The notes under the pieces are model-generated. The model was not told where the DNA came from, made no database searches, and saw only the letters and a list, made by a program, of their open reading frames with translations. A stretch of 64,000 nt of DNA, taken from the IMG/VR virus record IMGVR_UViG_3300047160_009708; one strand, written 5' to 3'. The position numbers and the translations under genes are program-made. Source of the stretch: an uncultured virus (IMG/VR IMGVR_UViG_3300047160_009708). Lineage: Duplodnaviria; Heunggongvirae; Uroviricota; Caudoviricetes. This document shows, one piece after another, positions 1 to 64,000 of the stretch; the first letter of the stretch is position 1, and every line of letters begins with the position of its first letter.

Positions 1-200
1 TAGCCGCCGTCGCGACGATGGGTGTCGTAGGCCGCCTTGAGCCGCTGGAAGGCGTCGTTGGTGAGCACGTGGGCGTGGCCCACTTGCACGTACGGGACCT
101 TATGTAATTGGATCAGGAGCGCCAGGGTGCGCCGGTCCGCGTTCAATTCCAGCGCGGCTTCGCGCACCGAGCGCAGCTTGGCGAGAGTCAGCTTCGGCAT
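1..200 (-). CDS. Small hypothetical protein, possibly an excisionase/HTH-like DNA-binding protein; runs off the window edge
   Basis: ATG at 200 after a GGAGG-like RBS; reads MPKLTLAKLRSVREAALELNADRRTL..., open to position 1. Confidence 0.45.
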   Translation of the reverse strand, partial: MPKLTLAKLRSVREAALELNADRRTLALLIQLHKVPYVQVGHAHVLTNDAFQRLKAAYDTHRRDGG

Positions 201-204
201 CGAT

Positions 205-474
205 TCAATCCTCCCCTGGAATGGCCACGTTGAACGAGTGCACTTCGTGGCTCTCAGCCTTGACGATCTTCTTGGCGGTCTGCCGTAGCAGCCTGGCCGC
301 GTCGTCAAGGTCCATGTTGGTCACGAGCATGCGGTTGCCGTCGTCGTCCATGACGACCAGGAAATAGTCCGGCCGGAACCCGGCGTAATGCAGAACGGTG
401 TCGAGCACGCCCCTGGCGAGCGCCTTGTTCATGGTTTCGGACTCGTACCGAGTCAAGTCCTCGAAGCTATCCAT
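205..474 (-). CDS. Hypothetical phage protein (apparent paralog of 833-1087 and 1084-1344)
   Basis: 89-aa ORF with GGAGA RBS; shares a G-x-x-P / hydrophobic strand / ..A.LLR..A pattern with its neighbours. Confidence 0.7.
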   Translation of the reverse strand: MDSFEDLTRYESETMNKALARGVLDTVLHYAGFRPDYFLVVMDDDGNRMLVTNMDLDDAARLLRQTAKKIVKAESHEVHSFNVAIPGED

Positions 475-515
475 TTGATATCTCCGTGCAGTGTTCCATT
501 ACGACCACCACAATG

Positions 516-543
516 ATCATAGCACAACCGCCAGCGCAGTCAA
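516..543 (-). promoter_or_regulatory. Sigma70-like promoter (TTGACT-16-TATGAT, extended -10 TG)
   Basis: Minus strand reads TTGACTgcgctggcggttgtgcTATGAT upstream of ORF 474. Confidence 0.55.
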
Positions 544-836
544 GTCCGGCCGGTTGTGAGCGCGTGCACAATCGCGGCGCTGGCCCGGCGCAGGTTGGCG
601 CAGGCCGCGCGGTGCATGATGTCGGTCGCGCGGTCGTCGAGCCGGATCAGCCGTTCGCGGCGCATTTCGTAGCCGGTTAAGAGTGTCACAGCCTGCTCCT
701 GGCCGATGCGGTTCGAGAGGGCGATTTGCAGCCTTTGACGGCGGAACCGCCACGCGTGCGGATTCCGCGATCGCCTGTCACGCGCGGCGGCGTACTGACC
801 GAGTAAGCGCTCTGCTTCCATGTGACTGTAGGTCAC
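540..836 (-). CDS. Hypothetical protein
   Basis: 98-aa ORF whose start overlaps the stop of 833-1087 (GTGA). Confidence 0.55.
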   Translation of the reverse strand: MTYSHMEAERLLGQYAAARDRRSRNPHAWRFRRQRLQIALSNRIGQEQAVTLLTGYEMRRERLIRLDDRATDIMHRAACANLRRASAAIVHALTTGRT

Positions 837-1087
837 TCGGCCGCGCCGTCGCCTTCCCTGTCTTCGGTTTTCTGATCAACCACGTCAGCAGCCATGCGCA
901 ATAGCTCGGCGACCGTGTGCCAGGATTCGATCCGGGTCGTGACCCGTGGCCCGGCCCGCTCGCAGAGGACCAGAATGATCGGCGGCTGCATACCCAGCGC
1001 ATCAAGGATAACGCGATCCGCCGCCTTGGCGGCGCGGTTGAGCACATCGTTATGGATTTCGGGCGCGTCCACGTCCCGCCAATTCAT
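833..1087 (-). CDS. Hypothetical phage protein
   Basis: 84-aa ORF, ATGA-coupled to the upstream gene. Confidence 0.7.
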   Translation of the reverse strand: MNWRDVDAPEIHNDVLNRAAKAADRVILDALGMQPPIILVLCERAGPRVTTRIESWHTVAELLRMAADVVDQKTEDREGDGAAE

Positions 1088-1344
1088 GGCGTGCGCTCCT
1101 CAAACATGGAGTGAATTTCATCGCAGCCACGGAGACGTTCGATCGTTTGCTGAAGCGCGTCCAGGATTTGATCGCGGTTGACGTCGCGATTGGCCATGAC
1201 CATCGGGCCGGTGGCGGCAAACAGCACCGCGATCATGGGCGGGCAGAAGCCCTTGCGCTCCCGGAACGCCTTGTCGAACTGCTTGAGGGCCTGATAGGCG
1301 TCCTCGCGGCTGAACTTGATCTTGGGATCGTCACCCTTACTCAT
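1084..1344 (-). CDS. Hypothetical phage protein
   Basis: 86-aa ORF, coupled to both neighbours. Confidence 0.7.
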   Translation of the reverse strand: MSKGDDPKIKFSREDAYQALKQFDKAFRERKGFCPPMIAVLFAATGPMVMANRDVNRDQILDALQQTIERLRGCDEIHSMFEERTP

Positions 1345-1736
1345 CAGTTTGCCTCAGCTTTCACATAGTAATTAGCCACCACCACGGCGTGCTGCTCCTG
1401 ATCGATTGTAACCCAGCATTCATCGAGTGGTGGGAATCCGAGTTTGCCGCCGATTACCTCAAGCGCTGCCGGATGGGGGTACTTGTCGGGTCGGCCCGAC
1501 GACATGCTCATGCGCCTCAGCCACACCGGCGGCGTGCCGTCGGTTGTGGGCGTTTCCTCGATCGAGTACACCAGTTTGAAGTCGGGCGGGATGTCGATCA
1601 TGTGGCCCGCACGGTCGCCAGCACAGGGCGCTTCGTCATTCATCACCCGCCACATTTCGGCGACGGCGATCGGATGTGCCTCGGCATATACCTTCAGTGC
1701 CTCAATCTTATTGTCATCGATAATCATCGCCTGCAT
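1344..1736 (-). CDS. Hypothetical phage protein
   Basis: ORF 1344-1880; the likely start is ATG 1736 (MQAMIIDD) after GGAGG. Confidence 0.65.
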   Translation of the reverse strand: MQAMIIDDNKIEALKVYAEAHPIAVAEMWRVMNDEAPCAGDRAGHMIDIPPDFKLVYSIEETPTTDGTPPVWLRRMSMSSGRPDKYPHPAALEVIGGKLGFPPLDECWVTIDQEQHAVVVANYYVKAEAN

Positions 1737-1821
1737 CGATTGCCTCCAGAATCCACCGCTCCCGCCGCTCTGGTGATCTCTCTCTCCCACGGATGCCACA
1801 ACGGCGGGAACGGATGGCTCG

Positions 1822-2316
1822 CTAGTAACCGGCCAGTCCGCCCGACCCATAAGAATATGAGCCGAGGTCAAGGCCGTCATTATGTTTAATCTTCACCTTG
1901 GTCCTGTTGAACAGCCCGCCCGAGTTAAGGAACCCGGTGCGCGCCTGGCCGATCCGCGCCCGCCGTCCCCGCTCGTAGGCGGGAGCGGCGGCGGTGCGCA
2001 CGGGCGGCAAGGCGTACTGTGTTTGCGGTAGAGCATACTGCGCCACGGGCGCCTGGTACAACGGTTGCCGAGGCGGTTCGTACGCCATCAGGAGCGGTGC
2101 TTGCTCGACCACGTACGACTCGCTTTGCACGCGTGTGACCACGCTGGTGATGAGGGGGGCAGCGGGTGGCGCCGCGTACGGACGCACGGGCGCCTGATAC
2201 TGGAACATCGGCGCTGTGAAGACTTGTTGCTGCGGCATCGAGTACGCCTGAGCGCCGTAGCTCGACCCGTAACAACCTCCTTGCGCCAGCGCAAGCATTG
2301 CGACCGCAACGAACAT
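1822..2316 (-). CDS. Pro/Gln/Tyr-rich protein with a signal-peptide-like N-terminus
   Basis: AGGAGG RBS; hydrophobic start MFVAVAMLALAQGGC, then a low-complexity body. Confidence 0.6.
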   Translation of the reverse strand: MFVAVAMLALAQGGCYGSSYGAQAYSMPQQQVFTAPMFQYQAPVRPYAAPPAAPLITSVVTRVQSESYVVEQAPLLMAYEPPRQPLYQAPVAQYALPQTQYALPPVRTAAAPAYERGRRARIGQARTGFLNSGGLFNRTKVKIKHNDGLDLGSYSYGSGGLAGY

Positions 2317-2332
2317 GAAAGCCTCCTGGGCG

Positions 2333-2731
2333 CTAGGCCCGCTTCGGCTTGGGGTGCGCGTGTGCTTCCATCTTGATCACCGGACGCGCCTCGGCGCGGA
2401 GGGCGGCGTCGCGCGCGTCCATCTCGATCAGCGTCGCCTCGCGGGGATTGATCTGATTGTAGCTCTTATGCGGCCACACACGTACCACGGTCTGATTGTC
2501 CAGGCCAAGCCGATAGGTGATGTCCGCGTGCCACCAGGTCCCGCAGCGCTCGCGTAGCCCTTCGAGTAGTGTTTGCGTCGCGGCGGCACGGTCCGCGCTC
2601 GCCTTCTCAACCACCTTGCGGTGTTCATCACTGAGTTGGTTGATCGCCACGTTATCAACCATCAGGCGATCCGCCCGTGTGCGGGTTTCCACAGCGTTCA
2701 CCATCATTACGTTAGACACTTTCATGTTCAA
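2333..2731 (-). CDS. Hypothetical protein
   Basis: 132-aa ORF overlapping the end of the methylase gene. Confidence 0.6.
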   Translation of the reverse strand: MNMKVSNVMMVNAVETRTRADRLMVDNVAINQLSDEHRKVVEKASADRAAATQTLLEGLRERCGTWWHADITYRLGLDNQTVVRVWPHKSYNQINPREATLIEMDARDAALRAEARPVIKMEAHAHPKPKRA

Positions 2732-3674
2732 GCTCCTGGGTTAAGGTGTCGTCGTTCGCAAACAAGGGAAGCTGCTGCTGGCGCGGCGGCAGGCAATGGG
2801 GCGAGAACCACACGCGCTCGCGGTATTTGTTCTCACGCCCGCGTTTATCGCTTCGATTTGCCATACCGCCATTTGCTTGCCACCAAACGCACTCCCAGGA
2901 ATTCGGCATATCATGTTCTCCTTCGTATCCACAGAGCGCGATCCGAAGTAGGGGATTATTACCGTTCGCAATCGCCCACTCGCGCACGTCGTGAGCCACG
3001 GTGAGTGATTCGGTTGCGTAAACGTTCGCGTCCCGTCCCGCTGTATCGGCGTAGGGTGGGTCAAGGAAGACGCCAGTGATTCCGTTGTGTTCCGTTGGCG
3101 CTCGTGTAACCACCCGCGACCAATCGCCGCAGCACACGCGCGCACGCCGCAGCCGATTCGCCAGAGTGGTCATGTAGGCTGTAAGGTCGTCCGTTGTCGC
3201 GCGATGCACGCCCCTCCCCGCGTCGCCGAGGTGCGGGCGTTGCCGATGCACGCGCTGACCTTCGCCTCGGATCTCGCACCAGCCACCGCCGATCCACGCG
3301 GATAGGCCCCACACCCACCAGCCCGCGATCTTGGCGTCATAGAATTCCGGGTCGGTCTTCATGCGTTCGCGGAAGTCGTGCTGATTGACAAGCCACTGAT
3401 GCCGGGCGGTCAGATCGCATTCGTTCACAGGCCAGTCGGCGTAACGCGCGACCGCTTCAGGATCAGCCTGGAGCGCGCGCCAAAAATTGCTCAGGTAGCA
3501 ATCCACGTCGTTCACCGTCTCGATTCCCGGCGCGCTCGGTCGTCCCAGCAAGACCGCCCCACTCCCAAAGAACGGTTCCACATAGTTCGGTACATTGCCG
3601 AACCGCTCCCAGACCAGGGGCGCAATCCGCGACTTGCCTCCAAAGAAGGGAAAGGGGGCTTTACATATTTTCAT
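2712..3674 (-). CDS. DNA adenine methyltransferase (D12/Dam-like class)
   Basis: N-terminal PFPFFGGKS, YVEPFFGSGAV (SAM-binding), ETVND and catalytic FLDPPY motifs. Confidence 0.92.
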   Translation of the reverse strand: MKICKAPFPFFGGKSRIAPLVWERFGNVPNYVEPFFGSGAVLLGRPSAPGIETVNDVDCYLSNFWRALQADPEAVARYADWPVNECDLTARHQWLVNQHDFRERMKTDPEFYDAKIAGWWVWGLSAWIGGGWCEIRGEGQRVHRQRPHLGDAGRGVHRATTDDLTAYMTTLANRLRRARVCCGDWSRVVTRAPTEHNGITGVFLDPPYADTAGRDANVYATESLTVAHDVREWAIANGNNPLLRIALCGYEGEHDMPNSWECVWWQANGGMANRSDKRGRENKYRERVWFSPHCLPPRQQQLPLFANDDTLTQELEHESV

Positions 3675-4018
3675 AGCTTCTTATGCTTCCGCTTCATGCG
3701 CCGTAGCTCGATCTTGCCCTGGAAGTTGGCGTTCTCGGCAATCAGCATGCGCGCCATCAAGGGGTTGAAGTTGTTATTCATAATAAACTTCTTGTCGAGG
3801 CCGCTCGCCAGCTTCAGCTCGGCGCGGACTTGCTCCCAGATCAGCCGCACCGAGATCCGCCGCTCGCCCCGACCGAGCGCCGCGACCGCCTTGGCGCGAA
3901 TGGCGTTGATCACCTCCGGGTGTTGCAGGCGAAAGAGCGCGAACTGCGCCGCCAGGTCCGCATCCTCCTGCGGTGCCGCAATCGGCTCGTGGTCGTCGAA
4001 CAGGCTGAGCTGTGCCAT
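3671..4018 (-). CDS. Hypothetical phage protein
   Basis: Start MAQLSLF at 4018 after GAGG; F...HPEV...NNNFNPLMAR; coupled to the methylase. Confidence 0.7.
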   Translation of the reverse strand: MAQLSLFDDHEPIAAPQEDADLAAQFALFRLQHPEVINAIRAKAVAALGRGERRISVRLIWEQVRAELKLASGLDKKFIMNNNFNPLMARMLIAENANFQGKIELRRMKRKHKKL

Positions 4019-4026
4019 CGCGCACC

Positions 4027-4359
4027 TCACAATTCGTAGTTGTCGCCCTCGGCCCAGAGAATGTCCCGCGCCGTGCGATCCTTGATCTGGCCGTCGTCGA
4101 GCCGGATCACGAACCGCGTCAGCCAGCGCGCGCAGGCGGCGCAATGCGTGTAGCGATAGCAGTGGATCACCGTCCCGAGCGCAGCCGTCTCGCCGCCGCG
4201 CGGGCGCCGATAGCGAACCCAGTAGCGGGAGTCGATCTGAACGTCGCTGGAGCGCATGGGACCCTCGTGTTTTAGGAGATGCCGAGGCCGACCAGGGAAA
4301 GGGTCCGGTCGCCTCGGCTGGCGCGGTTCGGTGCGATGAACGAACACCTTGCGGACCAC
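4027..4359 (-). CDS. Hypothetical protein (start may be 4257)
   Basis: ORF in the operon orientation with a CAAC motif. Confidence 0.5.
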   Translation of the reverse strand: MVRKVFVHRTEPRQPRRPDPFPGRPRHLLKHEGPMRSSDVQIDSRYWVRYRRPRGGETAALGTVIHCYRYTHCAACARWLTRFVIRLDDGQIKDRTARDILWAEGDNYEL

Positions 4360-4548
4360 TCACGCCTTGGCCCGGACCCGAGCAGGGGTTTCAAAACTCG
4401 GCGGGCTGCCCCCTATTGAGTATTTGGGGGCCATCCCGGTTGCGAGCAGGATTCCCACGTAACCCGCCGAGTGTTTTTAACGCCAGCCACCGCCCACGTC
4501 GATTCGGTCGCCCTCCGGCAGCCCGCACGCGGCGGCTGGCGTGTTTCG

Positions 4549-5616
4549 TTAGTAGCGCATCCCGTCAACACGGGAGCCGGGCGCGTCGGGGACTTCCTGG
4601 GACGCATTCCCATTGTCCCCGTCGGGGATGCCCAGGTCGGCGTGCGACTCGCGGCACTTGACGTGGATGTACGCCTCGACCGTCTCCTCGACCCACTCGC
4701 GGTGGCTGTCGTACAGGCCCGCCGCGACCCTGGCGCACTTCACGGGATCGCGCGTGCCCGGCTTCTTGTCCTGATCGACGTCGGCCCGCAGGATCAGCGG
4801 CGGCTCCTGAATGAGCGCCTCGCTGACCACCACCTGCGTCAGTTGCGCGGGATGGCCAACCAGTTTCGCCCATCCCTTGCGATCCTTGACGTTGTGTACC
4901 GCGCACTCGTCGTTGAGCGCGTCGTTGGCATTGTTGACAACACCGGTCGCGTACTCTTGCCAGGGGTTCTTGCGCGGCGCGGGCGCGAGCGCCGGGGGCC
5001 TGGCGCTGGGCTGGCCGAACCGTGGAATCGGCAGCGCCGCCGCCGGGCTCTCGTCCCGCATGTCGATCAACTCCTCGGGCGTGTGCAGGCCGGTGACCAC
5101 CTCGGGGTCGATCATGCGCACCCCCTTGGAGATGCACCGCGCGCGGAGCATGGAGTCGGGGTGTCTCTGGTAGTTGGTCTTCAGCTTGGCGGGCCTGCCG
5201 TCGTACGAGCCGGTGAGCGCGACACCGTTGTCGCACAACTCCCTGAGCGTGACCGTGACCACCTTGCCGTTGGGGCAGAAGCGCGGGTGATGGAAAATGA
5301 CCTCGCACACTTCGCCGTCGGTCTGGACCCACTGGACCGTGCCGCCGCGCGCCTGGAAGCGCGCTTGCATCGCCGCCGACTTCATCGCGGGCTTGCCGTC
5401 GATGATATCGTAAATCCGCATCGCCTGGATGGGATGGAGCCCCTCGGCCTGGCAGAGCAGCATGAGCGTGAAGGCCGCTTCGGTGGTGCGGACATCCTTG
5501 AACAGACCCGACTTCGCGACCATTTCCGCCATGATCACGAGGTCGTTCAGGGTGTACGTGGGGGGCGGGACGGTTGCAATCTGCACCAACTCAGTGCTCT
5601 TGGGTTCGCTACTCAT
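4549..5616 (-). CDS. Phage single-strand annealing recombinase (RecT/Redbeta-like)
   Basis: MAEMVAKSGLF...GLHPIQAM..IIDGKPAM and PDSMLRARCISKGVRMIDPEVVTGLHTPEEL motifs; next to a Gam/gp157-like gene. Confidence 0.75.
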   Translation of the reverse strand: MSSEPKSTELVQIATVPPPTYTLNDLVIMAEMVAKSGLFKDVRTTEAAFTLMLLCQAEGLHPIQAMRIYDIIDGKPAMKSAAMQARFQARGGTVQWVQTDGEVCEVIFHHPRFCPNGKVVTVTLRELCDNGVALTGSYDGRPAKLKTNYQRHPDSMLRARCISKGVRMIDPEVVTGLHTPEELIDMRDESPAAALPIPRFGQPSARPPALAPAPRKNPWQEYATGVVNNANDALNDECAVHNVKDRKGWAKLVGHPAQLTQVVVSEALIQEPPLILRADVDQDKKPGTRDPVKCARVAAGLYDSHREWVEETVEAYIHVKCRESHADLGIPDGDNGNASQEVPDAPGSRVDGMRY

Positions 5617-5656
5617 GGACAGATCCTTTCTCGCCGATCATTTTACGGCGACTCCC

Positions 5657-6307
5657 TCACCTCTGCGGCGAGCGCAACGCGCGCTCGATACCCGTGGCAA
5701 TCGTGACCTTCTCGTACGCCGGGTTGACCTTGAGACCCGGCACATCCAGATCGGTAAGGCCAGCTAACTCAGCCGCGTGCCTGGCTTGCGCCGACGTCAC
5801 GCGCTTCTCAATCTTGATCGTGACCAGTTCCGGCTCGATCGCTTCCACAAACTCGACGGCACTCTCCATGTCCTCGACCGCGTAACTCTCGGGTACGTTG
5901 CGAAACACGATTGAACCGTGCGGTAGCGTGTACGTCTTGGACGGTCGGCCCTTCTTGACCGCCAATTGATCACGCGCCAACGCTTCCAACTGCGCGTCGA
6001 ATTTCCAGTGCAGGAACTTGACGCGCGCCTGAAACTGCTTCCGGAGTCGGGCGATGTTGGTCAGAATCGCCTGCTCTTGCACGTCCAAGGCCACGATCGC
6101 CGCCTCCTCGCCCGCGATCTTTTTGAGAACCCAATCGGCCGCGTCCGGCGACGTGACCATGAACGTGTCGTCTTCCAGGAGCCCGAGCACCTCGCCGGTG
6201 GCCGCATCGACGATGTAGCCGTCCATGACGAACGTGTCGGGCGTCGGCTGCGCCGCGAGCGCGGCTAGCTCCTCGGGGGTTTCCGAGAGATCAATCGTCG
6301 TACTCAT
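5657..6307 (-). CDS. Host-nuclease inhibitor Gam / siphovirus gp157-like protein
   Basis: ADWVLKKI, coiled coil, then SKTYTLPHGSIVFRN and VPGLKV motifs; AGGAGG RBS before ATG 6307. Confidence 0.75.
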   Translation of the reverse strand: MSTTIDLSETPEELAALAAQPTPDTFVMDGYIVDAATGEVLGLLEDDTFMVTSPDAADWVLKKIAGEEAAIVALDVQEQAILTNIARLRKQFQARVKFLHWKFDAQLEALARDQLAVKKGRPSKTYTLPHGSIVFRNVPESYAVEDMESAVEFVEAIEPELVTIKIEKRVTSAQARHAAELAGLTDLDVPGLKVNPAYEKVTIATGIERALRSPQR

Positions 6308-6321
6308 TGATGTGCCTCCTT

Positions 6322-7227
6322 TCACTTGGCAACCGGGAACGGTTCGTTGTCGGCTCGCCAGGTCAGGCCGCGATCGACCGGTTTCCCAGTGCGCCAGAGA
6401 TTCCACGCCTTGATCGCCAGCGCCGCCATGAGCGTGCGGTTAAGACGCGACCGCGACCGCGACTCGGTTTCGAGGCGGCGCCGCAGCGCATGGATCGGAT
6501 CGCCCTTGGCCAAGCCGGTGCCGTTGTCCAGCCGGTCGAAGAAGTCGTCGCGGGCCTTCTTGCTGATCTCGCCGCACAGGTAGTGGACCAGCCCGAACGT
6601 GGAATTTTTGAGGGGCTGCCACGTGAACGCGTTGACGGCCGTCGCCGACTCAATCAAGCCGGGCCGCTCATCGACCAACTTCTCGATCGTCGCGTGGTCG
6701 GGCCGCTCTTCCCAGCGGGGATGGAGCGCGCCCTTGCAGATCACGATCTCCCAGAGGAAGTTGACGATCCCCGAAAGGGTCGTCGCGTTCTTGTGACCAC
6801 CGATCGAGAGCACGTCGGACGCCATGCGCACGCGCCCCGTGTCCATCGTGCGGAACGTCTCGGTATCGACGCCCGCGATCATGACCGTCTCGAAGCAATG
6901 TTCGCTTTCGATGCAGGCCCATAGCCGGTGCTGGCCGTTCAGAAGCCGCCCCTGGCGGCTGATGATGATCGGCTCGCCGTTGAGCCGCCACTTGTTCGCC
7001 GCCATCGCCCGCATGTACCGCGCCTTCGTGGTCGGGCGCAGGTGCCGGTTCTTGTCGTTGCTACTCAAAAGTTCCTTGGCTAGCTCGGGCGTCACCATGA
7101 CGACCGCCGCCTTCAGGCCCTTGCCAAACTCCGTCCACTTGATCGCGGCGACCGTGGTGATCTCGCCGCTGAACTTCTTGATCCGAATCCTGGGTGTCTC
7201 CACTGCAATACTCATCGTGTGCCTCAT
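6322..7227 (-). CDS. ParB/Srx-like N-terminal domain protein (DGQHR-type)
   Basis: VTPELAKELL..NDKNR, WRLNGEPIII..GRLLNGQHRLWA, MDTGRVR. Confidence 0.8.
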   Translation of the reverse strand: MRHTMSIAVETPRIRIKKFSGEITTVAAIKWTEFGKGLKAAVVMVTPELAKELLSSNDKNRHLRPTTKARYMRAMAANKWRLNGEPIIISRQGRLLNGQHRLWACIESEHCFETVMIAGVDTETFRTMDTGRVRMASDVLSIGGHKNATTLSGIVNFLWEIVICKGALHPRWEERPDHATIEKLVDERPGLIESATAVNAFTWQPLKNSTFGLVHYLCGEISKKARDDFFDRLDNGTGLAKGDPIHALRRRLETESRSRSRLNRTLMAALAIKAWNLWRTGKPVDRGLTWRADNEPFPVAK

Positions 7228-7259
7228 GTGGAACGTTGATGTGACTGTACGCCTACAGC

Positions 7260-7288
7260 ACTATACGACCGGTTCTATATGGAGTCAA
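7260..7288 (-). promoter_or_regulatory. Near-consensus sigma70 promoter (TTGACT-17-TATAGT) for the recombination/methylase operon
   Basis: Minus strand TTGACTccatatagaaccggtcgTATAGT just upstream of ORF 7227. Confidence 0.7.
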
Positions 7289-7599
7289 TCCCGTTTCCTG
7301 GGCGGCTTCTTGGTTTTTTTCGGAGCCACCGGCTTGGCTGGCCTTGTAACATGGCGCTTGACCGATCGGGGCACGGCAACGTCCCGCACGTGACGCGATT
7401 CCTCGAAGTAGGGCATGATTGTCCTGATCCGGTGCATGCGGTACGCGTCCCAGGCCGCTTCCGCGTACTGCTCAATCACCTTCATCGGGATCGGGGTCGT
7501 GCCCAGCGGGCGGTCGTTGATAAATTGTTGCTTCACGTGCTCGAACAGGAGAACGCGGATCACGTCGTCCTGAAACTCTTCCGGGGTCATGGAATGCAT
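7285..7599 (-). CDS. Hypothetical protein with a basic C-terminus
   Basis: Start MHSMTPEEFQ after AGGAGG. Confidence 0.6.
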   Translation of the reverse strand: MHSMTPEEFQDDVIRVLLFEHVKQQFINDRPLGTTPIPMKVIEQYAEAAWDAYRMHRIRTIMPYFEESRHVRDVAVPRSVKRHVTRPAKPVAPKKTKKPPRKRD

Positions 7600-8054
7600 T
7601 CGCTCGCCTCCTGTTCGGCAGCCGCCTCTTCGCACAACGACCGGCACTCGGCCTCGACGTATTCCTGGGAGCGCACGCCGTCGGGCGGGAAGTAGCGGTG
7701 GGAAATACAGGTGTGGTGCCTGCCGGGCAGCGCCGGGTCGGGCGCATCCCAGCCGTGCGCGCAATCGAAGCCGATCCACCAGCCGTCATCATCACCCACC
7801 GCGTAGAGCGCGACGCCGTGACTCAAGACCGCGTACGGGCGCGGGTCCGACGGCCCGGCGTACGTGATGCCGCCGTGTACTTCGACGTTGACCAGGTACG
7901 TCGTGAGCTTGCCGTGCCAGGGATGGCCCAGCGGCAGCCGCACGTAGCCGCAGCGGAACCCCATGTTGTTGTGCATCACAACCCACGTGTATCCTTCGTG
8001 CTCGCCGTGGCTGAGCACGCGGTCCGGATCGTTGACCGCCATTTCCAAACTCAT
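7587..8054 (-). CDS. Conserved phage hypothetical protein (CGYV...HPWHG...VHGGITY...WWIGFDCAH)
   Basis: Motif set recognisable from a widespread phage family of unknown function. Confidence 0.8.
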   Translation of the reverse strand: MSLEMAVNDPDRVLSHGEHEGYTWVVMHNNMGFRCGYVRLPLGHPWHGKLTTYLVNVEVHGGITYAGPSDPRPYAVLSHGVALYAVGDDDGWWIGFDCAHGWDAPDPALPGRHHTCISHRYFPPDGVRSQEYVEAECRSLCEEAAAEQEASECIP

Positions 8055-8215
8055 CGTGAGCCTCCTTTGACCTTCATGCGCTTGCTGATTGCCTGCTCAA
8101 TGATCCGGGACACGGGCACACCGGATCGCTCCTTTTCCGCCTTGAGCCAGTCGGCGATGTCGCGCCGGATGTAAATCTGCACTGGCTTGCGCGGGCTCGT
8201 TGGCGACGCTGGCAT
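8051..8215 (-). CDS. Ribbon-helix-helix (Arc/CopG-like) regulator, 54 aa; not in the ORF track
   Basis: MPASPTSPRKPVQIYIRRDIADWLKAEKERSGVPVSRIIEQAISKRM...; GGGAGG RBS; ATGA-coupled to 8054. Confidence 0.75.
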   Translation of the reverse strand: MPASPTSPRKPVQIYIRRDIADWLKAEKERSGVPVSRIIEQAISKRMKVKGGSR

Positions 8216-8228
8216 TGGTCCCTCCCTA

Positions 8229-8284
8229 TTGACGGCATGTGTAACCTTGTGTTAGACTGTACACAGACCGAACTTCTGTGTCAA
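8229..8284. promoter_or_regulatory. Overlapping oppositely oriented sigma70 promoters
   Basis: Plus strand TTGACG(8229)-18-TAGACT(8253); minus strand TTGACA(8284)-17-TACAGT(8261); the -10 boxes overlap. Confidence 0.65.
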
Positions 8285-8302
8285 CCCACGAGGAGGTGGT
8301 TT

Positions 8303-8434
8303 ATGCTTCGGTTTCTGTCCGCGTTCGCCATTAGCTTCATCCTGAGCGCCGCCTGGGGCTTTGGCGCGCACTCGATCGTGATCTTCGCGGTCCTGTTCAT
8401 GATCGTGAATCTGATCGGCCGCAACCGCAACTAA
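8303..8434 (+). CDS. Small membrane protein (43 aa)
   Basis: GAGGAGG RBS; almost entirely hydrophobic with a basic tail. Confidence 0.65.
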   Translation: MLRFLSAFAISFILSAAWGFGAHSIVIFAVLFMIVNLIGRNRN

Positions 8435-8498
8435 GGAGCTAGACTCTTGTTCGGCTTCGGACTGGGCGTCGGACGCCAGATCAAGGGGAGATAAAACC

Positions 8499-8783
8499 AT
8501 GTTATGGTCACATCCCGATATGCCCAAACACTGGATCGTGGATGATGCAACGAGCCCAACCCAGTGGTGGGCGTTCCCCGCCGACGAGGATGGTTGGCGG
8601 CAAAGAAAACCGTTTGAGGCGGATCTTGATCAACTGCGCGAGACGCCGCCCGGCTTCGCGGCGGGGACAGGGTGGCCGGGTGTCCCTGTTGAGCCGATAG
8701 GCGATCCGGTAACGCCACCGCTGCCCAGGCAGGTGAACGCGCGCTGGGCCGCGCCGCGCGTCGTCAAGCGCCATAACCGCTAA
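8499..8783 (+). CDS. Hypothetical protein
   Basis: AAGGGGAG RBS; 94 aa, Trp/Pro-rich. Confidence 0.55.
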   Translation: MLWSHPDMPKHWIVDDATSPTQWWAFPADEDGWRQRKPFEADLDQLRETPPGFAAGTGWPGVPVEPIGDPVTPPLPRQVNARWAAPRVVKRHNR

Positions 8784-9115
8784 TCAACTTCCAGACTGAA
8801 GCCGTAGAGCGCGACCGGCTGCACGATCGCGTGCGCGCTCTTGAACTCGTCGGCCCTCATCATCGTCAGGAACGACTCCAGATCGGTGCGCAGCGTGATG
8901 TTGCCGCGCGACATGAAGACGGCGAACTCGTCGTCGCTCATCGTGCTGTTCTGCCGTAGCGCGTCACTCAGCTTGACGAGCGCCTGATTCAAATTCTCAT
9001 TGATGATCGGAAACCTGGCCAGCGCGATCGCTTCCTCGTCGATCGCGAGCGTGACGTCGACGCGCTGAAACTTGTGGCGCAGCGTGATAATGACCATCGC
9101 CGTCATCCTCGACAT
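8780..9115 (-). CDS. Hypothetical protein
   Basis: 111-aa ORF overlapping the end of the glycosyltransferase gene. Confidence 0.6.
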   Translation of the reverse strand: MSRMTAMVIITLRHKFQRVDVTLAIDEEAIALARFPIINENLNQALVKLSDALRQNSTMSDDEFAVFMSRGNITLRTDLESFLTMMRADEFKSAHAIVQPVALYGFSLEVD

Positions 9116-9795
9116 AGCAGGCTGGCGCGGCTGTACGCTGAGTATATCTCAGGCAGCCCCAGTTGGCGAGCGATCCGAAATTCCGGGTCGGGCTGGCCTC
9201 GTGGAGCGCGGTGCTCGCTGGCGATGCCCGGCGTGCCCGGCATGCCCTTGCAACTGACATGAAAGCCGACCTCGCGATAGAGGATCGTGCCGCCACACCA
9301 CTCGCGCCAGAGCATCAGATCCATCGACGGACTGCCGCGCCGCGCGATCGCCGCGAGCACGGGGACAACCTCGCTCCGCAGTGCTGTTTGTCCCAGGCTG
9401 GCATGACTGGGATTCGCATACGCGCGCAAGGTTCTGAATCGCACATTAAGGAAGAGCGCCGGCACATTACCCACGAGCGGTGCTTGATCAAGTAGCGCGT
9501 CCATAACGTCCACGTAGTCTGGTGAATACCAATCATCATCCTCACAGATGATGATTTTATCACCTACTATGTGCGGTAAGGCAGCCAGGATATTGAGGCA
9601 ATAACTGTGCAGTCGCTCGCCGTGTTGCTGGTGTCGCCACACAATATCCTGACCGTGCGTGAACGAGTAGCCTCGGAAGTCTTCGCCGACGACTAACCAT
9701 TGCCAGGGCTCGTCGTACGTCTGAAGCTCAATCCAGCGTTCCAAGAGCGCGAAGGCTTCAGGGCGTCCCGTTGAGGCGGTCAGGATTGACAGAAT
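9103..9795 (-). CDS. Glycosyltransferase, GT-A/GT2-like
   Basis: LSILTASTGRPEAF, WLVVGED, IIICEDDDWYSPDYV (DxD), HASLGQTA; the frame opens at ATT 9795. Confidence 0.8.
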   Translation of the reverse strand: MLSILTASTGRPEAFALLERWIELQTYDEPWQWLVVGEDFRGYSFTHGQDIVWRHQQHGERLHSYCLNILAALPHIVGDKIIICEDDDWYSPDYVDVMDALLDQAPLVGNVPALFLNVRFRTLRAYANPSHASLGQTALRSEVVPVLAAIARRGSPSMDLMLWREWCGGTILYREVGFHVSCKGMPGTPGIASEHRAPRGQPDPEFRIARQLGLPEIYSAYSRASLLCRG

Positions 9796-9890
9796 GGCTC
9801 ACAGCTCCGATAATGCGGACCAACGCGAAGGTTCAGGGCCTCCGCGCGGTCCGACTCGCCACATCACCCGTCTTGTGCGAGACGCGCGTC

Positions 9891-10436
9891 ATGACTATTC
9901 CAAATCCTACCACAACCATTGAATACCGTGAGCTATCATGGGCGCCAGGATACTGCGTTGGTGCCGATGGATCGGTTTGGACACGAAAGAACAGTCGATG
10001 GGGGCTATCAAGTCAATGGAAGAAATTACGACCACACGTTTCGGCTAAAGGTCGTTATGGACGCGTCATTCTCATGATCGATAAAACCCAGACCGGTTGT
10101 CTGGTTCACCGCTTGATCCTTGAGGCGTTTCGAGGTCCGTGCCCAAAAGGAATGGAAGCCTGTCACAACGACGGCGATTCAACAAACAACGTGATCAATA
10201 ATTTGCGATGGGATACAACCAAGAACAATCATCTAGATAAGCAACGGCATGGCACCAGTTACCAAGGCGAGCGAAATCACTTCGCAAAACTTACGGTTAA
10301 ACAGGTAAAGAAAATTCGTCGCGTGCACGCGGCAGGCAAAACTAGCTCCAGGAAACTTGCGCAACAATTTAATATAAGCGATTCAAGTATTAGACACATT
10401 ATTAAACGTGATTCATGGAATCACGTTGCTGATTGA
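9891..10436 (+). CDS. HNH homing endonuclease (NUMOD4-like N-terminus, HNH, C-terminal HTH)
   Basis: GYCVGADGSV, VHRLILEAF.GPCP, CHNDGDSTNNVINNLRWDT..NN; lower GC; antisense to its neighbours. Confidence 0.9.
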   Translation: MTIPNPTTTIEYRELSWAPGYCVGADGSVWTRKNSRWGLSSQWKKLRPHVSAKGRYGRVILMIDKTQTGCLVHRLILEAFRGPCPKGMEACHNDGDSTNNVINNLRWDTTKNNHLDKQRHGTSYQGERNHFAKLTVKQVKKIRRVHAAGKTSSRKLAQQFNISDSSIRHIIKRDSWNHVAD

Positions 10437-11197
10437 GCCGGATGTGCCGCCCTCCACCGCGCCACGAACGCGTCGTACTGCGCCCGCACATCCACCGGCT
10501 CGTGAGCTTCCTTAACGCACACACAAGCAATGTCGCAACCCTCGCGTTCCATGCGGCGCTGCTCCAACCGTTCTCGCAGTTCCGACCACGGGCGCGGCGC
10601 TTCGGCGAGGTGAAGCAAAACGTCTCGATGGTATGCGTAAATTCCAACGTGTCGAAACGCTGTTGTGACTAACATAAACATATACGGCTGCATATCATAA
10701 TCAGTACGCGAGAACGAGCGTGCGACTCCCCAGCGGATCTTGTCCTTCGGATTGCCGAACATTTGCGCCCTCAATTTGACGATGTTCGGATCTTTTTTCT
10801 GCTTCGGCTTGATGTTAGTGCAGACCGTGGCAACGTCGTAGTTATAGTATTTGAGCCGATCGACCAAGAGATCAATATGTTCTGGATTGACCTCTGGCTG
10901 ATCAGCCTGGATATTGACAACGATGTCAAAGTCATTAAGATCGCGCGCGACCTCGGCACAGCGGTCCATCCCAGTCGGATGATTGCCGGTGATCCAGGGT
11001 GTCGCGCCAAACGCTTCGCATGCCGCGCGAAGCTCGTCATTCTCGGCGAACGCGATCACGAGCTTGTCAATTTTCTTCGCCTGCTTGGCCTGCTCCCAAA
11101 CGTGGCGAACGACTGGCCAGCCCGTCTCCGCGAGCAGTACCTTGCCCGGCAGCCGCTTCGAGCCCATACGCAGAGGGATGATGCCCAGAACCGCCAT
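10421..11197 (-). CDS. kdsB: CMP-Kdo synthetase-like cytidylyltransferase
   Basis: IIPLRMGSKRLPGKVL, TGMDRCAEV, IVVNIQADQP, DPNIVK, FRHVGIYAY and ERLEQRR match KdsB motifs. Confidence 0.85.
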   Translation of the reverse strand: MAVLGIIPLRMGSKRLPGKVLLAETGWPVVRHVWEQAKQAKKIDKLVIAFAENDELRAACEAFGATPWITGNHPTGMDRCAEVARDLNDFDIVVNIQADQPEVNPEHIDLLVDRLKYYNYDVATVCTNIKPKQKKDPNIVKLRAQMFGNPKDKIRWGVARSFSRTDYDMQPYMFMLVTTAFRHVGIYAYHRDVLLHLAEAPRPWSELRERLEQRRMEREGCDIACVCVKEAHEPVDVRAQYDAFVARWRAAHPAQSAT

Positions 11198-11206
11198 CGG
11201 TGTCCC

Positions 11207-11434
11207 CTAAAGCAACGGCGGCTTGTCGCGCCACGTGCCGTCGTGCTCGTGCGGCGTCAGCGGCGAGCAGACCGGATAGCGCGCCACGATGTGCATCGAA
11301 GCCACGTTGGCCACGTGCGTGCCGTTTTCGACAATCGGATCGCACCGGAACGTCGTGACCGCCTTGATGTCCATCGCGACGCCCTTGTAGGTGACGCTGA
11401 TCTCGTGCGGCGCGATGCCACGTTCGGAATACAT
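11207..11434 (-). CDS. Hypothetical protein
   Basis: 75-aa ORF with GAGGAG RBS. Confidence 0.5.
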   Translation of the reverse strand: MYSERGIAPHEISVTYKGVAMDIKAVTTFRCDPIVENGTHVANVASMHIVARYPVCSPLTPHEHDGTWRDKPPLL

Positions 11435-11517
11435 CAGTGGTTGCTCCTCAACGATGTACGGGTTATGCTATAAAGCGCGCGCGAATGGCTGCCCAAAGTC
11501 AAGAGGCAAGAATCGGA

Positions 11518-11760
11518 ATGGTAAACCACCCGCTGCCGTGGCATTTTACCGTCGGCGAGCATGGAATCGCCACCATCTGGGATGGATCAAGGCCGGTGGC
11601 ACACGCGGTCGCCATGATGTCGGACGCCGACGCCCATGACGCCCAAGCGATCTGTGAGGCAATCAACACATGTGGATTAACCCCAAGTACGCCCAAGAGC
11701 GAGAGCCCGAGCGTCCCCGTGAATCGCCTGTCGAGCAGGGGAAGTGCATTGCTGCCATGA
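11518..11760 (+). CDS. Hypothetical protein
   Basis: MVNHPLPWHF...AQAICEAINT, downstream of a TGcTATAAA extended -10 at 11466. Confidence 0.5.
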   Translation: MVNHPLPWHFTVGEHGIATIWDGSRPVAHAVAMMSDADAHDAQAICEAINTCGLTPSTPKSESPSVPVNRLSSRGSALLP

Positions 11761-11978
11761 AGCGGCTGGCGGGAAACCCAGGCCAGACTGACAAACAGCT
11801 ACGCGTGACCATCTGTGAATTCAACGGCCACCCCTACATCGGCCTGCGCGTGTGGTTCCAGCGTGACGACAACCAGTGGTTCCCGTCCAAACAAGGGTGT
11901 ACGATCCGCGTCGGCGAAATCGACGACATGATCGCCGCGCTTCAGAAAGCACGCGCGCGACTCGCGCCATCAGAATAA
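11670..11978 (+). CDS. PC4/YdbC-like single-stranded DNA-binding protein (start may be 11757)
   Basis: LRVTICEFNGHPYIGLRVWF....WFPSKQGCTIR..EIDDMIAAL is the PC4-fold signature. Confidence 0.85.
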   Translation: MWINPKYAQEREPERPRESPVEQGKCIAAMKRLAGNPGQTDKQLRVTICEFNGHPYIGLRVWFQRDDNQWFPSKQGCTIRVGEIDDMIAALQKARARLAPSE

Positions 11979-12004
11979 GGTTCTCATACTCAGGGCGTCT
12001 GCGA

Positions 12005-13256
12005 GCCGCAACTCTCGACAAATCGGCATGTGCGCTGGCCGCAACCCCCGGTACATCGCATCGCGGCAAGCCGCGACTCCGTTGAGCCACGTCTATCGAC
12101 AGCCGCAGCCCCTATCGATCACCCGCGAGGTCGATGCCGCGACTCCGTGGTGAGTGTGCCGCCCGGCTACCGTGGCCGTGGCCGCGACCCCTGGCCAACT
12201 GAACGTGTCGTCATGCCGCAGCCCCCCCCCACCTTCATCCCTACCTGACGCCGCGACTCCAGTAGATCGGGCCATCTCTTGCCGCGACTCTTCGATGTTA
12301 GCCCGATTCGCCGCGACTCTCATGCATCCGGTAGCGATCGCCGCAGCTCCAGACCAATCCCTCCCCTGCCGCGACTCCCTTGGGGAAAGGCCGCATCCCC
12401 TGAACGGTTGGATCATCGTTCGCCGCGACTCCATGTGCCGACGGGAGAGTGCGCCGCAACTCCAAGCAATCGATTCTCGGATCGCCGCGCCCTCCTTGAT
12501 TCGCTCGCGCCGCGCCTCCATTGGCAACGTGGTCGCCACAACCGCGACTCACTCGACGAACGATCGGCTGCCGCAGCCCCAAGGGCCAAGCCGAATGCGC
12601 CGCGATTCCTCGGGTTGCCGTGACTCCGCGACTCCGTTCGGACCAGTCGAACCATGCCGCGACCCCACTAGCGCGACGTAGCCGCGACTCCAAGGAAGCC
12701 AAGACATGAGCCGCAACACCTGACACCGACTTGCCGCGACCCTCTTTCTTGTGCCGCAAGCTCTGCGCGGTCGCCGCAACTCCGTAGCCCATAACCGCGC
12801 TTCTCGCTCGCTGCCGCAACGCACCTTGGACTTTGCCGCAAACCCCGCCAGGGCGGGCCGCAACTCCTGGTGGTGTTACTTCGTGCCGCAGCCCTCACTC
12901 ACCGATTTGCAGCAACTACCGCAACTCTATCCGTGGATGGGCGTCTGCCGCAGCCCGAGTTGGCGTCCACCGCGACTCTAAGCAAGCCAAGGCATGAGCC
13001 GCAACACCTGACACCGAACTTACCGCGACTCACTCGACGCTGCACCGATGGATTTGCCGCGACTCTTCGATGTTAGCCCGATTTGCCGCGACTCCAATAA
13101 AGCAGCAATCATGGTTCGCCGCGACTCCATGGGCTTATACTCGTTGCCGCGACTCTGGACACGGTTACCACGACCGCGACTCCGCTGATTCTGCCGCCCG
13201 CGACACCTTGGCCGCAAGCCGCGACCCTGACAGTGCTCCGGGAGAGCCGCAGCCGA
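12005..13256 (+). repeat. Non-coding array of about 45 co-oriented 10-11 bp motifs (GCCGCRRCYCC, most often GCCGCGACTC) with variable spacers
   Basis: Motif starts include 12005, 12038, 12070, 12102, 12136, 12181, 12215, 12250, 12281, 12310, 12340 ... 13056, 13085, 13118, 13146, 13173, 13218, 13246. Confidence 0.92.
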
Positions 13257-13444
13257 CATCGAGATGTCAAGGAGCTAAAGCGGGCCGTCGGCACGAAGCC
13301 GAATATCCACTATTCTTTATCACTTGTTAAAGTGACCGGTGTTCAGCAAGCGGTCGCCGGATGCCTGACCCGGACCGTTCTCGCTCTTGCGTTTAGCGGG
13401 AACGCAGTGGTGGGAGATCCACCTTACGTCGTGATTGTAGCAGT

Positions 13445-13678
13445 TCATTGAACGTGCTTCCAACACTTTCTCGACTGAATATAGCTAACGTAGCCTTGTG
13501 AGGTTCCGTACTTCTTGGCTGTCACACGTTGCCGCTCACAGCCTTTCAGCGCACGGATCTCTAGAATGTTCTCATTTGTGAGCTTTGCATTCCCATTGTC
13601 GCTTCCACGAGCCGTAAGACCCATCCGTGCAGCATGTTGATGGTTCTCAAGAATAGTGACCCACTCAAGGTTACTCAT
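13445..13678 (-). pseudogene. 3' part of an IS-interrupted gene (HNH C-half plus HTH tail)
   Basis: SNLEWVTILENHQHA...GSDNGNAKLT...KCWKHV resembles the tail of the HNH gene at 9891; begins exactly at the IS left end. Confidence 0.7.
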
Positions 13679-13744
13679 CAAATTTCTTCGCGGCGGAAAC
13701 CCCTGCCTTTAGGCATGGGCAGGAGCCGCGCTCCTTCTTGTACG

Positions 13745-13773
13745 TTGACTATAGGATCGAATGTTGCTACAAC
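13745..13773 (+). promoter_or_regulatory. tnpB promoter (TTGACT-17-TACAAC), probably giving a leaderless transcript
   Basis: The -10 box ends 6 nt before ATG 13780, and there is no RBS. Confidence 0.55.
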
Positions 13774-13779
13774 ACTTGC

Positions 13780-14925
13780 ATGAAACTGACGCTCCAGTTG
13801 CAACTGGTCCCCGCCGCCGAACAGAAGGCCGATCTTCTGGCCACGATGAAGCGATTCAACGAGGCCGCATCCTTTGCGGCCAAGGTTGGATTCGAAAACG
13901 GCGTCTTCGGACAGGTCACAATCCATAAACTGGCCTACCATGAGATGCGAGAAAAGTTTGGACTGTCGTCTCAGTTGGTGGTCAGGGCCATCGCCAAGGC
14001 CGTTGAGTGCTTTCAGCGCGACAAGACGAAATGTCCCGTCTTCAAGCCCCGGTCGGCCATCTGCTATGACCAGCGCGTGATGAGTTTCAAGGGACTGACA
14101 ACGGTCAGCTTGTGGGCACTCTCCGGTCGGCTCTTGATGCCGTTTGTCTGCGGTGAATACCAGCGGGCACGACAGAGCCGCATCAAGGGGCAGGCCGATC
14201 TCGTCTATCGGCAAGGCAGGTTCTATCTTCTCTGCACGATCGAGATGCCGGAAGGTGCTCCCATCAAACTGGCCGATGTGCTTGGCGTTGATCTGGGAAT
14301 CGTGAACATCGCCGTGGACTCGACAGGCAAAGTATTCAGCGGCGAGAACGTCGAGAAGGTCCGACGCCACTACGCCAAACGTAGGGCCGGTCTGAACCGT
14401 GTCGGCACCAAGAGTGCCAGGAGAAGACTCTGCAAGACTCGAAAGCGGGAGGCAAACTTCCGCCGCAATGAGAACCACCGGATCAGCAAGCAGATTGTCG
14501 CTAAAGCTAAGGCAACCGATTCCGCGATCGCCATTGAGGATCTCAATGGGATACGGAATCGGGTCACGGTTAAGCAGCCCCAGCGCAATCGACATTCCGG
14601 CTGGTCGTTCTTCCAGTTGCGTTCGTTCTTGACCTACAAGGCGACATTGGTCGGAATCCCGCTGGTCACGGTCGATGCTCGAAATAGCTCGCGGACGTGC
14701 TCCGTCTGCGGGCATTGCGAGAAGGCCAATCGAAAGAGCCAGTCTGAATTCCGATGTCGCCAATGTGGTTATTCCGCGAACGCGGATTTCAACGCGTCCC
14801 GGATTCTCCGGGCCAAGGGTGTTGTCAAGCTGGTCGTGAGACCACGGCAAGCAATTGCCGACCCAATGGTAGGGCTCGTTGACTCCGGGAGCGAAACCCG
14901 GACGAGAGTGCTTACAAGCCCCTAG
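13780..14925 (+). CDS. tnpB: RNA-guided endonuclease TnpB
   Basis: RuvC motifs VLGVDLG / IAIEDL / NADFNA are intact; Zn ribbon CSVCG...CRQCG; start MKLTLQLQL. Confidence 0.95.
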   Translation: MKLTLQLQLVPAAEQKADLLATMKRFNEAASFAAKVGFENGVFGQVTIHKLAYHEMREKFGLSSQLVVRAIAKAVECFQRDKTKCPVFKPRSAICYDQRVMSFKGLTTVSLWALSGRLLMPFVCGEYQRARQSRIKGQADLVYRQGRFYLLCTIEMPEGAPIKLADVLGVDLGIVNIAVDSTGKVFSGENVEKVRRHYAKRRAGLNRVGTKSARRRLCKTRKREANFRRNENHRISKQIVAKAKATDSAIAIEDLNGIRNRVTVKQPQRNRHSGWSFFQLRSFLTYKATLVGIPLVTVDARNSSRTCSVCGHCEKANRKSQSEFRCRQCGYSANADFNASRILRAKGVVKLVVRPRQAIADPMVGLVDSGSETRTRVLTSP

Positions 14926-14967
14926 CTTTAGCTATGGGGTACTTGACGCACGCGCTGCATTGATAGC
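14780..14967 (+). ncRNA. Predicted TnpB omegaRNA (right-end RNA); guide from about 14948; 5' boundary approximate
   Basis: By analogy to characterised TnpB elements, the scaffold overlaps the tnpB 3' end and right-end hairpin and the guide is the flanking DNA. Confidence 0.5.
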
Positions 14968-15067
14968 CGTCCTCGACCTTCTTCCAGCCCTTCTGGAGAC
15001 GCGAACCTTCGGACGTCGCATCACAGCTTGTGCAGTGAATAATTTGCGGAGGTTCTGCTGTACTCAT
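14948..15067 (-). pseudogene. 5' part of the IS-interrupted gene (CxxC...GW...CxxC zinc finger)
   Basis: MSTAEPPQIIHCTSCDATSEGSRLQKGWKKVEDGYQCSAC, exactly 40 codons up to the IS right end. Confidence 0.6.
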
Positions 15068-15094
15068 TGGTTTATACCCCGGCAGTTATAATCG

Positions 15095-16405
15095 TCAGAC
15101 TCCATAATATGTGTTCGACGCGAGGCTATCAAGGGTGTGGGCGAGCGACACGCGCGGGAACGCGTCGAGCCGACTGTTCGGCGTGGCATTGACGACCGTC
15201 AAGCCAGCGGATTCGAGGTACGGGCGCAGGCGTGTGAAGCGGTCGTTAAGGATGCGGTACGCGTCGTTATTACTGCGCACGCCCGCGTCGCCCTTGGTGG
15301 CTGAGTCGGCGTAAGGCTGCTCCTCGTTCATACGGAAATCACAGCCCAACAGGATCAACCTCCTGACGCCGAGAATGTACGCGGCCTTGATCATGGGAAA
15401 CATCACGGACCTTGCTCCAGCCACACCCGCATCGTCAGGTCGTTCCGGGTCCGCCCCTACATTGAACGTGGGTTCGGTCAGGAACATATCGGCGCGGAAT
15501 CGTGCGTTTCGTACGAAGTATGACGTGTTCGCGAACGCGCGTACAGGACCACTTCCAGGCACCTCACCGCGCACCCATTCGTAAGGTATGAGTTTTTGGG
15601 TCGCCAGCGATCGCCAGTGTGAGCCGGGAAAATCTGAGGGGTTATCAATACACATATAGATGTGAGGGTCGCTGTAAATCTCCGTGGCGTTGTTCACGGC
15701 GATCGTTAGTAATCCCGAACGGCGAATCGCTTCGAGATCCATATCCGCAAGCGATGGCCCTCGTCCCAGAAAAATCGCGGTTTGCCCGGCGTACAAGCTG
15801 CCGAAATTCCTTACCAGGAATTGCGCCGAGAGGAAAACGGGCAGCGCTGGCAAACGGGTCGCGCCGTTGAGATCATGTTCGTAGAGTCTAAGGTCGTCCT
15901 CGTCAGGGACCGGTTCAACCACCGAATCCCTGGTCGGCTCCTCGGCCAGCCAGCGCGGCGGATTATCCGGACATTTTTTGATGGCCCAGCGGATCATGGA
16001 GTTCACAGGACAGCCGCACAGACTGCACGCGTCGGCCTGGCGGTTGCGGTAATTGCAGGTGTCGCAGATAGCACGGCGCCGCTGCTGGCCCAGCGCGCTC
16101 GTGACCACAAAACCGGCCCCGGCATGCTTGGCGAAGTCGCGCATGAAGTTGAGCCCGCGCCGGTACAGCGATGGCAGCTTTGGGTCATTCCGCAGCGCTT
16201 CCGCAGCCGCAGCATGTTGCGCCCGCAGCGTCACCGCCTGCTGCGCCCAGCGCGTGAGCGTGAAGCAGCGCTGAGCGCTGGGAAAGTCAGGAATTTCGTT
16301 GCGGCAGAGCTTATACTGGTCGCCCGTCATGGGCCGCTCGAAACGCGGACAGTGCTGCATCTCGGTCGGACAGACACAAGGGTCACCACACGGATCACGA
16401 TTCAT
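15095..16405 (-). CDS. Cys-rich N-terminal domain fused to a DUF115/Maf-like (MptE-like) glycosyltransferase domain
   Basis: RRAICDTC...CSLCGC...KKCP..W, then TAIFLGRGPSL, LTIAVNNA, CIDNP, AAYILGVRRLILLGCDF, VVNATPNSRLDAFP; ATG 16405 overlaps the upstream gene end. Confidence 0.75.
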   Translation of the reverse strand: MNRDPCGDPCVCPTEMQHCPRFERPMTGDQYKLCRNEIPDFPSAQRCFTLTRWAQQAVTLRAQHAAAAEALRNDPKLPSLYRRGLNFMRDFAKHAGAGFVVTSALGQQRRRAICDTCNYRNRQADACSLCGCPVNSMIRWAIKKCPDNPPRWLAEEPTRDSVVEPVPDEDDLRLYEHDLNGATRLPALPVFLSAQFLVRNFGSLYAGQTAIFLGRGPSLADMDLEAIRRSGLLTIAVNNATEIYSDPHIYMCIDNPSDFPGSHWRSLATQKLIPYEWVRGEVPGSGPVRAFANTSYFVRNARFRADMFLTEPTFNVGADPERPDDAGVAGARSVMFPMIKAAYILGVRRLILLGCDFRMNEEQPYADSATKGDAGVRSNNDAYRILNDRFTRLRPYLESAGLTVVNATPNSRLDAFPRVSLAHTLDSLASNTYYGV

Positions 16406-18431
16406 CGGGCGCGCTCGTAATGACGGCTTGACATATCTCACTCGCACACTTACACGTCGAAAGGCTTGGTACGAAGTTAAACGGGAAAGCGACTGGCTGG
16501 CAGTCATACGGCCGTGATTGCTCGAACACGGCGAGCGCGGCTGGCCCCACGAGGTTGAGTTCCCAGCCAAAGCCGCCCCAGAACAGGGTCGCGGTCGCCG
16601 AGCCCTCGAAGCTGGCCCAGGTGCACGAGTCGGGAATGTGTTTGAGCCGGTAGACGCCGTTGAGCGCCTCGCAATCGCCCGCTAAACCCTGTACGGTGAC
16701 CGCCACGAACGCAGCAGCGCCAGGCGTGCAGTGCACGCACGAGTCAGGACCGCTATCGTGTGCCATGAGCGCTTTCGCTGGACCGGGGGTCGTCATGGTT
16801 AGAGTGCGCGTGCTGGACGTGCAACACACGGTCACACAGCAGGCAGCCTTGCCGGTATTGATCTGAATAACCTGGCTGTTGCGCAATTGCAACTGATAAA
16901 GCGTTTGGCATATTTGATGCCTGCCGGGATTTGTTGGTACCGAGATGGCGGGCGGTCCGCACAGACCGGTTCCGGCTGCCGCCGGACAGTCGCCCGCGAA
17001 GTGGTGTAGCTCCTCGGGCTCGGCATTCCACGGTAACGAGATCACACGCGTAGTCTGCTCCAGCGTCCCGCCAGCCTTGGTATGAAACGCCGTTGTACCA
17101 AAGGAGACGTAAGACTGATCGGCCACGCTAGAGACCGTTTCCGAACCCTCGGGAAACTCCGCGAACCGATAGGTAAACTCGATCTGGTCCAGATAGCCTT
17201 CCGGCTTGAATCCCACAATACCGTTGTACACACGGTCGTAGGCGATGTCGCTGATCCACCTCCAGTATTCCTCGGCGATCTCCAGCGCCAGGCCGCGCAG
17301 CGCCGTCTCATTGATGGGCGTGATCGTGCCGCCGCCCGCCGCGATCTGGGCAATGGCTGTGTCGCGAAACGCCTTTGTTCCATTAAACCCTTTCTGTTGT
17401 GTTGTAATGAACAGATTATTTGTAGGTACATCCGAGTCGGTGAGGTTGACTGTCTCGATCCAGTAGGGATTTTCCTGCCCGGTGCGCACACCGGTGCAGA
17501 CTTTAGTGGGAAACCTGATCTGGACCGCCTTGGGGATCACCGCGCTATAGATCGGGATGCCTGCGTTGAGCCCCGAGTAGTAGGGCGCGCCCATGTCGAA
17601 GACGCTGCCGCCCGCGCGGAGCGTGCGATCCCGAAACAGCGAGTCGTCCTGCTGTCGCACCTTGCGCGCCGTGTCGGTGCCCATGACCTGGATTGTACCG
17701 TCGTACCACTCCACGACCCGCATCGACACATTGAAGGCGCACGTGTCCAGCAAGAGCGCCGCTGAGTCGCCGGCCATCACGTTGAGCAGCGCGTCGGCCA
17801 TCAGGTACTCGGGTTCGATCATGTCGATCGTGAGTGGTTCATTGAGCGCGTTGCTGACCTGGCCGAACAGTGCGGTCCAACTCGTCCCGCCGTTGAGAAT
17901 GCCCAGAACAGGCAGCGGCTTGTATTGCCAGAAATAACGCTTTGAGACGAGCGGAATAATGAAAACGTTATTCACCAACGGCTGGCCGCTGGCGTCGGCA
18001 ATCTGAGCCAGCGGCACGGGCGGCAGCGCATACAGGGACAGCGTTAATGTCTCGCCGCCAGGGCTCCCCTGGCCGGACGTGGACGACCCCTGCGAGCGCT
18101 GGCCCGGTGAATCCATGTAGAGCGTGATCGGCGAGGTCGTGTCGCCATTGCTGCCCCACGTGTCCGCGCCGATGGCGTCAATATCGTCTTGCGTCGCGTG
18201 GAAGTAGCCGTACCCCCAGTTGACGGCACCACTCGGCCAGTAGAGGCGATTGAGTTCGATCGGTCGATCACGACGGTGGTGAATAAAATTCCCTAGCGGC
18301 GCCGCGTTGGGTCCAGTCCATGACCTTTGGAGCGAAAACTGCTCGACCTCGCGCGGGTCGATATTCTCGCGCACGTACCGGATCAAATCGCGCTCAGGCA
18401 GCGCCAACGGCTGTTTGTCGAGGAGCAGCAT
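16395..18431 (-). CDS. Putative tail-tip/adsorption protein, copy 2, with a Cys-rich C-terminus
   Basis: First ~500 aa clearly paralogous to 18731-21265 (FSLQRSWTGPNAAPLG, ELNRLYWPSGAVNWGYGYF, AYDRVYNGIV). Confidence 0.75.
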   Translation of the reverse strand: MLLLDKQPLALPERDLIRYVRENIDPREVEQFSLQRSWTGPNAAPLGNFIHHRRDRPIELNRLYWPSGAVNWGYGYFHATQDDIDAIGADTWGSNGDTTSPITLYMDSPGQRSQGSSTSGQGSPGGETLTLSLYALPPVPLAQIADASGQPLVNNVFIIPLVSKRYFWQYKPLPVLGILNGGTSWTALFGQVSNALNEPLTIDMIEPEYLMADALLNVMAGDSAALLLDTCAFNVSMRVVEWYDGTIQVMGTDTARKVRQQDDSLFRDRTLRAGGSVFDMGAPYYSGLNAGIPIYSAVIPKAVQIRFPTKVCTGVRTGQENPYWIETVNLTDSDVPTNNLFITTQQKGFNGTKAFRDTAIAQIAAGGGTITPINETALRGLALEIAEEYWRWISDIAYDRVYNGIVGFKPEGYLDQIEFTYRFAEFPEGSETVSSVADQSYVSFGTTAFHTKAGGTLEQTTRVISLPWNAEPEELHHFAGDCPAAAGTGLCGPPAISVPTNPGRHQICQTLYQLQLRNSQVIQINTGKAACCVTVCCTSSTRTLTMTTPGPAKALMAHDSGPDSCVHCTPGAAAFVAVTVQGLAGDCEALNGVYRLKHIPDSCTWASFEGSATATLFWGGFGWELNLVGPAALAVFEQSRPYDCQPVAFPFNFVPSLSTCKCASEICQAVITSAPDES

Positions 18432-18734
18432 TTAGTTCGCGGTTTTCCAGTTCGCGGGCAGCGGCACGGCTGGCCGGACCTGACCCTTGCAGCTTCCACA
18501 CGGTTGAGCCACACCGTGCTTCCAGCCCTCGGGAAACGGCAGCGGCGGTTTTAGAGGCGTGACGTGGACACCCGCGTCCCTTTGCGCCTGCTCGGTGATG
18601 ATCGGTAGCCAATGTGTGGGATTAAGCAGCATGTTCTTGCAGTAGTCGGGAACGGTGAACCCGAGAATCGTGGCGTCACGACCTCGGCACCGCAGGCCAA
18701 CCTTCTGAACTGGGCATTGCTCACAGTGCATCAC
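18432..18734 (-). CDS. Small Cys-rich protein
   Basis: 100 aa with CEQC and CGSC; coupled to both neighbours. Confidence 0.65.
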   Translation of the reverse strand: MMHCEQCPVQKVGLRCRGRDATILGFTVPDYCKNMLLNPTHWLPIITEQAQRDAGVHVTPLKPPLPFPEGWKHGVAQPCGSCKGQVRPAVPLPANWKTAN

Positions 18735-21265
18735 GGGCCTCCGGTAATTGTGCAGGACGTCGGTACTTCTGGTATCGGGGGATTAAGCATAGTAACGGAA
18801 CCGCCCGTAAGTGGAATTGTGATATTGACCATTGGAGCTTGACTGCAATCGACAGATGTTTGACCAAGCATGCCAGCGCTGCTGCAAAATCCCTGACCAC
18901 AAAAGCGCGCCGCTTTGCGAACGCCCGGCTTGGGTTGTCCTTGCCCGGCGCAGCAGGGATTGAAAAACCACTCAAATGGCTTGCAATCAATGCTCGCGGT
19001 CGGTGGGTTGAATGCGGCACAGCCGCCAAAACTTAAGTTAACGCCCCATGCAGCCGCAAAAGCGGGACCGGTGCCTGGCGGCTGCGTGCATGAGTATTCA
19101 CCACCACATAAGCTAAGAACAACATTGCACGTAATCTCGGCACCTGTCTTGGGACAGCATATTGGTTGTTGTCCACCATTGCTTGCTTCCGGTTCGAAGA
19201 AGGTAAAACTGCCACACCAGGATGTCACCGACGACCCTTGCCCTGGCGGGCATGGATTCGTGAGTGTACAACCACCCTTCGAGCACGTGAACGTCAACGT
19301 TTTGGGCCACGGCAGCACACAGCATGCGGCGCAAACGTGATCGTCGGTGGGTTGCATGATAAGCACATTGCAATCCTGCGGTCCCTGAACATTCGGATTG
19401 CATGTCGGCACGGAAACGTCTGTGATCTGGCCAAACAGTGCGCCACCACTCGAATTGCAAAGATACGTCACAGAAAACGTGCCAGTCTTGAAATACTGAT
19501 GACTCACAGTGCCGGTAAAGTGTTGCACACCGGGTAGGTTCGGCGGATTGAAGCAGACAACCCCATTCGTGTCCGTGAGCCCAGTGCCAACCCCAGGAAT
19601 GGTCACATCCGCGTCTGAGAGAGGAATGTGGCGGCTGAGAAAACAGAAGTGGAAGGGGTCGTAGGGATATTCGAAACCGCAGCCCTCGACGCCCACACAG
19701 AGCAGACACGGGCCGCCCAACGAGGGGGTATGCGACGACGACTTGCAGCAATTCGTGACACAGCAGCCGTCACCGACCGGGATCTGCTGCACGGTGTTAC
19801 CAATCTTCTGGATCTCATAGAGCGTCTGGCATACCTTCGAGTGTCCATGCGGCGTGGATGGCTTGTGAATGTGAGTCGGTGGTCCGCAAAGCTGCTCGTC
19901 GCAAGCGCTGGAGCGGTGATGCAATTCCTCGTTCTCGACGTTCCAAGGCACCGAAATGGCGCGCGTGGTCTGCTCGACACTGATGCCCGATTCTGGGGCA
20001 AAGCGGGTCCGCGCTGGGCTTGTGACCGAGGAGCGGCTCAGGCTGGGTGTGATCAGGCTGCCGTGCGGCTCCTCAATGCAGCGATACGTGAATTCAAGCT
20101 GATCCAGATACCCGTCAGGCGCGAACGCGACGATTCCGTTGTAAACGCGGTCATAAGCGAACCCGGTCATCCACTTCCAGTATTCCTCGGCGATCTCTGC
20201 CGCCAGGGCATTGAGTTCGTTGACGTTGGTGGGCGTGATGCCACCCGCCGGAATCTCCGCAATCGCGAGGTCACGAAACGCCTTGGTTCCCTGGAAACCG
20301 GTTTGGCCCGCGAACACGTTGCCGACCGACACGTCGCTGATCTTGACCTTCGCGATCCAGATCGGTGGCTCCTTGCCGGTCGCCAGATCGACGCAGACGC
20401 GGGTCGGGAACGAGACTTGAACCGCTTCCGGAATAACCGCGCTGTAGACATCAAAGCCGCCTGGACCGAACATGTTGCCGCCCGCGCGCAAGGTGCGCAG
20501 CGGGTGGGACGCATCGTCCGATCGCCGCACATTCCTGGCGGTGTCCGCTGTCATGACCTGGATGGTTCCGTTGTATTGTTCCACAACGCGCATCGACACG
20601 TTGAATGCGCACGCGTCTAGCAGCATGGCCGCACTATCGCCAGTCATGATGTTGAGCAGTTGGTTCGGCTTCAGATAGTCCGCTTCGATGTCGTCAATTA
20701 GGAACTGTTCGCCCAGCGCGGCGGCGACCTCGCCAAACACATCGAGCCAGGTCGTGACGCCGGACACAATCTTGGGATACGGCATCGGCTTGTATTGCCA
20801 CAAATACCGCTTCGAGACCAGCGGGATGACGAAAAGATCGTTCACCAACGGCTGACCGTCGGCATCGGCAATCTGAGCCAGCGGCACGGGCGGCAGCGCG
20901 TACAGGTTCAGGCTCAGCCGCTCGTCCGAGCGCTGGCCCGGCGCGGTCATCAGAAAGGAAACCGGTTGCGCAAGTGTGCCGTTCTTACCCCACGCGTCGG
21001 CACCGATGTTGTCGATGTTGTTCAGCGTCGCGCAGAAATAACCATATCCCCAGTTGACGGCACCACTCGGCCAGTAGAGGCGATTGAGTTCGATCCGCTG
21101 TGTACGGCGGTGATGAATGAACATACCCAGTGGTGCGGCATTGGGGCCGGTCCACGACCGTTGCAGCGAAAATTGCTCGACCTCATGAGGGTCGATGTTC
21201 TCGCGCACGTAATCAACCACGTCACGCGGCGGAATCGCCAGCGGCTCGCCGTCCAAGAGCAGCAT
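18731..21265 (-). CDS. Putative tail-tip/adsorption protein, copy 1, with a long Cys-rich C-terminus
   Basis: 844-aa ORF; N-terminus shared with 16395-18431; dense Cys in the last ~380 aa. Confidence 0.75.
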   Translation of the reverse strand: MLLLDGEPLAIPPRDVVDYVRENIDPHEVEQFSLQRSWTGPNAAPLGMFIHHRRTQRIELNRLYWPSGAVNWGYGYFCATLNNIDNIGADAWGKNGTLAQPVSFLMTAPGQRSDERLSLNLYALPPVPLAQIADADGQPLVNDLFVIPLVSKRYLWQYKPMPYPKIVSGVTTWLDVFGEVAAALGEQFLIDDIEADYLKPNQLLNIMTGDSAAMLLDACAFNVSMRVVEQYNGTIQVMTADTARNVRRSDDASHPLRTLRAGGNMFGPGGFDVYSAVIPEAVQVSFPTRVCVDLATGKEPPIWIAKVKISDVSVGNVFAGQTGFQGTKAFRDLAIAEIPAGGITPTNVNELNALAAEIAEEYWKWMTGFAYDRVYNGIVAFAPDGYLDQLEFTYRCIEEPHGSLITPSLSRSSVTSPARTRFAPESGISVEQTTRAISVPWNVENEELHHRSSACDEQLCGPPTHIHKPSTPHGHSKVCQTLYEIQKIGNTVQQIPVGDGCCVTNCCKSSSHTPSLGGPCLLCVGVEGCGFEYPYDPFHFCFLSRHIPLSDADVTIPGVGTGLTDTNGVVCFNPPNLPGVQHFTGTVSHQYFKTGTFSVTYLCNSSGGALFGQITDVSVPTCNPNVQGPQDCNVLIMQPTDDHVCAACCVLPWPKTLTFTCSKGGCTLTNPCPPGQGSSVTSWCGSFTFFEPEASNGGQQPICCPKTGAEITCNVVLSLCGGEYSCTQPPGTGPAFAAAWGVNLSFGGCAAFNPPTASIDCKPFEWFFNPCCAGQGQPKPGVRKAARFCGQGFCSSAGMLGQTSVDCSQAPMVNITIPLTGGSVTMLNPPIPEVPTSCTITGGP

Positions 21266-21266
21266 A

Positions 21267-22151
21267 CTACCCCAGGGTCAAAGCACGTTGGAACCGGATC
21301 TCGAATTCCATTGCCAGGCTGGTCCACGTCTGGCTGCCGCCCGAGATCCGGCCCGGCGACGATTGGTTTATGAGCCGCGACGGCTCCTCGGTGAGCGCGT
21401 TGCCCGCCGCGTCCAGCGGAATGTATAGCTCCAGCACATCCACCAGCCGGTGCGCCAATCGCAGTATGCCCCGATTTACGTCCAGCAGGCGTACGTAATC
21501 CTGTGTATTGGGATCGACCAGGTTCGCATCCTGGATCGTGACCCGGTACGTACCCTGCATGCCCGCCGAGTAACGGCCGCCACCGGCGACCTGACCTTCC
21601 ATCGGCACCGCGTTCATGGGCCGGAACACGGCCATTGGAAAGCCCTGGTACGCGGGCGTCCACGGCTCCTCCAGACTGATCACGCACTGCATGTTGCCGA
21701 ACAGCTTACTGTCCGACACCATCTGCCGGATATCCTTGACGATCCGGTCCAGGGTCGTGCCGATCACGGACGGGTTGTTGCTCGACCCGTCGGGCGCGAT
21801 CGAAAAGCCGTCGTCGGCGCTCACCATCTCGGCATAGAGCACGCGCACCACGGTGTTGCCCGCATTGGCATCGAGGATGCGGACCTGGTACTCGCCGTCG
21901 GGCCACGGCGTCGGCTGCAAGACCGCCGAGTAAATGTTGCCCAGCGGGCCGCCACCGGGCAGGCCCGACGTCGGCATGAACGGGCCGGGATTGGGCGGCA
22001 CGAACGTGTCCGTCTTGAAGTCGTAAAACTGCTGATTCACCGACACCGGCGAGCCGGGCGGCGCCGGGAACTGCGTGACCGAGAACACTAGGTCGGCGGA
22101 TAACACCGGCGCCGGCCCCTTCCAATACTGATAAGCGATATGCAATGCCAT
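21267..22151 (-). CDS. Putative virion structural protein (tail completion-like C-half)
   Basis: 294 aa, GGAGG RBS, located in the tail module. Confidence 0.65.
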   Translation of the reverse strand: MALHIAYQYWKGPAPVLSADLVFSVTQFPAPPGSPVSVNQQFYDFKTDTFVPPNPGPFMPTSGLPGGGPLGNIYSAVLQPTPWPDGEYQVRILDANAGNTVVRVLYAEMVSADDGFSIAPDGSSNNPSVIGTTLDRIVKDIRQMVSDSKLFGNMQCVISLEEPWTPAYQGFPMAVFRPMNAVPMEGQVAGGGRYSAGMQGTYRVTIQDANLVDPNTQDYVRLLDVNRGILRLAHRLVDVLELYIPLDAAGNALTEEPSRLINQSSPGRISGGSQTWTSLAMEFEIRFQRALTLG

Positions 22152-22182
22152 CTACGGACCCTCCGCGCAAGGAACCAAAGAA

Positions 22183-22251
22183 AGCCTAGCGGGCCCAGTG
22201 GTTACTCTGGCTTTTCGCGCGTCCTCTCGTAACGCGCGAGCCCGCTAGGCT
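22183..22251 (-). terminator. Branched stem-loop followed by TTTCTTT; terminator/attenuator-like
   Basis: Perfect 12-bp outer stem AGCCTAGCGGGC/GCCCGCTAGGCT enclosing two hairpins. Confidence 0.5.
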
Positions 22252-22298
22252 GTTGCGGCGGCGCGCCGTAACCAGAGACGCACCCTTGTCTGAGCATA

Positions 22299-22607
22299 TT
22301 AGAACACTTCCAGGACGTTCAACTGCGCCGACCCGGTGGCGACAATGGCATAGATCGCGCCCTGAATCGTGGAGTCGGTGAACGTCGCGGGCGGACTCAG
22401 ATTCCCCTTGAGCAGAATGCCCTGAGTGGGACCGCTGGCGGTCACCATCGAGCCACCCCAGAAGATATCCACTGTGGATTGATTCTGAATGATGAAACCC
22501 GCGCGCCACGGTGGCGCCACGCGCGCGGCGAGCACCAGTGTTACCGTGGAAAGCACAGACACCGTGGTGTTGGTCGGTGATCCGCCGCTGGACGTTGAGA
22601 ACGGCAT
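22299..22607 (-). CDS. Small beta-rich virion protein
   Basis: 102 aa; R.GFIIQNQSTVDIFWGG...GILL...GAIYAI pattern. Confidence 0.7.
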   Translation of the reverse strand: MPFSTSSGGSPTNTTVSVLSTVTLVLAARVAPPWRAGFIIQNQSTVDIFWGGSMVTASGPTQGILLKGNLSPPATFTDSTIQGAIYAIVATGSAQLNVLEVF

Positions 22608-22620
22608 CGGTTCGCTCCGC

Positions 22621-23760
22621 TTAGTATTCGCCCAGGAGACCGGCTAACAAGGCCGCACTGTCCGCGTCGGCGCTCTCACTGCCGCCACCGCTTAAAACCG
22701 GCGCGTTCGTGTTGGTGCGCGTGATCGGCGGCGGTGGCGGCGGCACGCTCGGCGGCTTCGCGGCGCTTTGATAGAAGAATTGAGTGATCGTGTTGCCCGA
22801 CGGGATATCGAGCGCGTGACCACTGCCGATCAACGTGCCCGGCACGGACGGCTGGACGTAGGTCGGCGCCACAAACTGACTGGTTACAAGCGCTGCGTTT
22901 AGCACTGTCCAGACTGGTTGCGGGAACGTCACATTCGAGCCCATGATCAGGCGCTCGAACGTCGGTCCCGACCACGTTTGGCTCGTGAGGAAGACCGGAT
23001 CGCGCGGCGGATTGAGCGGTTGTGAGAATGTTGCGTTGGAACCGATCGCCGGAATGGGATTGACGACGCCCGACCACGTTTGGCTGGTCAGGAACGCGGG
23101 GTCGCGCGGCCTGATTACCGGCTGCGGGAATGTCGATTGCCAGGCGCTTAGACCAGTTGGCACGAACGTCGGCCCCGACCACGTTTGGCTCGTTAGGAAT
23201 TGCGCTGTTGGGACTGGCCAGATTGGTTGCGGATAGGTGACCGAACCGAGCGGGGTCGCCGACGTCAGAAAGACCGGCGCCGCGTAGCTCTGATAGAAGA
23301 ATTGATACGTTGGCCGACCGGCGCGCACGAGCGACGAATCCGACCCTCCCGAGATACCCGACGCGAACGGCACGAGATAAGTCGGGCCGGACCACGTTTG
23401 GCTCGTCAGGAATTTCGGGTCGCGCGGTGGATTGAGCGGCTGAGGATATTCCGCGCCCCACTTGCCGGGCGGTGCTGTCGAGACCGGCCAGTTCGGACTG
23501 GTGTAGCTTTGATAGAAGAATTGAGTGACTGTGTTGCCCGACGGAATATCGGACACCGACGACGCGGCGGGCGCCGTACCAGGACCGACCGGCCACTCGG
23601 CGGGAGCAACATGCGTCTGACTGAGCAGGAACTGGACGTCGCGCGGTGGGTTGCGCGGATCGGTCCAGATCGACGGCGTACGGTCGGACGTGACCGGTTC
23701 CTGAACGTAGTAAACCTGGATTGAAAATGTCTGAACCGAGAATGGTTTGTTGGCGAACAT
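22621..23760 (-). CDS. Pro/Ser/Thr-rich repeat protein
   Basis: Repeats of QPxxPPRDPxFLTSQTWSGP and DIPSGNTxTQFFYQS. Confidence 0.7.
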   Translation of the reverse strand: MFANKPFSVQTFSIQVYYVQEPVTSDRTPSIWTDPRNPPRDVQFLLSQTHVAPAEWPVGPGTAPAASSVSDIPSGNTVTQFFYQSYTSPNWPVSTAPPGKWGAEYPQPLNPPRDPKFLTSQTWSGPTYLVPFASGISGGSDSSLVRAGRPTYQFFYQSYAAPVFLTSATPLGSVTYPQPIWPVPTAQFLTSQTWSGPTFVPTGLSAWQSTFPQPVIRPRDPAFLTSQTWSGVVNPIPAIGSNATFSQPLNPPRDPVFLTSQTWSGPTFERLIMGSNVTFPQPVWTVLNAALVTSQFVAPTYVQPSVPGTLIGSGHALDIPSGNTITQFFYQSAAKPPSVPPPPPPITRTNTNAPVLSGGGSESADADSAALLAGLLGEY

Positions 23761-23777
23761 TCAACATGTGTCTCGTA

Positions 23778-24980
23778 CTAGCTGAACATCACCAACTGTA
23801 AGTTGGTCGCGCCACCGAGTCCGTACATCGTCGGTGTCCCTGATTGTGCTGCTTCCAGGAGCGAGACGTAGCTATATCCCAAAGTCGGCTTGACCACCAA
23901 CTCGGAAGGCACTCCCACGGTCATGGCTCCACCACCGCTCATGGTGTTGGCGAAGGTATTGAGCGCGATTCCTCCCGCAGTCGCGGTCGTGCTGTTAATG
24001 CCAATGCCAACGTTAAGTCCGGTACTGGCTGCCATACCACCAATGATGATGCCCCGCACCCTGATGGCATCGTCGGTATTACCAATAAAATACTCACAGC
24101 AACCGTTGGGGACCGTGAGTCCCTCAACCAGCCGGAGTGCCGTGCCCGCGTAGGTCCAGCTTGTATCTGAGATATACATATAGGATAGGCGTCTAATACG
24201 ATTATACATATTCCAGACGAACCGCTTGCCCCCCTGCTTCTGAACAGCGCCGTAGTTAGGTGAATCGCTTGTCGAACTGAGCGCATTCATGTAAAAGCTG
24301 CCAATGTATCGTCGGGTTGGATCGGTGGACTTGCAAAGAAAGCCATTAAGGTTGGCGAGTGCCGTCGCTCGTGTTGTTGCGTTCGTCCACGCCAACGCCT
24401 CAAGACCCACACTCGCGTTCCAGCCGCCACTGGCATACGCGAACACATCGTAGGCTGTACCTGCCGCCAAACCTGCAAGGCTGATGCTGGACGGCGTGCT
24501 AAATGGTACTTCCACAATCTGAATGCCAGCGCTATTGAACAGGGGCACCTTGTTGTGCGTGTAAGGCACATAATAGAGCACGTTCGCCGAATCACTCTCA
24601 CCGTTCGGAACCGTGGAACTCACGCTCAAGCGGCAGCCTGGTGTCGGATAAGACAACACAGTATCCGTCATCGGTGCCGAGCCAATGCGAATAATACCGG
24701 TGAAGTTGACGAGCGCGCCTGCGTTCGATGATTGCAGCACCATTGTGCGCTCAAAGCTCGTTGAGGATAACAAGGTGCCAAACCCACGCTCCCAGGGACC
24801 AGTCGGATAGTCGTTGGCATCGATACCCTCAATATAGTATGCACACGTGTCATTAGTCGCCATGATTGCTGAGAACGCTTGAAAGCCGACCTCGGCTGCG
24901 CCTAAAGTGACGTTGCCGGTGCCGGGCGATGTATTCACGGTGTGCATGATACGGTCGAGCCCGAGAGTGCGATACGCCAT
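23778..24980 (-). CDS. Tail fibre-like structural protein
   Basis: N-terminal DRI..T...GTG.VTLG...WERGFGT...RTMVLQSSNAGALVNF, typical of phage fibre proteins. Confidence 0.7.
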   Translation of the reverse strand: MAYRTLGLDRIMHTVNTSPGTGNVTLGAAEVGFQAFSAIMATNDTCAYYIEGIDANDYPTGPWERGFGTLLSSTSFERTMVLQSSNAGALVNFTGIIRIGSAPMTDTVLSYPTPGCRLSVSSTVPNGESDSANVLYYVPYTHNKVPLFNSAGIQIVEVPFSTPSSISLAGLAAGTAYDVFAYASGGWNASVGLEALAWTNATTRATALANLNGFLCKSTDPTRRYIGSFYMNALSSTSDSPNYGAVQKQGGKRFVWNMYNRIRRLSYMYISDTSWTYAGTALRLVEGLTVPNGCCEYFIGNTDDAIRVRGIIIGGMAASTGLNVGIGINSTTATAGGIALNTFANTMSGGGAMTVGVPSELVVKPTLGYSYVSLLEAAQSGTPTMYGLGGATNLQLVMFS

Positions 24981-24999
24981 CGCTTAACCTCAAGGAGAC

Positions 25000-25569
25000 G
25001 TGATGGGTGTTGTGATTAAACTCATCTGCGACCGCTGCGGTCAGAGCATCGAAGAGCCCGGTTCGCCGCCTAAACTCCATGAGTGGGGATTCGAGTTGTC
25101 GATTTCGATCGAGTGGCCGCCGGGCTGGCGCAGCGCCCGCAACGGAATCGCCCTACTGTGCGCGTCTTGCTCGGCCTCGCTCCACGTCAATGGGTCCGTG
25201 CCAACGTCCTCGCCAGGGGGGCCAAGAGGTATCGTCGGACCACCGCCACGTGCCGCTGATCCAGCGCTGTATTCGATTGCCCCCTCGTCTGCTGTGCTGC
25301 TCGCGCCGGAACCACCACCAGAATCACCGCCCGTGCCGAGTGAACCACCGATGACCTCCTCCGCGTTCGATGAGGCATATATTGAGGACATCTATAACTT
25401 CACCGCGCGCCGTGGGAGTTGGGGTTGGATGACCGCAACGTACACGGAAACTTATCCCGAGGGCAATGATGAGGAAAGGCGCCGGCACGCGGCAACTCTG
25501 ATCCTGGAACAACGCGGTCGCGTGCGCCGTACCGACGACCGTGGCAATGTCGTGAGATGGCAGGCTTAG
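25000..25569 (+). CDS. Antisense accessory gene with a CxxC...PPGW...CxxC zinc finger
   Basis: AAGGAG RBS; fills the gap between two minus-strand genes exactly. Confidence 0.6.
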   Translation: MMGVVIKLICDRCGQSIEEPGSPPKLHEWGFELSISIEWPPGWRSARNGIALLCASCSASLHVNGSVPTSSPGGPRGIVGPPPRAADPALYSIAPSSAVLLAPEPPPESPPVPSEPPMTSSAFDEAYIEDIYNFTARRGSWGWMTATYTETYPEGNDEERRRHAATLILEQRGRVRRTDDRGNVVRWQA

Positions 25570-25835
25570 AGCGCCTTGATCTTGCCTGCTTCGAATAGGT
25601 CCAGGCGTTTCTCCAGTGGCCCCTGACAGTCCGCGCATTTCGGCCCGCAGATAAAGCCGTTGCAGTTGGAACAAAAGCCACGGATCTTGCCCGAGCCGGG
25701 TTGCACGACCCACACGCAACCACAGTGAACGCACGCGTGGTAATCGGCTTGGATCTCGCGCGCGACGGCCGGGTCCGTGATGATGTGCACGCCGTGCGGC
25801 TTGAGTGTACTGTGCTTGCCGATGATGTAAGCCAC
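25566..25835 (-). CDS. Small Cys-rich (zinc-binding) protein
   Basis: CVHC, CSNC, C..KC..C motifs. Confidence 0.65.
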   Translation of the reverse strand: MAYIIGKHSTLKPHGVHIITDPAVAREIQADYHACVHCGCVWVVQPGSGKIRGFCSNCNGFICGPKCADCQGPLEKRLDLFEAGKIKAL

Positions 25836-25838
25836 CGC

Positions 25839-26312
25839 CTACTCCGTGAAGAAAATCTGCGCGCTCTCCACCATCGCGACCGTCGCGGAACTCAAGCGCA
25901 GGCCGATGCCGTTCGTGGTTCCTGTGCCGTTGCCAGTCGGCGAAACGAACTCATAGCCTTGCGAACACACGTAGCGGAACGAGCTACGTTGGTTGAGCGG
26001 AATCGAGAGCAAGATGGTTGTCGGTGGGGGTCCGCCGTAGGTCGGCTCGGTTGTCGGTGCCGACGCGGTGATCGAAACGGCGGCCACGTCGCCGGGATCG
26101 ACTGGGTTTGGAGTGACGCCACCGCCTACGGTCCAGGCTGTGTAGCGAGCCACGTAGTAGATTGCCGAGTTGTCCGCAGGCGTCACGTTGCCCGAGCCGA
26201 TCACCAGATCAAAGATGCGTGGACGACTCGCGGTCACACCGGAAACCAGGCCCAGTGTCACGTTGGCACTTCCCGACGAATTCGTGCACGGAAACGTGTA
26301 TCCTCTTGCCAT
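25839..26312 (-). CDS. Putative virion structural protein
   Basis: 157 aa, Ser/Thr/Gly-rich, predicted beta. Confidence 0.7.
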   Translation of the reverse strand: MARGYTFPCTNSSGSANVTLGLVSGVTASRPRIFDLVIGSGNVTPADNSAIYYVARYTAWTVGGGVTPNPVDPGDVAAVSITASAPTTEPTYGGPPPTTILLSIPLNQRSSFRYVCSQGYEFVSPTGNGTGTTNGIGLRLSSATVAMVESAQIFFTE

Positions 26313-26354
26313 TGCTGGAAACCTCTGGCCTCGCGGCCGGTCGAAGGTTCGGGA

Positions 26355-27110
26355 TCAGTAGCCCAAAACGATGGTTTGCGTGCGAGCAGGACCGAACATG
26401 GGCGTGAGTGGACTCGGAACGGACAGCGCTTCGAGCAGCCAGTCGTCGGTGAAGCCGATGTCGCCCGTGCCGGTGATCGTGGCGCGAATACCCGACTTGC
26501 CGGCGCCGCCGATTGAACTGTCGGAGGCTGTGATGCAATTCTGTTGGGTCGTCTGCCAATTGCCGGTCGAGTCGAGCCACTTGGCGTCGCTGGGACGCTG
26601 CACGTTGACCGCGAGCGCTGTTCCGTTGCAAATCAATTGCAGGTAGTACCACGTCGCCGGCGCGATGTTGATGCCACTTACTGACGTGCTCAGTGGCGTG
26701 TACGTGCCATTGAACCGCTTCTGAAGAAAGACGCCGGGCGTCGTCGAGCCGGTGACCTCGATGTCGGCCTGGTACCACGTTCCATTGCCTGCTGTGTTCG
26801 TGATGTTGGTCATGCGCCCGAGCACGCCCCAGCGATATTGCGCGCTCGGAGTCGGGAACTTGAACGCGGCCTTAACCTGGATCACGCCATTATTGGTGTC
26901 GTTCGTGTTCCATACCGCGTTCATCATGTTCGGATTGAGTGTGCTAATCGTGACCTGAACCGCCTGTATTCCCGAGTTGACATTGGTATTTTCAATTGTA
27001 TAAACACCATTACCCTCAACCCACCCGTCGATGCCATTGATGCCGCCGCCCACGGTGTTAAAACCGTTCACTGCCTCCCATCCCTCGCTCTTGATCACTG
27101 AGGATGGCAT
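26355..27110 (-). CDS. Lectin/concanavalin-like virion protein, paralogous to the N-terminus of 27111-29678
   Basis: Shared pattern LGR...TWYQ / TYYQ, QR.D.K.WL.S.G.W, DSS, DD(W/F)L and a terminal (I/L)GY. Confidence 0.7.
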   Translation of the reverse strand: MPSSVIKSEGWEAVNGFNTVGGGINGIDGWVEGNGVYTIENTNVNSGIQAVQVTISTLNPNMMNAVWNTNDTNNGVIQVKAAFKFPTPSAQYRWGVLGRMTNITNTAGNGTWYQADIEVTGSTTPGVFLQKRFNGTYTPLSTSVSGINIAPATWYYLQLICNGTALAVNVQRPSDAKWLDSTGNWQTTQQNCITASDSSIGGAGKSGIRATITGTGDIGFTDDWLLEALSVPSPLTPMFGPARTQTIVLGY

Positions 27111-29678
27111 TTAGTATCCAATCGCGACCGCCACCGCGTTCAGAGGTGGGTACGTCATATTGACGATCGATGATGGTAGTGACTGCGCTGGCACATCCAG
27201 CCACGCGTAGCTGATAAATGCCAGCGCCAGTTCGCCCTGGATGTTGTTGCCGTCGCCGTGTTCCGACCAACTGACGAGCGTACCGTCGGCCATCAGTCCA
27301 ATGTTGGAATTACCGGCGCCGCCCGTCGCGTATTTACTGCCACCCGGCGTGCTGTTCGTGGTCGGCGATGTGGCCGCGCTCCAGGTATTGCCGCTGTCGG
27401 TCGAGTATGTGAACGTGAAATCCTGCCGCGAGCCCGCCGTGTTATTGTTGTAGCTCTGCACGAGCAGTCCCTTGCCAGCCCCGGCGGGCGTGATTCCCAT
27501 GCTTATTAGGCCGACGGCCGTCTGCGCATTGTTGACCACGACCGTAGGTGAATAGACACTCCAGGTTACGCCGCGATCTGTTGATTTATAGAGCAAGATG
27601 GTGCTGCCGCCCGTGTTGGGACGGACCGCCGCCATGACCGAACCGTCCGCCAGTTCGGCCAGTGACGCGTCGGTGGCGCCGCCGCTAGACGACGCCTTGA
27701 TAATACCGCCTTGGAACCAGCTCGTACCATCGTCGGTGTAGAACGACGAGATCCCCGCCGTGGAGTTGCCAGTGCCAACCCCGAAGCCAAGCACGCCGAT
27801 GATGCGACCGGTCGAATGGTAAATGAGCCCGTTGCCCGACCCGGTTTGCAGTGAGCCCCACGTCCCCGTTTTGACCGCGACCGTGATGTTGGTCGGACCC
27901 GACCACGAGACGCCCTCGTTGTCGCTCGTGATCACCCAGATCGTGCCCGTGTTGCCACTCGTGCCCGCGACCGCGTTGGTGATGTTGAACGTCGGCGTGT
28001 AGCGTACGTAGACGCCCATGATGCGGCCGTAAGGACCAGTGCCCACACGCGGCATCCAGATGAAATTCATGTTCATCGCGATCGCCGCCGCGCCCTGCCA
28101 TTCATTGATCAGCGAGGTCGCGTTGCTACCGTCATTGAGAAGAATCGCCGGGTTGTCAATGAGCCACGCATTATCGTTTGGGATGAGCGTGATCATGACG
28201 TCGCGATTCGAGGTCGTCGTCGCCGTTAGCCGAGCCTCCCAGGCGATCACCGTGTAGTTAGCTGTAACCACGCACGCGGGTACGCGGTAAACGTTGTAAC
28301 CCGTGGCAACCGTACGCCCGAATTCGAGCGTGCGTGGTGAGTACGACGCCTGGAATCCCCACATGCGAGCGCCGGTCGTCGGTGTGTCGGCGCCGCTGGC
28401 GCGAAAGCCAACGAATCCCGTGTTCTTGATTGTGCCGTCGGTTGTCACCGCTGTTGCTGTCGTGATGTCCGGACCGGTAATGCTACCGATCACCGTGTTC
28501 GAGCTACCTGGTGTCACAATCCGTCGTGACATCTTGAGCACGTACGTGTTGCCCGGTGTGAGCGGACTGCTCAGATTCGTCGTAATCGTGCCGGTCGTCG
28601 CGCCATTGTTGCGAATGATCAATTCGATGCGCGGCGTACCTGAATTGTAATTGTATCGAAATAGGTACATATTATCTCTGTGCGGATCGCCGACCACGAA
28701 GATCCCCGGCAACGATGTGGTATTGGTCACGATCGTCAGGTTGATCTGGACGTCCTGGTCGTAGCCCGGCTGCACACCATCACTGACTAGCAAGCACATT
28801 CCATTCGTTGACGAACTGTAGACCGTGTTGACCACTGTGCCGCCAATCGATCGGTTATCAATCAGCAACGAGCCGCTAAAGACCGTGGAATGTGGTATCC
28901 ACGGACAGCCCTGGTCGGTCATCGTGTTCAGAACATTGGTGCCGCTGGAGTAGCCGCTGAAGTTCGCGGTTGAAAGCGGCGCGATCTGCCCCACCTGCGC
29001 CCACTCGAATAGAAAGTCATCGACCGCGATCAGGTCGCCAGTGCCCTGAGCGACCTGGAATGCCGGGACGCAGGTACCCGTAACCGAGCTATCGTACAGA
29101 TCGAAGATGGTCGTGAATGGACCAGCAACCCACGTTCCGGCTGAACTTAACCATTGCTTCGTGTCGAACCGCTGCAAACGCACCGTGATGTGGCTGCCGA
29201 CGCAGCGGATGGCCGCGCGCATAAACGTCGCGGTTGGGAATGCCGCGCCGAGTGAGACTGTCGAGCCAAGCTGTGTCGATACACCACTCACGAACGCGAA
29301 TAGTTTCACCGTGCCCGCATTGCAGTCGAAGAGCCCCTGATAGTACGTGTCACTGCCACCGATCTGCACGCAGCGACCGAGGATCGCGAACTGGGGCGCA
29401 GTCGTCGCCGTCACAAACTGAAACACACAGAATTCCTGCATGTCCGCAAACGTGCCGCTAGGCCACACCAGATCGTTGTAGACGCCGACGAGACTGCCTG
29501 TCGTGTCGTTGCTCTGGATTGAGTTGGCGCCCGAGTACGAATTCGCCGCCTTGCAGATCAGCGACCCCGAGTTGGTGTCCCACCAGTTGCGCTTGCTGTT
29601 GATCGGACTATTGACGGTGAACCCACCGGTGGAGGTGTAGTCCCAGTTTTCCGAGATGACATAGGTCGGTGTTAGCAT
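27111..29678 (-). CDS. Tail spike-like protein: two lectin-like domains plus an Asp-box (BNR) sialidase-like beta-propeller
   Basis: YRVPA (FRIP-like), WEAR, Asp-boxes SDNEGVSW, YTDDGTSW, STDRGVTW, STDSGNTW. Confidence 0.8.
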   Translation of the reverse strand: MLTPTYVISENWDYTSTGGFTVNSPINSKRNWWDTNSGSLICKAANSYSGANSIQSNDTTGSLVGVYNDLVWPSGTFADMQEFCVFQFVTATTAPQFAILGRCVQIGGSDTYYQGLFDCNAGTVKLFAFVSGVSTQLGSTVSLGAAFPTATFMRAAIRCVGSHITVRLQRFDTKQWLSSAGTWVAGPFTTIFDLYDSSVTGTCVPAFQVAQGTGDLIAVDDFLFEWAQVGQIAPLSTANFSGYSSGTNVLNTMTDQGCPWIPHSTVFSGSLLIDNRSIGGTVVNTVYSSSTNGMCLLVSDGVQPGYDQDVQINLTIVTNTTSLPGIFVVGDPHRDNMYLFRYNYNSGTPRIELIIRNNGATTGTITTNLSSPLTPGNTYVLKMSRRIVTPGSSNTVIGSITGPDITTATAVTTDGTIKNTGFVGFRASGADTPTTGARMWGFQASYSPRTLEFGRTVATGYNVYRVPACVVTANYTVIAWEARLTATTTSNRDVMITLIPNDNAWLIDNPAILLNDGSNATSLINEWQGAAAIAMNMNFIWMPRVGTGPYGRIMGVYVRYTPTFNITNAVAGTSGNTGTIWVITSDNEGVSWSGPTNITVAVKTGTWGSLQTGSGNGLIYHSTGRIIGVLGFGVGTGNSTAGISSFYTDDGTSWFQGGIIKASSSGGATDASLAELADGSVMAAVRPNTGGSTILLYKSTDRGVTWSVYSPTVVVNNAQTAVGLISMGITPAGAGKGLLVQSYNNNTAGSRQDFTFTYSTDSGNTWSAATSPTTNSTPGGSKYATGGAGNSNIGLMADGTLVSWSEHGDGNNIQGELALAFISYAWLDVPAQSLPSSIVNMTYPPLNAVAVAIGY

Positions 29679-29680
29679 GC

Positions 29681-31708
29681 CTAGTCGAAAAATACTCCAC
29701 TAATGACGATGTTGACCCCGCCGGTGTGCACGACCTGCACGTGCACGTTGCCCTTGACCGTGAAGTTGAGCCAGATGCCAGACTCGAACCGCGCGATCGG
29801 AGCCGTCGCCAGGATCGCGGTTTCGGACCACACGTTGACTGTGCCCGCGCGCTGATTGTGACTGTCCCAATCGACAAAGTAGAGGTCCATCTTGTGCGTG
29901 AAGCCATCCAGCAGCGCGATATCGAGCCGAATCTCGTGGTCGTCGTACCAGACTTTAGCCTGGCCGTCGAGGCAGCGCGGATCGGTGGACGGGAACGAGT
30001 AGGTATAGCCGCGCCCCTTGGTCAAGACGCACGTGATGGCTGGCGTGGTGACCGAGGTCGGCGGCGTGAACCGCGCCGCGCCGCCGTAGACCCCTGTGTA
30101 GGCCCCCCGCGTCGTTGTGTCCTGCGCCACAAATGTTGACTCGGGCGGTACGACCACAAGATCCTGGGTGGGCCACTGGCTGGCGGCGTCGGCCAGCGCG
30201 TTGAACTTGGGCGTGCGGTCGGCGGGCTCGCCGGGATGCTGGAGCACGCCCCACTGCCATTGTGCTGCGTGTTCGATATAGTTGTACCAGACGATGCCGT
30301 CGCAATAAGGACCGATCGTTTGCAGATACGCGTTGGTCCAGCGGTAGGCACGGTCGTGGGTTTGGGTGGCCACCCAGGAGTTGTACCAGGGCGAGCTAGT
30401 GGAGACGGCGATCTGCTGCCCGCCCTCGTAGAAGATGAGCGGGATCGGTCGCGCCAGTTGGGTTTCCCACTTGGCCACGACGTCGGCGTGCTTCTTGCAC
30501 ATCGGGCCGACCGACTTGGCACTGGCGATCATATCATTGAGGATCTGCTCGGTGGTGGTGCTGGCGTTGTAGGGCGCCTGATTGATGCCGAAGTAGGGAG
30601 CACCCGAGGCGACTTCAAACCCCTGATTGGCATCGGCGGGGTCCGCGAGTCGCACCAGTTCAGCGATAATTTTGTCGATATGGGAGGGGTCGGCGACCAT
30701 CGAGGCGACCACGCGCTGAAGCTGGCCGGGCCGGTCGGCGAACACCGCGCGGAAGATATCGAACGTCACCTTCATCAAACGCGCATTCGCTTGATCCCAT
30801 GAGCAACCGTTGGCAATGCGATAGTCTTCGACGTATTGCCAGGTTGGGTGGAATGCGTAACCGGCCTGGTTCCAGGGTTCGTTGGCCCATTCGAGGTACA
30901 ACTTCACGGTCGGCGCCAGTGTATCATGATGCAACTGCGCACATTGGCGGACGTAATCGTCGTCAGCCTTGTAGGGAATATTGAGCCAGAGCGATCGGAA
31001 TGTGGTGTTCGCCAGCGCGATGAGGTGCTCGTAGGCGATGCCCGCGATCGTCGTCTGCGTGTACCAATCGGGTTTGGCGCGCTGGGACCACGCCGTGATC
31101 GGCGGGATGGGCTGGCCGGCGCCGTCGAGTTGGCTGTTGATCCGCAGCGAGTCCATCGGCCGCATGATGGAGAATGGTTTGAGCCCGTCGAGATAGGCGG
31201 CGGTGAAGACGCCGGTTTCGCCGGGCGGCAGGAACCGCATAGCGCGAACGTGGTTATGAGGGTCGGACCGGGTGATCGCAACGTGGATGCCCCACGGTGT
31301 GGGAAGCACGGGAATCACTAGCGTCGTCACGTCGCCCGTCGATGGGAAGGTCAGTACCTTATTGGGCGGCGCGCCTGCGGGCGGCGCCATGTAAATCTGA
31401 ATCTCGCCGCTGCCTTCGAACGTGAACGTGTAGTCGCCCGCTGGATAGTCGCCAGGCCCGCCCACCAGTGTCGAGTGCGTGAGGCCGAGATTGTGCGATT
31501 CGAGGTCGCCCAGGCCGATCGGATACCCCTGCGCATCGTAGGCCGGATAGTTGAGTCCCGGCGGCGGCTGCCAGCCGCCCGGATCGGGATAGCCGCGCGC
31601 GCAGGCGCGCCAGCCGCCGAAGTAGTTGCCAACGTCGGCGAAGATGCGCGACGAGGTGTAGGTCGTGACCGAATTGAGATTGACGCCGATCGTGTGCAGT
31701 TGGCGCAT
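29681..31708 (-). CDS. Glycoside hydrolase-like (TIM-barrel) protein with a C-terminal beta-sandwich
   Basis: MRPMD, AYEHLIALAN, WLNIP..ADDDYV, YLEWANEPWN (acid/base-like) and IFYEGGQ (nucleophile-like). Confidence 0.7.
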   Translation of the reverse strand: MRQLHTIGVNLNSVTTYTSSRIFADVGNYFGGWRACARGYPDPGGWQPPPGLNYPAYDAQGYPIGLGDLESHNLGLTHSTLVGGPGDYPAGDYTFTFEGSGEIQIYMAPPAGAPPNKVLTFPSTGDVTTLVIPVLPTPWGIHVAITRSDPHNHVRAMRFLPPGETGVFTAAYLDGLKPFSIMRPMDSLRINSQLDGAGQPIPPITAWSQRAKPDWYTQTTIAGIAYEHLIALANTTFRSLWLNIPYKADDDYVRQCAQLHHDTLAPTVKLYLEWANEPWNQAGYAFHPTWQYVEDYRIANGCSWDQANARLMKVTFDIFRAVFADRPGQLQRVVASMVADPSHIDKIIAELVRLADPADANQGFEVASGAPYFGINQAPYNASTTTEQILNDMIASAKSVGPMCKKHADVVAKWETQLARPIPLIFYEGGQQIAVSTSSPWYNSWVATQTHDRAYRWTNAYLQTIGPYCDGIVWYNYIEHAAQWQWGVLQHPGEPADRTPKFNALADAASQWPTQDLVVVPPESTFVAQDTTTRGAYTGVYGGAARFTPPTSVTTPAITCVLTKGRGYTYSFPSTDPRCLDGQAKVWYDDHEIRLDIALLDGFTHKMDLYFVDWDSHNQRAGTVNVWSETAILATAPIARFESGIWLNFTVKGNVHVQVVHTGGVNIVISGVFFD

Positions 31709-31792
31709 AACACACTCCCAATCACCGCCCGCGCGCCACGCTCCGAAGACTGGCCGTTTCGGGTACCAGTGGACGCGCGAGCGATGAACGCC

Positions 31793-32392
31793 TTAATTAT
31801 ACGTATCGATATAGATGCCTTGGAGCGTGAACGAGCCCGATCCAGCCGAGAATGCGGCCTGAATGTCGATCGTTTGCGCAATCGTGGTATCGACCTGCTG
31901 GATTGTGCTCTGGACCAGCCCTACCGGCGCGACGCCGACGATTGCCATACCGCCGCCGACAACCGTCGGGGTGGGCGGCGATCCGACTGCGTAGCAGGTA
32001 ATGACGCCTGTAAGCTGCCAGGCCGCCGCGCTGGCGTTCGTGGTCACCGACGAGGACGCGCTCGTACAGAGAGTCAGGGTGTTGAGTTTGATCGCCAAGG
32101 TCATGCTGGTCGTGGCGGCTGCCGTGTAGTAGCCGAACATCGTCAATTCGAGCGACCGGCCCGGCACGAAGAAGTTGGCGGGTAGGACCAGCGAGCCGAC
32201 GGCGCTTGATCCTGGAAAGATCGAGGTCAGTGAGGCGGCGGTGACCGCCGTACCCGCCGACTTGATCGTGAACAGCGTACCCGAGAGCGCCGAAGCCGAC
32301 ACAAACTGCGGTTGCGTCGGACCGGAGGCTGTCGGCGGCACCCCAAATGCCGTCCCCGGCTGCTGAAGGACATCGACCAGAATCGTATTCAT
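31793..32392 (-). CDS. Putative virion structural protein
   Basis: 199 aa, Ser/Thr/Ala-rich, AGGAG RBS. Confidence 0.7.
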   Translation of the reverse strand: MNTILVDVLQQPGTAFGVPPTASGPTQPQFVSASALSGTLFTIKSAGTAVTAASLTSIFPGSSAVGSLVLPANFFVPGRSLELTMFGYYTAAATTSMTLAIKLNTLTLCTSASSSVTTNASAAAWQLTGVITCYAVGSPPTPTVVGGGMAIVGVAPVGLVQSTIQQVDTTIAQTIDIQAAFSAGSGSFTLQGIYIDTYN

Positions 32393-32408
32393 GGTTTCTC
32401 CTATGGAA

Positions 32409-33158
32409 TCAAGAACCCTTGATCAATCCCAGACTAACAAGCGATTGCCGCAGTTCGTTGATTGTGAGCACCGCCTGCGCCAGCGCGTTCTTGATCGCGA
32501 CGATATCCGCCTGCGCGTAGGAGGAGCCCGCCGTGATGGCCGCGAACGTCGTGCTGGCCGTGCCGCCCGTGCTGTCGGTGAGCGCCACCTGGTTGGCGTT
32601 GGTGCGCTGAGTGATCGCCGTCGAACCGTAGAAGGCAAGCTTCTGTGAGATGGCCGTGCCGAACTGCGTGCCGGTCGTCGTGCCTAGCGCAATATTCGCC
32701 GGATCGGACAGCGTGCCGCCCGCGAGCGGCAGGTAGGCCGTCGTCGCCGCCCCGCACGAGATGAACGGAATCCGCGAGTCGGTGATCGACGTGATCGAAC
32801 TGCCACCCGCCACGACCGTGGCCAGCGGCACCATGTTGGTCGAGGCGGGGAATCCTGTTGTGTTAATCGTCAACACACCCGCGTCGGTTAGATAGAGATA
32901 ATTAGTGTTGCTCGCCGTCATGGCCTGCGAGGCTGAGCCTGCGTAAGTCACAATCGTGCCGTCCGACTTGCGGTACGAGCCGCCCGCGATCGCAACATTA
33001 AGCGACGCACTCGGGTGTTCGGTGAAGTTCACCGCCAGCGCGCCGATGGCCTTGATGCCATCGAGCAGATTGAACGTCGTTGAGAACGTGGTAACGTAGT
33101 TGGTGTCGTTGAGATTGGGAACACCGAGACCCGCGTTGGTCGTGTAGGTCGTGCTCAT
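32409..33158 (-). CDS. Putative tail fibre / head fibre protein
   Basis: 249 aa; C-terminal LTDSTGGTA...INELRQSLVSLGLI typical of fibre proteins. Confidence 0.7.
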   Translation of the reverse strand: MSTTYTTNAGLGVPNLNDTNYVTTFSTTFNLLDGIKAIGALAVNFTEHPSASLNVAIAGGSYRKSDGTIVTYAGSASQAMTASNTNYLYLTDAGVLTINTTGFPASTNMVPLATVVAGGSSITSITDSRIPFISCGAATTAYLPLAGGTLSDPANIALGTTTGTQFGTAISQKLAFYGSTAITQRTNANQVALTDSTGGTASTTFAAITAGSSYAQADIVAIKNALAQAVLTINELRQSLVSLGLIKGS

Positions 33159-33174
33159 AGTAAGAGACTCTCAA

Positions 33175-34737
33175 TCAAGGGGAAGTGGGTCCAGTTCCGG
33201 AAGGCCCGCCGCCCGCTGGCAGCACCGGCGAGCCGCCAATCGGCACCACCGGCGAGGTGATCGTCGGCCCCGTGGTGGTCGCGCTCTGATAGACTTGTGC
33301 GTTACTGATCGTGGGCGTTGGCGATGAGGGCAACAGATATCCCAGTGAGCGCATGTTAAACCATTTATCGAACGCGGTCTGGAACAGACCGTTGCCATTG
33401 TTCTGCACAAACACGCCCCAACTGTCGCCATTCATGATGGTCTGCGGCCCGGTGAACAGTGTGCCCGCCGGCCCGCCCGCGTAGAGCATTGTCGGGATCG
33501 TGAATGCCACACCATCGAGAAATAGTTTAGTGCCGCTCGATAGCGCCTTGGACAAACGCATACGGAAGAAAAGCGCCGAGGGCAGAATCGCGGGCGTGCG
33601 GAACGACCCGTTGATCGGCGCGTAGGGCGTACCCACACCGCCACCCCAGGCCGCAATGCCCCACCCGGCTGTGCCCCACGCCCCGGCGCCAACCGGCACG
33701 CCCCAGCCGCCCGAGCCCCAGAGCCCATACCCCCACGCGCCCAAGCCGACTAGCGTTTGGGTCACGACGTTGGCGTTGCCCTGACCGTCAGTCGTGATGT
33801 TGCCCGACCCATCCACGAGCGCGACTTCGAGCATGCCAGCGGCAGGCAGGACATCAATACGCGCGAACAGGTTCCACACGTACCGCGACGTCGGCGCCAG
33901 CGCGAACGGCGTATCGGCCCCGAACTGCTGTTGCAGCGTGGTCAGCGTTTTACTATCGCCAACGAACGCCAGCGCGCCCGCGCCGCCCATGTAGTCGGGA
34001 CTGGTTGTTTGCTGAATCTGCGCGGCGCCGACCGGAGCCTTCCAACTACTCGGCAGGCCCGCGACCCACGTCTCGAAATCGCCGTTATTGATCCACTGCT
34101 GATTGCGCCCCGTCGCTGGCATACTGGCGTTGACCGCCACCACATTGACCCTGCATCCCGAGCCGCCCGCCTGCCAACTCAGCGGATCGTTCTGCTTCGC
34201 CTGACCCGTGAACGTGACCGTTTCCAGGCCAGGTATCGCTCCGGTTTGACTATCCCGTGTCACAACCGCCGCGATCTGCTCTTGAATCATGTTCTCCTCG
34301 ACCGTGCCGGTCGGGTTGCGGTTCGTGAACACGAATGTGGCAATACCCCGATTCGCCGAGCCCGGCACTACCGTGATTGTGACCGTATTGGCTGCGACCG
34401 ACTGATTCGCGTTGCCCATCTGCGCGATGAGTGTAATCAGTGCCGTATTGAACGACTGGTCGGGTTGCACCAGATCGTCGTTGACCATCTGCACCACGGT
34501 CGTTTGCGCGATCTGCTGCATGTAGCTCAGCCACGAGCCCATCGCGATCTGTGCGCTATTTAATTGCTGATATAACTGTTCCACGATATCCTGATCGCTC
34601 GTGGAGTAGTTCGATTCGGTGACCGCCGCGCGCGCGGGCAGCACCGAGGCGCGATATGAATTCTGCACCAGAGTGGACCACCAGAGCCCACCCAGCCGCG
34701 TGAACAGGCCGCCTTGACCGGTCAGAAGTACAGCCAT
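33175..34737 (-). CDS. Tail/baseplate-region structural protein with a carbohydrate-binding-like domain and a WG-repeat insert
   Basis: 520 aa; INNGDFETW motif; GAWGYGLWGSGGWG...AWGTAGWGIAAWGG. Confidence 0.7.
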   Translation of the reverse strand: MAVLLTGQGGLFTRLGGLWWSTLVQNSYRASVLPARAAVTESNYSTSDQDIVEQLYQQLNSAQIAMGSWLSYMQQIAQTTVVQMVNDDLVQPDQSFNTALITLIAQMGNANQSVAANTVTITVVPGSANRGIATFVFTNRNPTGTVEENMIQEQIAAVVTRDSQTGAIPGLETVTFTGQAKQNDPLSWQAGGSGCRVNVVAVNASMPATGRNQQWINNGDFETWVAGLPSSWKAPVGAAQIQQTTSPDYMGGAGALAFVGDSKTLTTLQQQFGADTPFALAPTSRYVWNLFARIDVLPAAGMLEVALVDGSGNITTDGQGNANVVTQTLVGLGAWGYGLWGSGGWGVPVGAGAWGTAGWGIAAWGGGVGTPYAPINGSFRTPAILPSALFFRMRLSKALSSGTKLFLDGVAFTIPTMLYAGGPAGTLFTGPQTIMNGDSWGVFVQNNGNGLFQTAFDKWFNMRSLGYLLPSSPTPTISNAQVYQSATTTGPTITSPVVPIGGSPVLPAGGGPSGTGPTSP

Positions 34738-34740
34738 GAG

Positions 34741-36789
34741 TTAGCCGCCCGCCTCGCCGTTGTCGATCCAGCCGCTCACGAAATTGCTCAGAAAGTTGTC
34801 ATCCCAGCCCACCGTAGTTGTGGGATTCGCGCCCATCGGCAGCTTGTCGCCAGGGTCAATGCCCCTGACAAGCCCGTACTCGTAAACGCCCTCGGCGCGA
34901 TAGACCAAGCTGTCGCCGTCCTCAAGCACGAGCGGGTCCATTGTGCTGATGTAGCAGTCGAGCAGAATCCAGTTGCTATCCGTGACCTGCGGATGCGGGC
35001 AGATCGGTTGCGCGTTGACACGCTCCGAGGTCCAGTAGACCGTGACGCACGTCGTGGGCCCGCAGACTTGAATAAACTCGGGTGGCGCCGCGTTCTGAGT
35101 GGTGAGAAACGACGCTGATGGGTCGGTCGAGCTTGACCCAGAGCCACCCGTGCCTGTCCCGGTGCCGGTCGTGCCGGTGCCCGTGGCGCCAAAGGTCGCC
35201 GGGCCCGGTGTTAGGCTCAATGCTCCCGCCGGTGGGGGTGGACCGCCACCGCCACCACCCGTACCGGTGCCGCCACCGCCGCCGCCCGTGCCCGTGCCAC
35301 CGCTACCACTGCCCAGCGAGGCCGGTCCGGCAACGGGCATCATCGCGACGTGCGGATCAAGATGCCAGTCCATCACGATATTCGCAACCGTGATCATACC
35401 GGACGCGCCCTTGTCGCTGACAATCGAGGGGCCAAACTGCTGGCCCACGTAGAAGTCGCGCGGCGGCGAGCAGATGACGCCCCAGTTCGCGCCCGTCTTG
35501 TTCACGGGAAAACAGTATTGTGACCCCTCGCCGGGCGGGTCGGGTGGCAGACACGCGTCCTTGATCGACTGCGTGAACAGCGGCCCGAAGTAGCTGCCGC
35601 GCGTGCCCAGATCATAGGGCGGATTGGGATTGGTGCCGTCGTCCACGTTGGTCAAAAATGAGATGCCGTCAATCCCCAGCCAGAACGGATTGAGCAGCCC
35701 AAACGCCTTCAGCTTGCGGCCCGTCAATGCCTGAACCATCGCCTCCACATGTAACGACACGACTGGCGCGTGAATCCGTTCCTGCACCGCGATCGAGCGC
35801 ACGGTCGGGAAACCGGCTTTGGATGTCGGGTTCGAGGTCGGATCGGGAATGTGCATGCGCTCGATGGCCATCTGCGCCAAAAACACGAGCAGGTTGGCCT
35901 TCGTGCACTTCATGTGACCCCAGGCCGTGCCCTCGAACACTTCCATGAAGTAGGGCGAGGCGACCATCACCGTGCTGCCCGGCGCCGTCGCCTGCGTGTA
36001 CACCGCCTCGAATCGCGTGACGCCCAGCACGTTGCCGCCACCGAGGTCGCCGAGATTGATCCACTGCTCCTGATCGATCACGCGCCAGGTCAAAATGTGC
36101 CCGGCCGGATTGACCTGCACGCGCGTGCTCAGGCGCCGGAAGTTGAGCGGGCACGGTGGCAAAATCTGATCGAGGAAAAAGTCGGCGGCGAACGGGAAGC
36201 CGTTGATCCGACTGAGGTAGTCGAGCACGTCGCTGCGGAAGACGACAACCCCTTCCATCGTGAGCGTCGTGCGCAAGTGCTCCGCATCGATGTCGCGCGC
36301 GGCCGACCAGCGATTGGTGACGTACGGCGGGAAGGCGAACGGACCGGAGATCAGGTCGCAGTCGGTCAGGTACGTTTCACCACGCCAGCGCACCAGGAAT
36401 GCGCGCGAGCCCGTGACCTGGATCACCGTGCAGTTGATCACCTTGGGCCCGTCCCGGCAATCGGTCCCCGCCTGCACCCCATTGATGAGCGGCGGGCTGG
36501 CGATCACGACCGCGTTGTCACCCCGGTAAATCAGCGACGAGCGCGGCACGCTCAAAAGTTGCTTGAGCGCCGCGAGCGTCATGTCGGCGTAATTGGGATG
36601 AAGTTGGTCATAGGTCACCTGCTCGCCAAACAGATTCACCGCCGTCGCGCCCGGCGCGTACATGCACGTGACGTCGATCTCGTAGCGCATGTAGAGGAAG
36701 TCAACACCGTCATCAGACATCACGGGCGTCATGCTGAAACTATTCGTCTTCAATAGGTTCAGGACGTATCCGTTGTATTCAAAGTACAC
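34741..36789 (-). CDS. Tail tip/hub-region structural protein with a Gly/Thr linker
   Basis: 682 aa, directly after the tape-measure-like gene. Confidence 0.7.
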   Translation of the reverse strand: MYFEYNGYVLNLLKTNSFSMTPVMSDDGVDFLYMRYEIDVTCMYAPGATAVNLFGEQVTYDQLHPNYADMTLAALKQLLSVPRSSLIYRGDNAVVIASPPLINGVQAGTDCRDGPKVINCTVIQVTGSRAFLVRWRGETYLTDCDLISGPFAFPPYVTNRWSAARDIDAEHLRTTLTMEGVVVFRSDVLDYLSRINGFPFAADFFLDQILPPCPLNFRRLSTRVQVNPAGHILTWRVIDQEQWINLGDLGGGNVLGVTRFEAVYTQATAPGSTVMVASPYFMEVFEGTAWGHMKCTKANLLVFLAQMAIERMHIPDPTSNPTSKAGFPTVRSIAVQERIHAPVVSLHVEAMVQALTGRKLKAFGLLNPFWLGIDGISFLTNVDDGTNPNPPYDLGTRGSYFGPLFTQSIKDACLPPDPPGEGSQYCFPVNKTGANWGVICSPPRDFYVGQQFGPSIVSDKGASGMITVANIVMDWHLDPHVAMMPVAGPASLGSGSGGTGTGGGGGGTGTGGGGGGPPPPAGALSLTPGPATFGATGTGTTGTGTGTGGSGSSSTDPSASFLTTQNAAPPEFIQVCGPTTCVTVYWTSERVNAQPICPHPQVTDSNWILLDCYISTMDPLVLEDGDSLVYRAEGVYEYGLVRGIDPGDKLPMGANPTTTVGWDDNFLSNFVSGWIDNGEAGG

Positions 36790-36795
36790 AGGTCA

Positions 36796-37695
36796 TCAAC
36801 CTCCCCGGCCACCGCCGCGCATGGCACGGCGCATACCAGCCCCGGTCAGCCCCCAGAGCGTGGTGTTGAGCGGCGGCGCCACGCGTCCTCCTCCTTCACC
36901 GATCAGCCGCCGCCACTCCGCGATCGTATCCGAGAACGCATTCGCCGCGCCGGCGCCGAAGAGGTTGCGCACGCCACCGGTCATGCCCTGCAACCAATCC
37001 AACATGGCGGGCATGCCGCCCGTGCCCATGACCGAGTTGAGCGCGTTTTGCATCCAGCCGACGGATTGCGACATGATGTGACCAACGATTGTGGAAACGT
37101 CGGCATCCCACTTGGCGAAATCATTACGGGTGCGCTGTACAAAGATATCAAAACCTTTCCACGATTCTTGCATGCGCTCCACGGACTGGCTGAGCGCGAC
37201 GGCACTGGGCGCGATCGCCTGCGCCATGTCGAACCGGCGCATCATCTCGCCCAGGTTTTCCTGAATCGCCTGCGCCATCATCTGGGGTGAGTAGATCATC
37301 AGGGACCGGTTGCGTTCATTAGCAGCCTCGGCGTCGCGCCTGATGTTGGCCGCGTACGCGATCGCCTGGCCCGCCATCAAGCCGACCGCGACGCCAGCCC
37401 CCTCAGCGGCGGCCCCCAAGATACCCATCGCCATACTGACCTTCGCCGCGTGCTTTTCCAACTCCTCAGAACCGGCACGGGTGGCAGTACCGCCGCCAGC
37501 GCCTTCACCCACCGACTTGGGTACCGCGTGCTCAATGTCGCGCGTCTTGCTCAAACCCTGCTGGAGCACATTGTGCTGGGCCTTGGACGCCTCGCACACG
37601 CACGCCAGCCCCGAGGTGATCGCATTGAGCAACTCGCGCTCGGCGGTGACGCTATCGCGCAGCGTCGCCACAATCTCGTCGCAGACATCAGCCAT
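36796..37695 (-). CDS. Short tape-measure-like protein
   Basis: Follows the frameshifting chaperone; Ala/Gly/Met-rich and helical with a hydrophobic segment; only 299 aa. Confidence 0.55.
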   Translation of the reverse strand: MADVCDEIVATLRDSVTAERELLNAITSGLACVCEASKAQHNVLQQGLSKTRDIEHAVPKSVGEGAGGGTATRAGSEELEKHAAKVSMAMGILGAAAEGAGVAVGLMAGQAIAYAANIRRDAEAANERNRSLMIYSPQMMAQAIQENLGEMMRRFDMAQAIAPSAVALSQSVERMQESWKGFDIFVQRTRNDFAKWDADVSTIVGHIMSQSVGWMQNALNSVMGTGGMPAMLDWLQGMTGGVRNLFGAGAANAFSDTIAEWRRLIGEGGGRVAPPLNTTLWGLTGAGMRRAMRGGGRGG

Positions 37696-38014
37696 AGCGG
37701 CTCACCGGTCGCTCCCTCATGCTGCGCTCGCTTTCAGCGACGGCCCTGGCCGCTTCGATCGTGCGGCCCAGGTGTTCGATCATTTCCTCGTCCTCACTCA
37801 TGGCGTCGAGCACAATCGGGTCCGGCTGCGCGCCGAAGCCGATCGCTATGCCACGGGCGACCTCCGGCGCGGCCAGAGCTTGGGCGCGTTTGCGGTTAAA
37901 GGCAAGTCCGCAATATTCGGTGTAGGTGAGGGGGGCATTGCCTCGGCTCCCATACCCCCAGGGACACCAGCCGTAGACGGCGAGATCGGCGGCGAAGGTT
38001 CGGAATTTTTTTTT
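37688..38014 (-). CDS. Tail assembly chaperone -1 frameshift extension (gpGT-like)
   Basis: The -1 frame KKKFRTFAADLAVYGWCPWG... is open from the A9 run to the tape-measure start. Confidence 0.7.
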   Translation of the reverse strand, partial: KKKFRTFAADLAVYGWCPWGYGSRGNAPLTYTEYCGLAFNRKRAQALAAPEVARGIAIGFGAQPDPIVLDAMSEDEEMIEHLGRTIEAARAVAESERSMRERPVSRYG

Positions 38015-38382
38015 ACGTCGCTCACCCACGCGATGTACTCGCGGAACACCTTGAGCACCGCCAGGTCCGTGAGCCCCGCGCCGGTCACGCGATCAAACGG
38101 CGGGATCGATAGGATCTCGCGATAGACCGGGACCAGCTTGCCCATGTCCTCGGCGGCCAGTTCCAGGTTGTAGCGCGGATTCGCTGACCCGTCCTCAAGC
38201 GTGCGCGAACTGGTTTCCGCGATGCGCTTTTGAATCGCATCCAGGTCGTGCTCGGCAATCAAGCGCACGAACCGCCGCGAAATCTCCATCGGGTCGGCGT
38301 AAACCGTGCGATAGGTGCCGTTCGCATCCTTGGACCCATCCTGATATGCGAAGATCCGCATATCCTCCTCGGTGAACATCAT
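37846..38382 (-). CDS. Tail assembly chaperone (gpG-like)
   Basis: Lies between tail tube and tape measure; contains GTA AAA AAA AAT (VKKN) slippery site at 38006-38014. Confidence 0.75.
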   Translation of the reverse strand: MMFTEEDMRIFAYQDGSKDANGTYRTVYADPMEISRRFVRLIAEHDLDAIQKRIAETSSRTLEDGSANPRYNLELAAEDMGKLVPVYREILSIPPFDRVTGAGLTDLAVLKVFREYIAWVSDVKKNSEPSPPISPSTAGVPGGMGAEAMPPSPTPNIADLPLTANAPKLWPRRRSPVA

Positions 38383-38395
38383 GAGGCTAATCCTA

Positions 38396-39007
38396 TCAGG
38401 TCGGGGTCGGCAGCGTGCCCAGGCCCATAAGGCTCTGGTCCCAGAGGGTCGCCTGCGCACCGTAGTTACCGATCGTGAACTTGTTGATGGCGCGCATCGT
38501 GACCTGGATCTTCTTGACCCGCGTACTGATCGAGACGTCGTGCGTTGCCGTCATCCAGGCGAGCGGGAAATGGTACAGCTTGATCATGTTCGTGAAAACC
38601 GTCTTGGTGTTGTAAGGACAGTTGAGCACGAAATCAATTGCATTCTGCTCCAACTGATAGAGCGCGCCGAGCGCCTGGGGTGGAATAAAGCCGGGCGTCT
38701 GATTGCCGGAAATACCGTGCAATTGATTGGGCAGGAAGGACGCGATCTTCTTGAAGACGACCTCATCATAGCGCGCCAGGGTACCGGCGATACTGGCGCT
38801 TGTCCCCATAAATTGCACATCGTGTGGAATCATGGGGCCGCCCAGATCGGTGCGCACCTCTTCCTCGGCGACACTGAACGCGATGCGGGTGTCGCCCTCG
38901 CAGACGCCCAGGTATTCCATTGGGTTGCTCAGGTCGTTTGACGTGCCGACGTACCAGAACGTGGGACCGCCGACGTAAAAGCTCTGTGTCCCGATTCCTA
39001 CTGGCAT
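38396..39007 (-). CDS. Major tail (tube) protein
   Basis: 203 aa; YLGVCEG..RI.F...V.TDLGGP.IPHDVQFMG.SA.I...L pattern; position before the chaperone. Confidence 0.7.
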   Translation of the reverse strand: MPVGIGTQSFYVGGPTFWYVGTSNDLSNPMEYLGVCEGDTRIAFSVAEEEVRTDLGGPMIPHDVQFMGTSASIAGTLARYDEVVFKKIASFLPNQLHGISGNQTPGFIPPQALGALYQLEQNAIDFVLNCPYNTKTVFTNMIKLYHFPLAWMTATHDVSISTRVKKIQVTMRAINKFTIGNYGAQATLWDQSLMGLGTLPTPT

Positions 39008-41088
39008 TAGCGGTGCCTCCCCATCGGGTACCGTGGGATGCGATATTCACCATGAGCCCCTTGTGGGTGTCCCAAGTCTTCGAGCCGCTCGATTTCGCGG
39101 CCCTTGATACCGAGAGCCTCGTGGTAATCGCGGATCGGACGTCCCGCCACGGCACCGGCCGCTTCCATTTCCATCGATCTCCGAAACGCGTTGTAGTCCG
39201 GGCGCGGATAGTTGGGATCGCCGCCGCGCACGTGGTCGGCGTCGTAGAGCGGACCGGCGGCGGGCATCACGTTGCGCGGGGTTGGAATGTTCACGCGCCC
39301 GCGCCCGCCTTCCAGGGTGTTGAATAGCTCCCGACGCCCACCCTCGGCACCACGCCGGGCATCTTCCGCTGCGCCGGTCGCACGACCCTCGGCCTGAATC
39401 TCTTGCAATCGACGCGCGTTGTACTCGTGAGCCCGAGCAGCGCCCATCGCCTGGACTTGTGGAATGGTGAGCGCAGGTCGAACATTGCCAGGACCGCCAC
39501 CGACGTCTGGCATGTCGCGGACTTGAGGGCCAGGACGACTTACACTAGCTGCGCCGACTTGCGTTGCACGCGGAGCAACCGACCTAGGATCACTGGGGTC
39601 GCGCTCACCGACAGCCGATCGCAACGCGTCTTCTTGTGCCAGCGCGGCCATCGTGGCATCGACCAGTGGATCGTGCTTCCACCCGCCCTGGGCCTCAAGT
39701 TTCGCCCACCGATCCGCCTCCAGTGCCCTCGTTTGCACCTTGCGATACTCGCGACCACTGAGAGTTGCGTCGGGGTTATTGGTCATTTCCCGTTTATGCC
39801 TTAGCTCCTCACCGAGCATTCGCCTCAATGTCCCCCCTGCCTGTTCGACAATGCGGCCACCACGAGGACCGACGGCGCCACCCTGTATGCCAACGCCCCC
39901 GAGCGCACCACCAATCAAGCCCTTGGCGAATCCACCAAGTACGCCAGCGCCACCCTCTGGCTTGGGAGGTTCCGCGCCACCCTCTGGCTTGGGAGGTTCC
40001 GCGCCACCGGCCGCCCCTGGCTTGGCAACATCACCCGCCGCCGCTGGCTTGCCAACAGCACCGGCTGGCGGTGCGACTTCAATGAATCGCGGCGCCATAC
40101 CACCTAACTCTTTGCTTCTTTGTTTTTCGCCAGGAGTTAGTGGCGTCATCCCCGCGAGCCCACCGCCAGCAGCCCGCCCTTGTTGTTGGGCTCTGAAAAG
40201 TTGTCCGAATTGTTGAGCCGCGTTCAGACCGGGAGCAGCAGCGCCGATGGCAAGTATCGGTCCTCCGACCGCCTGCGGCTTCTGATCGCCGCCGCCGCGT
40301 TCACCGGCTGGAGCCGGTGCAAGCTGGGGCTGTTGACCCAGCTTGGCCAGTTCGTCGGGATGCTTTCTGAAATGTGCAATTGTCTCGTTAGCGATCACTC
40401 CGTAACCTGATGCCGGTCTGTTCTCGCGCGACCACGCGGATTCCGACGCCTTTTGAGCGAGATCCGCCGGATCGGAAATCCCGGCCATTCGGCCTTTGGT
40501 CGTACTCGGATCAAACTGTGTATGAACCTGCGCCTGTTCCCACGTTAATGGGCTGCCCGCTGGTGTCAAGCCAACCCGCTCTGCCCCCTTTTGGGGATTG
40601 AGATTTCGAACCGACGCCGCTCCACTACCTGCCACTTGATAGCGCTCGACACCCATCGGCGGGCCGTGTTTGCGCGTGTACCGGCCCGGTGTCGGCGGCG
40701 CGGTTTCCGCTGGCCCGGCCGTCGGTGCCGCGCTACCGATCGGCGCGCGTGAGCCGATGCCGCCCACGTTGCCCATGAACCGCGATCCTGATTCGACGTT
40801 CATCGCTCTGTTGAACGACGTTTGGGGACCGCCGCCACCCAGCATCGTTGGTTGTCGCGACGCGCCGATGGCGGCTGGCATGGACGGCTGCGCGAACGTG
40901 CCCGGACCACCGACCATCCCCGGACGGCTCGACGCCGTGCCCAGGCCCGCGCCCGGCACGCCCAGCGCTCCACCGCGCGGACCGCCGCCGCCCATGTCGG
41001 TTGCGCGCCCGGCGAAATCGCCTCGCGGCGTCTCACCCATCTGGTACCGGCTCACCCCCATCGGCGACCCATGCTTTTGTGTTGCCAT
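39007..41088 (-). CDS. Gly/Ala/Pro-rich putative internal (ejection) protein C
   Basis: 693 aa; KHG(S/P)PMGV(S/E)RYQ twice; tandem GGAEPPKPE repeat at about 39948-40007. Confidence 0.65.
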   Translation of the reverse strand: MATQKHGSPMGVSRYQMGETPRGDFAGRATDMGGGGPRGGALGVPGAGLGTASSRPGMVGGPGTFAQPSMPAAIGASRQPTMLGGGGPQTSFNRAMNVESGSRFMGNVGGIGSRAPIGSAAPTAGPAETAPPTPGRYTRKHGPPMGVERYQVAGSGAASVRNLNPQKGAERVGLTPAGSPLTWEQAQVHTQFDPSTTKGRMAGISDPADLAQKASESAWSRENRPASGYGVIANETIAHFRKHPDELAKLGQQPQLAPAPAGERGGGDQKPQAVGGPILAIGAAAPGLNAAQQFGQLFRAQQQGRAAGGGLAGMTPLTPGEKQRSKELGGMAPRFIEVAPPAGAVGKPAAAGDVAKPGAAGGAEPPKPEGGAEPPKPEGGAGVLGGFAKGLIGGALGGVGIQGGAVGPRGGRIVEQAGGTLRRMLGEELRHKREMTNNPDATLSGREYRKVQTRALEADRWAKLEAQGGWKHDPLVDATMAALAQEDALRSAVGERDPSDPRSVAPRATQVGAASVSRPGPQVRDMPDVGGGPGNVRPALTIPQVQAMGAARAHEYNARRLQEIQAEGRATGAAEDARRGAEGGRRELFNTLEGGRGRVNIPTPRNVMPAAGPLYDADHVRGGDPNYPRPDYNAFRRSMEMEAAGAVAGRPIRDYHEALGIKGREIERLEDLGHPQGAHGEYRIPRYPMGRHR

Positions 41089-41104
41089 GATGCGATGTTC
41101 CTAC

Positions 41105-42379
41105 TTAGATGGTGTAACCACGGCGCGGCGCGCGTTGTTTTGCGGCCTCAGCCAGCGCGATGTGTTTGAGCGCCTGGCGGCCTTCCGCATCCTCGTAGGC
41201 TGCTGCGGGCGCGCCGTGTGCGGGCGCGACGGGCGTGTCGGCGCCGGGTTTCGGCGGCGCGCCTGCGGCCCCACCGCCGAGTAGCTCGCGGGCGCGCGCG
41301 ATTTCATCGGGAGTGAGCGGCGCGACCGCTCCAGGGACCGCCGCACCGGCAGCGCCCACGCGCGGTAGCCGCTTCGATCGGCCCGCCTTTTCGTCGGCCG
41401 CCTGCTGCTCTGCTGCCATGTCTCGGAAGTGCGCGGCGCGCTGGAGCATTTGCAGTCGCGAATAGGGACGTCCCTGTTTATCGCGGATCTCAATTCCACT
41501 GTCGGCGGCGGCATTCCAGAGGTCCGCGTTGCGGTGGAGATCCTCAGCGGACGGGATTTCTGCTAACCCGCGCGCGGCTGCCGGCGCGGCCTGTTGGCCT
41601 GCTTCCGGCATGCCACGCTCGCGCCTTTGCCTGGCGCTTAATCCGTGCTGTTGCTGCTCAGTGAGTGGCGCCACGAACGGCTGATTCGGTTTCAAACCGC
41701 CGGGATTCCAACCCCCCATACGCGCCCTGACAATATCCTTTTCTCGTTGTGTTAAGTCCCCTTTGCGGATCGCCTCTTCGGCCTCCGGCGTGAAGATCGG
41801 CCTGAGCCGACCACCGCGCTCGTCGCGTCCGACCCCGCCGACCATGAAGTCAGGCCGCTGCGCTGCCAGTCGTGGACCTCCTGCCACGTTTTCCTGCCGT
41901 TCGCGTTCGCCTTCCGCTAAAGCGCGCAGCCGTTTCTGATTTTCCTCCCATGCTGCGTCACGCACTGGACGACCCGCTGGACCACCTGGCGCGATGCCTC
42001 CGCGCGCGGGCGCGGCTGGCGCCGGTGGCTCGGGCACGGCCTCGGTCAAGTTGGGATTCCACTGGTCGGCGGCTGCCGGCGCGGCGGCTGGCTTTTGTTC
42101 AAGTGGGCTCGGCGCGGGCGCCGTCGCTGGCGCTGCCGCCGGTGCTGGCGCTGCCGGTGCAGCAGCAGGCGCGGCGGCGGGCGCTTGTCCCTCAAGTTGA
42201 CCGGCACGTCCGGCTGCCGACAGTCGGCCGCCACCCGGCACGGCCTCGGGAATTTCTTTTTGCTCAATCACGTCGTTCTGATAACGCAGCACCCCCAGCG
42301 GCGCACGCGCGCTGCCGGTCCTGGGCGCAGCCGACGCCCGCATGCGATTGACACCGAGTGGGAAGCGATCATGAGCCAT
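41105..42379 (-). CDS. Ala/Pro-rich putative internal protein B
   Basis: 424 aa; N-terminus DRFPLGVNRMRASAAPRTGSARAPLGVLRYQ shared with 42382-44472. Confidence 0.65.
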   Translation of the reverse strand: MAHDRFPLGVNRMRASAAPRTGSARAPLGVLRYQNDVIEQKEIPEAVPGGGRLSAAGRAGQLEGQAPAAAPAAAPAAPAPAAAPATAPAPSPLEQKPAAAPAAADQWNPNLTEAVPEPPAPAAPARGGIAPGGPAGRPVRDAAWEENQKRLRALAEGERERQENVAGGPRLAAQRPDFMVGGVGRDERGGRLRPIFTPEAEEAIRKGDLTQREKDIVRARMGGWNPGGLKPNQPFVAPLTEQQQHGLSARQRRERGMPEAGQQAAPAAARGLAEIPSAEDLHRNADLWNAAADSGIEIRDKQGRPYSRLQMLQRAAHFRDMAAEQQAADEKAGRSKRLPRVGAAGAAVPGAVAPLTPDEIARARELLGGGAAGAPPKPGADTPVAPAHGAPAAAYEDAEGRQALKHIALAEAAKQRAPRRGYTI

Positions 42380-42381
42380 GA

Positions 42382-44472
42382 TCAGCGCTGACCTCGATCG
42401 CGTTCAGATTCACCGTGATTGACGTTCCACTGCGCCTTCTCCGCTTGATTTTCCAGGTACTTCAAGTACGCGGTCGCCCCTTTCGCCGACAGTGGGCGTC
42501 TCGTATCGGGGTGGCGCAGCGATCGGCCATGCTGGAGCGCGGTGTACGCGTCCTCGTACGCCTTAGCCGTGCGCGCGGCTTCGTGTTGCTCGGGAGTCAG
42601 TGCACGACCGGGCGCGGCAGCCCGTGCTGCTAAATTCGCAGGCGCGCGTGCAGTACCTTCCTCTGGTGCGGCGGCACGCCTGGCCTCGGCTCTCGCGCCC
42701 GCGCGTTCGTTCGCTTCGCGGGCCTCATCATTCGCGATCTGATGCCCACGATTTCTCAAGTCCCTTGCTATTGTAAACATCTGCTCACGCGATAGCAGGT
42801 TGCCTTGCGAGTCGCGTAGCTGTAACATGCCGGGACGCCTGGCGGCGGCTTCCCACTGAGCCGCTTGCCTGCCGAGGTCGATCGACGAGGGGCGCGTCGG
42901 TCCCACTGGCTCACGCGGACCCCTGAATTCAGGCTCACCCGGCCTTGGCGCGACGCCACCCTCCTGCGCCTGACCAACTGCCGACGTTGCCACCGCGCCG
43001 CGCAGGCCCATGCCGATACCTGGTCCGGCGCCGCCGCGCTGAGCGATTGGGTCGTACGGGTCTGCTGGTGGACTTATCTTCTTGCGTTCCTTGACTTCAG
43101 GGAGCAACCCCTCTCGCGGCTCTGGCGGCGGCCACGGTACCCACCGATCGCCTGGCTTTTGCGGTACCGGCGCTTGTGGTAATCCCGTGGCAAGATCCCT
43201 TTTCAGTTGCTCATCATACTTCGCTCGCGCGGCTGCCGATTTAGCCTCCGCAGCCCGATGTTGTTCCGGTGTCACTGGGCCTCGGAAGAAAATCTCACCC
43301 GGTACCGGCGCGTAACTTCTCGGCGTCTGACCAACTGCCGACGTCGCCACCGCGCCGCGCAGACCCATGCCGATACCCGGTGCGCGTCCCTCATCGCGTG
43401 CTGCCACCCGGCCGAGCGGTCCGAGCCCACCGGATCTTTCCCGTGCCGGAACGTCCTCTCTTGGAATCGCACCCCCAGCGTCCCAGCCTTCAGGCAGCCC
43501 TCTCTGTGGTGCTAATGGCCTAGTGGGCGTGCCAAGTGGCTGGTCCCGGTAGTCAATGACGAAATCGGGACGTTGAGGATTAAGCGCGTTAATTCCGACA
43601 CCCTGAGCCATACCGCGCAGGCTTCTCCATGCTTGCCGCGCACCTCCGACCTGTTCTCCCGGTGGCAAGAATCGCGGTACCGGCGCGTTCCAGCGACTCG
43701 GCGGTTCCTCGCCCAGTCCGCGTCTAGCTTCTGCCATCGCGTGAAGCCCCTGCCCGCGACTTTCATTGAGCGCCTTGCGTTGCGCCATGATCTGCGTGTC
43801 GCCGTACGATTGCGGCCGTGCCGTGGCTTGTGGTGCGCGCTCCAGTGGACTCGGCGCCGGTGCTCTTGCGCCCGCCGTCGGTGCCACCGCGCCCGGTGCA
43901 ATCGGGGTCGGCTGCTCTTTTGCAAGCGGTGTGGGCGCGGCGGCTGCGCCTGCCGCCGCTGGCTCTGCTGGCGGATTGAGACGGTCGGCCGCGCTCCTCA
44001 TGCCTCCCAGCGCTCCCGAGCCCGCCGGTGGCGCTAGCGGATCTTTCGTATCGGCCGTCTGATAGCGCTCGACCCCAAGCGGCGGCCCATGCTTGCGCTC
44101 GAACCGCATCATGCGCGGGTCAAGCCTCGATTCATAAGCCTGTTGCTCCCACCATGTTGGCATGTGCTCATGCCGCGCTGCCTCCATCTGAGGAATGTAG
44201 GACGGGTACGACATCAAGTCGCTTCGCGGCGATGGCAGAAACGGCTGACCTTCCTGCGTGACGCGGCGATCCTCGCCCGAGACGAACCCCTTGACAATCG
44301 ACTTCAACATCGGACCCAGGAACGCGCCGCGTTCGAAATCGCCCTCAAACTCGCGCATGCGCTCGCTCGCGTAGCGCGTGACCCCGAGCGGCGACTGTGC
44401 TGATCCGGTCCGGGGCGCGGCCTCAGCGCGCATGCGGCTAGCGCCGAGAGGGAAACGGTTCGAGTCTGGCAT
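42382..44472 (-). CDS. Ala/Pro-rich putative internal protein A
   Basis: 696 aa; NRFPLGASRMRAEAAPRTGSAQSPLGVTRYA, KHGPPLGVERYQ; internal duplication PGIGMGLRGAVATSAVGQ. Confidence 0.65.
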   Translation of the reverse strand: MPDSNRFPLGASRMRAEAAPRTGSAQSPLGVTRYASERMREFEGDFERGAFLGPMLKSIVKGFVSGEDRRVTQEGQPFLPSPRSDLMSYPSYIPQMEAARHEHMPTWWEQQAYESRLDPRMMRFERKHGPPLGVERYQTADTKDPLAPPAGSGALGGMRSAADRLNPPAEPAAAGAAAAPTPLAKEQPTPIAPGAVAPTAGARAPAPSPLERAPQATARPQSYGDTQIMAQRKALNESRGQGLHAMAEARRGLGEEPPSRWNAPVPRFLPPGEQVGGARQAWRSLRGMAQGVGINALNPQRPDFVIDYRDQPLGTPTRPLAPQRGLPEGWDAGGAIPREDVPARERSGGLGPLGRVAARDEGRAPGIGMGLRGAVATSAVGQTPRSYAPVPGEIFFRGPVTPEQHRAAEAKSAAARAKYDEQLKRDLATGLPQAPVPQKPGDRWVPWPPPEPREGLLPEVKERKKISPPADPYDPIAQRGGAGPGIGMGLRGAVATSAVGQAQEGGVAPRPGEPEFRGPREPVGPTRPSSIDLGRQAAQWEAAARRPGMLQLRDSQGNLLSREQMFTIARDLRNRGHQIANDEAREANERAGARAEARRAAAPEEGTARAPANLAARAAAPGRALTPEQHEAARTAKAYEDAYTALQHGRSLRHPDTRRPLSAKGATAYLKYLENQAEKAQWNVNHGESERDRGQR

Positions 44473-44477
44473 CGTAA

Positions 44478-45023
44478 TTAGCCTATGGCTGCGGACCCGC
44501 GTGGAATACCGAGCACGTACGGCGCCCGAATCCCCCAGGAGCGCGTGTTGCGCGTGATCAGGTTGAGCCGGTCGATCTCTTCCTGCGTGTAGAACGAGTC
44601 GTAGGCGATACCCGCCGCCGCCGCTTCCGCGAACGGCAAAATGCCCATGCCGCTGCCAAGCGCCTTAAGCCATTGCTGCGCCTCCTGCGCCTCGGGCAAT
44701 GCCGCCGCGTCCGGGAATCGCCGGTGGTAGAGCCGATCGGCCGCGATCGAGCACACCATGTCCTTCAGGAATTCGGCACCGTTGCCGGTCAGGGCCGCCA
44801 AATCCTGTGGCGTGTACCGCTGCCCAGCAACGCAGGCCATCTCCACGATCCCCGACGCCGTGGCCAGCGCTGAGCGCAGATTGGGGTCGGTCTGTAAATC
44901 GATGCTCGTGCTCTGGCCGTTGTCGTCGCGCACGAGCCAGCCTTGCAGCCGCACGTCGAACCGGGCGATCATGTCGTTCGGCGTCGCGTACGGATTGAGC
45001 CCGCTAATCGAGGTTTGCGGCAT
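44478..45023 (-). CDS. Head-tail connector, Mu gp36/DUF1320-like
   Basis: YATPNDMIARF...ALATASGIV...RYTP...L.DMVCSIA...LY.RR...AQQWLKAL..G; directly after the major capsid gene. Confidence 0.8.
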   Translation of the reverse strand: MPQTSISGLNPYATPNDMIARFDVRLQGWLVRDDNGQSTSIDLQTDPNLRSALATASGIVEMACVAGQRYTPQDLAALTGNGAEFLKDMVCSIAADRLYHRRFPDAAALPEAQEAQQWLKALGSGMGILPFAEAAAAGIAYDSFYTQEEIDRLNLITRNTRSWGIRAPYVLGIPRGSAAIG

Positions 45024-45059
45024 GCGGGTTGCTCCGTGGTTTTAGGTCCGCGCCGCCGC

Positions 45060-46136
45060 TTATCCGAGCGCGTGGTTCATGAGGTAGCCGCTGTTGAAGT
45101 TGGACACAACCACCGTGAAGTTCGTGACCACGCGGCCACGGGTTAACAGGTTGTTGACGTCATGATATGACTGCACCGTCATGTCGTCCTGGCAGTAGAA
45201 CGTGAGGATGGTCGAGTAGGCGGGCGAGCCGCCCACGCCTTCGAGGACGCCAATGCGCGACGCCATGAGCACCACGCCGTCGGGTACGACGTAGCCGGTC
45301 GTGTCGGGCGTGGCGCCCTTCAAGTTGATATCAATGACCGCATCCTCGACCACGAACGGATGCGCGTAGAGCACGTCGGGACAGCCCCACATGCCATTCA
45401 AGGATTCCGAGTCGCCGCGCAACTGCGCCTGGACGAAGGGAGATCCTTTGATATAATCATGGATCTCCGGCGACTGGGCCATCTGATAGGCCGTGTTGGG
45501 ATTGACGATGACCGCCACGTCCTTGGGCTTCAGCACGCCCAACGTGTCCTGGTTGATCTTGATCATGCCCGCGTTGATCGCGATCTGAATGTTGGGGTTC
45601 GTGGACGAGCCGTTCTTGAAGTTTTGACCGCTGGGCAAGAGCGCCGCGTTGCCGTTGAGCGTACCGGCGCTGCCATCGACCATCGCGCAGTGCGTGTTCC
45701 AGTTGGCAGGCACGCCCCACTGGCTGTAGGCCAGCGCCGTGCGGCCGGTCATGGCCTGCTGCGCCACCATCTCGGCGTGCGCTTGCAGTACCGGCCAGTC
45801 GGCTTGACTGATCGTCATATCACCGAGCGTGAATGGGAACGCGTAGCGAATCGTCTCGTACTTGTTGTACTGGAACGATTCCAGGTTGTCCGCTCCGCTC
45901 GGCGCGTCGTTGCCGTCGCGCCACATGAAGTCGCGCAGGTCGTTGTTGTGAATACGCGCGGCCTGGCGGCTGGTCCAGGTGGCGTAGTAGCCGATCATGT
46001 TGGGCACCGGGAAAATCTGGCTGTACCGGTTGAACGCGAAATCCTTGGGATTGCGCGAGAAACCCGTGAGCAGCCCGCCCGTGGCCGCATGGTTCGGCAC
46101 GTAGACGTTGGTAACTTGAGGATAACTCGCTGGCAT
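45060..46136 (-). CDS. Major capsid protein
   Basis: 358 aa in the canonical position after protease/scaffold and decoration genes; composition fits an HK97-fold capsid protein. Confidence 0.8.
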   Translation of the reverse strand: MPASYPQVTNVYVPNHAATGGLLTGFSRNPKDFAFNRYSQIFPVPNMIGYYATWTSRQAARIHNNDLRDFMWRDGNDAPSGADNLESFQYNKYETIRYAFPFTLGDMTISQADWPVLQAHAEMVAQQAMTGRTALAYSQWGVPANWNTHCAMVDGSAGTLNGNAALLPSGQNFKNGSSTNPNIQIAINAGMIKINQDTLGVLKPKDVAVIVNPNTAYQMAQSPEIHDYIKGSPFVQAQLRGDSESLNGMWGCPDVLYAHPFVVEDAVIDINLKGATPDTTGYVVPDGVVLMASRIGVLEGVGGSPAYSTILTFYCQDDMTVQSYHDVNNLLTRGRVVTNFTVVVSNFNSGYLMNHALG

Positions 46137-46203
46137 TTATAGCAACTCCTGCGCGACCGATGGCGCGCGTCTTGATGTGAATGAAACCACCGCGCACCAC
46201 GGC

Positions 46204-47010
46204 TCACAGGTGGTAGAAGATGTAGAGCGTGCCAACCAGCGCGGTCGGCGTAGTACCGGTGGCCAACGTCCACGTCACCCAGCCACCTGGAGCAACTGGC
46301 AAGCGGCTCGTGCCAGTGCCAGCATCTTTGATGTTGTCGTAGACGACTGGCACCGCGCCAGCGTTCAAGGTGACACCGACGCCTTGCATAAGTCCGCCGT
46401 TTGCAGCCGGTGGACCAGGAGGCGCGGTTGTGCCAACTTGCAAGGTCGATGCAACGGCTGTTGCAGTCGTAATAAGCACCTCGATGCGATCGACAACGAT
46501 GGTCGTACCGGTGGTGTTCTGCCACGAGTTCACGTTGCCGGTCGCCAACGTGGTCGCGTTCAGTGGGAACTGAAGACTAGCCACGCCGCCGCCAGCGGTG
46601 CCGCCGCCGAACAGTTGAATCTGCACCAGGCCGACCTGGCCCGCCGGGACCGATTCGAGAGCGCGCGCGCCCACCGCCCCGGCGCCGGGCGTGATCGTCT
46701 GACCGTATCCCAGCGCGTCGGGACCGAGGAAGTCGCCCCGCGTCCAGCCCGCGCCTGATGGGTTGTTTTGCAACGAGCACACGTCGCCGATCACGAAATA
46801 CTGGATCGGCACGCCCGCGATGCCCGCGTACGCCGTGGACCCGGACAGACCGGGCGCGTCGTGCGTGCCGACCTGCGCAACCCCGAACACCGGATCGTTC
46901 AAGGCGCATTGCAACAGCGTCTTGTCCGCTGCGGTCGAGAGTTTGACAAACGACATGGGCAGGACGTTCCCGCCACACGTCAACGATGGAGGATTTCCAT
47001 AGCTGCTCAT
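46204..47010 (-). CDS. Capsid decoration/cement protein with a C-terminal extension
   Basis: FVKLS, VFGVAQ, GWTRGDFLGPDALG.G, VGARALE motifs; directly before the major capsid gene. Confidence 0.75.
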   Translation of the reverse strand: MSSYGNPPSLTCGGNVLPMSFVKLSTAADKTLLQCALNDPVFGVAQVGTHDAPGLSGSTAYAGIAGVPIQYFVIGDVCSLQNNPSGAGWTRGDFLGPDALGYGQTITPGAGAVGARALESVPAGQVGLVQIQLFGGGTAGGGVASLQFPLNATTLATGNVNSWQNTTGTTIVVDRIEVLITTATAVASTLQVGTTAPPGPPAANGGLMQGVGVTLNAGAVPVVYDNIKDAGTGTSRLPVAPGGWVTWTLATGTTPTALVGTLYIFYHL

Positions 47011-47065
47011 GCGTTAATCCTTACCCCTCTGGGTCTTGGTATGGAAAGGAACACGTCCCGAGCGT

Positions 47066-48730
47066 TCAGGCGCGCTGGCCCATGCGCCGCGCGTCAAGCT
47101 TGGCCGCCAGGTACGCCCGTACCGCCTCGGTGTGGTTGTCGATCTTGTTGGCGCGGCTGTAGCGCACGATCGCCTCGGAGTCTTCCGCTGTGAGCGTGTC
47201 GGCGATGTCGCCCTCGGTGACCGCCTCGGGCGAACGCACAAGATCCTGATCGATCGGGTCGCGGTGATAGCGCCTTTTGATGCGGTTGTAATGCTTGCCG
47301 TACTGCTTGTGGCTCATATCCACGCAGTCGTTCACTTCCTCCTCTAGATCGAATTGATATCCTTGCGCCAGCAGGTTGGTGAGGTCGCGCTCGATCGTGG
47401 CTTCCCGGTTGTACCGTTCAAGCTGCGCGATCCGCTTCTTCTGCTTGTCGTTCTCGGCCTGCATCCGCGCCAGGTCGCGCTGATAGCGGCTCTTCTGAAT
47501 ACCGGCTTGAGCGTTGCGCACGCGTCTTACCTCCTGTTCGTCGTCCTCGTCCTCGGCCCCCTCGTCGTCGCCGTCGCCAGGACCACCAAACGATTGGTCC
47601 TCATCCTCGGGCGCACCCTCGGGGTCCAAATCCTGATCGCCCATGTCCTCGTCATCGTCACGACCTTCGAAGTCGTTGCGGCGATGGCTCGGCTGGTCGT
47701 CCGTGTCGTCTTCCATGTCGTAGCGCGACCGGCGACCGCCGGGTACGAACGTGTTCGTACCGCTCGGTGCGCTGGCCTCGTACTTCGCGGGCTTCTCGGG
47801 CGGCGGGCCCGCCTGCGTTTCGGCTTCCTCCTCCTCGGGCGTCTCTTCCCCTTCGTACGGTTCCGGTCCTTCCTCCTCGTCCTCGGGCATCCCTTCCTCC
47901 TCGGGTGGCGGCCCCTCTTCCGGCTCTTCCTCGTCGCCCAGGACCGGGCCGCCCGCCGGACCCATGCCGCCTTCCTCACCCGAGTCGTACTTTTCCAGCT
48001 TGGCAAAGAGAGCCTTGGCAACACCGCTCGCCACGCCCTCGATGAGCGCTTTCATGTCTTCCGGTGCTAGTGGCATCGATTCCTCCTCGTCCGGTGTCGC
48101 GGAAGCGCCGCCTGGCTTGCCGCCTAACGGCGGGAAGTTCCGCGCGTACCGGAGTAGCACGGCATCTGGTGGCGGCTGGTCAATGCGGTGATCGTTGCGC
48201 GAGTAGTACATGATCCCGATGTCCCGCTCGGGCGCGCGCCGTAGGAGCGAAACACTGTCGATCAGGTTAAAATGAGCCTTCTGATCCGACTTGAGCCGTT
48301 CCACCGAACGGTGTGGATATTTGAGCGCGTCCTCTTTCTTGCGACGGTCGATGTGGAAGTCACAGTAGAGGCAGGGTGTGCCCTTGTAATCGCCGACAAC
48401 ATACCGGCTCGTGAAGCCGATCGGCTCGGGCTGCGCACTCTCCTTGCCGGTGTCGGTCGTGTGGCCGATCTGAATCTGCGGGAACGTGCCCCGCGAGATC
48501 CGGCGATTGGTGTTGTGGGCGATCAGGTTCAATAGCTCCTCCGTGATGTCGCCCTTGTCGTCGCTCGTTTCCTCCGAGTGATGCGCGTCTAGAATCGGAA
48601 CACCGGAGATGGTGAGAAAGCGCGACGGGTCGCGTAAATGCTCCTCACTGAGCATGCCAGCGTGGTGCGGCTCCGAGACGAGTCGCGGTTGCTCGCGCAT
48701 GACGCGGCGCGGTTGCTCGTGTAATGGCAC
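47066..48730 (-). CDS. Prohead protease-scaffold fusion (Mu gpI-like organisation)
   Basis: N-domain PQIQIGHT...EPIGF...YPHRSVE...IDSVSLL..APE (His/Ser protease-like), long acidic linker, C-terminal coiled coil. Confidence 0.75.
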   Translation of the reverse strand: MPLHEQPRRVMREQPRLVSEPHHAGMLSEEHLRDPSRFLTISGVPILDAHHSEETSDDKGDITEELLNLIAHNTNRRISRGTFPQIQIGHTTDTGKESAQPEPIGFTSRYVVGDYKGTPCLYCDFHIDRRKKEDALKYPHRSVERLKSDQKAHFNLIDSVSLLRRAPERDIGIMYYSRNDHRIDQPPPDAVLLRYARNFPPLGGKPGGASATPDEEESMPLAPEDMKALIEGVASGVAKALFAKLEKYDSGEEGGMGPAGGPVLGDEEEPEEGPPPEEEGMPEDEEEGPEPYEGEETPEEEEAETQAGPPPEKPAKYEASAPSGTNTFVPGGRRSRYDMEDDTDDQPSHRRNDFEGRDDDEDMGDQDLDPEGAPEDEDQSFGGPGDGDDEGAEDEDDEQEVRRVRNAQAGIQKSRYQRDLARMQAENDKQKKRIAQLERYNREATIERDLTNLLAQGYQFDLEEEVNDCVDMSHKQYGKHYNRIKRRYHRDPIDQDLVRSPEAVTEGDIADTLTAEDSEAIVRYSRANKIDNHTEAVRAYLAAKLDARRMGQRA

Positions 48731-48769
48731 GGCTCAACCCCCGAAGAACGTGTTGAAGGAGCCACCCCC

Positions 48770-49015
48770 GTGAAGATCACCAGGGCGATTTATCGGTCAC
48801 TGCGGCGCTGGATCAGGCGCGGCGAGCGCGCGGCGACCACGGCGAACGTCAAGCCAGGCGCTCGTGTGCGCGTTCATGACGGATCGCGCGACCCACCGGT
48901 CTATCATGTCGTGGAAGCCAACGACTCCATCATTGGTCGGGCTGTCACTGCCGAGGGCCTGGGCGAGCCGGTCGATTTGACCGACGCCCGGAACCGGATG
49001 ACCGTGCGCGCTTAG
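48770..49015 (+). CDS. Small antisense hypothetical protein
   Basis: GAAGGAG RBS before GTG; 81 aa filling the gap before the protease gene. Confidence 0.45.
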   Translation: MKITRAIYRSLRRWIRRGERAATTANVKPGARVRVHDGSRDPPVYHVVEANDSIIGRAVTAEGLGEPVDLTDARNRMTVRA

Positions 49016-49157
49016 GCGGCCGGTCGAAGTCGTCGAGGTCGTCCTCGATCACGATCTCGCCGCGCTTGACGCACGCCAAGAGATTGGCCAGGCAGCAGTC
49101 CATCTCCCGCCGTTCCATCTCGGTATACGCGCTTACGAGTGAGTCCTTGCGTTTCAT
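48945..49157 (-). CDS. Small protein coupled to the polyprotein stop; candidate partner of the zeta-like domain
   Basis: ATGA overlap at 49154-49157; acidic stretch IEDDLDDFD. Confidence 0.55.
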   Translation of the reverse strand: MKRKDSLVSAYTEMERREMDCCLANLLACVKRGEIVIEDDLDDFDRPPKRARSSGSGRRSNRPARPGPRQ

Positions 49158-52100
49158 GGGCAACCCCCGCGCCCGCCCTTGTCCATCACCTTCGGCGCCG
49201 TGCCGAACGGGACGTCGTTGTCGAGCATGGTGTAGCAGTCCACCAAACCGCTCGCCTTGAGCGCCTGGTACGACTTCTCAGGACCGCCATTCATCAACGC
49301 AATCAAACCGGGTGGCACAAATCGCCCCAACTCTTGATGTAACTCTTGAGGATCGGAATAGCCGAATGCGTTCGCGGCGAATCGATTCCAGGCGCGGCTT
49401 GCATTCTTATACACGGGAAAGTTCACGTTGATCATGTGTAATTCGTAGCCAGCCTTGGCAAAGGCTTTTGCTTGTTTCATCATCGCATTGGGATCGCTAC
49501 CGGCGATGTCCATGATGATGTTGTGCCGGTTCTTGATCGCTCGCTTCATGATCGGTCCATACGTCAGCATGATGGATTCCGAGTGCAGGACATCGCCATT
49601 CCAGCCTTCGTATTCCGGGAACCGCGCGCGAATGTCATCGGAACTGATGGTTGTGAAACCGACGCCCAGCTTATGCGCCAGTGGCACGCCCACGGTCGTC
49701 TTGCCCGAACCGGGTCGGCCCATCATGAACACCACGATCGGCTTCTGGCCTGGCCGCGCCTTGGCGTCGGGATTGAGCGTCAATTGCAAGATACGCTTGT
49801 GCTCCTTCTTGCGATCGTTGGTCCATTTCAGCTTGCGGTAGGCATTGCGCCAGTCCGGGCTGTTGATGACCTTGGCCACGTCGGTGCCCGGCTGCGTGTG
49901 CTGGAAGACGGACCAGGACGAGCCCAGACCACCCGGTGCCGCCTTCTCGATCTGGTCCAGCTTGACCTTAAGCTGCTGATAGAGCGGCGTCGCCTCGACG
50001 TCCCGCACATAACGGTCAAGATCCCGCATGTCGGTCGCGGGCTTGATGGGCTTGGTGGCGGCTGCGGCCTGGCGATCGTCGGCGGTGACGTGCGTCGGCA
50101 AGGGCGCTTCGGAGATGCCTCGGAAGTACGCGCGCGTCTTGCCGAACGCGGACCGGGTTTCCTCACGCGTGCCCGTGCCCGGCCCTTGCTCAACCTGGGC
50201 GCGCTCGGCGGGCGTGGCGCGCTCCAGCGCTTCGGCGGGAATGAACTCGCCGCCCGTGAACCGCTTGCCGCCGATCGATACGCCGCCTGCGGGCGCATGG
50301 TGGACAGCGTAGCGCACGACCGGCCGATGCGCGCGCCCGTGCAGCACGCGCCGCAGCTTATCCCAGACCGTCTCGGGCACCGCGCGGCCGTGCCGGACTA
50401 GCGCTTGGGCTTCCGCTTGTCGTCGCGCGTAACGGGCCTTCCAGTCATAATCCCAAACGCTTCGCCCTCCCTGGTCACGTCCTTCGCCGGGCGGTACCCA
50501 GCGCGGCGCGTTCGGGTGGGATCGTTCGTACTCGGCGATGAAGGCTTCGTACTTGCGGTAGGCTTCTTCGCGGGTTGACGCCCCTGTGGGGAAGAATTCT
50601 CCGTGGCCACGACGCACCTCCGGTTGAATGTGGTACTGCTTCGCAACAGCGTGAACCTTGTCGCCCAGCTCGGACCCTTGATCGAACAGATAAACACGCG
50701 TGCCCTGGTCGGTTTCCTGCAAGGTCCGGAACGCGATCCCCTGCCGGTCCAGGCTCTTGCGCACCGACTCGGGATCGGCGGGCAGATCGAGGGTCCATAG
50801 CGAGTCTTTACCGCCTGGAGACGATAAGAACGGAATCACCGCCCACTGCTTGGCAATCCGACCCTTGATCGCCAGGGCATACTTCAACGTATCAAAATCC
50901 GTGACGTTCTCATAACGCGTGATGCTCGACGGCTCGGCGCCCGCTGTCTCACCCGCCGGTGCCCAGTCGCCGATGACGGTGACTGTCGTCCCCCTCAGCC
51001 CCAACTTCCGATCAATATCGCTCGATAGCTTGATCCACTTGTGTTGCACTTCGCCCTTGGCGCGCTTCCTGGCTTCGCGGTAGTCCAGGCCCGACTCGAC
51101 TTCGGGCGACACGAACCCCTCGGCCTCGGGTTGCGGGGCGCGCGGCTTGCTGGCCGCCGCGCCGTTGCCCTTGACCCTGGCAAATTCCCCTTTGTTTTCA
51201 GGCTGGCCGCGAGGGTGCTTTTCCGCGTCCCAGGCATAGCGCACGCGCTCCTGACGCGGCAGCAGCACACGCGCCAGACGCGCGTACACGTTCGAACGCA
51301 TATAGCGTTCCTTACCTTCGCCCTCGCTTGGCTTGGACTCGTCCAGCTCCTTGATCTTCGATTCCCAGCTTTTGATGTTGCGTTCGATCGTTTCGATGTC
51401 GCGCGGGCTTAACTCCTCCCGGATGTACGGGCGCGTGCCGCCACCGTGAATCCGGTACCCGGCCTTGATGTCCACCTTGCCCTTGCGAATCGCGAATTCC
51501 AGCTTCTCCTTGTGGTTGGCGATCCACGCCTTGGTCCCCATCATGTCGGTCATCTGCTTCATCATGTCGCGGACCGTATCGCCCTTGGTCTTGGTCCACC
51601 GGCTGATCACCGCGTCGGATGTGGACACGTCCTCATATTTACCATTGACGCTCCACCGCTTGACCGGATCGGGGTCGATCTTGCTGACAATCTTCTCGAA
51701 CTGCTTCTTGAGGTCGGCCTGCTTGGGGTCGGGATAGTTGGGCATCCCCTCCTTGAACCGCGCCAGCACCGCCTGCGCGTCGCGCACGAACTGGCGGTTC
51801 TCGGCCCAGACCGTTTCCTTGGCCACCCGCTCGCCGCTCTTGCCCTCGGCCTGAAAGTGGGTCACGCACTCCGAGCCGACCGGCAAGGTCCACTTTTTGT
51901 CATCATTCTGCAAGTGGTAGACATTCTTGATACTGGTGCCGCACAGCCCGCACGTACCACCCTCGCTGCCGCCGCCCTCATGCTTGTAGAGCGTTGGCGC
52001 TTCGCTGTACCCCTCGGGCATGTTGAACGTCGGCATCATGCGCGGCTGGCCGCGATCGTCCTCGGTCTCCGTCATGCCGGTGATTTCCACCGCCTTCCAC

Positions 52101-55100
52101 TCGTCCTCGCGCGTGCCCATGTGCTCCAGATTCTTGCGCACCGCCTCGGCATACTTCAGCTTGCCGCCCGCCGCCTTCTTGGCCTTCTTGGCCGGTTTCG
52201 CCTTGGCTTCAGCCGTGCCTTCCGCTTCGATCTTGGCCCGCTCCTCGGGGGTCGCCTGCGCCATCACCTCGGACGTGATGAACTCGCCGCCCGGATAAAA
52301 CTTGCCCCCGATCTCGACGCCGCCCTTGGGCGCGTGCTTTGCTTCATAACGCACACGCTGCACGTCGCCGTAGATAACCCTGTGCAGCCGCGCCCAGATT
52401 GAACTGCGGGCATACCGCATGCGAGGATTCCCACTGTCAAACGTGCCGATGTTATCGACCGCCTTCACCTGGCCGGGGTCAAACGCGATCCACACGCGGT
52501 GGCTGCGCGTGCCCATGTTGGCGCCGCCGATGTGCGTGATGCCGTCGTAACCGGCCTGCTTGATCAGATAGTTGGCGCCCTGCTTGCCCGCGATCTGCTC
52601 CAGCGCGAAGTACACGTCGTCACCGTTGGGCGCGCCGCGCGTGCGCGCGGCTTGTCTCAACTGATTGAGCGCGGTTTGTGCGCCCTTACGTATCTCGCGC
52701 TCGTCCGTTTCGTGCCCGCTGAAGTAGGACTTGCCCGCCGCCGCCCGAAACTCGGTCAAACCCTTGCCACGCGCCAGCGGCTCCACCAGCGCGCGGAGCG
52801 GATCGATGTCGATCGTCCCGTCCACGCGGAACGGTCGGCGAATGTTGAGGTACGACGCGTACAAGTGGCCTTCCACCTTGATCCCCGCCTGCCGCGCCAC
52901 TTCGGGGACATTGATGTTGTAAGGCTGAGCGCTGAGCGTCTCGTCAATTAAGTCATAGGACCAATGTGAGCCCTTGGGATCGCGGAATGCATCGATCATC
53001 TTCTGAGCATGTTCACGCTCGGTATCGCTCAGGTAGCCGCGCGATAACCGGGCCAGCGCGCTGCTGAGCGCCTCGCCCAACTTATCCTTGTCCGCCGGTG
53101 CCAGCTTGATGCCCTTCTGCGTGTAGCCGCGCTGCTTCAAGCGCTTCTCCAGGCCGGTCGAGCCCATCCACTTGCCGGTCTGACTGTCCTGATACGGCGG
53201 CCACAGCGTTTTGGTCGCCGCCCTGGCCTCCTCCTCGGTGCCAAACTCGCTCCACACCGGCACCTGCTCCCAGTCGCCTGCCGCAATCCCTTTGTCCTCG
53301 GTGTGGTAGAAGCCAGGCCCGTACAGGTTGACGCCGCTGTCGATCTTGGGATCGAATGCCTCGAAGAGCGCCTGGCTACCGTGGTAGGCCAGAATCGGCT
53401 TGCCGGTATTCTCGTCGCGCACGACCGAGGCTTCGACGTTGTACGTGTCCTTCGGTTCGCCGGTCTTGGGATGCACGACCTTCGATGCGTCCACCGGATT
53501 GTGTACCCAGTCGCCGAACCAGTTCGTGAACTCGGGCGAGCGCGTGCCCAGCTTGCGGTAGTCGCGCTCGGCCTGCATGCGCTGCGCGCGGGCCTGACCG
53601 GCCTCGCTCAGCGCCTTCGTGGGCGCCTTGCCCGCATGACGGCTCGCTGGCGGCTGCGCGGCCTGCTGGCCGCCGCGCTCGACCGCCGCGCGCTCCTCGG
53701 GCGTCGCCTGGGCCATGACCTCGGACGGAATGAACTCGCCGCCGGGGAAGAAACGACCGGCAACCTGCACGCCGCCCTTGGGCGCGTGCCTTGCTTCATA
53801 ACGCACCAGCCTGGCCAGCCGCGCGTACACCGACCGCTTAACGGTTGAGCTTCTGGTCCCAGATGCGATCGAGGATTTTTTCGTCCTCGGGCGAGATGTC
53901 CGGCTCCTCGTAACGGTGCTCCCGATGCCCCTCCCGTACCGGCTTGTGCTTGCCTCGGTCGGGTACGCCGCCGCGTGAATCGCCGGATTGGTCACGCCCT
54001 CTTTGTGCAGGAGGTACGCGTCCAGCGTCTTGAGACTGAGGCTGCCCGGCTTCATGTCGAACGTCATCTCTCTGCTGTCGCCGTTGATTTCCCACCAGTC
54101 CCTCCCTTCTTGAGTTGCCATCAGGTCGCTAACACGTTTCGCACCTTTAAGGTCGTCCGGTAGGCGCTTGATATCCCAACTAGAGAAGGTATCATCATAA
54201 CCCATCTTGGGCCAAACCTTGTAGCCGACCATCGGATGATTGGGGTCGTCGTCGCGCGCCGCGACCGTCTCGATTTCCTCAATCCCCAGCTTCATCGCCT
54301 CCTCGACCTCGTGCGCGAAGACCGTATGACCCATCCCCTTGCGCTTCAGGTCAGGGTCCTCAATGAAGAATTCGTCATTATGTAATATGAGAGTACCAGC
54401 ATACTGCGAGTCAAGCGTGCGCTTCATTTTCCAGCTTGGCGCGCCGCGATAATCGGTGGGGCTATGCGCCTCGATGACAATCGCACCGAAGAGTCCTTCG
54501 CTTAGCTGGACAGTCGCGTCATCGGGCGCGCCGATCAGGGTCGGCAGGTCAGCGGCGGTGATCGGCAGCTTCAATTGCTTCAGCTTGTCCTCGATGCGCC
54601 CCTTGTCCCCGGACACGATCCGGCCCTTGCTCTTGTACTTGCCTGCGGGCTTAGCTGTCGCTGGCGGCTCAGCGGTCGCCGTCGCGCCCCCCTTGCCTTT
54701 CTCGATAAACTCACCCTTGTTCTCAGGCTGCCCGCGCGGGTGCAGCTCCGACTGCCAGGCGCGGGCGTAGCGCAGCAGCTTGGCCCGCCACGGATTGCGA
54801 CGGTTGCGCTCGAAGCCCGGCATGAGCATCTGGCCGGGCGCGTCGCGCCGCACGCCGTGCTCCTTGTTCCATTGCTTGATATACTCATTTAATGTCTTGC
54901 GGCTCTCACTATCCGGACGCGTGTCGAATTCCAGGTCGATGTTGCTGCCGTGCTCCTCCCACCACTCGCGACCGCCCGGCGTCTTGTACAACTGGCTGAT
55001 CATGATGGTGTCGTCGTTGCCGGGAAAGTCGCTCTTGTAGTGGACCCAGTCCGGTAGCTCGCCGTCGAACCCCAGCTTGGGCCAAACCTTGTAGCCGATC

Positions 55101-56563
55101 ATGAACGCGGACCGCGCGGCGGTTGTCGTGATCTTGCCGATCCCCGCGTTCCACGCCTCCTCGACCTCGTGCGCCAGCACGGTGTGACCCAGGCCCTTAC
55201 CCTGCGCGCTGCGGTCGTTGATGAAGAATCCCGCGTTATGGATAAAAAGATCGCCATCGTCATCGTGTTGAATCTCGCGATCCATAGTCCAAACGCTCCG
55301 TGTCGCGCCTTTGGGCGTTTGGTACGTCGCGGTACTCACCGCCGAGATGCCGATCTCGTCGTAGTTCGCGCTGATGTCCACCGTGGCGTCATCGGGGATT
55401 CCCAGCAGCGTCGGCAGGTCGTCGATGGGGATGTCAAGGTTATTATTCTCAAGCCAATCGCGGACCTCCTCATCATCCACCGATTTGATCTTGGCCTTGC
55501 TCTTGTACGTGCCGGGCTTGTCCCGCTTTTCGAGCTTCTCGGGCCACGGCGCGCCCTTGGTGGATTCCTTGGGCTGCGCTTGGGGCTTCTCCTTGGGCTT
55601 CTCCTTCGTGGCCGTCGTGCTGCCCGTGCCCCTGACGACGAACTGCCCTTTGTTCTTGGGCTGACCACGCGGGTGTAGCTCACTCTTCCATTCGCTCTTG
55701 TAACGCGTGCGCTCCTGCTCATACTCTACCCGGTTGTCTTTTGTGCTAAACGTGCCCTGGTTTAGTGTGGATTTCACCTGATTCGGATCGAATGCAATCC
55801 ACGAATCCTCCGCGCCGTACTTGCGGTATATCTCATCAGGCACGTCGCGATCGAGGAATCGTGCCCAGATCGGATCGCGATGCAGCGCGTCGAAATCAAT
55901 CTTGCCCTCACCGCGATTGGTGTAAACCACACCGTCATAGCCAGCACCACGAATCAGGGATTGGAGCGTCTGGTTCGACCACTTATGAAAATTGTCTTGA
56001 TCGTTGAATTCTATATGCTCCGCTTTGTCGCTCAATCCTGGCGGTATTTTGATCCCCAGCTTTTCGAGTTGTCCAGCGACGTCGCGGAAACGCCAAAAAC
56101 CCGCGTCGCGCAAACGCAGCGGATTCTCAATCCGCGCGTACAGCGGCATGATATGCTCATCGCCTGCTGCGGACGCATCCGGCCCCACGAATTGCTCGGC
56201 CTGCGCTTCAGTGCCCACATGTAAGCCCAAATCACCGACGTCCGGGTCCATCGTGCTCCAGTCGCCGCGCTTGGTGCCGTGGTAGACGACCATCGGCTTG
56301 CCCTGGGCATCGACCACCTTCGACTTGCCGAACCAGCGACGAAATTCCGGTGTGTCCGTGCGCGACTTACGGGCAGGCGCCGGCTTGTCTTTCACCGCAA
56401 CACCGCTACCGCTCTTGCCGTTGGCTTTAACGAATTCTCCCTTGTTGGCAGGCTGACCACGCGGGTGCAATTCCGATTTCCACTCACTCTTGTAGCGCGC
56501 GCGCTCGCGCCCGTAGAGCATGCGCGCCAGGCGACCGTAGATCGAGCCGGGGGCACTCGACAC
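49154..56563 (-). CDS. Large polyvalent protein: ART-like, GNAT-like, GNAT-like, ART-like, Zn-binding, unknown, zeta-toxin-like P-loop kinase
   Basis: FRRWFG..VYHGT..GYDG..WIAFDPNQVK (twice, second copy variant); GKGLG/RKGMG..AAR..GYKVWPK(L/M)G (twice); CGLCG..VGSEC; GRPGSGKTT..SSDDIR..IIMD. Confidence 0.85.
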   Translation of the reverse strand: MSSAPGSIYGRLARMLYGRERARYKSEWKSELHPRGQPANKGEFVKANGKSGSGVAVKDKPAPARKSRTDTPEFRRWFGKSKVVDAQGKPMVVYHGTKRGDWSTMDPDVGDLGLHVGTEAQAEQFVGPDASAAGDEHIMPLYARIENPLRLRDAGFWRFRDVAGQLEKLGIKIPPGLSDKAEHIEFNDQDNFHKWSNQTLQSLIRGAGYDGVVYTNRGEGKIDFDALHRDPIWARFLDRDVPDEIYRKYGAEDSWIAFDPNQVKSTLNQGTFSTKDNRVEYEQERTRYKSEWKSELHPRGQPKNKGQFVVRGTGSTTATKEKPKEKPQAQPKESTKGAPWPEKLEKRDKPGTYKSKAKIKSVDDEEVRDWLENNNLDIPIDDLPTLLGIPDDATVDISANYDEIGISAVSTATYQTPKGATRSVWTMDREIQHDDDGDLFIHNAGFFINDRSAQGKGLGHTVLAHEVEEAWNAGIGKITTTAARSAFMIGYKVWPKLGFDGELPDWVHYKSDFPGNDDTIMISQLYKTPGGREWWEEHGSNIDLEFDTRPDSESRKTLNEYIKQWNKEHGVRRDAPGQMLMPGFERNRRNPWRAKLLRYARAWQSELHPRGQPENKGEFIEKGKGGATATAEPPATAKPAGKYKSKGRIVSGDKGRIEDKLKQLKLPITAADLPTLIGAPDDATVQLSEGLFGAIVIEAHSPTDYRGAPSWKMKRTLDSQYAGTLILHNDEFFIEDPDLKRKGMGHTVFAHEVEEAMKLGIEEIETVAARDDDPNHPMVGYKVWPKMGYDDTFSSWDIKRLPDDLKGAKRVSDLMATQEGRDWWEINGDSREMTFDMKPGSLSLKTLDAYLLHKEGVTNPAIHAAAYPTEASTSRYGRGIGSTVTRSRTSRPRTKKSSIASGTRSSTVKRSVYARLARLVRYEARHAPKGGVQVAGRFFPGGEFIPSEVMAQATPEERAAVERGGQQAAQPPASRHAGKAPTKALSEAGQARAQRMQAERDYRKLGTRSPEFTNWFGDWVHNPVDASKVVHPKTGEPKDTYNVEASVVRDENTGKPILAYHGSQALFEAFDPKIDSGVNLYGPGFYHTEDKGIAAGDWEQVPVWSEFGTEEEARAATKTLWPPYQDSQTGKWMGSTGLEKRLKQRGYTQKGIKLAPADKDKLGEALSSALARLSRGYLSDTEREHAQKMIDAFRDPKGSHWSYDLIDETLSAQPYNINVPEVARQAGIKVEGHLYASYLNIRRPFRVDGTIDIDPLRALVEPLARGKGLTEFRAAAGKSYFSGHETDEREIRKGAQTALNQLRQAARTRGAPNGDDVYFALEQIAGKQGANYLIKQAGYDGITHIGGANMGTRSHRVWIAFDPGQVKAVDNIGTFDSGNPRMRYARSSIWARLHRVIYGDVQRVRYEAKHAPKGGVEIGGKFYPGGEFITSEVMAQATPEERAKIEAEGTAEAKAKPAKKAKKAAGGKLKYAEAVRKNLEHMGTREDEWKAVEITGMTETEDDRGQPRMMPTFNMPEGYSEAPTLYKHEGGGSEGGTCGLCGTSIKNVYHLQNDDKKWTLPVGSECVTHFQAEGKSGERVAKETVWAENRQFVRDAQAVLARFKEGMPNYPDPKQADLKKQFEKIVSKIDPDPVKRWSVNGKYEDVSTSDAVISRWTKTKGDTVRDMMKQMTDMMGTKAWIANHKEKLEFAIRKGKVDIKAGYRIHGGGTRPYIREELSPRDIETIERNIKSWESKIKELDESKPSEGEGKERYMRSNVYARLARVLLPRQERVRYAWDAEKHPRGQPENKGEFARVKGNGAAASKPRAPQPEAEGFVSPEVESGLDYREARKRAKGEVQHKWIKLSSDIDRKLGLRGTTVTVIGDWAPAGETAGAEPSSITRYENVTDFDTLKYALAIKGRIAKQWAVIPFLSSPGGKDSLWTLDLPADPESVRKSLDRQGIAFRTLQETDQGTRVYLFDQGSELGDKVHAVAKQYHIQPEVRRGHGEFFPTGASTREEAYRKYEAFIAEYERSHPNAPRWVPPGEGRDQGGRSVWDYDWKARYARRQAEAQALVRHGRAVPETVWDKLRRVLHGRAHRPVVRYAVHHAPAGGVSIGGKRFTGGEFIPAEALERATPAERAQVEQGPGTGTREETRSAFGKTRAYFRGISEAPLPTHVTADDRQAAAATKPIKPATDMRDLDRYVRDVEATPLYQQLKVKLDQIEKAAPGGLGSSWSVFQHTQPGTDVAKVINSPDWRNAYRKLKWTNDRKKEHKRILQLTLNPDAKARPGQKPIVVFMMGRPGSGKTTVGVPLAHKLGVGFTTISSDDIRARFPEYEGWNGDVLHSESIMLTYGPIMKRAIKNRHNIIMDIAGSDPNAMMKQAKAFAKAGYELHMINVNFPVYKNASRAWNRFAANAFGYSDPQELHQELGRFVPPGLIALMNGGPEKSYQALKASGLVDCYTMLDNDVPFGTAPKVMDKGGRGGCP

Positions 56564-56610
56564 TTACGCGCTCTCGTCCTGCATCAACTTGGTAAACAGC
56601 CGCGTCGGCA

Positions 56611-56823
56611 TCACGACCATCCCGCCAGCTTGAACGCGTCCAGACACTCGTCCGAACACACCGGGATCAGCCTCGGTCGGCCCGCGCCCCCTAACCGCCA
56701 CGTCGTATCACATCCACATGTGTGACAGGGCTCATGATCGTTCACGCGCCGCAGAAACTCATGCTGATGTAAGTCGATCACGTCCGTGTAGTTGGCGTCC
56801 GGGTACCGGTCGTCGAACTTCAC
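56611..56823 (-). CDS. Small zinc-finger-like protein
   Basis: CHTCG...VCSDEC; GTGA-coupled to 56820. Confidence 0.55.
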   Translation of the reverse strand: MKFDDRYPDANYTDVIDLHQHEFLRRVNDHEPCHTCGCDTTWRLGGAGRPRLIPVCSDECLDAFKLAGWS

Positions 56824-57095
56824 CGCTCGTTCTCGCGCGCCATCTTCGCAATGATCTTCTCGACCGCCGCCAGTTGCTTCTTGCTCTCGGGCGTCGATGG
56901 CTGCGGGTCGGGATACTTCAGCTTCACACGCTTCTCACCGGCCGGACGCACGTCGCCACCCAAGAGCAGCGTGCGCAGCTCACCGATCGCCCGCTCGCGC
57001 GTGAACCCGAACAGCTTTTGGAGCGCGGTCACGTCGTCCTCGGTGAACTTGCCGTCAGGCTGCGCCTTGAGGAATTTCATGCCTTCTTGATCCAC
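56820..57095 (-). CDS. Small 'MDQE' protein, paralogous to the N-terminus of 57077-58225
   Basis: MDQEGMKF..QPDGKFTE....L.K.FG.TRERAI.EL.TL..GGDVR; overlaps the upstream gene by 19 nt. Confidence 0.75.
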   Translation of the reverse strand: MDQEGMKFLKAQPDGKFTEDDVTALQKLFGFTRERAIGELRTLLLGGDVRPAGEKRVKLKYPDPQPSTPESKKQLAAVEKIIAKMARENER

Positions 57096-58225
57096 CCCAG
57101 TTTCATGAACATGCCATCAATCGCCTTGGCGATCGGTGCGAACTCGCGATCCGACCATTGGCCAGCCGTATAGAGCGGTTGGTGCCTCGCTTGGGTGTCC
57201 CGCCGGTAGTCGTTGACGTTTTTCATAATCGCCTCGTCGTGGGCGCGGGTGCCGACCCACTGCCCGAACGCGCGCGCCCACACTTCCGACTTCCTGGCCA
57301 TGTAGTCAATGTAGCGGTGAATCCACGCGTTGGTCAAAGTCACCGGTCCTCCCACGTCCATACGTGCCTTAGCCTTCATCAGATCCTTATACATGCGCGT
57401 CTTCTCAATCGCCGCGAACACCGGCGCGAAGTAGGGGTCGTGGTCATAGTCGCGATCGGGATGGTGCGGTGCCAGATTGACGCCCGGCACACCCACGCCA
57501 TCAAGCCAGTGACCGGTCTCGTGCGCGATCGCCAGGTAGGTCAGCCTGGAAAACGAATTGATCTCCAGGCTACTGCACGAGCCGTCATCCTTGAAGTAGG
57601 TGACCCCCTCATCGCCGGGCTGGCCCAGGAATTCCTTGACCTGGATCGGCGCCAGCTTGCCGTCCGACATAATGCTATCAATGGATTTATATGTCTTCTC
57701 GAACGCGGCGCGCTTGTCCTCCACGCTTTGGTCATACTTCACCATCGAGGACACCTTGGTCCCCTCGCCCGGCTGCACATGCACGTCCGCGACCGGACGC
57801 GCCACGCGCGGTCGGCGCGGCGGCTTGGGCGCTTCGGTCGGCGTCGGCGTCTCGGCTGGCTTGGCCGGTGTGGGCTCGGGCGCCGCTGCGGGTTTGGGCT
57901 CGACCGGTCGGGGCGCCTCTACGAGCTTGTGGCCGTTGCCCTTATCCGGCACCTTGGCGAACTCGCCCGCGTTCTCAGGCTGGCCCCTCGGGTGCTTCTG
58001 CTCGTCCCACCCCGACCGCGCGTACCGCTCTTTCGCTTGCGCCTTGGGCGGGAACGTTTCGCCCTTCCTGAGATAACGGACGTCGCCACCCTCGAACAGC
58101 GTCATCAACTCACGCACCGCGCGCGCACGCGACCAACCGAATCGCTTCATGATCTCCCGAATGCCCTTTTCGGTCGGCTTCCGGCCCGGTTGTGGCTGCG
58201 CGTACTTCACGGTTTCTTGATCCAC
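57077..58225 (-). CDS. MDQE domain + HPRG peptide + HExxH metallopeptidase-like domain
   Basis: ERYARSGWDEQKHPRGQPENAGEF; AHETGHWLD; EVWARAFGQW; paralogous to the portal C-terminus. Confidence 0.8.
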   Translation of the reverse strand: MDQETVKYAQPQPGRKPTEKGIREIMKRFGWSRARAVRELMTLFEGGDVRYLRKGETFPPKAQAKERYARSGWDEQKHPRGQPENAGEFAKVPDKGNGHKLVEAPRPVEPKPAAAPEPTPAKPAETPTPTEAPKPPRRPRVARPVADVHVQPGEGTKVSSMVKYDQSVEDKRAAFEKTYKSIDSIMSDGKLAPIQVKEFLGQPGDEGVTYFKDDGSCSSLEINSFSRLTYLAIAHETGHWLDGVGVPGVNLAPHHPDRDYDHDPYFAPVFAAIEKTRMYKDLMKAKARMDVGGPVTLTNAWIHRYIDYMARKSEVWARAFGQWVGTRAHDEAIMKNVNDYRRDTQARHQPLYTAGQWSDREFAPIAKAIDGMFMKLGWIKKA

Positions 58226-60924
58226 CCTAACTTCGTGAACATGGCATCAATCGCCTTGCCGATCGGCGCGAAATCCTCGTCCTGCCACTGGTCGGCAAGG
58301 TCGGGATTGCCCGCGCCCGGCTCGGGCTTCCAGGCGCGGTAGACGTTCAGATCCTTCATCATATCACGATCACGGCTGCGTGTCGCCACCCACTGCGCAT
58401 ACGCCCGCGCCCATACCTCGTGCGGCGCCAGCAGATAATCGACAAACCCCCCGAGATCATCCTGGCCGCCGCGCCCCTCCGCTTGCAGGTCGCGCCGCGC
58501 TTGATGAAGCGACTTGTACGCTTGCGACGCCTTCAAGGCCGCGAACACACCCTTAAAGTGTTCGTCGTGGTCGTAGTCGCGATTCTTGCCCATCTCGGTC
58601 CGGCCACCCGGTATGCCCACCGCGTCCAGCCAGTGCCCGCTCTCGTGCGCGACCGTCAACAGGGGATAATCCATTTTCGTGCTGAACATAATGCCGACCA
58701 CGTTGTCGTCGTTGTCGAAAACCGTCGCACCGGCCGCGCTCGTGCCCGGTGGCGCCGAGCCGATCACGATCGGGTACAAGTCACCGTCAGACATCAAGTG
58801 ATCCATAATTTGATATGTCTGCTTCACTTCATCCGAGAATGGGAAGTGGGCGTCCAGATAGTAGCGCACCGCCTTCGAGATCGGCGCGCCCTTGCCGGGC
58901 CGGAACAGCGGCGTGCCCGCGTCGCGGTCGGCCTTGGGCTTGGGCGGCTTCGCAGTCGCCGTCATGGACGTCGCGGTCGGCCGCGATTCCTGAGTGGATG
59001 CGGGCTTCGTCGGCGCCTTGGGCTCGGCCTTCGGCTGGGCGCCCTTGCCGGTCGTGCCGCCCTGCCGGGGCGCGAACTCGCCCGCATTCTCAGGCTGACC
59101 GCGCGGGTGCTTCGTCTTGTCCCAGGTCGTCGCGGCGTACCGCACGCGCTCGTGCCGCTGGCGCTCGACCACGGGTGGCGGCGCGCCTTCGCCCTGCCGC
59201 GCGTAGGTCGGCGGTCGGCTCAGCACGCCACCGGTCGCGTTCGGGCCGGGCGCCGTCCCACGTCGCGGCGCCTGGCCACCGAGCGCCATCCCACCGCCCG
59301 CCGCGCCCGCACCATTGCCACCGCTGGCCGGATAGGCGGCCTCGCCACCTGCCTGCGCGGGCGCGCCCTGGCCGCCCGGCATCATGCCGCCGCCCATCAT
59401 CTGCTGCTGCTGTTGCATCTGCTGCTGCTGCACCGCCGCCATGATCCGCTGCGCCCGCACACCGAGCGCCTCGTCATCCTTCTTGGGCGACTTGAACCCG
59501 CCCAACTTGAGCACGTCCGCCTCGGCCAGCGTGCCGCCCATACCCACAATCAGCTGACCGGCCTGCAACCGCTCCAGCATGTTGGGCGTTTCCAGAATGC
59601 TCTTGAAGCGAATCTGGAACGGGAGTTCATATCCAGATAGGACCTGATCTCCATACCGCCAGTGATTGAGCCGAATCAGCGGACCCAAAAGCTGGTCCGT
59701 GATCGTCTCGTCCAGCGAGGTCGCGTCCGACCGAATGCGAATTGCCTCGACGTTGCCGCTGTACTCAATCGCCGACTCAGTGCGCGCGCCACCGGCACCC
59801 ATCACCATCGATTGCTCGTTGATCCCCAGGATGTCGTACTCAATGATCGAATCGAAGTATTGCACCCACTGGTCGAACACCGGATAAGCGGCGGCTGATG
59901 CCTCGATGTGATGAATGTTCGACTGCGGATCGCCCTGGCCCGGCTGCTTGGGCATCACGCCGACGTTGAAGTCCACGACATCCTTCACCGCCTGAATCAC
60001 CGCCTGGCGGTCGGCCATGTCGCCCGACTGATAGAAACCAATGAGCATACCATTCACACTCAAGCGCTGTAATGCGTTCATCGCCCAGGAGAGAACCTCG
60101 GTGCGAATCCACCACTGGTGATAGACGCGAGACCGCATGCCGATGCCGTAGATCGCGGCGGCCATGTCGGCCTCATACTGGAAATCGGTGTCGCGCGGTT
60201 CGAAGGTGTGGATGACGAACTGGTCGCGGTCGGCGGCGTCGGTGAGAAAGAGCGCCATGCCGCGATCGGCGAGTTGGATAAGCTCCGACTTGCCGAACGG
60301 GCGATAGTCCGGGAACACAAAGATGCCTGGGGTCCCGTCCCACTTCCAGACAATTTTGTCCCCTTGCAGGGGTACATGCTTCTTAACGACAACACGGGAT
60401 ACGCCATTGACCATCTTTCTGGTATAAACGACCTGCACGCCCGCCTTCCCGAAGAAGATCGCTTCCAGCAGCGAGTTGCGCAGGTCGTAGAAGCGCGGCG
60501 TCGCCTTCACCAGCCGCGTCACCTCCTCGGCGACCGCGATCTGGTACGGGTTCTCGGTGTCGTCCGGCTCTAGCTCCCAGTCGAGCGACGCCACCGGCAG
60601 CTTCCGCCGCGTCATCAACTTATCAATGAATGCGTCACGCCGACATGCGAGCGCATCCGTCCAGTTGACACGTGTCGCTTCGTCGAACCACGTCCGGAAC
60701 GTTTCGCTGACCGTGTTGTAGATCGCCGCCCATTGCTTCTCGGGCGAGATCACATAGCGGTCTAATTCCGGGATGCCCTGCTGATGCAGCCGCCGACCGG
60801 ACAGTAGCTCGGGGAGCGCCGAGTCGGGGATCGTGGACGCGACCTGACTGAGTATCTCAGCCACGCCCTCGATGGCGCTCTGGCCCAGGGTCGGTCGATT
60901 TTCAGGCTCGATGTCTTGCGTCAT
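58207..60924 (-). CDS. Portal protein (DUF935/Mu gp29-like) with a fused C-terminal HExxH domain
   Basis: RRKLPVASLDWELEP, LLEAIFFGKAGVQV, YGIGMRS, LDETITDQLLGPLIRLN; Q/G-rich linker; AHESGHWLD. Confidence 0.85.
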   Translation of the reverse strand: MTQDIEPENRPTLGQSAIEGVAEILSQVASTIPDSALPELLSGRRLHQQGIPELDRYVISPEKQWAAIYNTVSETFRTWFDEATRVNWTDALACRRDAFIDKLMTRRKLPVASLDWELEPDDTENPYQIAVAEEVTRLVKATPRFYDLRNSLLEAIFFGKAGVQVVYTRKMVNGVSRVVVKKHVPLQGDKIVWKWDGTPGIFVFPDYRPFGKSELIQLADRGMALFLTDAADRDQFVIHTFEPRDTDFQYEADMAAAIYGIGMRSRVYHQWWIRTEVLSWAMNALQRLSVNGMLIGFYQSGDMADRQAVIQAVKDVVDFNVGVMPKQPGQGDPQSNIHHIEASAAAYPVFDQWVQYFDSIIEYDILGINEQSMVMGAGGARTESAIEYSGNVEAIRIRSDATSLDETITDQLLGPLIRLNHWRYGDQVLSGYELPFQIRFKSILETPNMLERLQAGQLIVGMGGTLAEADVLKLGGFKSPKKDDEALGVRAQRIMAAVQQQQMQQQQQMMGGGMMPGGQGAPAQAGGEAAYPASGGNGAGAAGGGMALGGQAPRRGTAPGPNATGGVLSRPPTYARQGEGAPPPVVERQRHERVRYAATTWDKTKHPRGQPENAGEFAPRQGGTTGKGAQPKAEPKAPTKPASTQESRPTATSMTATAKPPKPKADRDAGTPLFRPGKGAPISKAVRYYLDAHFPFSDEVKQTYQIMDHLMSDGDLYPIVIGSAPPGTSAAGATVFDNDDNVVGIMFSTKMDYPLLTVAHESGHWLDAVGIPGGRTEMGKNRDYDHDEHFKGVFAALKASQAYKSLHQARRDLQAEGRGGQDDLGGFVDYLLAPHEVWARAYAQWVATRSRDRDMMKDLNVYRAWKPEPGAGNPDLADQWQDEDFAPIGKAIDAMFTKLGWIKKP

Positions 60925-60929
60925 CTAGC

Positions 60930-61181
60930 TCAGCCGGTCGGGTTCATCGGGTACGCGCTCGCCGCTTCCTTGGGCTTCGGTTGCACGCCGATCAGGAGCG
61001 ACGCCGGGCCGTAGTCTGCGGGATGCGACCGCACATTGGACGAACCGGCGATCAGGTCGCGCAGCAAGCGCACCTCGTCGCGGCTCATGTTATCGATGCA
61101 CCGCAGCAGCATGCGCGGGGTCAGGATCGCATCCTTGAGCGTGCCGAACTCCTCCGTGCCGGGATCAGTGGTCGCGCTCAT
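60930..61181 (-). CDS. Hypothetical protein
   Basis: 83 aa, ATGA-coupled. Confidence 0.6.
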   Translation of the reverse strand: MSATTDPGTEEFGTLKDAILTPRMLLRCIDNMSRDEVRLLRDLIAGSSNVRSHPADYGPASLLIGVQPKPKEAASAYPMNPTG

Positions 61182-61432
61182 GCGGGTGTCTCCGTGAGTT
61201 TGCGGGCCTTGGGATCAGCCTTGGCCGCGTCCAGCTTGCGCTGCGGCTCCTTGAGGAAACCGAGCACGGGCGCCGGGTCGGGCTCGCCCAGGTCGGCGCG
61301 CAGTTCGACCGTCAGCCTATCGATCTCGAACACCCCGCGCCGCCGCCTGCTGCGATCCGACGGGTTCGCGATCGCGTCCATCATCTCGTCGCGGATCGCG
61401 GTCAGCCGTTCAATGATGTTTTGCGTGTTCAT
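61178..61432 (-). CDS. Hypothetical protein
   Basis: Start MNTQNIIERL after GAGGA. Confidence 0.6.
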   Translation of the reverse strand: MNTQNIIERLTAIRDEMMDAIANPSDRSRRRRGVFEIDRLTVELRADLGEPDPAPVLGFLKEPQRKLDAAKADPKARKLTETPA

Positions 61433-61439
61433 ATTGTCC

Positions 61440-62072
61440 TCACTTGTGGCACTGGCACATGCGCACCACGCGTCGGTAGACCGAATCCTTGCGCACGTCG
61501 CGCGCGTTGCACTCGGTGCGCGCGAACCGGACGGTGCCGCGCGGCGCGCCCGACTCACTGACCGCCTCCTTGACCGCCTCGACGCCCTCTCTGATGCCGT
61601 GATGGAATCCGTGCGCCAACCCGTGGCCGAACGCGGCGACCGGTCCGTGTTCGCTGTGTCCGCCCACGTGGCCGCCGTGGCCGCCGACGTGGGGCAGGCC
61701 GTGGCCCGCCGCGTGCGCGGCCGGATGCATCGCCTTGGCGCCGCCGGGCACCTTGGTCGGGCCGGGGGCTGGGGTCTTGGTGCCGCCGCCCGCGCCCGCC
61801 GCGCGCCATGCCACCGCGCCCGAATCGACGCCGGGTATCGCCTTTGGCTTCCGGGGCGCGCGCGGCTTGGGCTGCTTGCCGGGGTCCATGCCGCCCGGCG
61901 GTCCGGCGATGTAGCGCTCCTTGCACGCCGCCCCTTCGTACTTGGCGTGGCCCGTCTCGCGCGCGTTCGACAGTGCCGCCGCCACCGCTTGCTTTTGCGG
62001 GTGGCCACTGTGGACCATCTCGCTGATGTTGTGTGAAATTGTTTCCTGACTGCTCCCAGGTCGTAACGGCAT
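61440..62072 (-). CDS. Phage head-module protein with a conserved MPL..G.S..TIS.NI.E...[11 protein letters not shown]-terminus and a His/Gly-rich middle
   Basis: The N-terminal motif is recognisable from small phage proteins found near terminase/portal genes. Confidence 0.75.
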
Positions 62073-62087
62073 GGTGCCCTCGTGGTG

Positions 62088-62351
62088 TTAGGCGGCTACC
62101 CGGATCTCGGTTGCGAGGTATGTGTCGGGGTCGAGTGCCGAGTACATGATGCACGTGGCTGGGGTCGTGGTCGTATCGACAACCACGCACGGCCCATTGG
62201 CTGATAGATCGTCGTGCAGCGCTTGGTTGGCTGCGGTCAAGTTATCCTGGGCTGCTTGCAAGTCGGCGCCCGCCTGTTGCATCGCGGCCTGCGCCTGGTC
62301 GAATGCCGTCTTGGCGGCGAGCGCCGCGTCGATTAGCTCTTTGCTGGTCAT
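62088..62351 (-). CDS. Small coiled-coil protein
   Basis: Start MTSKELIDAA after AGGAG. Confidence 0.65.
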   Translation of the reverse strand: MTSKELIDAALAAKTAFDQAQAAMQQAGADLQAAQDNLTAANQALHDDLSANGPCVVVDTTTTPATCIMYSALDPDTYLATEIRVAA

Positions 62352-62368
62352 GACTTTGCTCCTGCGCC

Positions 62369-62626
62369 TTAGCTTTCCCATGCTCGGATAACGCCATGCG
62401 CATCCCATAAACAGCAGCACATCCGATAGTTGACATCCATGTTCACTTCACGATGATTGCAGTGGCCGGTCTGGTGCGGTGTACCTCGGAAATAACGGCA
62501 CGAACCGCAGTTTGTCCCAGGTATGCCGCGTGGCAGCGTGATCAGGTCCACGTGCTTGGCGCGATGCAGGGCCTCGGGCACGAGGCCGCCGTTCTTGTCC
62601 TTCTTCTCACCAGCGCGGTCGGCCAT
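62369..62626 (-). CDS. Small Cys-rich protein with HiPIP-like Cys spacing
   Basis: NCGSCRYF...GHC...V....CCCLW. Confidence 0.55.
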   Translation of the reverse strand: MADRAGEKKDKNGGLVPEALHRAKHVDLITLPRGIPGTNCGSCRYFRGTPHQTGHCNHREVNMDVNYRMCCCLWDAHGVIRAWES

Positions 62627-62819
62627 CGTGGTCGTAGCGCTCCGCGTTGTCCACAAGGCATTGGTAGAAGACGCCCGATCCTTGTTCGGGGTTGGCCACG
62701 TAGTAGACGTCGTGCTGTTGAATCGATCCGGCCAGGTAGCCGACCGGCTCGAATAGCTCATCGGTGTTCGCGTCCGGGGACGCGACGGCCTCATGGATGT
62801 CGATCTCTTGATAATTCAT
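62607..62819 (-). CDS. Small acidic hypothetical protein
   Basis: ATGA-coupled to the KTSC gene; GGGAGG RBS. Confidence 0.55.
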   Translation of the reverse strand: MNYQEIDIHEAVASPDANTDELFEPVGYLAGSIQQHDVYYVANPEQGSGVFYQCLVDNAERYDHDGRPRW

Positions 62820-63439
62820 CGCTTGCCTCCCAAGAGCCGTCCCAGCCATTGCATGGCTCCTTGTTCGATCTTACCGAGCGTGGTCTGCGCCGTGGCGGTC
62901 GCTGGGCCGGGCGCGGTCGCATTGGTGGCGCGGGCCGCCGCCATGTCGCGGTCGCGCTGCAAGATGTTCCCCAGTCGGCCAGCGGGCAGCGGGCCGCCGA
63001 ACAGTTGTGGGTGATCGCGGCGGTAGGCCGCGTAGCCGCCGGGATAGGTCGCGGCGGGCGGCTCAGCGAGGAAGATTTTGGCGTCGGGGTTCGGTGGCTT
63101 GCCGCCCGGCCCGGACATTTTGCGGTAATTGATAATGCCCGCGCGACAACGGGGACGGAGCACATACCACACCCATTTGCCTTTGGATGAGGAGTTTTTG
63201 AAGTAATCCCAATCCTCGTTGGAAATGGGGTCATACTCATAAGCGGTGCCATTCTTGAACTCAATGCGCATGAAATGCCACTGCGGGTCGTAGCCGATCG
63301 CCGCCACGTTCGACGACTCGACCGGCATCATGTTGTACGTCGGACGCGTCGAGATATTGACATACGGTGGCGGGTCGATCTTGCCGCGCAGCCGCGCGTA
63401 GCGTTCGGGGATAAAGCAGTCGGACGTGCGCTCTTTCAT
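62816..63439 (-). CDS. KTSC domain protein
   Basis: PVESSNVAAIGYD....MRIEFKNGTAYEY......W..F..SSSKGKW. Confidence 0.88.
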   Translation of the reverse strand: MKERTSDCFIPERYARLRGKIDPPPYVNISTRPTYNMMPVESSNVAAIGYDPQWHFMRIEFKNGTAYEYDPISNEDWDYFKNSSSKGKWVWYVLRPRCRAGIINYRKMSGPGGKPPNPDAKIFLAEPPAATYPGGYAAYRRDHPQLFGGPLPAGRLGNILQRDRDMAAARATNATAPGPATATAQTTLGKIEQGAMQWLGRLLGGKR

Positions 63440-64000
63440 CGGAATCTCCAGCGCGCCGCGCCGTTCTCAGGCTGCCGCTTGCTGAACACCGCAGCGACCG
63501 AATCGACCCCGCGCGCCGCCTGCTGCTCTTCCGTGCGAAAGAACGGGGTCGCGTTGTGGTGCTGGTCGCGGATGGGGTAGGCGTGCGGGATCACGCGCTC
63601 GAACTTCACCTTTTCGGTGGCGATGGGGTAGTAGGCGAGCGCCATGGCGTCGAGGTCATCGGGTGAGCGGCCGAGGCGGGCCTTGATGCCGTGCTTGGGC
63701 TCGGCGACGCGGCGACCGACGGGATCGAGCCGATAGGTGATGCCGATGGCCTGCCGTCTAAGCTCCTGCTGCTGTTCGGTCGGGATCGGCGCGAGACAAA
63801 GCCGACCCATCGCCATCCGTTCCGCGAGCGCAAATAAGAGTTCGGATCGGACATTGGGGTACTTGTCCTCTTCGTGGGCCGTCGAGCCCGATCGGATGGG
63901 GATGAACTGGAACGTGACGCCCTGAGTGCGCAGCGGGTCTTGGGAGCGGCGGTCCTCATCGGTCGGCTCGGAGTAGCGTTGGTCGGTGACGCCGCCGCCC
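63436..64000 (-). CDS. Terminase large subunit, C-terminal nuclease domain (5' part lies outside the window)
   Basis: GGVTD...YPNVRSEL...EPK..IKARLGRSPDDLDAMALAY; frame open to the window edge. Confidence 0.85.
   Translation of the reverse strand, partial: GGGVTDQRYSEPTDEDRRSQDPLRTQGVTFQFIPIRSGSTAHEEDKYPNVRSELLFALAERMAMGRLCLAPIPTEQQQELRRQAIGITYRLDPVGRRVAEPKHGIKARLGRSPDDLDAMALAYYPIATEKVKFERVIPHAYPIRDQHHNATPFFRTEEQQAARGVDSVAAVFSKRQPENGAARWRFR

What the first reader, a model, noticed from the sequence alone, without database searches (positions are those of the whole stretch)
12005..13256. 1.25 kb array of about 45 co-oriented GCCGCRRCYCC motifs spaced about two or three helical turns apart
Seen: the motifs all lie on one strand. 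Start-to-start distances fall mostly at 28-35 bp (33, 32, 32, 34, 34, 35, 31, 29, 30...) with a block at 19-23 bp (12710-12857). Spacers are mostly unique, and no reading frame is preserved. The array lies between a PC4-like SSB gene and the TnpB-interrupted HNH-like gene. The conserved core is too short for a CRISPR repeat and the copy number is far above usual iteron sets. Inference, in order of preference: (a) a helically phased protein-binding platform (origin, centromere-like or packaging region; a ParB-like gene is at 6322); (b) a decoy sponge for a host DNA-binding or restriction protein, since the common variant contains GACTC/GAGTC and CGCG; (c) a transcribed array processed into ~30-nt small RNAs with variable guides.
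Basis: partly seen in the sequence, partly recalled or inferred. Interest (0 to 1): 0.82.

Follow-up and report, generated by a model that had tools for sequence, protein, structure and literature searches.

The report
Orphan 42-copy short-motif array in phage
A soil phage, probably infecting planctomycete bacteria, carries a 1.25-kb gene-free stretch with about 42 same-direction copies of an 11-12-base motif separated by unrelated spacers; it most likely is a multi-site docking platform for a DNA-binding protein, but no relative, partner protein or transcript could be found to prove it.

Summary
The array is real. A position-weight scan finds 42 copies of (T)GCCGCRACYCC on the + strand between 12004 and 13228 and 0 on the other strand. 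At 12 bits or more there are 37 copies inside and only 3 in the other 62.7 kb. Core positions are 82% identical between copies, whereas flanks are 26%, the random level. It is therefore not a neutrally decayed minisatellite. Gaps are mostly 21-35 bp (median 29) with no 10.5-bp phasing (p=0.57). I found no coding signal, no unusual RNA folding and no Rfam match.

The element lies in a phage with a Mu-type portal, 26 bp after a PC4-like gene. On its other side is an HNH gene split by an IS605-type TnpB. The closest TnpB copies are in Isosphaeraceae (Planctomycetota) genomes, which hints at the host.

The locus is an orphan. No related phage, syntenic array, spacer match or binder was found in any collection searched. 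The motif is not enriched in five candidate host genomes.

Best reading (about 0.4): an unphased multivalent binding-site array for a sequence-specific protein, acting by mass action (titration, loading or clustering), not as a phased filament. RNA-level, polar-signal and guide-array readings remain open.

The parts
12004..13256 (+). Array: 42 weight-matrix copies of (T)GCCGCRACYCC (last at 13217-13228), a few degenerate copies, and unrelated spacers of about 10-33 bp
11757..11978 (+). PC4-like ssDNA-binding protein gene. The database gene call starts at 11670 (102 aa). I prefer a start at 11757 (73 aa), in an ATGA overlap with the upstream ORF. Its stop lies 26 bp before the first motif copy
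   Evidence: Pfam PF02229 E 9e-10 / 4e-10; sequence
11518..11760 (+). orfX, an 80-aa orphan ORF upstream of the PC4-like gene (inferred gene: GC3 phase signal and ATGA overlap)
   Evidence: no family; only 2 marginal hits among 1.84 billion representatives; Atlas recognition low (92)
11435..11517 (.). Divergent intergenic region between the - strand gene starting at 11434 and the + strand orfX/PC4 pair. It is the likely promoter region for a + strand transcript that would run into the array (inference)
   Evidence: no + strand terminator-like site in 11000-14000
13257..13444 (.). Right flank: a short AT-rich stretch (about 13290-13340) and a structured segment (fold z -2.3 to -3.4 in 200-nt windows starting at 13301 and 13401)
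   Evidence: a sigma70-like match on the - strand at 13330-13302 is at chance level
13445..13681 (-). C-terminal fragment of an HNH homing-endonuclease-like gene; its N-terminal fragment lies at about 14946-15051 (-)
   Evidence: phrog_59 E 2e-13
13738..14925 (+). TnpB (IS605-type, no TnpA) of the IS that splits the HNH gene. A recent accidental neighbour, not part of the array
   Evidence: PF07282, PF01385; closest copies 70-74% identical in Isosphaeraceae/Planctomycetota MAGs

Best explanation
The array is a multivalent set of DNA-binding sites. Each asymmetric 11-12-bp core is read independently by one sequence-specific protein, phage-encoded or host. The roughly 17-bp spacers are free to drift.

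The sites are strictly co-oriented but not helically phased. I therefore think the array works by number and local concentration: titrating or loading a protein, or clustering genomes. The nearest parallels are iteron-type copy-control loci and centromere-like repeat blocks. It probably does not build a rigid phased nucleoprotein filament.

The array grows and shrinks by unequal recombination of one- to four-unit blocks. Selection keeps only the cores.

Shown: the motif, its strand bias, its restriction to this locus, conservation of the core alone, the lack of phasing, and internal block duplications.
For: - Within 12004-13228 there are 42 copies on + and 0 on -. At 12 bits or more there are 37 inside and 3 in the other 62.7 kb.
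- Core pairwise identity is 0.82. The flanking 10-mers score 0.26 and 0.27, against a random value of 0.256. The cores are therefore under constraint and the spacers are not.
- Information is confined to about 12 columns.
- Only 2 of 41 gaps are under 21 bp, and both lie in a local slip at 12598-12635. This fits a footprint-sized minimum spacing.
- Spacer composition is genome-like (GC 57.6%, skew -0.04). The C-richness comes from the motif alone.
- Recent block duplications are present. The AG-type cores (one search list) recur about every 60-315 bp by my reading of that list, as in arrays that turn over by unequal crossover.
- There is no coding-phase signal. The motif falls in all three phases, and the long ORFs across the array have no Pfam hit.
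- There is no RNA-structure signal on either strand: z is -0.8 to +1.7 on + and -2.5 to +0.9 on -. Rfam gives no match.
Against: - No binder is identified. The adjacent orfX is an orphan of uncertain reality. PC4-family proteins are, by recalled general knowledge, non-specific ssDNA binders.
- Pfam found no Rep, ParA/ParM/TubZ or canonical ParB in the proteins scanned. About 13 kb of the 77,229-bp contig lies outside the window.
- There is no DnaA-box cluster: 8 matches in the window against 5.7 expected, and none between 12000 and 13400.
- There is no helical phasing, unlike most iteron origins and parC-type centromeres.
- No relative exists to show conservation of the array.
- With no + strand terminator between the PC4-like gene and the array, transcription of the array is likely, so an RNA-level role is not excluded.
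Confidence: 0.4

Rival explanations
1. RNA-level element. The array is transcribed on the + strand as the tail of the orfX/PC4 transcript. It then acts as a long unstructured RNA carrying about 42 copies of UGCCGCRACYCC, either as a sponge or scaffold for an RNA-binding protein or as a substrate cut into units of about 29 nt.
For: - The array starts 26 bp after the PC4-like stop, and no + strand terminator-like site lies in 11000-14000.
- Strict single-strand orientation suits an RNA signal.
- Irregular spacing without DNA phasing suits RNA.
- Variation inside the core is almost all transitions (R/Y columns). That would keep pairing with a fixed partner through G-U pairs.
Against: - There is no fold signal and no Rfam family.
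- The spacers carry no compositional signature.
- No nuclease or RNA-binding partner is recognised nearby.
- A 1.25-kb untranslated tail would be exposed to Rho (recalled general knowledge).
- A transition bias is also what mutation alone gives.
Confidence: 0.2
2. Polar strand-specific signal read by a DNA-tracking machine or on single-stranded DNA. Candidates are a Chi-like recombination or nuclease-attenuation site, priming or nicking sites, a polar barrier to forks or translocases, or a DNA-entry pause region in the manner of the T5 repeat regions.
For: - All 42 copies are co-oriented, the hallmark of polar signals.
- The neighbours are an ssDNA-binding PC4-like protein, a RecT-like protein at 4549-5616 (phrog_561), and two HNH_3-type endonuclease genes flanking the array.
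- T5-like phages, which hold nearly all cultured-phage homologues of the PC4-like protein (605 records), have 1.2-kb untranslated repeat regions of unknown mechanism. In some these are split by an HNH insertion (passages of bioRxiv 10.1101/866236).
Against: - The 11-mer is not over-represented in five Isosphaeraceae/Planctomycetota genomes: 18-36 copies per 7.7-11.3 Mb against 12-31 for the reversed control, with no clusters. A host Chi or orienting motif should be enriched. The host assignment itself is only a lead.
- About 12 informative columns is long for Chi or primase sites (recalled sizes 3-8 nt).
- The T5 regions are mixtures of inverted repeats, palindromes and DnaA boxes. This array has no inverted repeat of 14 nt or more.
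Confidence: 0.1
3. Functionless satellite. A 29-31-bp tandem repeat arose by slippage and is decaying. The motif is merely the part that promotes further slippage or unequal exchange.
For: - Block duplications inside the array.
- The 28.9-bp quasi-period is no stronger than the gap distribution gives (permutation p=0.08).
- No partner, relative or transcript was found.
Against: - Neutral decay cannot leave 10 core columns at 82% identity while both flanks sit at the random 26%.
- Only 8 of 820 downstream-flank pairs and 7 of 820 upstream-flank pairs keep 7 or more of 10 matches, against about 3 expected.
- An 11-bp core is too short for gene conversion to maintain (recalled).
- The array is identical in contigs from several soil runs, so it is not visibly unstable.
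Confidence: 0.08

Closest known systems
Iteron arrays of plasmid and phage replicons, especially copy-control or titration loci (P1 incA, F incC, RK2 oriV; the 11/12-mers of Vibrio cholerae chromosome 2; the octamers of P4 ori/crr). All recalled, not checked here
   Same: Co-oriented direct repeats of a short asymmetric site with non-conserved spacers, read by one protein and acting by number of sites.
   Different: Here there are about 42 copies rather than roughly 5-14. The core is 11-12 bp rather than mostly 17-22. There is no phasing, no adjacent rep gene and no DnaA boxes.
Centromere-like repeat blocks (F sopC 12 x 43 bp, R1 parC 10 x 11 bp, pBtoxis tubC, EBV oriP family of repeats 20 x 30 bp). 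Recalled
   Same: Many copies of one protein site packed into 0.1-1 kb, with a unit near 30 bp in EBV FR.
   Different: In those blocks the whole unit is conserved or the sites abut in phase, and the sites are often palindromic. Partner genes (parA/parB, parM/parR, tubZ/tubR) lie beside them. None of this holds here.
Untranslated repeat regions of the T5 left terminal repeat (injection-stop region); passages of bioRxiv 10.1101/866236 read
   Same: A gene-free repeat region of about 1.2 kb in a phage, of unknown mechanism and prone to HNH gene insertion. The same phages carry PC4-like genes.
   Different: The T5 regions are nested direct and inverted repeats and palindromes with 8 DnaA boxes, conserved across 25 phages. 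This array is one motif in one orientation, with no inverted repeats and no known relative.
CRISPR arrays
   Same: Repeat-spacer layout, unique spacers of about 17-20 bp, single orientation.
   Different: The conserved repeat is only 11-12 bp and 82% identical. Unit length varies from 21 to 35 bp. No cas genes were found in the window. No spacer matches were found.
VIPR arrays of phages (bioRxiv 10.64898/2026.10.15.759431; abstract, introduction and methods section 17 read)
   Same: A phage-borne non-CRISPR repeat array proposed to make guide RNAs.
   Different: VIPR RNAs are tandem 5-bp GGYNN units with a Vipr protein. This array has an 11-12-bp core plus long unique spacers.

Membership tests
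CRISPR array | Near-identical repeats of about 23-50 bp | tested here: not met
   Information is confined to about 12 columns; core identity is 0.82.
CRISPR array | Adjacent cas genes or an RNA-guided effector that uses the array | tested here: not met
   No Cas family in the Pfam scans of the called proteins. TnpB belongs to an IS inserted in an HNH gene. By my reading, its 3' region shares only the 6-mer GACTCC with the motif.
CRISPR array | Spacers that match foreign or target DNA | tested here: inconclusive
   No match of 14 nt or more elsewhere in the window. Only chance-level hits in 121 Isosphaeraceae genomes (best E 1e-3 per genome) and in 50,697 phage records. Spacers of 17-22 nt give little power, and IMG/VR was not searched with spacers.
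Iteron-type replication origin | Co-oriented direct repeats bound by an initiator | tested here: inconclusive
   Co-orientation is met (42/0). Binding could not be tested.
Iteron-type replication origin | Helically phased spacing (about 11 or 22 bp) | tested here: not met
   p=0.57 against a jittered null.
Iteron-type replication origin | Adjacent initiator gene, AT-rich unwinding element, DnaA boxes | tested here: not met
   No Rep, helicase or primase family in the window. No DnaA-box cluster. There is a short AT-rich stretch at about 13290-13340. About 13 kb of the contig is unseen.
Plasmid/phage centromere (parS/parC/sopC/tubC) | Partition ATPase/GTPase and adaptor genes beside the repeats | tested here: not met
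   No ParA, ParM, TubZ or ParB family. The 6322-7227 protein is DGQHR-like by the Atlas structure search only and lies 5 kb away.
Neutral minisatellite / VNTR | Similarity spread over the whole unit; copy number varies between close relatives | tested here: not met
   Core 0.82 against flanks 0.26. TRF finds no array. Pieces are identical in contigs of three other runs, though no piece spans the whole array.
VIPR array | Tandem 5-bp GGYNN units | tested here: not met
   Units of 21-35 bp with a 12-bp core against the definition.
Host polar motif (Chi/KOPS-like) carried by a phage | Over-representation in the host chromosome | tested here: not met
   18-36 copies per genome against 12-31 for the reversed control in 5 candidate host genomes. 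Host identity is inferred from TnpB similarity only.
CsrB/RsmZ-type or ToxI-type repeat RNA | GGA motifs in hairpin loops, or full-unit 34-36-nt tandem repeats with a ToxN gene | tested here: not met
   No fold signal, no Rfam match, and no whole-unit similarity. GGA is not a conserved column on the - strand.

The most novel reading that the evidence does not exclude
The array is a repeat-spacer RNA locus of a kind not yet described. It would be co-transcribed with the orfX/PC4-like pair and cut at or beside each 11-12-nt handle into units of about 29 nt. Their variable segments of 17-20 nt would guide an unidentified phage or host effector against competing elements.
Probability: 0.05. Interest if true: 0.9.

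Novelty: new variant of a known kind. Interest (0 to 1): 0.55.

Why it matters
If it is a binding-site array, it would be one of the largest natural arrays of a single short protein site in a phage, and it would be unphased. That points to control by titration or clustering in a phage lineage with no cultured relative, possibly of Planctomycetota, whose phages are almost unknown. It would also supply a ready-made 12-bp operator and its unknown reader as a tool. If instead it is transcribed and processed, it would add a new repeat-spacer RNA system. At present it is a single unreplicated locus.

Tried and rejected
**Relatives**
- Single-protein scans of IMG/VR with the PC4-like protein, the 678-aa neighbour and the portal found none.
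- A portal alignment found 50 loci, all at 30% identity or less.
- The word-index search found only the window's own PC4 protein. The nearest portal is 37% identical over 51% of its length, on a 58,651-bp contig that I could not fetch.
- In 121 Isosphaeraceae genomes, 4 had matches, and only to the portal's C-terminal part.
- Five large, distantly related IMG/VR records (portal 26-30%) have no PF02229 and no comparable motif cluster. One apparent cluster, viewed, looked like chance.

**Same-motif arrays elsewhere**
- IMG/VR gave 7 loci, each with at most 7 copies of the 9-mer core, at 12- or 13-bp multiples where spacing was regular.
I printed motif spacing for 8 of the top-ranked loci. In 6 the runs are at multiples of 3; the other two show a few copies at 18-19 bp and 26 bp. 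The window's own record was not among them.
- In 121 Isosphaeraceae genomes, 5 had the triple pattern, only as whole-unit tandem repeats. The control pattern was as common.
- blastn against phages and plasmids gave nothing, or chance-level hits at E up to 10.

**Sequencing runs**
- No RNA holder is listed.
- Only contigs were available, so starts, ends and strand could not be read. The bin 12342-12675 had almost no cover in the four runs laid.
- Loose ends at 11876, 12826 and 13264 look like partial hits of other GC-rich organisms.

**Other ideas tested or considered**
- AP2-type binding by the HNH proteins: no AP2 hit, only weak C-terminal HTH matches with E 0.04-0.2.
- TnpB guide array: rejected. 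The IS is an insertion into the HNH gene and its RNA end lies on the far side.
- GC-skew origin signal: the cumulative minimum at 13-14 kb is largely the motif's own skew, and the AT skew switches elsewhere.
- The - strand promoter-like and terminator-like sites are at chance frequency.
- Earlier notes of this scan returned nothing for this window or its sequence. Three look-ups by words returned only findings from other genomes.
- Literature searches found no description of such an array. That is not proof that none exists.

Full report
**What is there**

Between 12004 and 13256 the + strand carries a dense run of one short motif.
- Regular-expression counts: the strict GCCGCRRCYCC occurs 18 times, all inside the region and all on +. 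CCGCRRCYC occurs 33 times inside out of 38 + strand matches in the 64-kb window, with 0 of 5 - strand matches inside. CCGCRRC occurs 38 times inside on +, and 0 of 48 - strand matches are inside.
- A 12-column weight matrix iterated on the region converges on 42 copies at 7 bits or more on + and 0 on -. At 12 bits or more there are 37 copies inside and 3 in the remaining 62.7 kb.
- The informative columns are T(weak)-G-C-C-G-C-R-A-C-Y-C-C. Columns further out carry no information.
- Tandem Repeats Finder sees no array, only two tiny slips. That already shows that the units are not alike as wholes.

**Spacing**

The 41 start-to-start gaps have median 29 and mean 29.6. Of these, 26 are 27-35 bp and 9 are 21-25 bp. 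The longer ones contain degenerate copies.

There is no helical phasing. The best Rayleigh R for periods of 9.5-11.5 bp is 0.28, against a mean of 0.29 for jittered gaps (p=0.57). A quasi-period of 28.9 bp (R=0.54) is no more than the gap distribution gives when the gaps are permuted (p=0.08).

**Core against spacer**

Pairwise identity over the ten core columns is 0.82. Over the ten bases after the motif it is 0.258, and over the ten before it 0.265. The random expectation from spacer composition is 0.256.

Only 8 (downstream) and 7 (upstream) of 820 flank pairs keep 7 or more of 10 matches, against about 3 expected. These trace to a few block duplications:
- 12279-12319 and 13054-13094, 98% alike
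- 12682-12729 and 12970-13017, 94% alike
- 12541-12558 identical to 13022-13039

The dinucleotide at core columns 5-6 is GA in 24 copies, AA in 10 and AG in 6, and never GG. By my reading of the list, the AG-type cores recur about every 60-315 bp, which suggests older multi-unit duplications.

Spacers have genome-like composition (GC 57.6%, GC skew -0.04). The strong C excess of the region comes from the motif.

The picture is an array that turns over by unequal exchange while only the cores are held. A neutrally decaying minisatellite cannot give this.

**Not coding, and no RNA fold**
- The copies fall in all three codon phases (18/14/10).
- The GC-by-phase plot is flat compared with the flanking genes.
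- The four long ORFs across the array have no Pfam hit at E up to 1.
- Fold z-scores of 200-nt windows across the array are -0.8 to +1.7 on + and -2.5 to +0.9 on -.
- Rfam finds nothing at E up to 1 in 9000-17000, and ARAGORN finds no tRNA in the window.
- There are no inverted repeats of 14 nt or more.

**Context**

The window is phage DNA:
- a Mu-type portal at 58207-60924
- Mu gp36-like at 44478-45023
- a 2469-aa polyvalent protein with ART-PolyVal and Zeta-toxin domains
- a RecT-like protein
- a D12 methyltransferase

The array sits between two long - strand gene blocks.

On its left is a PC4-domain gene (PF02229, E 9e-10). I re-read this stretch as a two-gene + strand unit: orfX at 11518-11760 (80 aa), whose stop overlaps in ATGA the start of a 73-aa PC4-like protein at 11757-11978. 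A divergent intergenic region lies at 11435-11517. This is an inference. The database's own call is a 102-aa protein starting at 11670.

The first motif copy starts 26 bp after the stop, and the consensus scan finds no + strand terminator in 11000-14000. Read-through into the array is therefore likely but not shown.

On the right there are about 190 bp with a short AT-rich stretch and some structure. Then comes the 3' end of an HNH gene on the - strand. This gene is split by an IS carrying only TnpB. A second, intact HNH_3 gene lies at 9771-10436. Both HNH proteins give only weak C-terminal HTH matches and no AP2.

The IS is an accidental neighbour. Its guide-RNA end is on the side away from the array.

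**The 'ParB-like' gene**

The protein at 6322-7227 has no Pfam or NCBIfam match and nothing in the PDB by sequence. It matches phrog_5931, of unknown function. In the Atlas it resembles DGQHR-domain phage proteins by structure, and one nearby cluster carries ParB_N in 14% of members. It is at most a distant member of that superfamily, and nothing ties it to the array.

**Host and population**

The closest TnpB copies (70-74% identity) are in Isosphaeraceae and other Planctomycetota MAGs. The nearest cultured-phage portal matches are Akkermansia phages at 28-29% over 18% of the protein. The host is thus perhaps a planctomycete; this is a lead, not a result.

Four soil runs hold short contigs identical to the window. 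In three of them (X2-X4) the listed pieces include pieces of the array, with one extra C at 12221 as the only difference. The DNA is therefore real and, as far as can be seen, invariant. No listed run is RNA.

**Tests of specific ideas**

1. Host polar motif or uptake-type motif. The 11-mer occurs 18-36 times in each of five candidate host genomes of 7.7-11.3 Mb. The reversed control occurs 12-31 times. No two copies lie close together. It is therefore not enriched, and it is not part of a CRISPR repeat in those five genomes.
2. Arrays in hosts. The triple-motif pattern occurs in 5 of 121 Isosphaeraceae genomes, only as whole-unit tandem repeats. The control pattern is equally frequent.
3. Spacer targets. 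There is no match of 14 nt or more elsewhere in the window on either strand, which is fewer than for control segments. Only chance-level hits appear in the 121 genomes (best E 1e-3 per genome) and in 50,697 phage records at E up to 10. Power is low for spacers of 17-22 nt.
4. Origin marks. DnaA-box matches with one mismatch or fewer number 8 in the window against 5.7 expected, with none in 12000-13400. No replication initiator was recognised.
5. Other arrays in the window. There are none; only coding repeats.

**Relatives**

None is usable.
- The PC4-like protein has only itself in the 5.8-billion-protein index, on a contig of 77,229 bp.
- orfX has two marginal hits (E about 3e-4) among 1.84 billion representatives.
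- The best portal relative is 37% identical, on a contig I could not fetch.
- IMG/VR relatives are 30% identical or less. The five largest I read through have neither a PC4 gene nor any comparable motif cluster.
- Same-motif pattern scans of IMG/VR and the metagenome collection gave mainly runs at multiples of 3, 12 or 13 bp, with no array of this kind.

Conservation of the array therefore cannot be judged.

**Reading**

The data require a reader that recognises about 12 asymmetric positions. It must tolerate any spacer and any rotational setting, and it must care about orientation or simply inherit it from duplication.

The simplest such reader is a sequence-specific protein bound at each core on duplex DNA. 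Without phasing, the array more likely acts by site number: titration or handcuffing of a regulator or initiator, loading, or clustering of genomes. A phased filament is less likely. I put this at about 0.4.

The alternatives:
- An RNA-level role on the + strand, about 0.2. The processed guide-array version takes about 0.05 of that.
- A polar signal for a tracking enzyme or for single-stranded DNA, about 0.1.
- A functionless satellite, under 0.1.
- The remainder is unassigned.

**Comparison with known systems**

Recalled unless a call is cited.
- Iteron copy-control loci and centromere-like repeat blocks work most like this. However, the defining features I could test are not met: phasing, partner genes, whole-unit conservation, DnaA boxes.
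- The untranslated repeat regions of T5 (passages read) share size, obscurity and HNH invasion, but are built of inverted repeats, palindromes and DnaA boxes.
- CRISPR and the recently described VIPR arrays (abstract, introduction and methods section 17 read) share only the idea of repeats with variable parts.

I file the array as a new variant of the binding-site-array kind, with the caveat that it rests on a single locus.

Noticed in passing
window 11518-11978: The PC4-like gene may be shorter than the database call (start at 11757, not 11670) and translationally coupled by an ATGA overlap to an upstream 80-aa orphan ORF. The 65-aa - strand ORF at 11499-11696 looks spurious.
   Followed up: partly
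window 13682-14945: A TnpB-only IS605-type element is inserted into a small HNH gene (fragments at 13445-13681 and about 14946-15051, - strand). TnpB is 70-74% identical to copies in Isosphaeraceae/Planctomycetota MAGs, the only host clue found.
   Followed up: partly
window 9103-11197, 15095-16570, 27111-29678: A sugar-related gene set in a phage: a cytidylyltransferase (CMP-sugar synthetase type), a weak GT2-like protein, an MptE-like/sialyltransferase-like protein, and an 855-aa protein with BNR sialidase-like repeats. It may decorate or digest nonulosonic-acid glycans.
   Followed up: no
window 49154-56563: A 2469-aa polyvalent protein with an N-terminal ART-PolyVal domain and a C-terminal Zeta-toxin/AAA_33 kinase-like domain, followed at 57077-58225 by a protein with a weak LPD1 match. 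It is probably a virion-delivered multi-enzyme protein.
   Followed up: no
window 6322-7227: A phrog_5931 protein with DGQHR/DndB-like predicted structure. It is common in actinophages and vibriophages (87 phage records by tblastn) and has no known function.
   Followed up: partly
window 22970-23395: Four in-frame copies of a 14-mer at multiples of 3 inside the 379-aa gene at 22621-23760 (a coding repeat).
   Followed up: no
window 13301-13500: The segment between the array and the HNH stop folds better than shuffles on both strands (z -2.3 to -3.4 in 200-nt windows). It may be a terminator region for the late - strand genes.
   Followed up: partly
window 11953-11967: A perfect GC palindrome containing a near-copy of the motif core (CGCGACTC) lies inside the last codons of the PC4-like gene, at the left edge of the array.
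   Followed up: no

Follow-up and report, generated by a model that had tools for sequence, protein, structure and literature searches.

Head-gene neighbourhood of the polyvalent gene

The DNA analysed is a stretch of 64,000 nucleotides (the window) from an uncultured virus of the Caudoviricetes (IMG/VR record IMGVR_UViG_3300047160_009708). Within it a single uninterrupted open reading frame (ORF), which starts with GTG and encodes 2469 aa, lies among the following genes.

58207..60924, minus strand, portal (Portal_Mu, PF06074, E 2.2e-32)
57077..58225, minus strand, 382-aa protein at the MuF position (phrog_4529, 'minor head protein and DNA pilot', E 2.2e-9)
49154..56563, minus strand, polyvalent protein gene, a single ORF with its Pfam domains in one frame along its length
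47066..48730, minus strand, 554-aa protein at the Mu gene I position, candidate protease or scaffold by synteny with Mu
45060..46136, minus strand, 358-aa ORF at the major capsid protein position, by synteny only
44478-45023, Mu gp36-like adaptor, downstream of the 358-aa ORF

The order of portal, MuF-position gene, polyvalent gene, gene-I-position protein, capsid and adaptor matches gp29-gp30-(G)-I/Z-T-gp35-gp36 of phage Mu. Judged by gene order, the polyvalent gene belongs to a head module syntenic with that of Mu, and a head location of its product fits the context. No terminase was recognised in the window and the 358-aa ORF matched no family. The product of the 2469-aa ORF is a genuine phage polyvalent protein, a kind of protein that is already known. 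It joins disparate activities in one polypeptide, with two ART-PolyVal domains and a Zeta_toxin domain above Pfam cutoffs beside four further units, two of them paralogues, and it is encoded among virion and packaging genes, with Portal_Mu two genes upstream and the Mu gp36-like adaptor downstream.

The two genes upstream each carry one copy of the type 1 tag that recurs in the polyvalent protein and is described below. A six-frame scan of the window found these further copies in the portal gene (His codon 59109) and in the 382-aa gene (His codon 57994), both preceded by RY and both passed over in the original prediction, which was made from the sequence without database searches. The other HPR[GD] matches of the scan, three of them on the plus strand, have no further likeness to the motif and are read as chance. 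In the portal the tag (59074-59124) is followed by a C-terminal HExxH domain (AHESGHW), and in the 382-aa protein the tag (57959-58009) is followed by a Pro/Ala-rich linker and an LPD1-like HExxH domain (AHETGHW); against LPD1 (PF18796) the two proteins score 17.0 and 21.9 bits respectively, below the cutoff of 27 bits.

The 554-aa protein lies between the MuF-position gene and the major capsid position and has a scaffold-like C-terminal part, as does Mu I. It has a conserved N-terminal domain (approximately 48131-48655), the sequence LLRY followed by ARNF, a very acidic region and a coiled-coil-like tail, and it is enriched in RY (7 against 1.7 expected, P=0.0015). The language-model search of Atlas gave Mu-like_Pro as a lead (0.93), and hhalign gave a weak alignment to DUF2213 (probability 47% over 26 columns) and a probability of 0.1 for Mu I. 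The local DUF2213 profile scored 0.7-2.5 bits, the profiles of Mu-like_Pro, Peptidase_S78/U35 and DUF2213 did not recognise the protein, and its AF2 model has a pLDDT of 37. It had been predicted that this gene encodes the protease that cuts the polyvalent protein, for which the position of Mu gene I speaks, whereas no match was found in Pfam (even at E ≤ 10), PHROGs or NCBIfam. On synteny, the language-model lead and the 26-column profile match it is a candidate protease.

Organisation of the polyvalent protein

The 2469-aa protein consists of seven cargo units, each behind RY and one of two tags, as was originally noticed (four tags are of type 1 and three of type 2, and RY precedes all seven). 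The type 1 motif is W-x4-HPRGQPxNKG[EQ]F, with its W at residues 28, 292, 603 and 1778 and its His codons at 56467, 55675, 54742 and 51217. The type 2 motif is HAPxGG..GGEFI..ATPxERA, with its His at residues 926, 1410 and 2089 (codons at 53788, 52336 and 50299). RY lies 1-3 residues before the type 1 W and 3 residues before the type 2 His.

56492..56545, minus strand, N-terminal helix-RY element, residues 7-24, SIYGRLARMLYGRERARY
56432..56482, minus strand, type 1 tag of unit 1, residues 28-44
55640..55690, minus strand, type 1 tag of unit 2, residues 292-308
54707..54757, minus strand, type 1 tag of unit 3, residues 603-619
53798..53833, minus strand, helix-RY junction before unit 4, residues 911-922, SVYARLARLVRY
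53687..53788, minus strand, type 2 tag of unit 4, residues 926-959
52346..52417, minus strand, RY-helix-RY junction before unit 5, residues 1383-1406
52235..52336, minus strand, type 2 tag of unit 5, residues 1410-1443
51236..51307, minus strand, RY-helix-RY junction before unit 6, residues 1753-1776
51182..51232, minus strand, type 1 tag of unit 6, residues 1778-1794
50309..50434, minus strand, RY-spacer-helix-RY junction before unit 7, residues 2044-2085
50198..50299, minus strand, type 2 tag of unit 7, residues 2089-2122 (type 1 at the same position in P0065)

The amphipathic helix that was predicted to stand before RY in most leaders is found before five of the seven tags, as S[IV][YW][AG]RL.R.. 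or TVWDKLRRVL; leaders 2 and 3 are without it, leader 3 having only NPWRAKLLRY. The helix-RY element also occurs in the nearest relative, P0003, which has nine 'Y-helix-[DE]RY' junctions, and RY is enriched in the polyvalent protein itself (13 against 6.3 expected, P=0.0045). The resemblance of the N-terminal helix-RY element to the internal junction helices supports the GTG start, directly preceded by the TAA of a small upstream ORF, over the later ATG of the database (P0002). The layout of a unit is a helix-RY junction, a conserved tag of 17 to 34 aa, a flexible Gly/Ser/Ala/Lys/Pro-rich linker and a cargo domain.

Of the 24 residues compared between leaders 1 and 2, 21 are identical, but 11 of these 21 are encoded by different codons, which rules out chance or recent DNA duplication as the origin of the repeated leaders. 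Synonymous differences between the tag copies show that the peptide is under selection, and the rule of one tag per unit, which purifying selection maintains, suggests separate action of the units.

Cargo domains

The seven tags are followed by these domains.

55757..56311, minus strand, cargo 1, ART-PolyVal, residues 85-269 (PF18760, E 4e-13, 50.8 bits against a cutoff of 31.2)
54794..55576, minus strand, cargo 2, paralogue of cargo 3 (42% identity to unit 3), GNAT-like at best
53939..54646, minus strand, cargo 3, paralogue of cargo 2
52409..53557, minus strand, cargo 4, ART-PolyVal with an insertion (PF18760, E 1.5e-12, 48.9 bits, in two stretches)
51299..52156, minus strand, cargo 5, Cys-rich domain (CxxC...CxxH)
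50429..51121, minus strand, cargo 6, tandem ferredoxin-like alpha/beta domain (AF2 pLDDT 88, pTM 0.83)
49247..49756, minus strand, cargo 7, zeta-toxin-like P-loop kinase (PF06414, E 1.6e-18, 67.3 bits against a cutoff of 22.3)

The two ART domains and the zeta-like kinase had been called correctly, all three being above their cutoffs, and the Walker A loop of the kinase (GRPGSGKT) is visible in the sequence. The GNAT-like identity proposed for units 2 and 3 is a weak lead, with cargo 2 matching Acetyltransf_1 below the cutoff (E 0.09, 13.5 against 20.7 bits) and neither unit matching it when scanned alone; the nearest Atlas clusters to cargo 3 are unnamed, one at 0.90 having Acetyltransf_1 in 20% of its members. 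A Q/RxxGxG-like stretch can be seen in these units. Cargo 5 matches no family at E ≤ 0.1 and has homologues in P0080 and P0110, the copy in P0110 standing behind a type 1 tag. The predicted structure of cargo 6 has no Foldseek match at E ≤ 0.001 and a best VIA Z of 7.9, a level the tool calls common, and the domain has 24 local homologues.

Distribution of the tags among uncultured phages

A profile built from the six type 1 copies of the window was run against 1.84 billion proteins and found 597 cluster representatives at E ≤ 1e-3, 69 of them at E ≤ 1e-10. The 147 top matches hold 299 tag copies in 143 proteins that match the motif as a regular expression, with 1-16 copies per protein, a single copy in 52 of the 143 and a median spacing of 291 aa (n=156). 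The core residues H, P, R, G, N, G and F are present in 100% of 226 copies, though these copies were chosen by similarity, and the residue after the invariant F is A, G, V, S or T in 95% of them. G, S, A, P, K and T make up 62% of the 25 aa that follow the tag, compared with 44% overall. Thirty-seven of the 299 copies begin in the first 30 aa of their protein, some with no more than 3-11 residues ahead of them, and six end within 30 aa of the C-terminus. RY before the tag is not a general feature, as it lies within 7 residues upstream of 35 of the 299 copies (against 1.5% of random 7-mers), and in stand-alone proteins the equivalent strand stands right at the start of the protein with nothing ahead of it to remove. 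Searches found neither a Pfam or NCBIfam model with the tag, nor a cultured relative, nor a tagged protein among 50,697 cultured-phage records, and no published description of the tag families was found in the literature; the tags appear to be new to description.

A scan of 50 matching proteins found a portal domain in four (one being the portal of the window), MuF in one and DUF2213 in four, with the cargo families Topoisom_I (7), InPase (5), ADPrib_exo_Tox (5), ART-PolyVal (4), NUDIX (3) and Zeta_toxin (2), and no family in 19. Tag copies mark the boundary between portal and cargo, follow DUF2213 and precede Topo IB, NUDIX, ART, zeta, InPase and other domains; type 2 copies are likewise seen where portal meets cargo and ahead of ART and zeta domains. 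All 14 tagged loci examined have a terminase, portal, MuF, DUF2213 or capsid protein within 6 kb. The tagged phages have three portal families and two capsid families, and their hosts span at least Bacillota, Planctomycetota, Abditibacteriota, Patescibacteria and Pseudomonadota.

An invariant core would suit a conserved target in the cell, and the cargo consists of host-directed enzymes. The tags might act in the host after injection, either by docking to a conserved host component or by holding the enzymes inactive until removal, and would then play no part in head assembly. This is highly improbable given hosts of at least five phyla, the tagging of portal and DUF2213 proteins, which are structural and not effectors, and the confinement of tagged genes to head modules at all 14 loci.

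The suggestion that the polyvalent gene is a set of formerly separate genes fits, because homologues of units 2/3, 4, 5, 6 and 7 carry the same tag elsewhere, some of them standing alone. Stand-alone homologues with an N-terminal tag are tag-m6 in P0172 and P0187 and tag-zeta in P0134, and arrays of separately encoded tagged genes occur at L051, L084 and L021. Other arrangements are tag-m6-tag-zeta (P0065, P0054, P0179), tag-m2/3 twice (P0060, P0077), tag-m5 (P0110) and tag-m4-tag (P0050). Homologous domains lacking the leader in other phages would have spoken against the original prediction, and the check made for them did not refute it. Units 6-7 are collinear with P0065 (32% over 730 columns), where type 1 takes the place of the type 2 tag found here. 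Types 1 and 2 are two widespread short-motif families, interchangeable at one position in homologous proteins.

With cargo modules clearly shuffled among phages and tag types swapping at one position, the repeats could also be seen as DNA-level recombination joints of this shuffling that have no function as peptides. This is barely credible, since the peptide is conserved while its codons diverge, and 299 copies in widely differing genomes all preserve the frame and the invariant residues.

A possible head-incorporation signal

It is moderately likely that each tag is a per-unit signal for incorporation into the head, similar to a capsid-targeting sequence (CTS), with the units cut and ejected as the probable route. 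The N-terminal position on otherwise unrelated proteins that marks a CTS is seen in the 37 copies near the N-terminus and in the stand-alone tag-cargo proteins. We infer that the tag would dock its unit to an internal head component during procapsid assembly, and that all else that has to enter the head with the cargo bears the same tag, as do the portal C-terminal fusions, the LPD1-like proteins and the DUF2213 proteins, which are read as protease or scaffold. A head protease would cut at or near the helix-RY junctions, each unit would then retain its own N-terminal tag and the tagged units would be ejected with the DNA. Cleavage at these junctions by the neighbouring 554-aa protein, a candidate protease, is plausible. 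As a counterpoint to cleavage, large polyvalent proteins can be packaged uncut.

A tag core that is invariant across head types and host phyla is difficult to reconcile with binding to a capsid or scaffold protein, since these evolve fast. Cargo that is fused to the portal is tethered already, thus a targeting tag seems redundant and a release site fits better. The tags may mainly be processing or release sites, with a conserved head protease cutting beside the motif, either at the upstream RY or after the invariant Phe, where a small residue follows in about 95% of copies, and with targeting coming from elsewhere. Cutting would free the cargo from the portal, the units from each other and the DUF2213 N-terminal domain from the part that follows, and the tag does lie where portal meets cargo, immediately behind DUF2213 and between each unit and the next. 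If the protease kept one specificity in all these phages, the invariance would be accounted for, and pre-toxin domains have already been described as possible processing sites (PMC3482391). It is nevertheless unlikely that this is their main role, as single-domain stand-alone proteins keep the tag although there is nothing to separate. The copies that follow only 3-11 residues speak against it too, an invariant 17-aa motif is long for a cleavage site and no protease family common to all 14 examined loci was found.

The invariance could also be met if the protein stays whole and the tags are multivalent 'stickers' on flexible spacers, which attach to one another or to a single shared internal component and condense all tagged head proteins into an internal body around which the shell forms. 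Tag-tag binding needs no co-evolving receptor, so that invariance across unrelated heads is possible, and the multi-copy architecture (2-16 per protein) with its low-complexity spacers would suit it, as would tagged portal and DUF2213 proteins that could nucleate the body. This is rather improbable, with the 52 single-copy proteins standing against it.

To return to the head-incorporation signal, a broader form of it is a tentative possibility, in which the HPRG tag and its HAP..GGEF variant would be a portable 'load into head' code used with any portal or capsid family across many phyla. If so, the near-invariant core would mean one conserved internal receptor or self-association of the tag; in the latter case portal extensions, protease or scaffold and effectors would co-assemble as one internal body. 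It would also make the injected effector repertoire of uncultured phages readable from sequence and allow arbitrary cargo to be loaded into phage capsids by the addition of about 30 residues.

Injected proteins are the first move of a phage against host defences and are mostly unknown because they have no common signature. A conserved tag on 597 representative proteins would supply such a signature; it points to many uncharacterised candidate effectors, makes the head contents of uncultured phages and their loading route directly testable, and could serve as a general means of loading cargo into phage capsids.

Comparison with known systems

Polyvalent proteins were predicted by Iyer et al. 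2017 to be packaged, injected and proteolytically processed (PMC5512222). Like the protein described here, they join many disparate enzymatic domains in one polypeptide and are encoded among head genes; their domains include ART, zeta-like kinase, InPase, NUDIX and others, the neighbouring head genes are those of portal and terminase, and fusions to portal and MuF occur. In the main text of that paper 'linker' and 'HPR' are absent and the two 'repeat' passages are not on such a motif, thus with respect to that text the per-unit tag and the helix-RY junction are additions. The processing enzyme proposed there is a zincin-like metallopeptidase, whereas here only sub-threshold LPD1-like HExxH domains are found nearby, and the N4 virion RNA polymerase is given as packaged uncut (PMC5512222).

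In the giant phage SPN3US the prohead protease processes many internal head proteins ahead of their ejection into the host (PMC7411985, PMC10052503). These ejection proteins are separate genes, unlike the single seven-unit ORF here. The cleavage motifs of phiKZ, a giant phage related to SPN3US, end in Glu, and we know of no RY or HPRG element in giant-phage processing. Encapsulin cargo-loading peptides are short and conserved, stand on a flexible linker and dock cargo enzymes inside an HK97-fold shell; most of them sit at the C-terminus in one copy, and each encapsulin family has its own. The tag is likewise a short conserved peptide next to a flexible linker.

Pre-toxin domains are also conserved short elements, placed ahead of toxin cassettes that vary, and a role as processing sites has been proposed for them (Zhang et al. 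2012, PMC3482391). These elements, among them PT-VENN and PT-TG, are part of secretion routes and none was found tabulated there for the MuF route, although MuF-fused toxins are predicted to enter phage heads (PMC3482391).

Closer to the proposed role is DarB of P1, a 250-kDa polyvalent anti-restriction protein whose first 30 residues direct capsid entry and suffice to load a reporter (PMC9024508). DarB has one P1-specific signal and is apparently uncut, whereas here there is one signal per unit from a conserved family. The CTS of T4 is a short N-terminal peptide on IPI-III and Alt that directs unrelated cargo into the prohead, and a review of that system suggests that it may have evolved as a means of loading diverse proteins (PMC9026906). 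It is about 10 residues long and lineage-specific, and gp21 cuts it off at a defined position (PMC9026906), whereas a cut at RY would leave the tag on each unit, and the tag here is 17-34 residues long, repeated, both internal and N-terminal, followed by a flexible linker and shared by very different phages.

A repeated leader peptide in the polyprotein

The polyprotein is encoded by a single open frame of 2469 codons on the minus strand (49154-56563), in which each of seven domains is preceded by one of two short peptides, here called tags.

Tag peptides in the polyprotein
Type 1, W-x4-HPRGQPxNKG[EQ]F: 4 copies, W at residues 28, 292, 603 and 1778
Type 2, HAPxGG-x9-GGEFI-x8-ATPxERA: 3 copies, His at residues 926, 1410 and 2089

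All seven tags lie downstream of an RY dipeptide, as had been claimed in the original prediction, with an amphipathic helix S[IV][YW][AG]RL.R.. before five of them, and in four junctions a second RY stands ahead of the helix or spacer, giving the order cargo-RY-helix-RY-tag. What that inventory overlooked are two extra type 1 copies, each again behind RY, which came out of a six-frame scan of the window, one lying in the portal gene (58207-60924), the other in the gene for a 382-aa protein (57077-58225). The leaders, that is the tag regions before the cargo domains, are kept as peptide yet have diverged as DNA, leaders 1 and 2 having 21 of 24 residues in common but different codons at 11 of these 21, and other pairs being similar, thus the repeats are held by peptide-level selection and are not recent duplications. 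The GTG start at 56563 is preferred over the database ATG 14 codons later, as it directly abuts the TAA of the upstream ORF and adds a helix resembling the internal ones. The database copy of the polyprotein lies on a 77-kb contig and forms a singleton cluster.

Cargo domains

ART-PolyVal domains make up units 1 and 4 and a zeta-toxin-like P-loop kinase makes up unit 7, all scoring above curated cutoffs, so that these three of the cargo assignments first proposed stand, with the proposed GNAT likeness of units 2 and 3 reaching only a sub-threshold Pfam match and one weak cluster in the Atlas, a protein-cluster feature-match resource. Units 2 and 3 are paralogues (42% identity). Unit 5 is Cys-rich and matches no family. 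The predicted fold of unit 6 consists of tandem ferredoxin-like repeats (pLDDT 88), for which Foldseek and VIA-align returned generic ferredoxin-like arrangements only and no convincing structural relative. The whole is, in the terms of Iyer et al. (2017), a polyvalent protein and so of a kind that is already known. When cultured phages were searched with the entire gene, as DNA and as protein, the matches were all distant ones to single domains (<40% identity, covering 9% of the query or less).

The type 1 tag in sequence databases

A profile built from the six type 1 copies in the window was searched against 1.84 billion cluster representatives and matched 597 proteins at E<=1e-3, of which 69 reached E<=1e-10 and 4 reached E<=1e-30. 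Three of the matches listed come from the window itself; in the remaining 147 listed proteins a regular expression found 299 tag copies, spread over 143 of them. One copy was found in 52 of these, two in 65, three in 17, four in two, five in four and six in one, and two giant proteins, P0071 (5313 aa) and P0080 (7334 aa), have 16 copies each. The giants carry a shorter variant, WDExKHPRGEHG[RK][WF], often directly after the GNxGxYDPKDxRIxFS end of an ART-PolyVal domain. For the 226 copies of the commonest length the consensus is [WF][DEN]E-S-K-H-P-R-G-Q-P-E-N-[AK]-G-[QE]-F-[AGVST], followed by a Gly-rich stretch, and H, P, R, G, N, G and F do not vary, an invariance partly forced because the matches were picked by similarity to the window's tags. 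An AT-hook-like DNA-binding role for the tag was rejected, the consensus motif being, as we read it, net acidic.

G/S/A/P/K/T make up 62% of the 25 residues after the tag compared to 44% of the whole proteins, and successive tags have a median spacing of 291 residues (n=156), approximately one domain. A tag starts within 30 residues of the N-terminus in 37 copies and ends within 30 residues of the C-terminus in 6, some of the latter being in proteins that look like fragments. The flexible stretch, the spacing and the N-terminal bias bear out the layout of tag, linker and domain that was originally predicted.

The exact DNA pattern for HPRGQPxNxG[EQ]F occurs in 13 stretches of species-representative genomes, with hosts that range over Christensenellaceae, other Clostridiales, Abditibacterium, Gemmata, other Planctomycetota and MAGs of Paceibacterota, Rhizobiales and a gammaproteobacterium, and in at least 153 stretches of viral contigs; the estimated chance expectation in 596 Gb is less than one match. 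In the tagged units the tags themselves matched no Pfam family at E<=1, and no NCBIfam family was found at E<=0.1. The PHROG portal profile 113 aligns to leader 6 (residues 1766-1813), which is expected if portal fusions with the tag belong to that family. No cultured phage among 50,697 records carries the tag, two tag peptides having no tblastn match there at E<=1; the sole match at E<=10, gene 8 of Mycobacterium phage Refuge (E=7), lies among tail and lysis genes and was judged to be chance.

Stand-alone units and exchange of tag types

Several phages have rows of separate genes that each start with a tag (three genes in L051, two each in L084 and L021), and homologues of the window's own units also occur behind a tag, singly or in shorter combinations.

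Database proteins with tagged homologues of window cargo (m2-m6, cargo of units 2-6)
tag-m6: P0172, P0187
tag-zeta: P0134
tag-m6-tag-zeta: P0054, P0065, P0179
tag-m2/3, twice: P0060, P0077
tag-m5: P0110
tag-m4-tag: P0050

In these gene rows all that precedes the tag is a short stretch that looks like a strand, for example M-x-T-I-D-I-N-Y-[IL]-D, and takes the position of the window's x-V-R-Y. Units 6-7 are 32% identical to P0065 over 730 columns, and the tag that separates m6 from the kinase is of type 2 in the window but of type 1 in P0065, therefore the two types are positionally interchangeable. Type 2 is likewise common: its exact pattern was found in 14 viral stretches, some of them duplicates, three being in ORFs that also hold type 1, and a word-based search gave 5 proteins at E<=1e-3 among 18 candidates. 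Type 2 architectures include Portal_Mu+Zeta_toxin, Portal_Mu+Topo IB, ART-PolyVal and ADPrib_exo_Tox.

The company of type 1 was determined by a Pfam run on 50 tag-matching proteins (48 foreign and the window's two). Structural domains were portal (4, one the window's own), MuF (1) and DUF2213 (4), with cargo comprising Topoisom_I (7), InPase (5), ADPrib_exo_Tox (5), ART-PolyVal (4), NUDIX (3), Zeta_toxin (2), LPD1 (2) and single cases of others; 19 of the 50 had no family. A further cargo type behind a tag is found in a stand-alone gene of a viral contig (L051:5041-6171), which has a weak match (E 1.6e-6) to PF07737, a metallopeptidase family named after anthrax lethal factor.

The gene neighbourhood of tags was annotated for 133 ORFs in 14 loci, a set that is not random, being 8 viral loci picked for several tagged genes and 6 of 13 genome loci, with two further loci left out for size only. 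In this set all 14 loci have a terminase, portal, MuF, DUF2213 or capsid gene within 6 kb, and they span three portal families (Portal_Mu, Phage_portal_3, Phage_portal) and two capsid families (Major_capside, Phage_capsid).

The DUF2213 proteins P0052 and its relatives, and those of L084:1620-3143, L021:1-1299 and L019:6261-8489, have the layout DUF2213-tag-(unit-6-like domain)-tag. Unit 6 of the window is thereby also found as the mid-part of an apparent protease/scaffold gene in other phages. A role for unit 6 as universal tag receptor was rejected, as it is present in only 12 of the collected proteins and 18 loci.

The helix-RY junction

The polyprotein has more RY dipeptides than expected (13 compared to 6.3 in 2000 shuffles, P=0.0045), as has the neighbouring 554-aa protein (7 compared to 1.7, P=0.0015), with mild enrichment in the portal (4 compared to 1.8) and the 382-aa protein (3 compared to 1.1); among 17 other ORFs one, p693, reached P=0.018. 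RY also follows the conserved N-terminal domain in the 554-aa protein (LLRY|ARNF) and in its relative P0038 (VIRY|CRDF). In P0003 (3894 aa), the nearest long relative, 'Y-helix-[DE]RY' elements recur nine times, spaced about a domain apart, with a single HPRG tag in the whole protein, so that the helix-RY junction is an element separate from the tag. Across the tag family 35 of the 299 tags have RY among the 7 residues before them, compared to 1.5% of random 7-mers; it is the mark of a sub-family and not of the whole family. In the ART-PolyVal polyvalent proteins P0006-P0036, which are without the HPRG tag, each ART domain ends in a conserved GN.G.FD..NPDIR[FY][SA]. NRVEY and NPRMRY stand at the same place in the window, so part of the RY signal is the ART domain's own C-terminus.

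Gene setting and candidate proteases

Genes around the polyprotein, in gene order
58207-60924, minus strand: portal (Portal_Mu, E 2.2e-32), first in order
57077-58225, minus strand: 382-aa protein, second, matching PHROG 'minor head protein and DNA pilot'
56564-57080, minus strand: three small coupled ORFs, between the 382-aa gene and the polyprotein
49154-56563, minus strand: polyprotein
47066-48730, minus strand: 554-aa protein
46204-47010, minus strand: 268-aa protein
thereafter, minus strand: 358-aa protein, then a Mu gp36-like adaptor

This order agrees with that of phage Mu (gp29 portal, gp30 MuF, G, I/Z protease-scaffold, T capsid, gp35, gp36); most other window ORFs have no PHROG match. 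The small ORFs are linked by overlapping stop and start codons (ATGA, GTGA, TGATG, TAAGTG), which suggests one translationally coupled operon, portal through polyprotein. The first (86 aa) holds in its middle a stretch like the 382-aa protein's N-terminus (..GGDVR[YP]), the second (70 aa) is Cys-rich and the third has 15 aa. The 268-aa protein is Gly/Ala/Thr-rich, lies between the gene-I-position and capsid-position genes and matches no family; judged by where it lies, it could be a decoration, cement or second scaffold protein. A peptide-pattern search of IMG/VR gave no relative of the capsid-position protein. At the far end of the window are genes that are Mu Gam-like (5657-6406), RecT-like (4549-5616) and DNA methyltransferase-like (2712-3674).

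The 554-aa protein had no match in Pfam (to E<=10), PHROG, NCBIfam or PDB sequences, and its AF2 model has a pLDDT of 37. A homologue search with its N-terminal domain found P0038 only (45% identical), and hhalign with phage Mu gene I gave nothing. Its Mu gene-I position and acidic, coiled-coil-like tail, Atlas features that match Mu-like_Pro clusters (0.93, no more than a lead) and a weak, collinear match to DUF2213 (hhalign probability 47% over 26 columns) make it a candidate protease/scaffold, a reading we hold to be somewhat better than even. Alternative processing candidates are two adjoining LPD1-like HExxH domains, zincin-like peptidases being predicted as processing enzymes of polyvalent proteins in the text of Iyer et al. 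(2017; PMC5512222). Long Glu/Asp/Pro/Gly runs make the centre of the 554-aa protein extremely acidic, and the linkers after the polyprotein tags are Lys/Pro/Ala-rich. An electrostatic match of the scaffold-like region with the cargo linkers is possible.

Role of the tag and comparison with known systems

Any model has to explain a tag before every unit, at the N-terminus of single-unit proteins and at portal-cargo and DUF2213 junctions, the flexible linker that follows and, at the 14 chosen loci, the confinement to head modules. A head-incorporation signal, be it a capsid-targeting or a cargo-loading peptide, would account for most of these facts. One tag per unit, under selection, makes most sense if the units become separated, and a cut at the helix-RY junction would leave each unit its own tag. 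That tagged units would be packaged, cleaved at this site by such an enzyme and injected is what we infer from sequence and context, the basis of every functional statement here. As a pure targeting signal the tag would be redundant on cargo already fused to the portal, and its core is invariant across head types, points that speak for a release site, a T4-like dual role or self-association of the tag as alternatives.

A term search of the main text of Iyer et al. (2017) gave no mention of the tag, a literature search on HPRG/HPRD-type motif strings gave no relevant paper, and one on MuF, polymorphic toxins, linkers and motifs led to no more than the general concept of a 'pre-toxin domain' (PMC3482391). 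The polyvalent protein itself being known, what appears to be new is the capsid-targeting-like signal, conserved, repeated and common to very different uncultured phages. Precedents for a head-incorporation signal are the internal proteins of T4 and DarB of P1, as described in PMC9026906 and PMC9024508.

Follow-up and report, generated by a model that had tools for sequence, protein, structure and literature searches.

In the window (the whole 64,000-nucleotide stretch of viral DNA analysed here), the portal gene ends in an HExxH domain, a short open reading frame (ORF) begins at its stop codon, and this pair has been tandemly duplicated. The gene pair probably encodes an enzyme and a small protein that holds it in check. 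Our best explanation, to which as a whole we give a probability of about 0.5, is that both HExxH domains are zincin-type zinc metallopeptidases, portal-hung, with small partners acting as immunity or latency factors and an old duplication of the cassette.

A duplicated cassette at the end of the portal gene

The portal gene (58207..60924, minus strand, as are all features described below) encodes 905 residues with a C-terminal extension. The ORF matches PHROG 113, annotated as portal, and its core at residues 94–429 (59638..60645) is of the Mu type (Pfam Portal_Mu, PF06074; E 2e-32; 113 bits, cut-off 23.9). Past the core, direct reading of the sequence gives a flexible linker rich in Q, G and A at about residues 495–570 (59215..59442), then a first linker motif, RYAATTWDKTKHPRGQPENAGEF (59074..59142), which belongs to a set of six HPRGQPxNxGxF copies, all in frame, across the window, and finally HExxH domain 1 (residues 670–905; 58210..58917), recognised by its similarity to domain 2 and with its HESGH at 58636–58650. 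The original prediction of a portal that ends in an HExxH domain after a Q/G-rich linker was borne out: on the minus strand, the Q/G-rich stretch leads through ...ERVRYAATTWDKTKHPRGQPENAGEF to AHESGHWLD, HEVWARAY and the C-terminal KLGWIKKP. The Pfam scan found no MuF domain here.

The second gene in the ORF list (57077..58225) is 382 residues long from a GTG at 58225, or 377 from a GTG at 58210. It comprises small domain S1, MKYAQPQPGRKPTEKGIREIMKRFGWSRARAVRELMTLFEGGDVR (58076..58210), the second linker motif, RYARSGWDEQKHPRGQPENAGEF (57959..58027; repeat family D2), a Pro/Ala-rich linker and HExxH domain 2 (residues 150–382; 57080..57778; HETGH at 57509–57523). The predicted fusion of a small domain to the second HExxH domain is present in this ORF, where the N-terminal small domain is followed by ERYARSGWDEQKHPRGQPENAGEF, AHETGHWLD, SEVWARAF and a terminal KLGWIKKA. 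The 382-residue GTG form is present in a public protein collection, and neither that collection nor a phmmer search showed another protein of this kind. The free-standing small protein S2 (56820..57080) follows, its ATGA overlapping the upstream stop; it has 86 residues from the ATG at 57080, the form present in the public collection, or 91 from a GTG at 57095 (ORF 56820–57095). In the same gene string, a 70-residue Cys-rich ORF from the ORF list (56611..56823) overlaps S2 by GTGA; its zinc-ribbon match is weak (E 0.004, below cut-off).

The repeat unit of HPRG linker, HExxH domain and small domain, twice over, proved to be real, and chance does not come near to explaining the paralogy. Aligned over 343 columns, the HPRG plus HExxH units of the portal and the second gene are 37% identical (E 7e-57); S1 and S2 are 50% identical over 50 residues (E 1e-13). 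At the DNA level there is no long repeat of high identity, the best segments being 74–79% identical over 52–93 nt, and the duplication is therefore old. The MDQE start and 19-nt overlap that had been noted at both junctions turned out to be reading-frame by-products: they apply to the longest ORF only, and MDQE is the conserved ...GWIKK codons (GG GTG GAT CAA GAA) read one base back. Both junctions also have ordinary 4-nt overlaps, with the start on the stop (GTGA, 58210–58207; ATGA, 57080–57077).

Nearby lies a giant polyvalent protein of 2469 residues (49154..56563), with Pfam matches to ART-PolyVal (E 1e-24) and Zeta_toxin (E 2e-17). It holds four further HPRG linkers and an internal tandem duplication of linker plus domain (42% identity), and is likely to be co-packaged cargo.

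A conserved family of C-terminal peptidase-like domains

Searching 1.84 billion representatives by phmmer with the HExxH domain as query returned 1154 relatives at E <= 0.001, of which 250 pass E <= 1e-10. The domain is almost always terminal: of the 148 listed matches that carry it, 144 have no more than 10 residues between the domain and the C-terminus, and GW followed by at most 5 residues closes the protein in 121 of these 148. Phage_Mu_F (Pfam, E < 0.001) was detected in 9 of 28 scanned matches, a homologous gene is annotated ‘head morphogenesis’ in two Akkermansia phages, and PHROG 4529 carries the annotation ‘minor head protein and DNA pilot’. Members of the family thus normally sit at the C-terminus of MuF-type head proteins and end in LGWxK. 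In phage heads, MuF-type minor head proteins act as carriers that bind the portal.

One of the 28, P0099, is an 888-residue portal-MuF-HExxH fusion which, like the window portal, has the terminal peptidase domain and an LGWIK C-terminus. However, MuF stands between its portal and peptidase, whereas the window portal has none, and the two portals differ in type, Phage_portal (PF04860) in P0099 and Mu (PF06074) in the window. What is apparently new in the window is the peptidase fused straight to the portal without MuF, the tandem copies and the partner fused to the second peptidase.

The HExGH motif, Glu165 and Arg169 are invariant across 29 aligned family sequences, and domain 1 retains all of these columns. 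An AlphaFold2 model of domain 2 (pLDDT 91.5, pTM 0.91) consists of a helix, three strands, the HExxH helix and a Glu helix, in that order. In a Foldseek-independent search with this model, the best-scoring structural neighbours examined were zinc metallopeptidases, with lethal factor at the top (Z 8.1, rmsd 4.3, 151 aligned), followed by PPEP-2 and PPEP-3 (Z 7.5). No Pfam peptidase model matched either window domain, even at E <= 10, but weak matches to M78, M43, M13 or Zincin_1 occur in 10 of the 29 family members (best E 0.024).

These domains resemble the zincins described in phage polyvalent proteins (Iyer 2017; PMC5512222) in the HExxH helix with Glu on the next helix, in the three-stranded sheet and N-terminal helix, and in being fused to virion proteins (MuF or portal) with giant multi-enzyme proteins adjacent. 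Both window copies carry an Asp three residues past HExxH, a feature given in that account for a widespread phage-type peptidase clade. They differ from the peptidases described there in matching no Pfam peptidase model and in lacking, in both copies, a His that closes strand 2 and is conserved in the phage clade. The sole Pfam match of the window domains is to LPD1 (PF18796), a domain of polyvalent proteins, which falls on their C-terminal 70 residues at 21–23 bits, below the cut-off of 27. In its section on uncharacterised LPD domains, PMC5512222 places LPD1 among 40 of unknown function, outside the seven called potentially enzymatic; in the window domains, unlike that listing, the LPD1 region bears the third zinc ligand of the peptidase.

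A small ORF at the stop codon of related genes

The original prediction linked the small gene to the HExxH domain, and this link holds elsewhere: at all 80 related viral loci, an ORF of at least 35 residues begins between 26 nt before and 23 nt after the stop of the HExxH gene. An ATGA, GTGA or TTGA start overlaps that stop in 49 of the 80. Of 63 unique partner ORFs, 62 have at most 110 residues, and most loci have a free-standing partner of 45–70 residues. The motif GD[VILMA] is present in 41 of the 63 (65%) and absent from 22, compared with 9% of 4835 control windows of 60 residues. The constant position of a short ORF in 80/80 loci, together with this motif in 41/63, indicates a conserved cassette of enzyme and small partner. 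Furthermore, genes further downstream differ among the loci (protease, scaffold, neck protein, ParB-methylase), and the conserved link of the small ORF is therefore with the peptidase.

The partners fall into several sequence types. A single HMM family takes in 34 of the 80 loci, every match lying at the stop-codon position; a second type is only weakly related to it (hhalign probability 62%), and a third has no detectable relation to it save a GGD motif. For the window small domains, similarity to partners elsewhere is borderline at the sequence level. Their profile finds the partner at one locus, L030, among six-frame segments (E 0.007), and hhalign against the partner family gives a probability of 49% (E 1.7e-4), while the family HMM does not reach significance on either (S1, E 0.31; S2, E 250). 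Word-index searches found no relative outside the contig. In the S2 model, helices 14–24 and 28–39 are followed by GGDV and a long C-terminal helix; S1 and S2 both terminate their second helix in GGDV, which MAFFT did not align with the GDV of the partner family.

Possible roles of the peptidase and its partner

We propose that, the MuF carrier being missing, the peptidase is hung straight on the portal C-terminus via the long flexible linker, such that up to twelve copies would lie within the capsid, set to exit with the DNA. The small gene after each peptidase gene is translationally coupled to it. Its product, a putative two-helix UBA-like head followed by Gly-Asp-Val, would be an immunity or latency factor, forming a one-to-one complex with the cognate peptidase where particles are produced, in the host cell, and holding the enzyme inactive. 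The cassette of linker, peptidase and small partner would have been duplicated long ago and, in the second copy, the first partner would have become fused to the second peptidase through the standard HPRG inter-domain linker of the phage.

The conserved Asp of the small protein may fill the zinc site, like a pro-peptide supplied in trans. In the astacin zymogen, the Asp of an F-E-G-D-I motif in the pro-peptide blocks the zinc, as an aspartate switch (PMC9629494); S1 likewise has Gly-Asp-(Ile/Val) beside a zinc peptidase, in FEGGDV, within a segment that would have to occlude the active site. The astacin pro-peptide belongs to the same chain and is cleaved off, whereas the window partner would be a separate, translationally coupled protein. 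The likeness is one of analogy only, and we claim no homology.

The cassette also fits published MuF toxin-immunity pairs. Metallopeptidase domains are reported in 20% of 191 MuF toxins and a small downstream ORF behind 89% of them (Jamet 2017; PMC5576092), and in experiments small immunity proteins from adjacent genes bind Bxa and Apk2, both MuF toxins, and block them physically (Alexei 2024; PMC11699363). MuF toxins and the window share a C-terminal enzyme on a head-module carrier with a small ORF directly downstream. In contrast, the carrier in the window is the portal or a tiny domain rather than MuF, the enzyme belongs to one conserved peptidase family rather than being a variable tip, and the cassette is tandemly duplicated with one partner fused to the next enzyme. 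Moreover, the characterised toxins named in these accounts are only Apk2 and Bxa, neither of them a peptidase, unlike the window enzyme.

Alternatively, the HExxH domains might process polyproteins of the phage itself, cleaving them at the HPRG linkers and thereby freeing the peptidase from the portal and chopping the 2469-residue protein into enzymes, with the small protein as a regulator or just another released module. Processing of polyvalent proteins by their peptidase domains has been proposed (Iyer 2017; PMC5512222). Each peptidase domain has an HPRG linker immediately upstream, and four more stand at domain boundaries of the giant protein; moreover, PPEP-2 and PPEP-3 are titled Pro-Pro endopeptidases in the PDB, and the linkers here are Pro/Ala-rich. 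However, motif and domain do not go together as a rule: at least 152 viral stretches carry the HPRG motif, and in none of these 152 does this HExxH domain lie within 2.5 kb of it. Among 151 proteins, including the listed phmmer matches, the motif is confined to the three window proteins and one other giant protein, and the head modules at the 80 related loci are of the ordinary kind. This reading also leaves the constant small gene at the stop codon unexplained, and we consider it unlikely.

The small domain might instead be a peptidase-binding tag and no inhibitor, recruiting into the head cargo that lacks MuF and portal domains; S1 would dock the second peptidase on the portal-borne first one, and S2 would cap the chain. 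The 382-residue protein indeed has neither MuF nor portal domain, in a family otherwise carried by MuF, and the portal's peptidase has its cognate downstream partner in the small domain at the N-terminus of this protein. At another locus, L044, a partner-like domain forms the N-terminus of a 500-residue protein, but the latter belongs to no recognised family. The partner is mostly a free protein with nothing to load, and such an adaptor role seems rather improbable.

Improbable, in our view, is also a polymorphic toxin with classical immunity in bacterial competition, with the peptidase as an exchangeable toxic tip and protection of lysogens or siblings by the small gene. This was the reading offered with the original prediction, and it is the model of Jamet 2017 (PMC5576092), whose metallopeptidase and downstream-ORF frequencies favour it, as do the ART and zeta-toxin-like domains of the giant neighbour. 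The part of the MuF-toxin analogy that stands is the small downstream partner, for which blocking of toxins is published (PMC11699363). The polymorphic, variable tip does not: the HExxH domain is instead one conserved family with a conserved C-terminus and over 1000 representatives, and MuF is absent here. Furthermore, the small gene is translationally coupled within a late head operon, and so would not be expressed by a prophage or protect a lysogen, unlike classical immunity.

Finally, it is hardly credible that operon compaction alone placed these small ORFs, as unrelated filler or as frames that do not code, and that the peptidase acts alone: they are short, acidic, mostly without a Pfam or PHROG family and heterogeneous in sequence type, but S1 and S2 are clear protein paralogs despite diverged DNA, one HMM family is common to 34 loci at the same position, GD[VILMA] rises from 9% in the controls to 65%, and S1 shares its reading frame, uninterrupted by any stop, with a conserved domain.

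A duplicated cassette behind a Mu-type portal gene

Analysis of the ORFs revealed a coupled string of genes on the minus strand, running from 60924 down to 49154. The string opens with the portal gene (58207-60924, 905 aa), in which Pfam Portal_Mu was matched at residues 94-429 (E 2e-32). After this core the protein continues through a Gln/Gly/Ala-rich stretch, the peptide ERVRYAATTWDKTKHPRGQPENAGEF and a Pro/Ala/Lys-rich stretch into a 236-residue HExxH domain (domain 1, 58210-58917) with the motifs AHESGHWLD and HEVWARAY and the C-terminal end KLGWIKKP. The next ORF (57077-58225, 382 aa) consists of a small N-terminal domain of 45-50 residues (S1), the peptide ERYARSGWDEQKHPRGQPENAGEF, a Pro/Ala-rich linker and a second HExxH domain (domain 2, 57080-57778) ending in KLGWIKKA. 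A third ORF (56820-57095) begins with S2, a free-standing paralog of S1, and is coupled by a GTGA overlap to a 70-aa Cys-rich ORF (56611-56823; CHTCGC...C..EC) with a weak zinc-ribbon match (E 0.004). A 16-codon mini-frame (56564-56614) follows, whose TAA end immediately precedes the GTG start of a giant polyvalent protein of 2469 aa (49154-56563). The giant protein carries ART-PolyVal in three stretches, several domains without assignment and, at its C-terminus, a kinase-like Zeta_toxin/AAA_33 domain; its gene lies at the position held in Mu by the MuF gene.

The two linker-plus-HExxH units were aligned by BLASTP with 37% identity over 343 columns (E 7e-57), and S1 with S2 at 50% identity over 50 residues (E 1e-13), so the original prediction had correctly described a repeated unit in which the linker and HExxH domain are followed by a small domain. 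DNA likeness between the copies is limited to short stretches (74-79% over 52-93 nt), indicating that the duplication is old. The tandem cassette was found only in the window, each of 80 related viral loci encoding the HExxH domain having a single peptidase ORF.

The same prediction had started the small genes at a peptide MDQE, with an overlap of 19 nt. Such a start can be read in the sequence; however, MDQE is accounted for by the conserved C-terminal codons ...GGG TGG ATC AAG AA... (G W I K K) read one base back, and shorter overlaps also exist. The GTGA at 58210-58207 provides a candidate start that overlaps the portal stop by four bases (MKYAQPQP...), and the ATGA at 57080-57077 overlaps the stop of the 382-aa ORF by four bases (MKFLKAQP...). 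Entries in the public protein collection give S2 in an 86-aa ATG form and the second gene in its 382-aa GTG form. In 49 of the 80 related loci ATGA, GTGA or TTGA lies across the stop of the HExxH gene, and at many loci the Gly-Trp codons are GGATGG, so that another ATG arises in frame 13 nt further upstream, with N-termini such as MDQM or MAKM. A programmed -1 frameshift joining the portal to S1, or peptidase 2 to S2, was also considered. Neither overlap sequence (ATC AAG AAA CCG TGA and ATC AAG AAG GCA TGA) contains a slippery heptamer of the form X XXY YYZ, on which ground the genes are thought not to be joined by frameshifting. Over the final 20 nt of HExxH genes at the related loci (L001-L080) the Leu-Gly-Trp codons are usually (T/C)(T/A)(A/G)GG(A/G)TGG. 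These purine-rich codons resemble a ribosome-binding site 8-10 nt ahead of the ATGA at which the small gene starts, and the C-terminal peptide motif and the translation signal of the partner may share the same bases.

Elsewhere on the minus strand of the window are genes for a BNR/sialidase-like repeat protein (27111-29678, E 9e-14), a Mu gp36-like head-tail connector (44478-45023, E 9e-6) and a KTSC-domain protein (62816-63439, E 2e-12). Most other large ORFs had no Pfam or PHROG match, and the phage is therefore very divergent. Searching 50,697 phage records by tblastn with the 382-aa protein gave only two distant Akkermansia phage matches, and the 39-aa HPRG linker peptide had no tblastn match in cultured phages. 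When viral contigs were scanned with the portal as seed, none of the 137 pattern matches was confirmed as a close relative of the phage.

The HExxH domain as a predicted zinc peptidase

The fold of the second HExxH domain was modelled using AlphaFold2 (pLDDT 91.5, pTM 0.91). The model, with a helix at 17-36, strands at 45-50, 58-62 and 68-74 and a helix at 80-96, displays the zincin order of a helix, three strands, the HExxH helix and further helices, including one that bears the Glu. Invariant columns in a 29-sequence alignment comprise HExGH, the Glu (Glu165) and Arg of E(L/V)WAR, a Tyr, two Trp and a Phe. The window copies read HESGH with HEVWARAY and HETGH with SEVWARAF, and both HExxH and the Glu lie on helices in the model. 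Foldseek against the PDB returned nothing at E <= 0.001, its weak rows being mostly metalloproteinases, and solved structures searched with the HExxH profile gave only weak matches around the HExxH motif (best E 0.027). In a structure search independent of Foldseek, the best-scoring neighbours checked were zinc metallopeptidases, headed by the catalytic domain of anthrax lethal factor (Z 8.1, rmsd 4.3, 151 residues) and followed by the Pro-Pro endopeptidases PPEP-2 and PPEP-3 (Z 7.5), then Zmp1, PepO and thermolysin. The Z values, not decisive alone, combine with the invariant motif residues, and the model-based zincin assignment is firm because of this combination, the peptidase activity being predicted.

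Zincin peptidases have been described as the commonest domain of polyvalent proteins (Iyer 2017, PMC5512222), and the features that define them there, an HExxH helix, a Glu on the next conserved helix and the fold elements, are present in the window, the fold elements in the model of domain 2. A widespread phage clade described in the same work has an Asp three residues past HExxH and a His ending strand 2. The Asp is present in both window copies (HWLD), whereas the strand-2 His is replaced by Tyr or Arg and is absent also from the nearest homologs, P0003 and P0004. The sole Pfam recognition was LPD1 (PF18796), which covers the last 70 residues, including the Glu ligand, and matches 26 of the 29 family members at E <= 1 (best E 5e-5). 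The two window copies score 17-23 bits, below the gathering threshold of 27, which indicates a related sequence rather than a member by the Pfam cut-off. LPD1, a ‘large polyvalent protein-associated domain’, is listed among domains of unknown function (Iyer 2017, PMC5512222), and in phage phi24B an LPD1 and a ‘MuF-C metallopeptidase’ domain are reported in a packaged 2811-aa protein (2026 preprint).

A phmmer search of 1.84 billion representative proteins found 1154 relatives at E <= 0.001. Among the matches listed, all match the HExxH domain except two giant proteins, which match the HPRG linker only. In 144 of the 148 listed domain-bearing matches the domain ends at most 10 residues from the C-terminus, and in 121 of the 148 the protein closes with GW and at most five residues; typically the domain starts near residue 266 in proteins of 450-650 aa. 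Pfam Phage_Mu_F was found (E < 0.001) in 9 of 28 scanned matches, and one of the 28, P0099, is a portal-MuF-HExxH fusion. Furthermore, a homologous gene is annotated ‘head morphogenesis’ in two Akkermansia phages, and the PHROG that it matches bears the annotation ‘minor head protein and DNA pilot’. Judged by its C-terminal position, its MuF carriers and these head annotations, the HExxH domain is what a large subgroup of the MuF-type minor head proteins usually carries at the C-terminus. MuF itself (PF04233) was not matched in the portal, the 382-aa protein, the giant protein or 29 other window ORFs. In P0028 (852 aa), a MuF-HExxH relative, a weak intein-splicing match between the MuF and peptidase parts (E 7e-5) lies below the cut-off.

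The small gene at the peptidase stop codon

In the 80 viral loci encoding the HExxH domain, we examined the sequence after its stop codon. An ORF of at least 35 codons was present in every one, its start lying between 26 nt ahead of and 23 nt past the end of the stop, and 62 of the 63 deduplicated partner ORFs were at most 110 aa long. The tripeptide Gly-Asp-(Val/Ile/Leu/Met/Ala) occurred in 41 of these 63; its frequency in 4835 control windows of 60 residues, drawn from the same loci, was 9%. An iterated HMM seeded by one partner, run on 11,592 six-frame segments, matched at 34 of the 80 loci (E < 0.001), always on the same strand; 32 matches overlap the stop codon and the other two begin 192 nt downstream. 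The family consensus, ...E..I..LM...G(M/L)S...A.F..A.E.GE..GDVI, is followed by an acidic tail, and within GDV both Gly and Asp are invariant across 19 partner-family sequences. Two more sequence types occupy the same place, the second weakly related to the main family (hhalign probability 62%) and the third having only a terminal GGD(V/L) in common with it. The genes past the partner vary (head protease, scaffold, neck protein, small terminase or ParB-methylase), and hence what the small gene constantly accompanies is the peptidase. One of 21 small proteins matched a PHROG (E 0.006), and Pfam UBA matches two of the 19 partner-family members (best E 7.5e-5). At L019/L020 (4783-5046) two partner-like repeats are found in one 88-aa protein, and at L044 (4615-6117) a partner-like domain forms the N-terminus of a 500-aa protein without a recognised family.

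Membership of S1 and S2 in this family is plausible but borderline by sequence comparison. A two-sequence profile of S1 and S2 finds the partner at one related locus, L030 (MKYSDEEIKEIMKIYGVDRAEAITILAIEHGDSDGDVI...; E 0.007), and hhalign relates the pair to the family with a probability of 49% (E 1.7e-4, 24 columns). The partner-family HMM gave E 0.31 on S1 and E 250 on S2, and MAFFT did not align the window GGDV under the GDV of the family. None of the phmmer matches listed matched S1, no relatives of S1 or S2 outside the contig were found by word-index searches at near or longer length, and look-alikes of S2 in the ESM Atlas scored at most 0.81, within the chance range. In the S2 model (pLDDT 72), helices at 14-24 and 28-39 (pLDDT 81-88) are followed by the GGDV turn, after which the chain is disordered before it forms a long helix at the C-terminus. 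The structural neighbours of the model are weak UBA-like matches (HypK, NAC, EF-Ts, USP5 UBA), at Z values of 3.2-4.0 only.

Proposed role of the pair and the linkers around it

In the window, a Mu-type portal and, in the second copy, a small domain are each fused to a zinc peptidase of the MuF-C-terminal family, and behind either peptidase lies a coupled small gene of the kind that accompanies the same peptidase in other phages. We propose that these are an enzyme and its silencing partner, with a probability of roughly one half. The C-terminus of a portal faces the capsid interior, so that a portal-tethered peptidase would be packaged in the capsid and could exit with the DNA, as proposed for MuF-borne enzymes. 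Translational coupling would yield the small protein one-to-one with the peptidase, which it would bind and keep silent in the producing cell. The small neighbours of the MuF toxins Bxa and Apk2 physically block their enzymes (PMC11699363), and in astacin zymogens the Asp of F-E-G-D-I takes the place of the catalytic water on the zinc (PMC9629494); the likeness of the latter motif to FEGGDV in S1 is an analogy, not homology.

The peptidases might alternatively process polyproteins by cutting at the HPRG linkers, which we consider unlikely. Six in-frame copies of RY...W....HPRGQPxN(A/K)G(E/Q)F stand at domain boundaries in the window, one directly before each peptidase, and peptidase processing has been suggested for polyvalent proteins in general (Iyer 2017, PMC5512222). 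However, at least 152 viral stretches carry the HPRG motif, frequently in several copies per contig with Gly/Ser-rich linkers after them, and this peptidase lay within 2.5 kb of the motif in none of them. Moreover, among 151 proteins (listed phmmer matches included) the motif was confined to the three of the window and one other giant protein. Pfam scans and the literature examined provided no name for the motif; cleavage site, packaging signal and hinge are candidate roles. In IMG/VR the motif (D/E).(W/F).E(S/G).HPRGQPxNxGxF, followed by a run rich in Gly/Ser, recurs widely among giant ORFs of phages, with up to eight or more copies in some contigs.

A distinctly less probable reading takes the small GDV domain as a portable peptidase-binding tag, which would load cargo onto the portal-borne peptidase instead of inhibiting it. 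Peptidase 1 on the portal would capture S1, peptidase 2 would thereby be drawn into the head, and S2 would cap peptidase 2. If so, the window would encode a self-extending cargo chain, the thousands of MuF-peptidase and small-ORF pairs would constitute a general system to load and silence capsid cargo, and cassette duplication followed by fusion would be a growth route for giant polyvalent proteins.

More doubtful still is a classical polymorphic toxin-immunity pair for bacterial competition, which fits less well with a conserved domain, a small gene in a late operon and the absence of MuF. The original prediction had proposed an effector-immunity or chaperone pair analogous to MuF-borne polymorphic toxins. 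The small downstream ORF of MuF polymorphic toxin systems (Jamet 2017) has its counterpart in S1, S2 and 80/80 related loci, and to this extent the proposal is supported. Their MuF carrier domain, in contrast, is absent from the window, and where they have a variable C-terminal toxin domain the HExxH domain is neither private nor variable, being conserved across its 1154 relatives. That the small ORFs are meaningless is very unlikely, given the paralogy of S1 and S2 and the enrichment of the GD motif.

Head-module-borne enzymes with a small partner are an already known kind. On a limited literature search, the peptidase fused directly to a portal in the absence of MuF, the tandem duplication that includes a partner-peptidase fusion and the recognition of the small partner as a recurrent family with a GD motif are new; the domain or the small ORF may already be covered in the supplementary domain tables of Jamet 2017 or Iyer 2017. 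Enzymes linked to MuF or to the portal are believed to be injected along with the phage DNA. In passages of one account, only Apk2 and Bxa are named as characterised kinds, neither of them a peptidase (PMC11699363). The uncharacterised domain most often found at the C-terminus of MuF proteins is here assigned, with confidence at the level of the model, to the zincin peptidases, its second half being related to Pfam LPD1. The conserved, coupled Gly-Asp partner leads to a concrete hypothesis that is cheap to test, namely an inhibitor or pro-peptide supplied in trans, and the natural fusion of a partner to peptidase 2, behind a portal bearing peptidase 1, offers a ready-made comparison of cognate with non-cognate pairing. 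Should the partner bind, phage engineering could employ the pair as a tag for loading capsids or silencing enzymes.

Duplication also extends into the giant protein, where two units of an HPRG linker and a domain of about 250 aa lie in tandem (53954-55711, minus strand; 42% identity, E 2e-62). A second linker type (HAPKGGV...G.(F/Y).GGEFI...ATPEER) is present three times, at 50190-50317, 52227-52354 and 53679-53806 on the minus strand, the copies following (V)RYEA.HAP.GGV..GG..F.GGEFI.SE....ATPEER and being 69-80% alike in DNA. Duplication of linker-plus-domain cassettes is therefore a habit of this genome, and the earlier idea of a snapshot of growth by fusion holds as a description, though not as an order of events. 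Ahead of each copy of the second linker is a (V/I)(Y/W).RL.R helix, as with the HPRG linkers.
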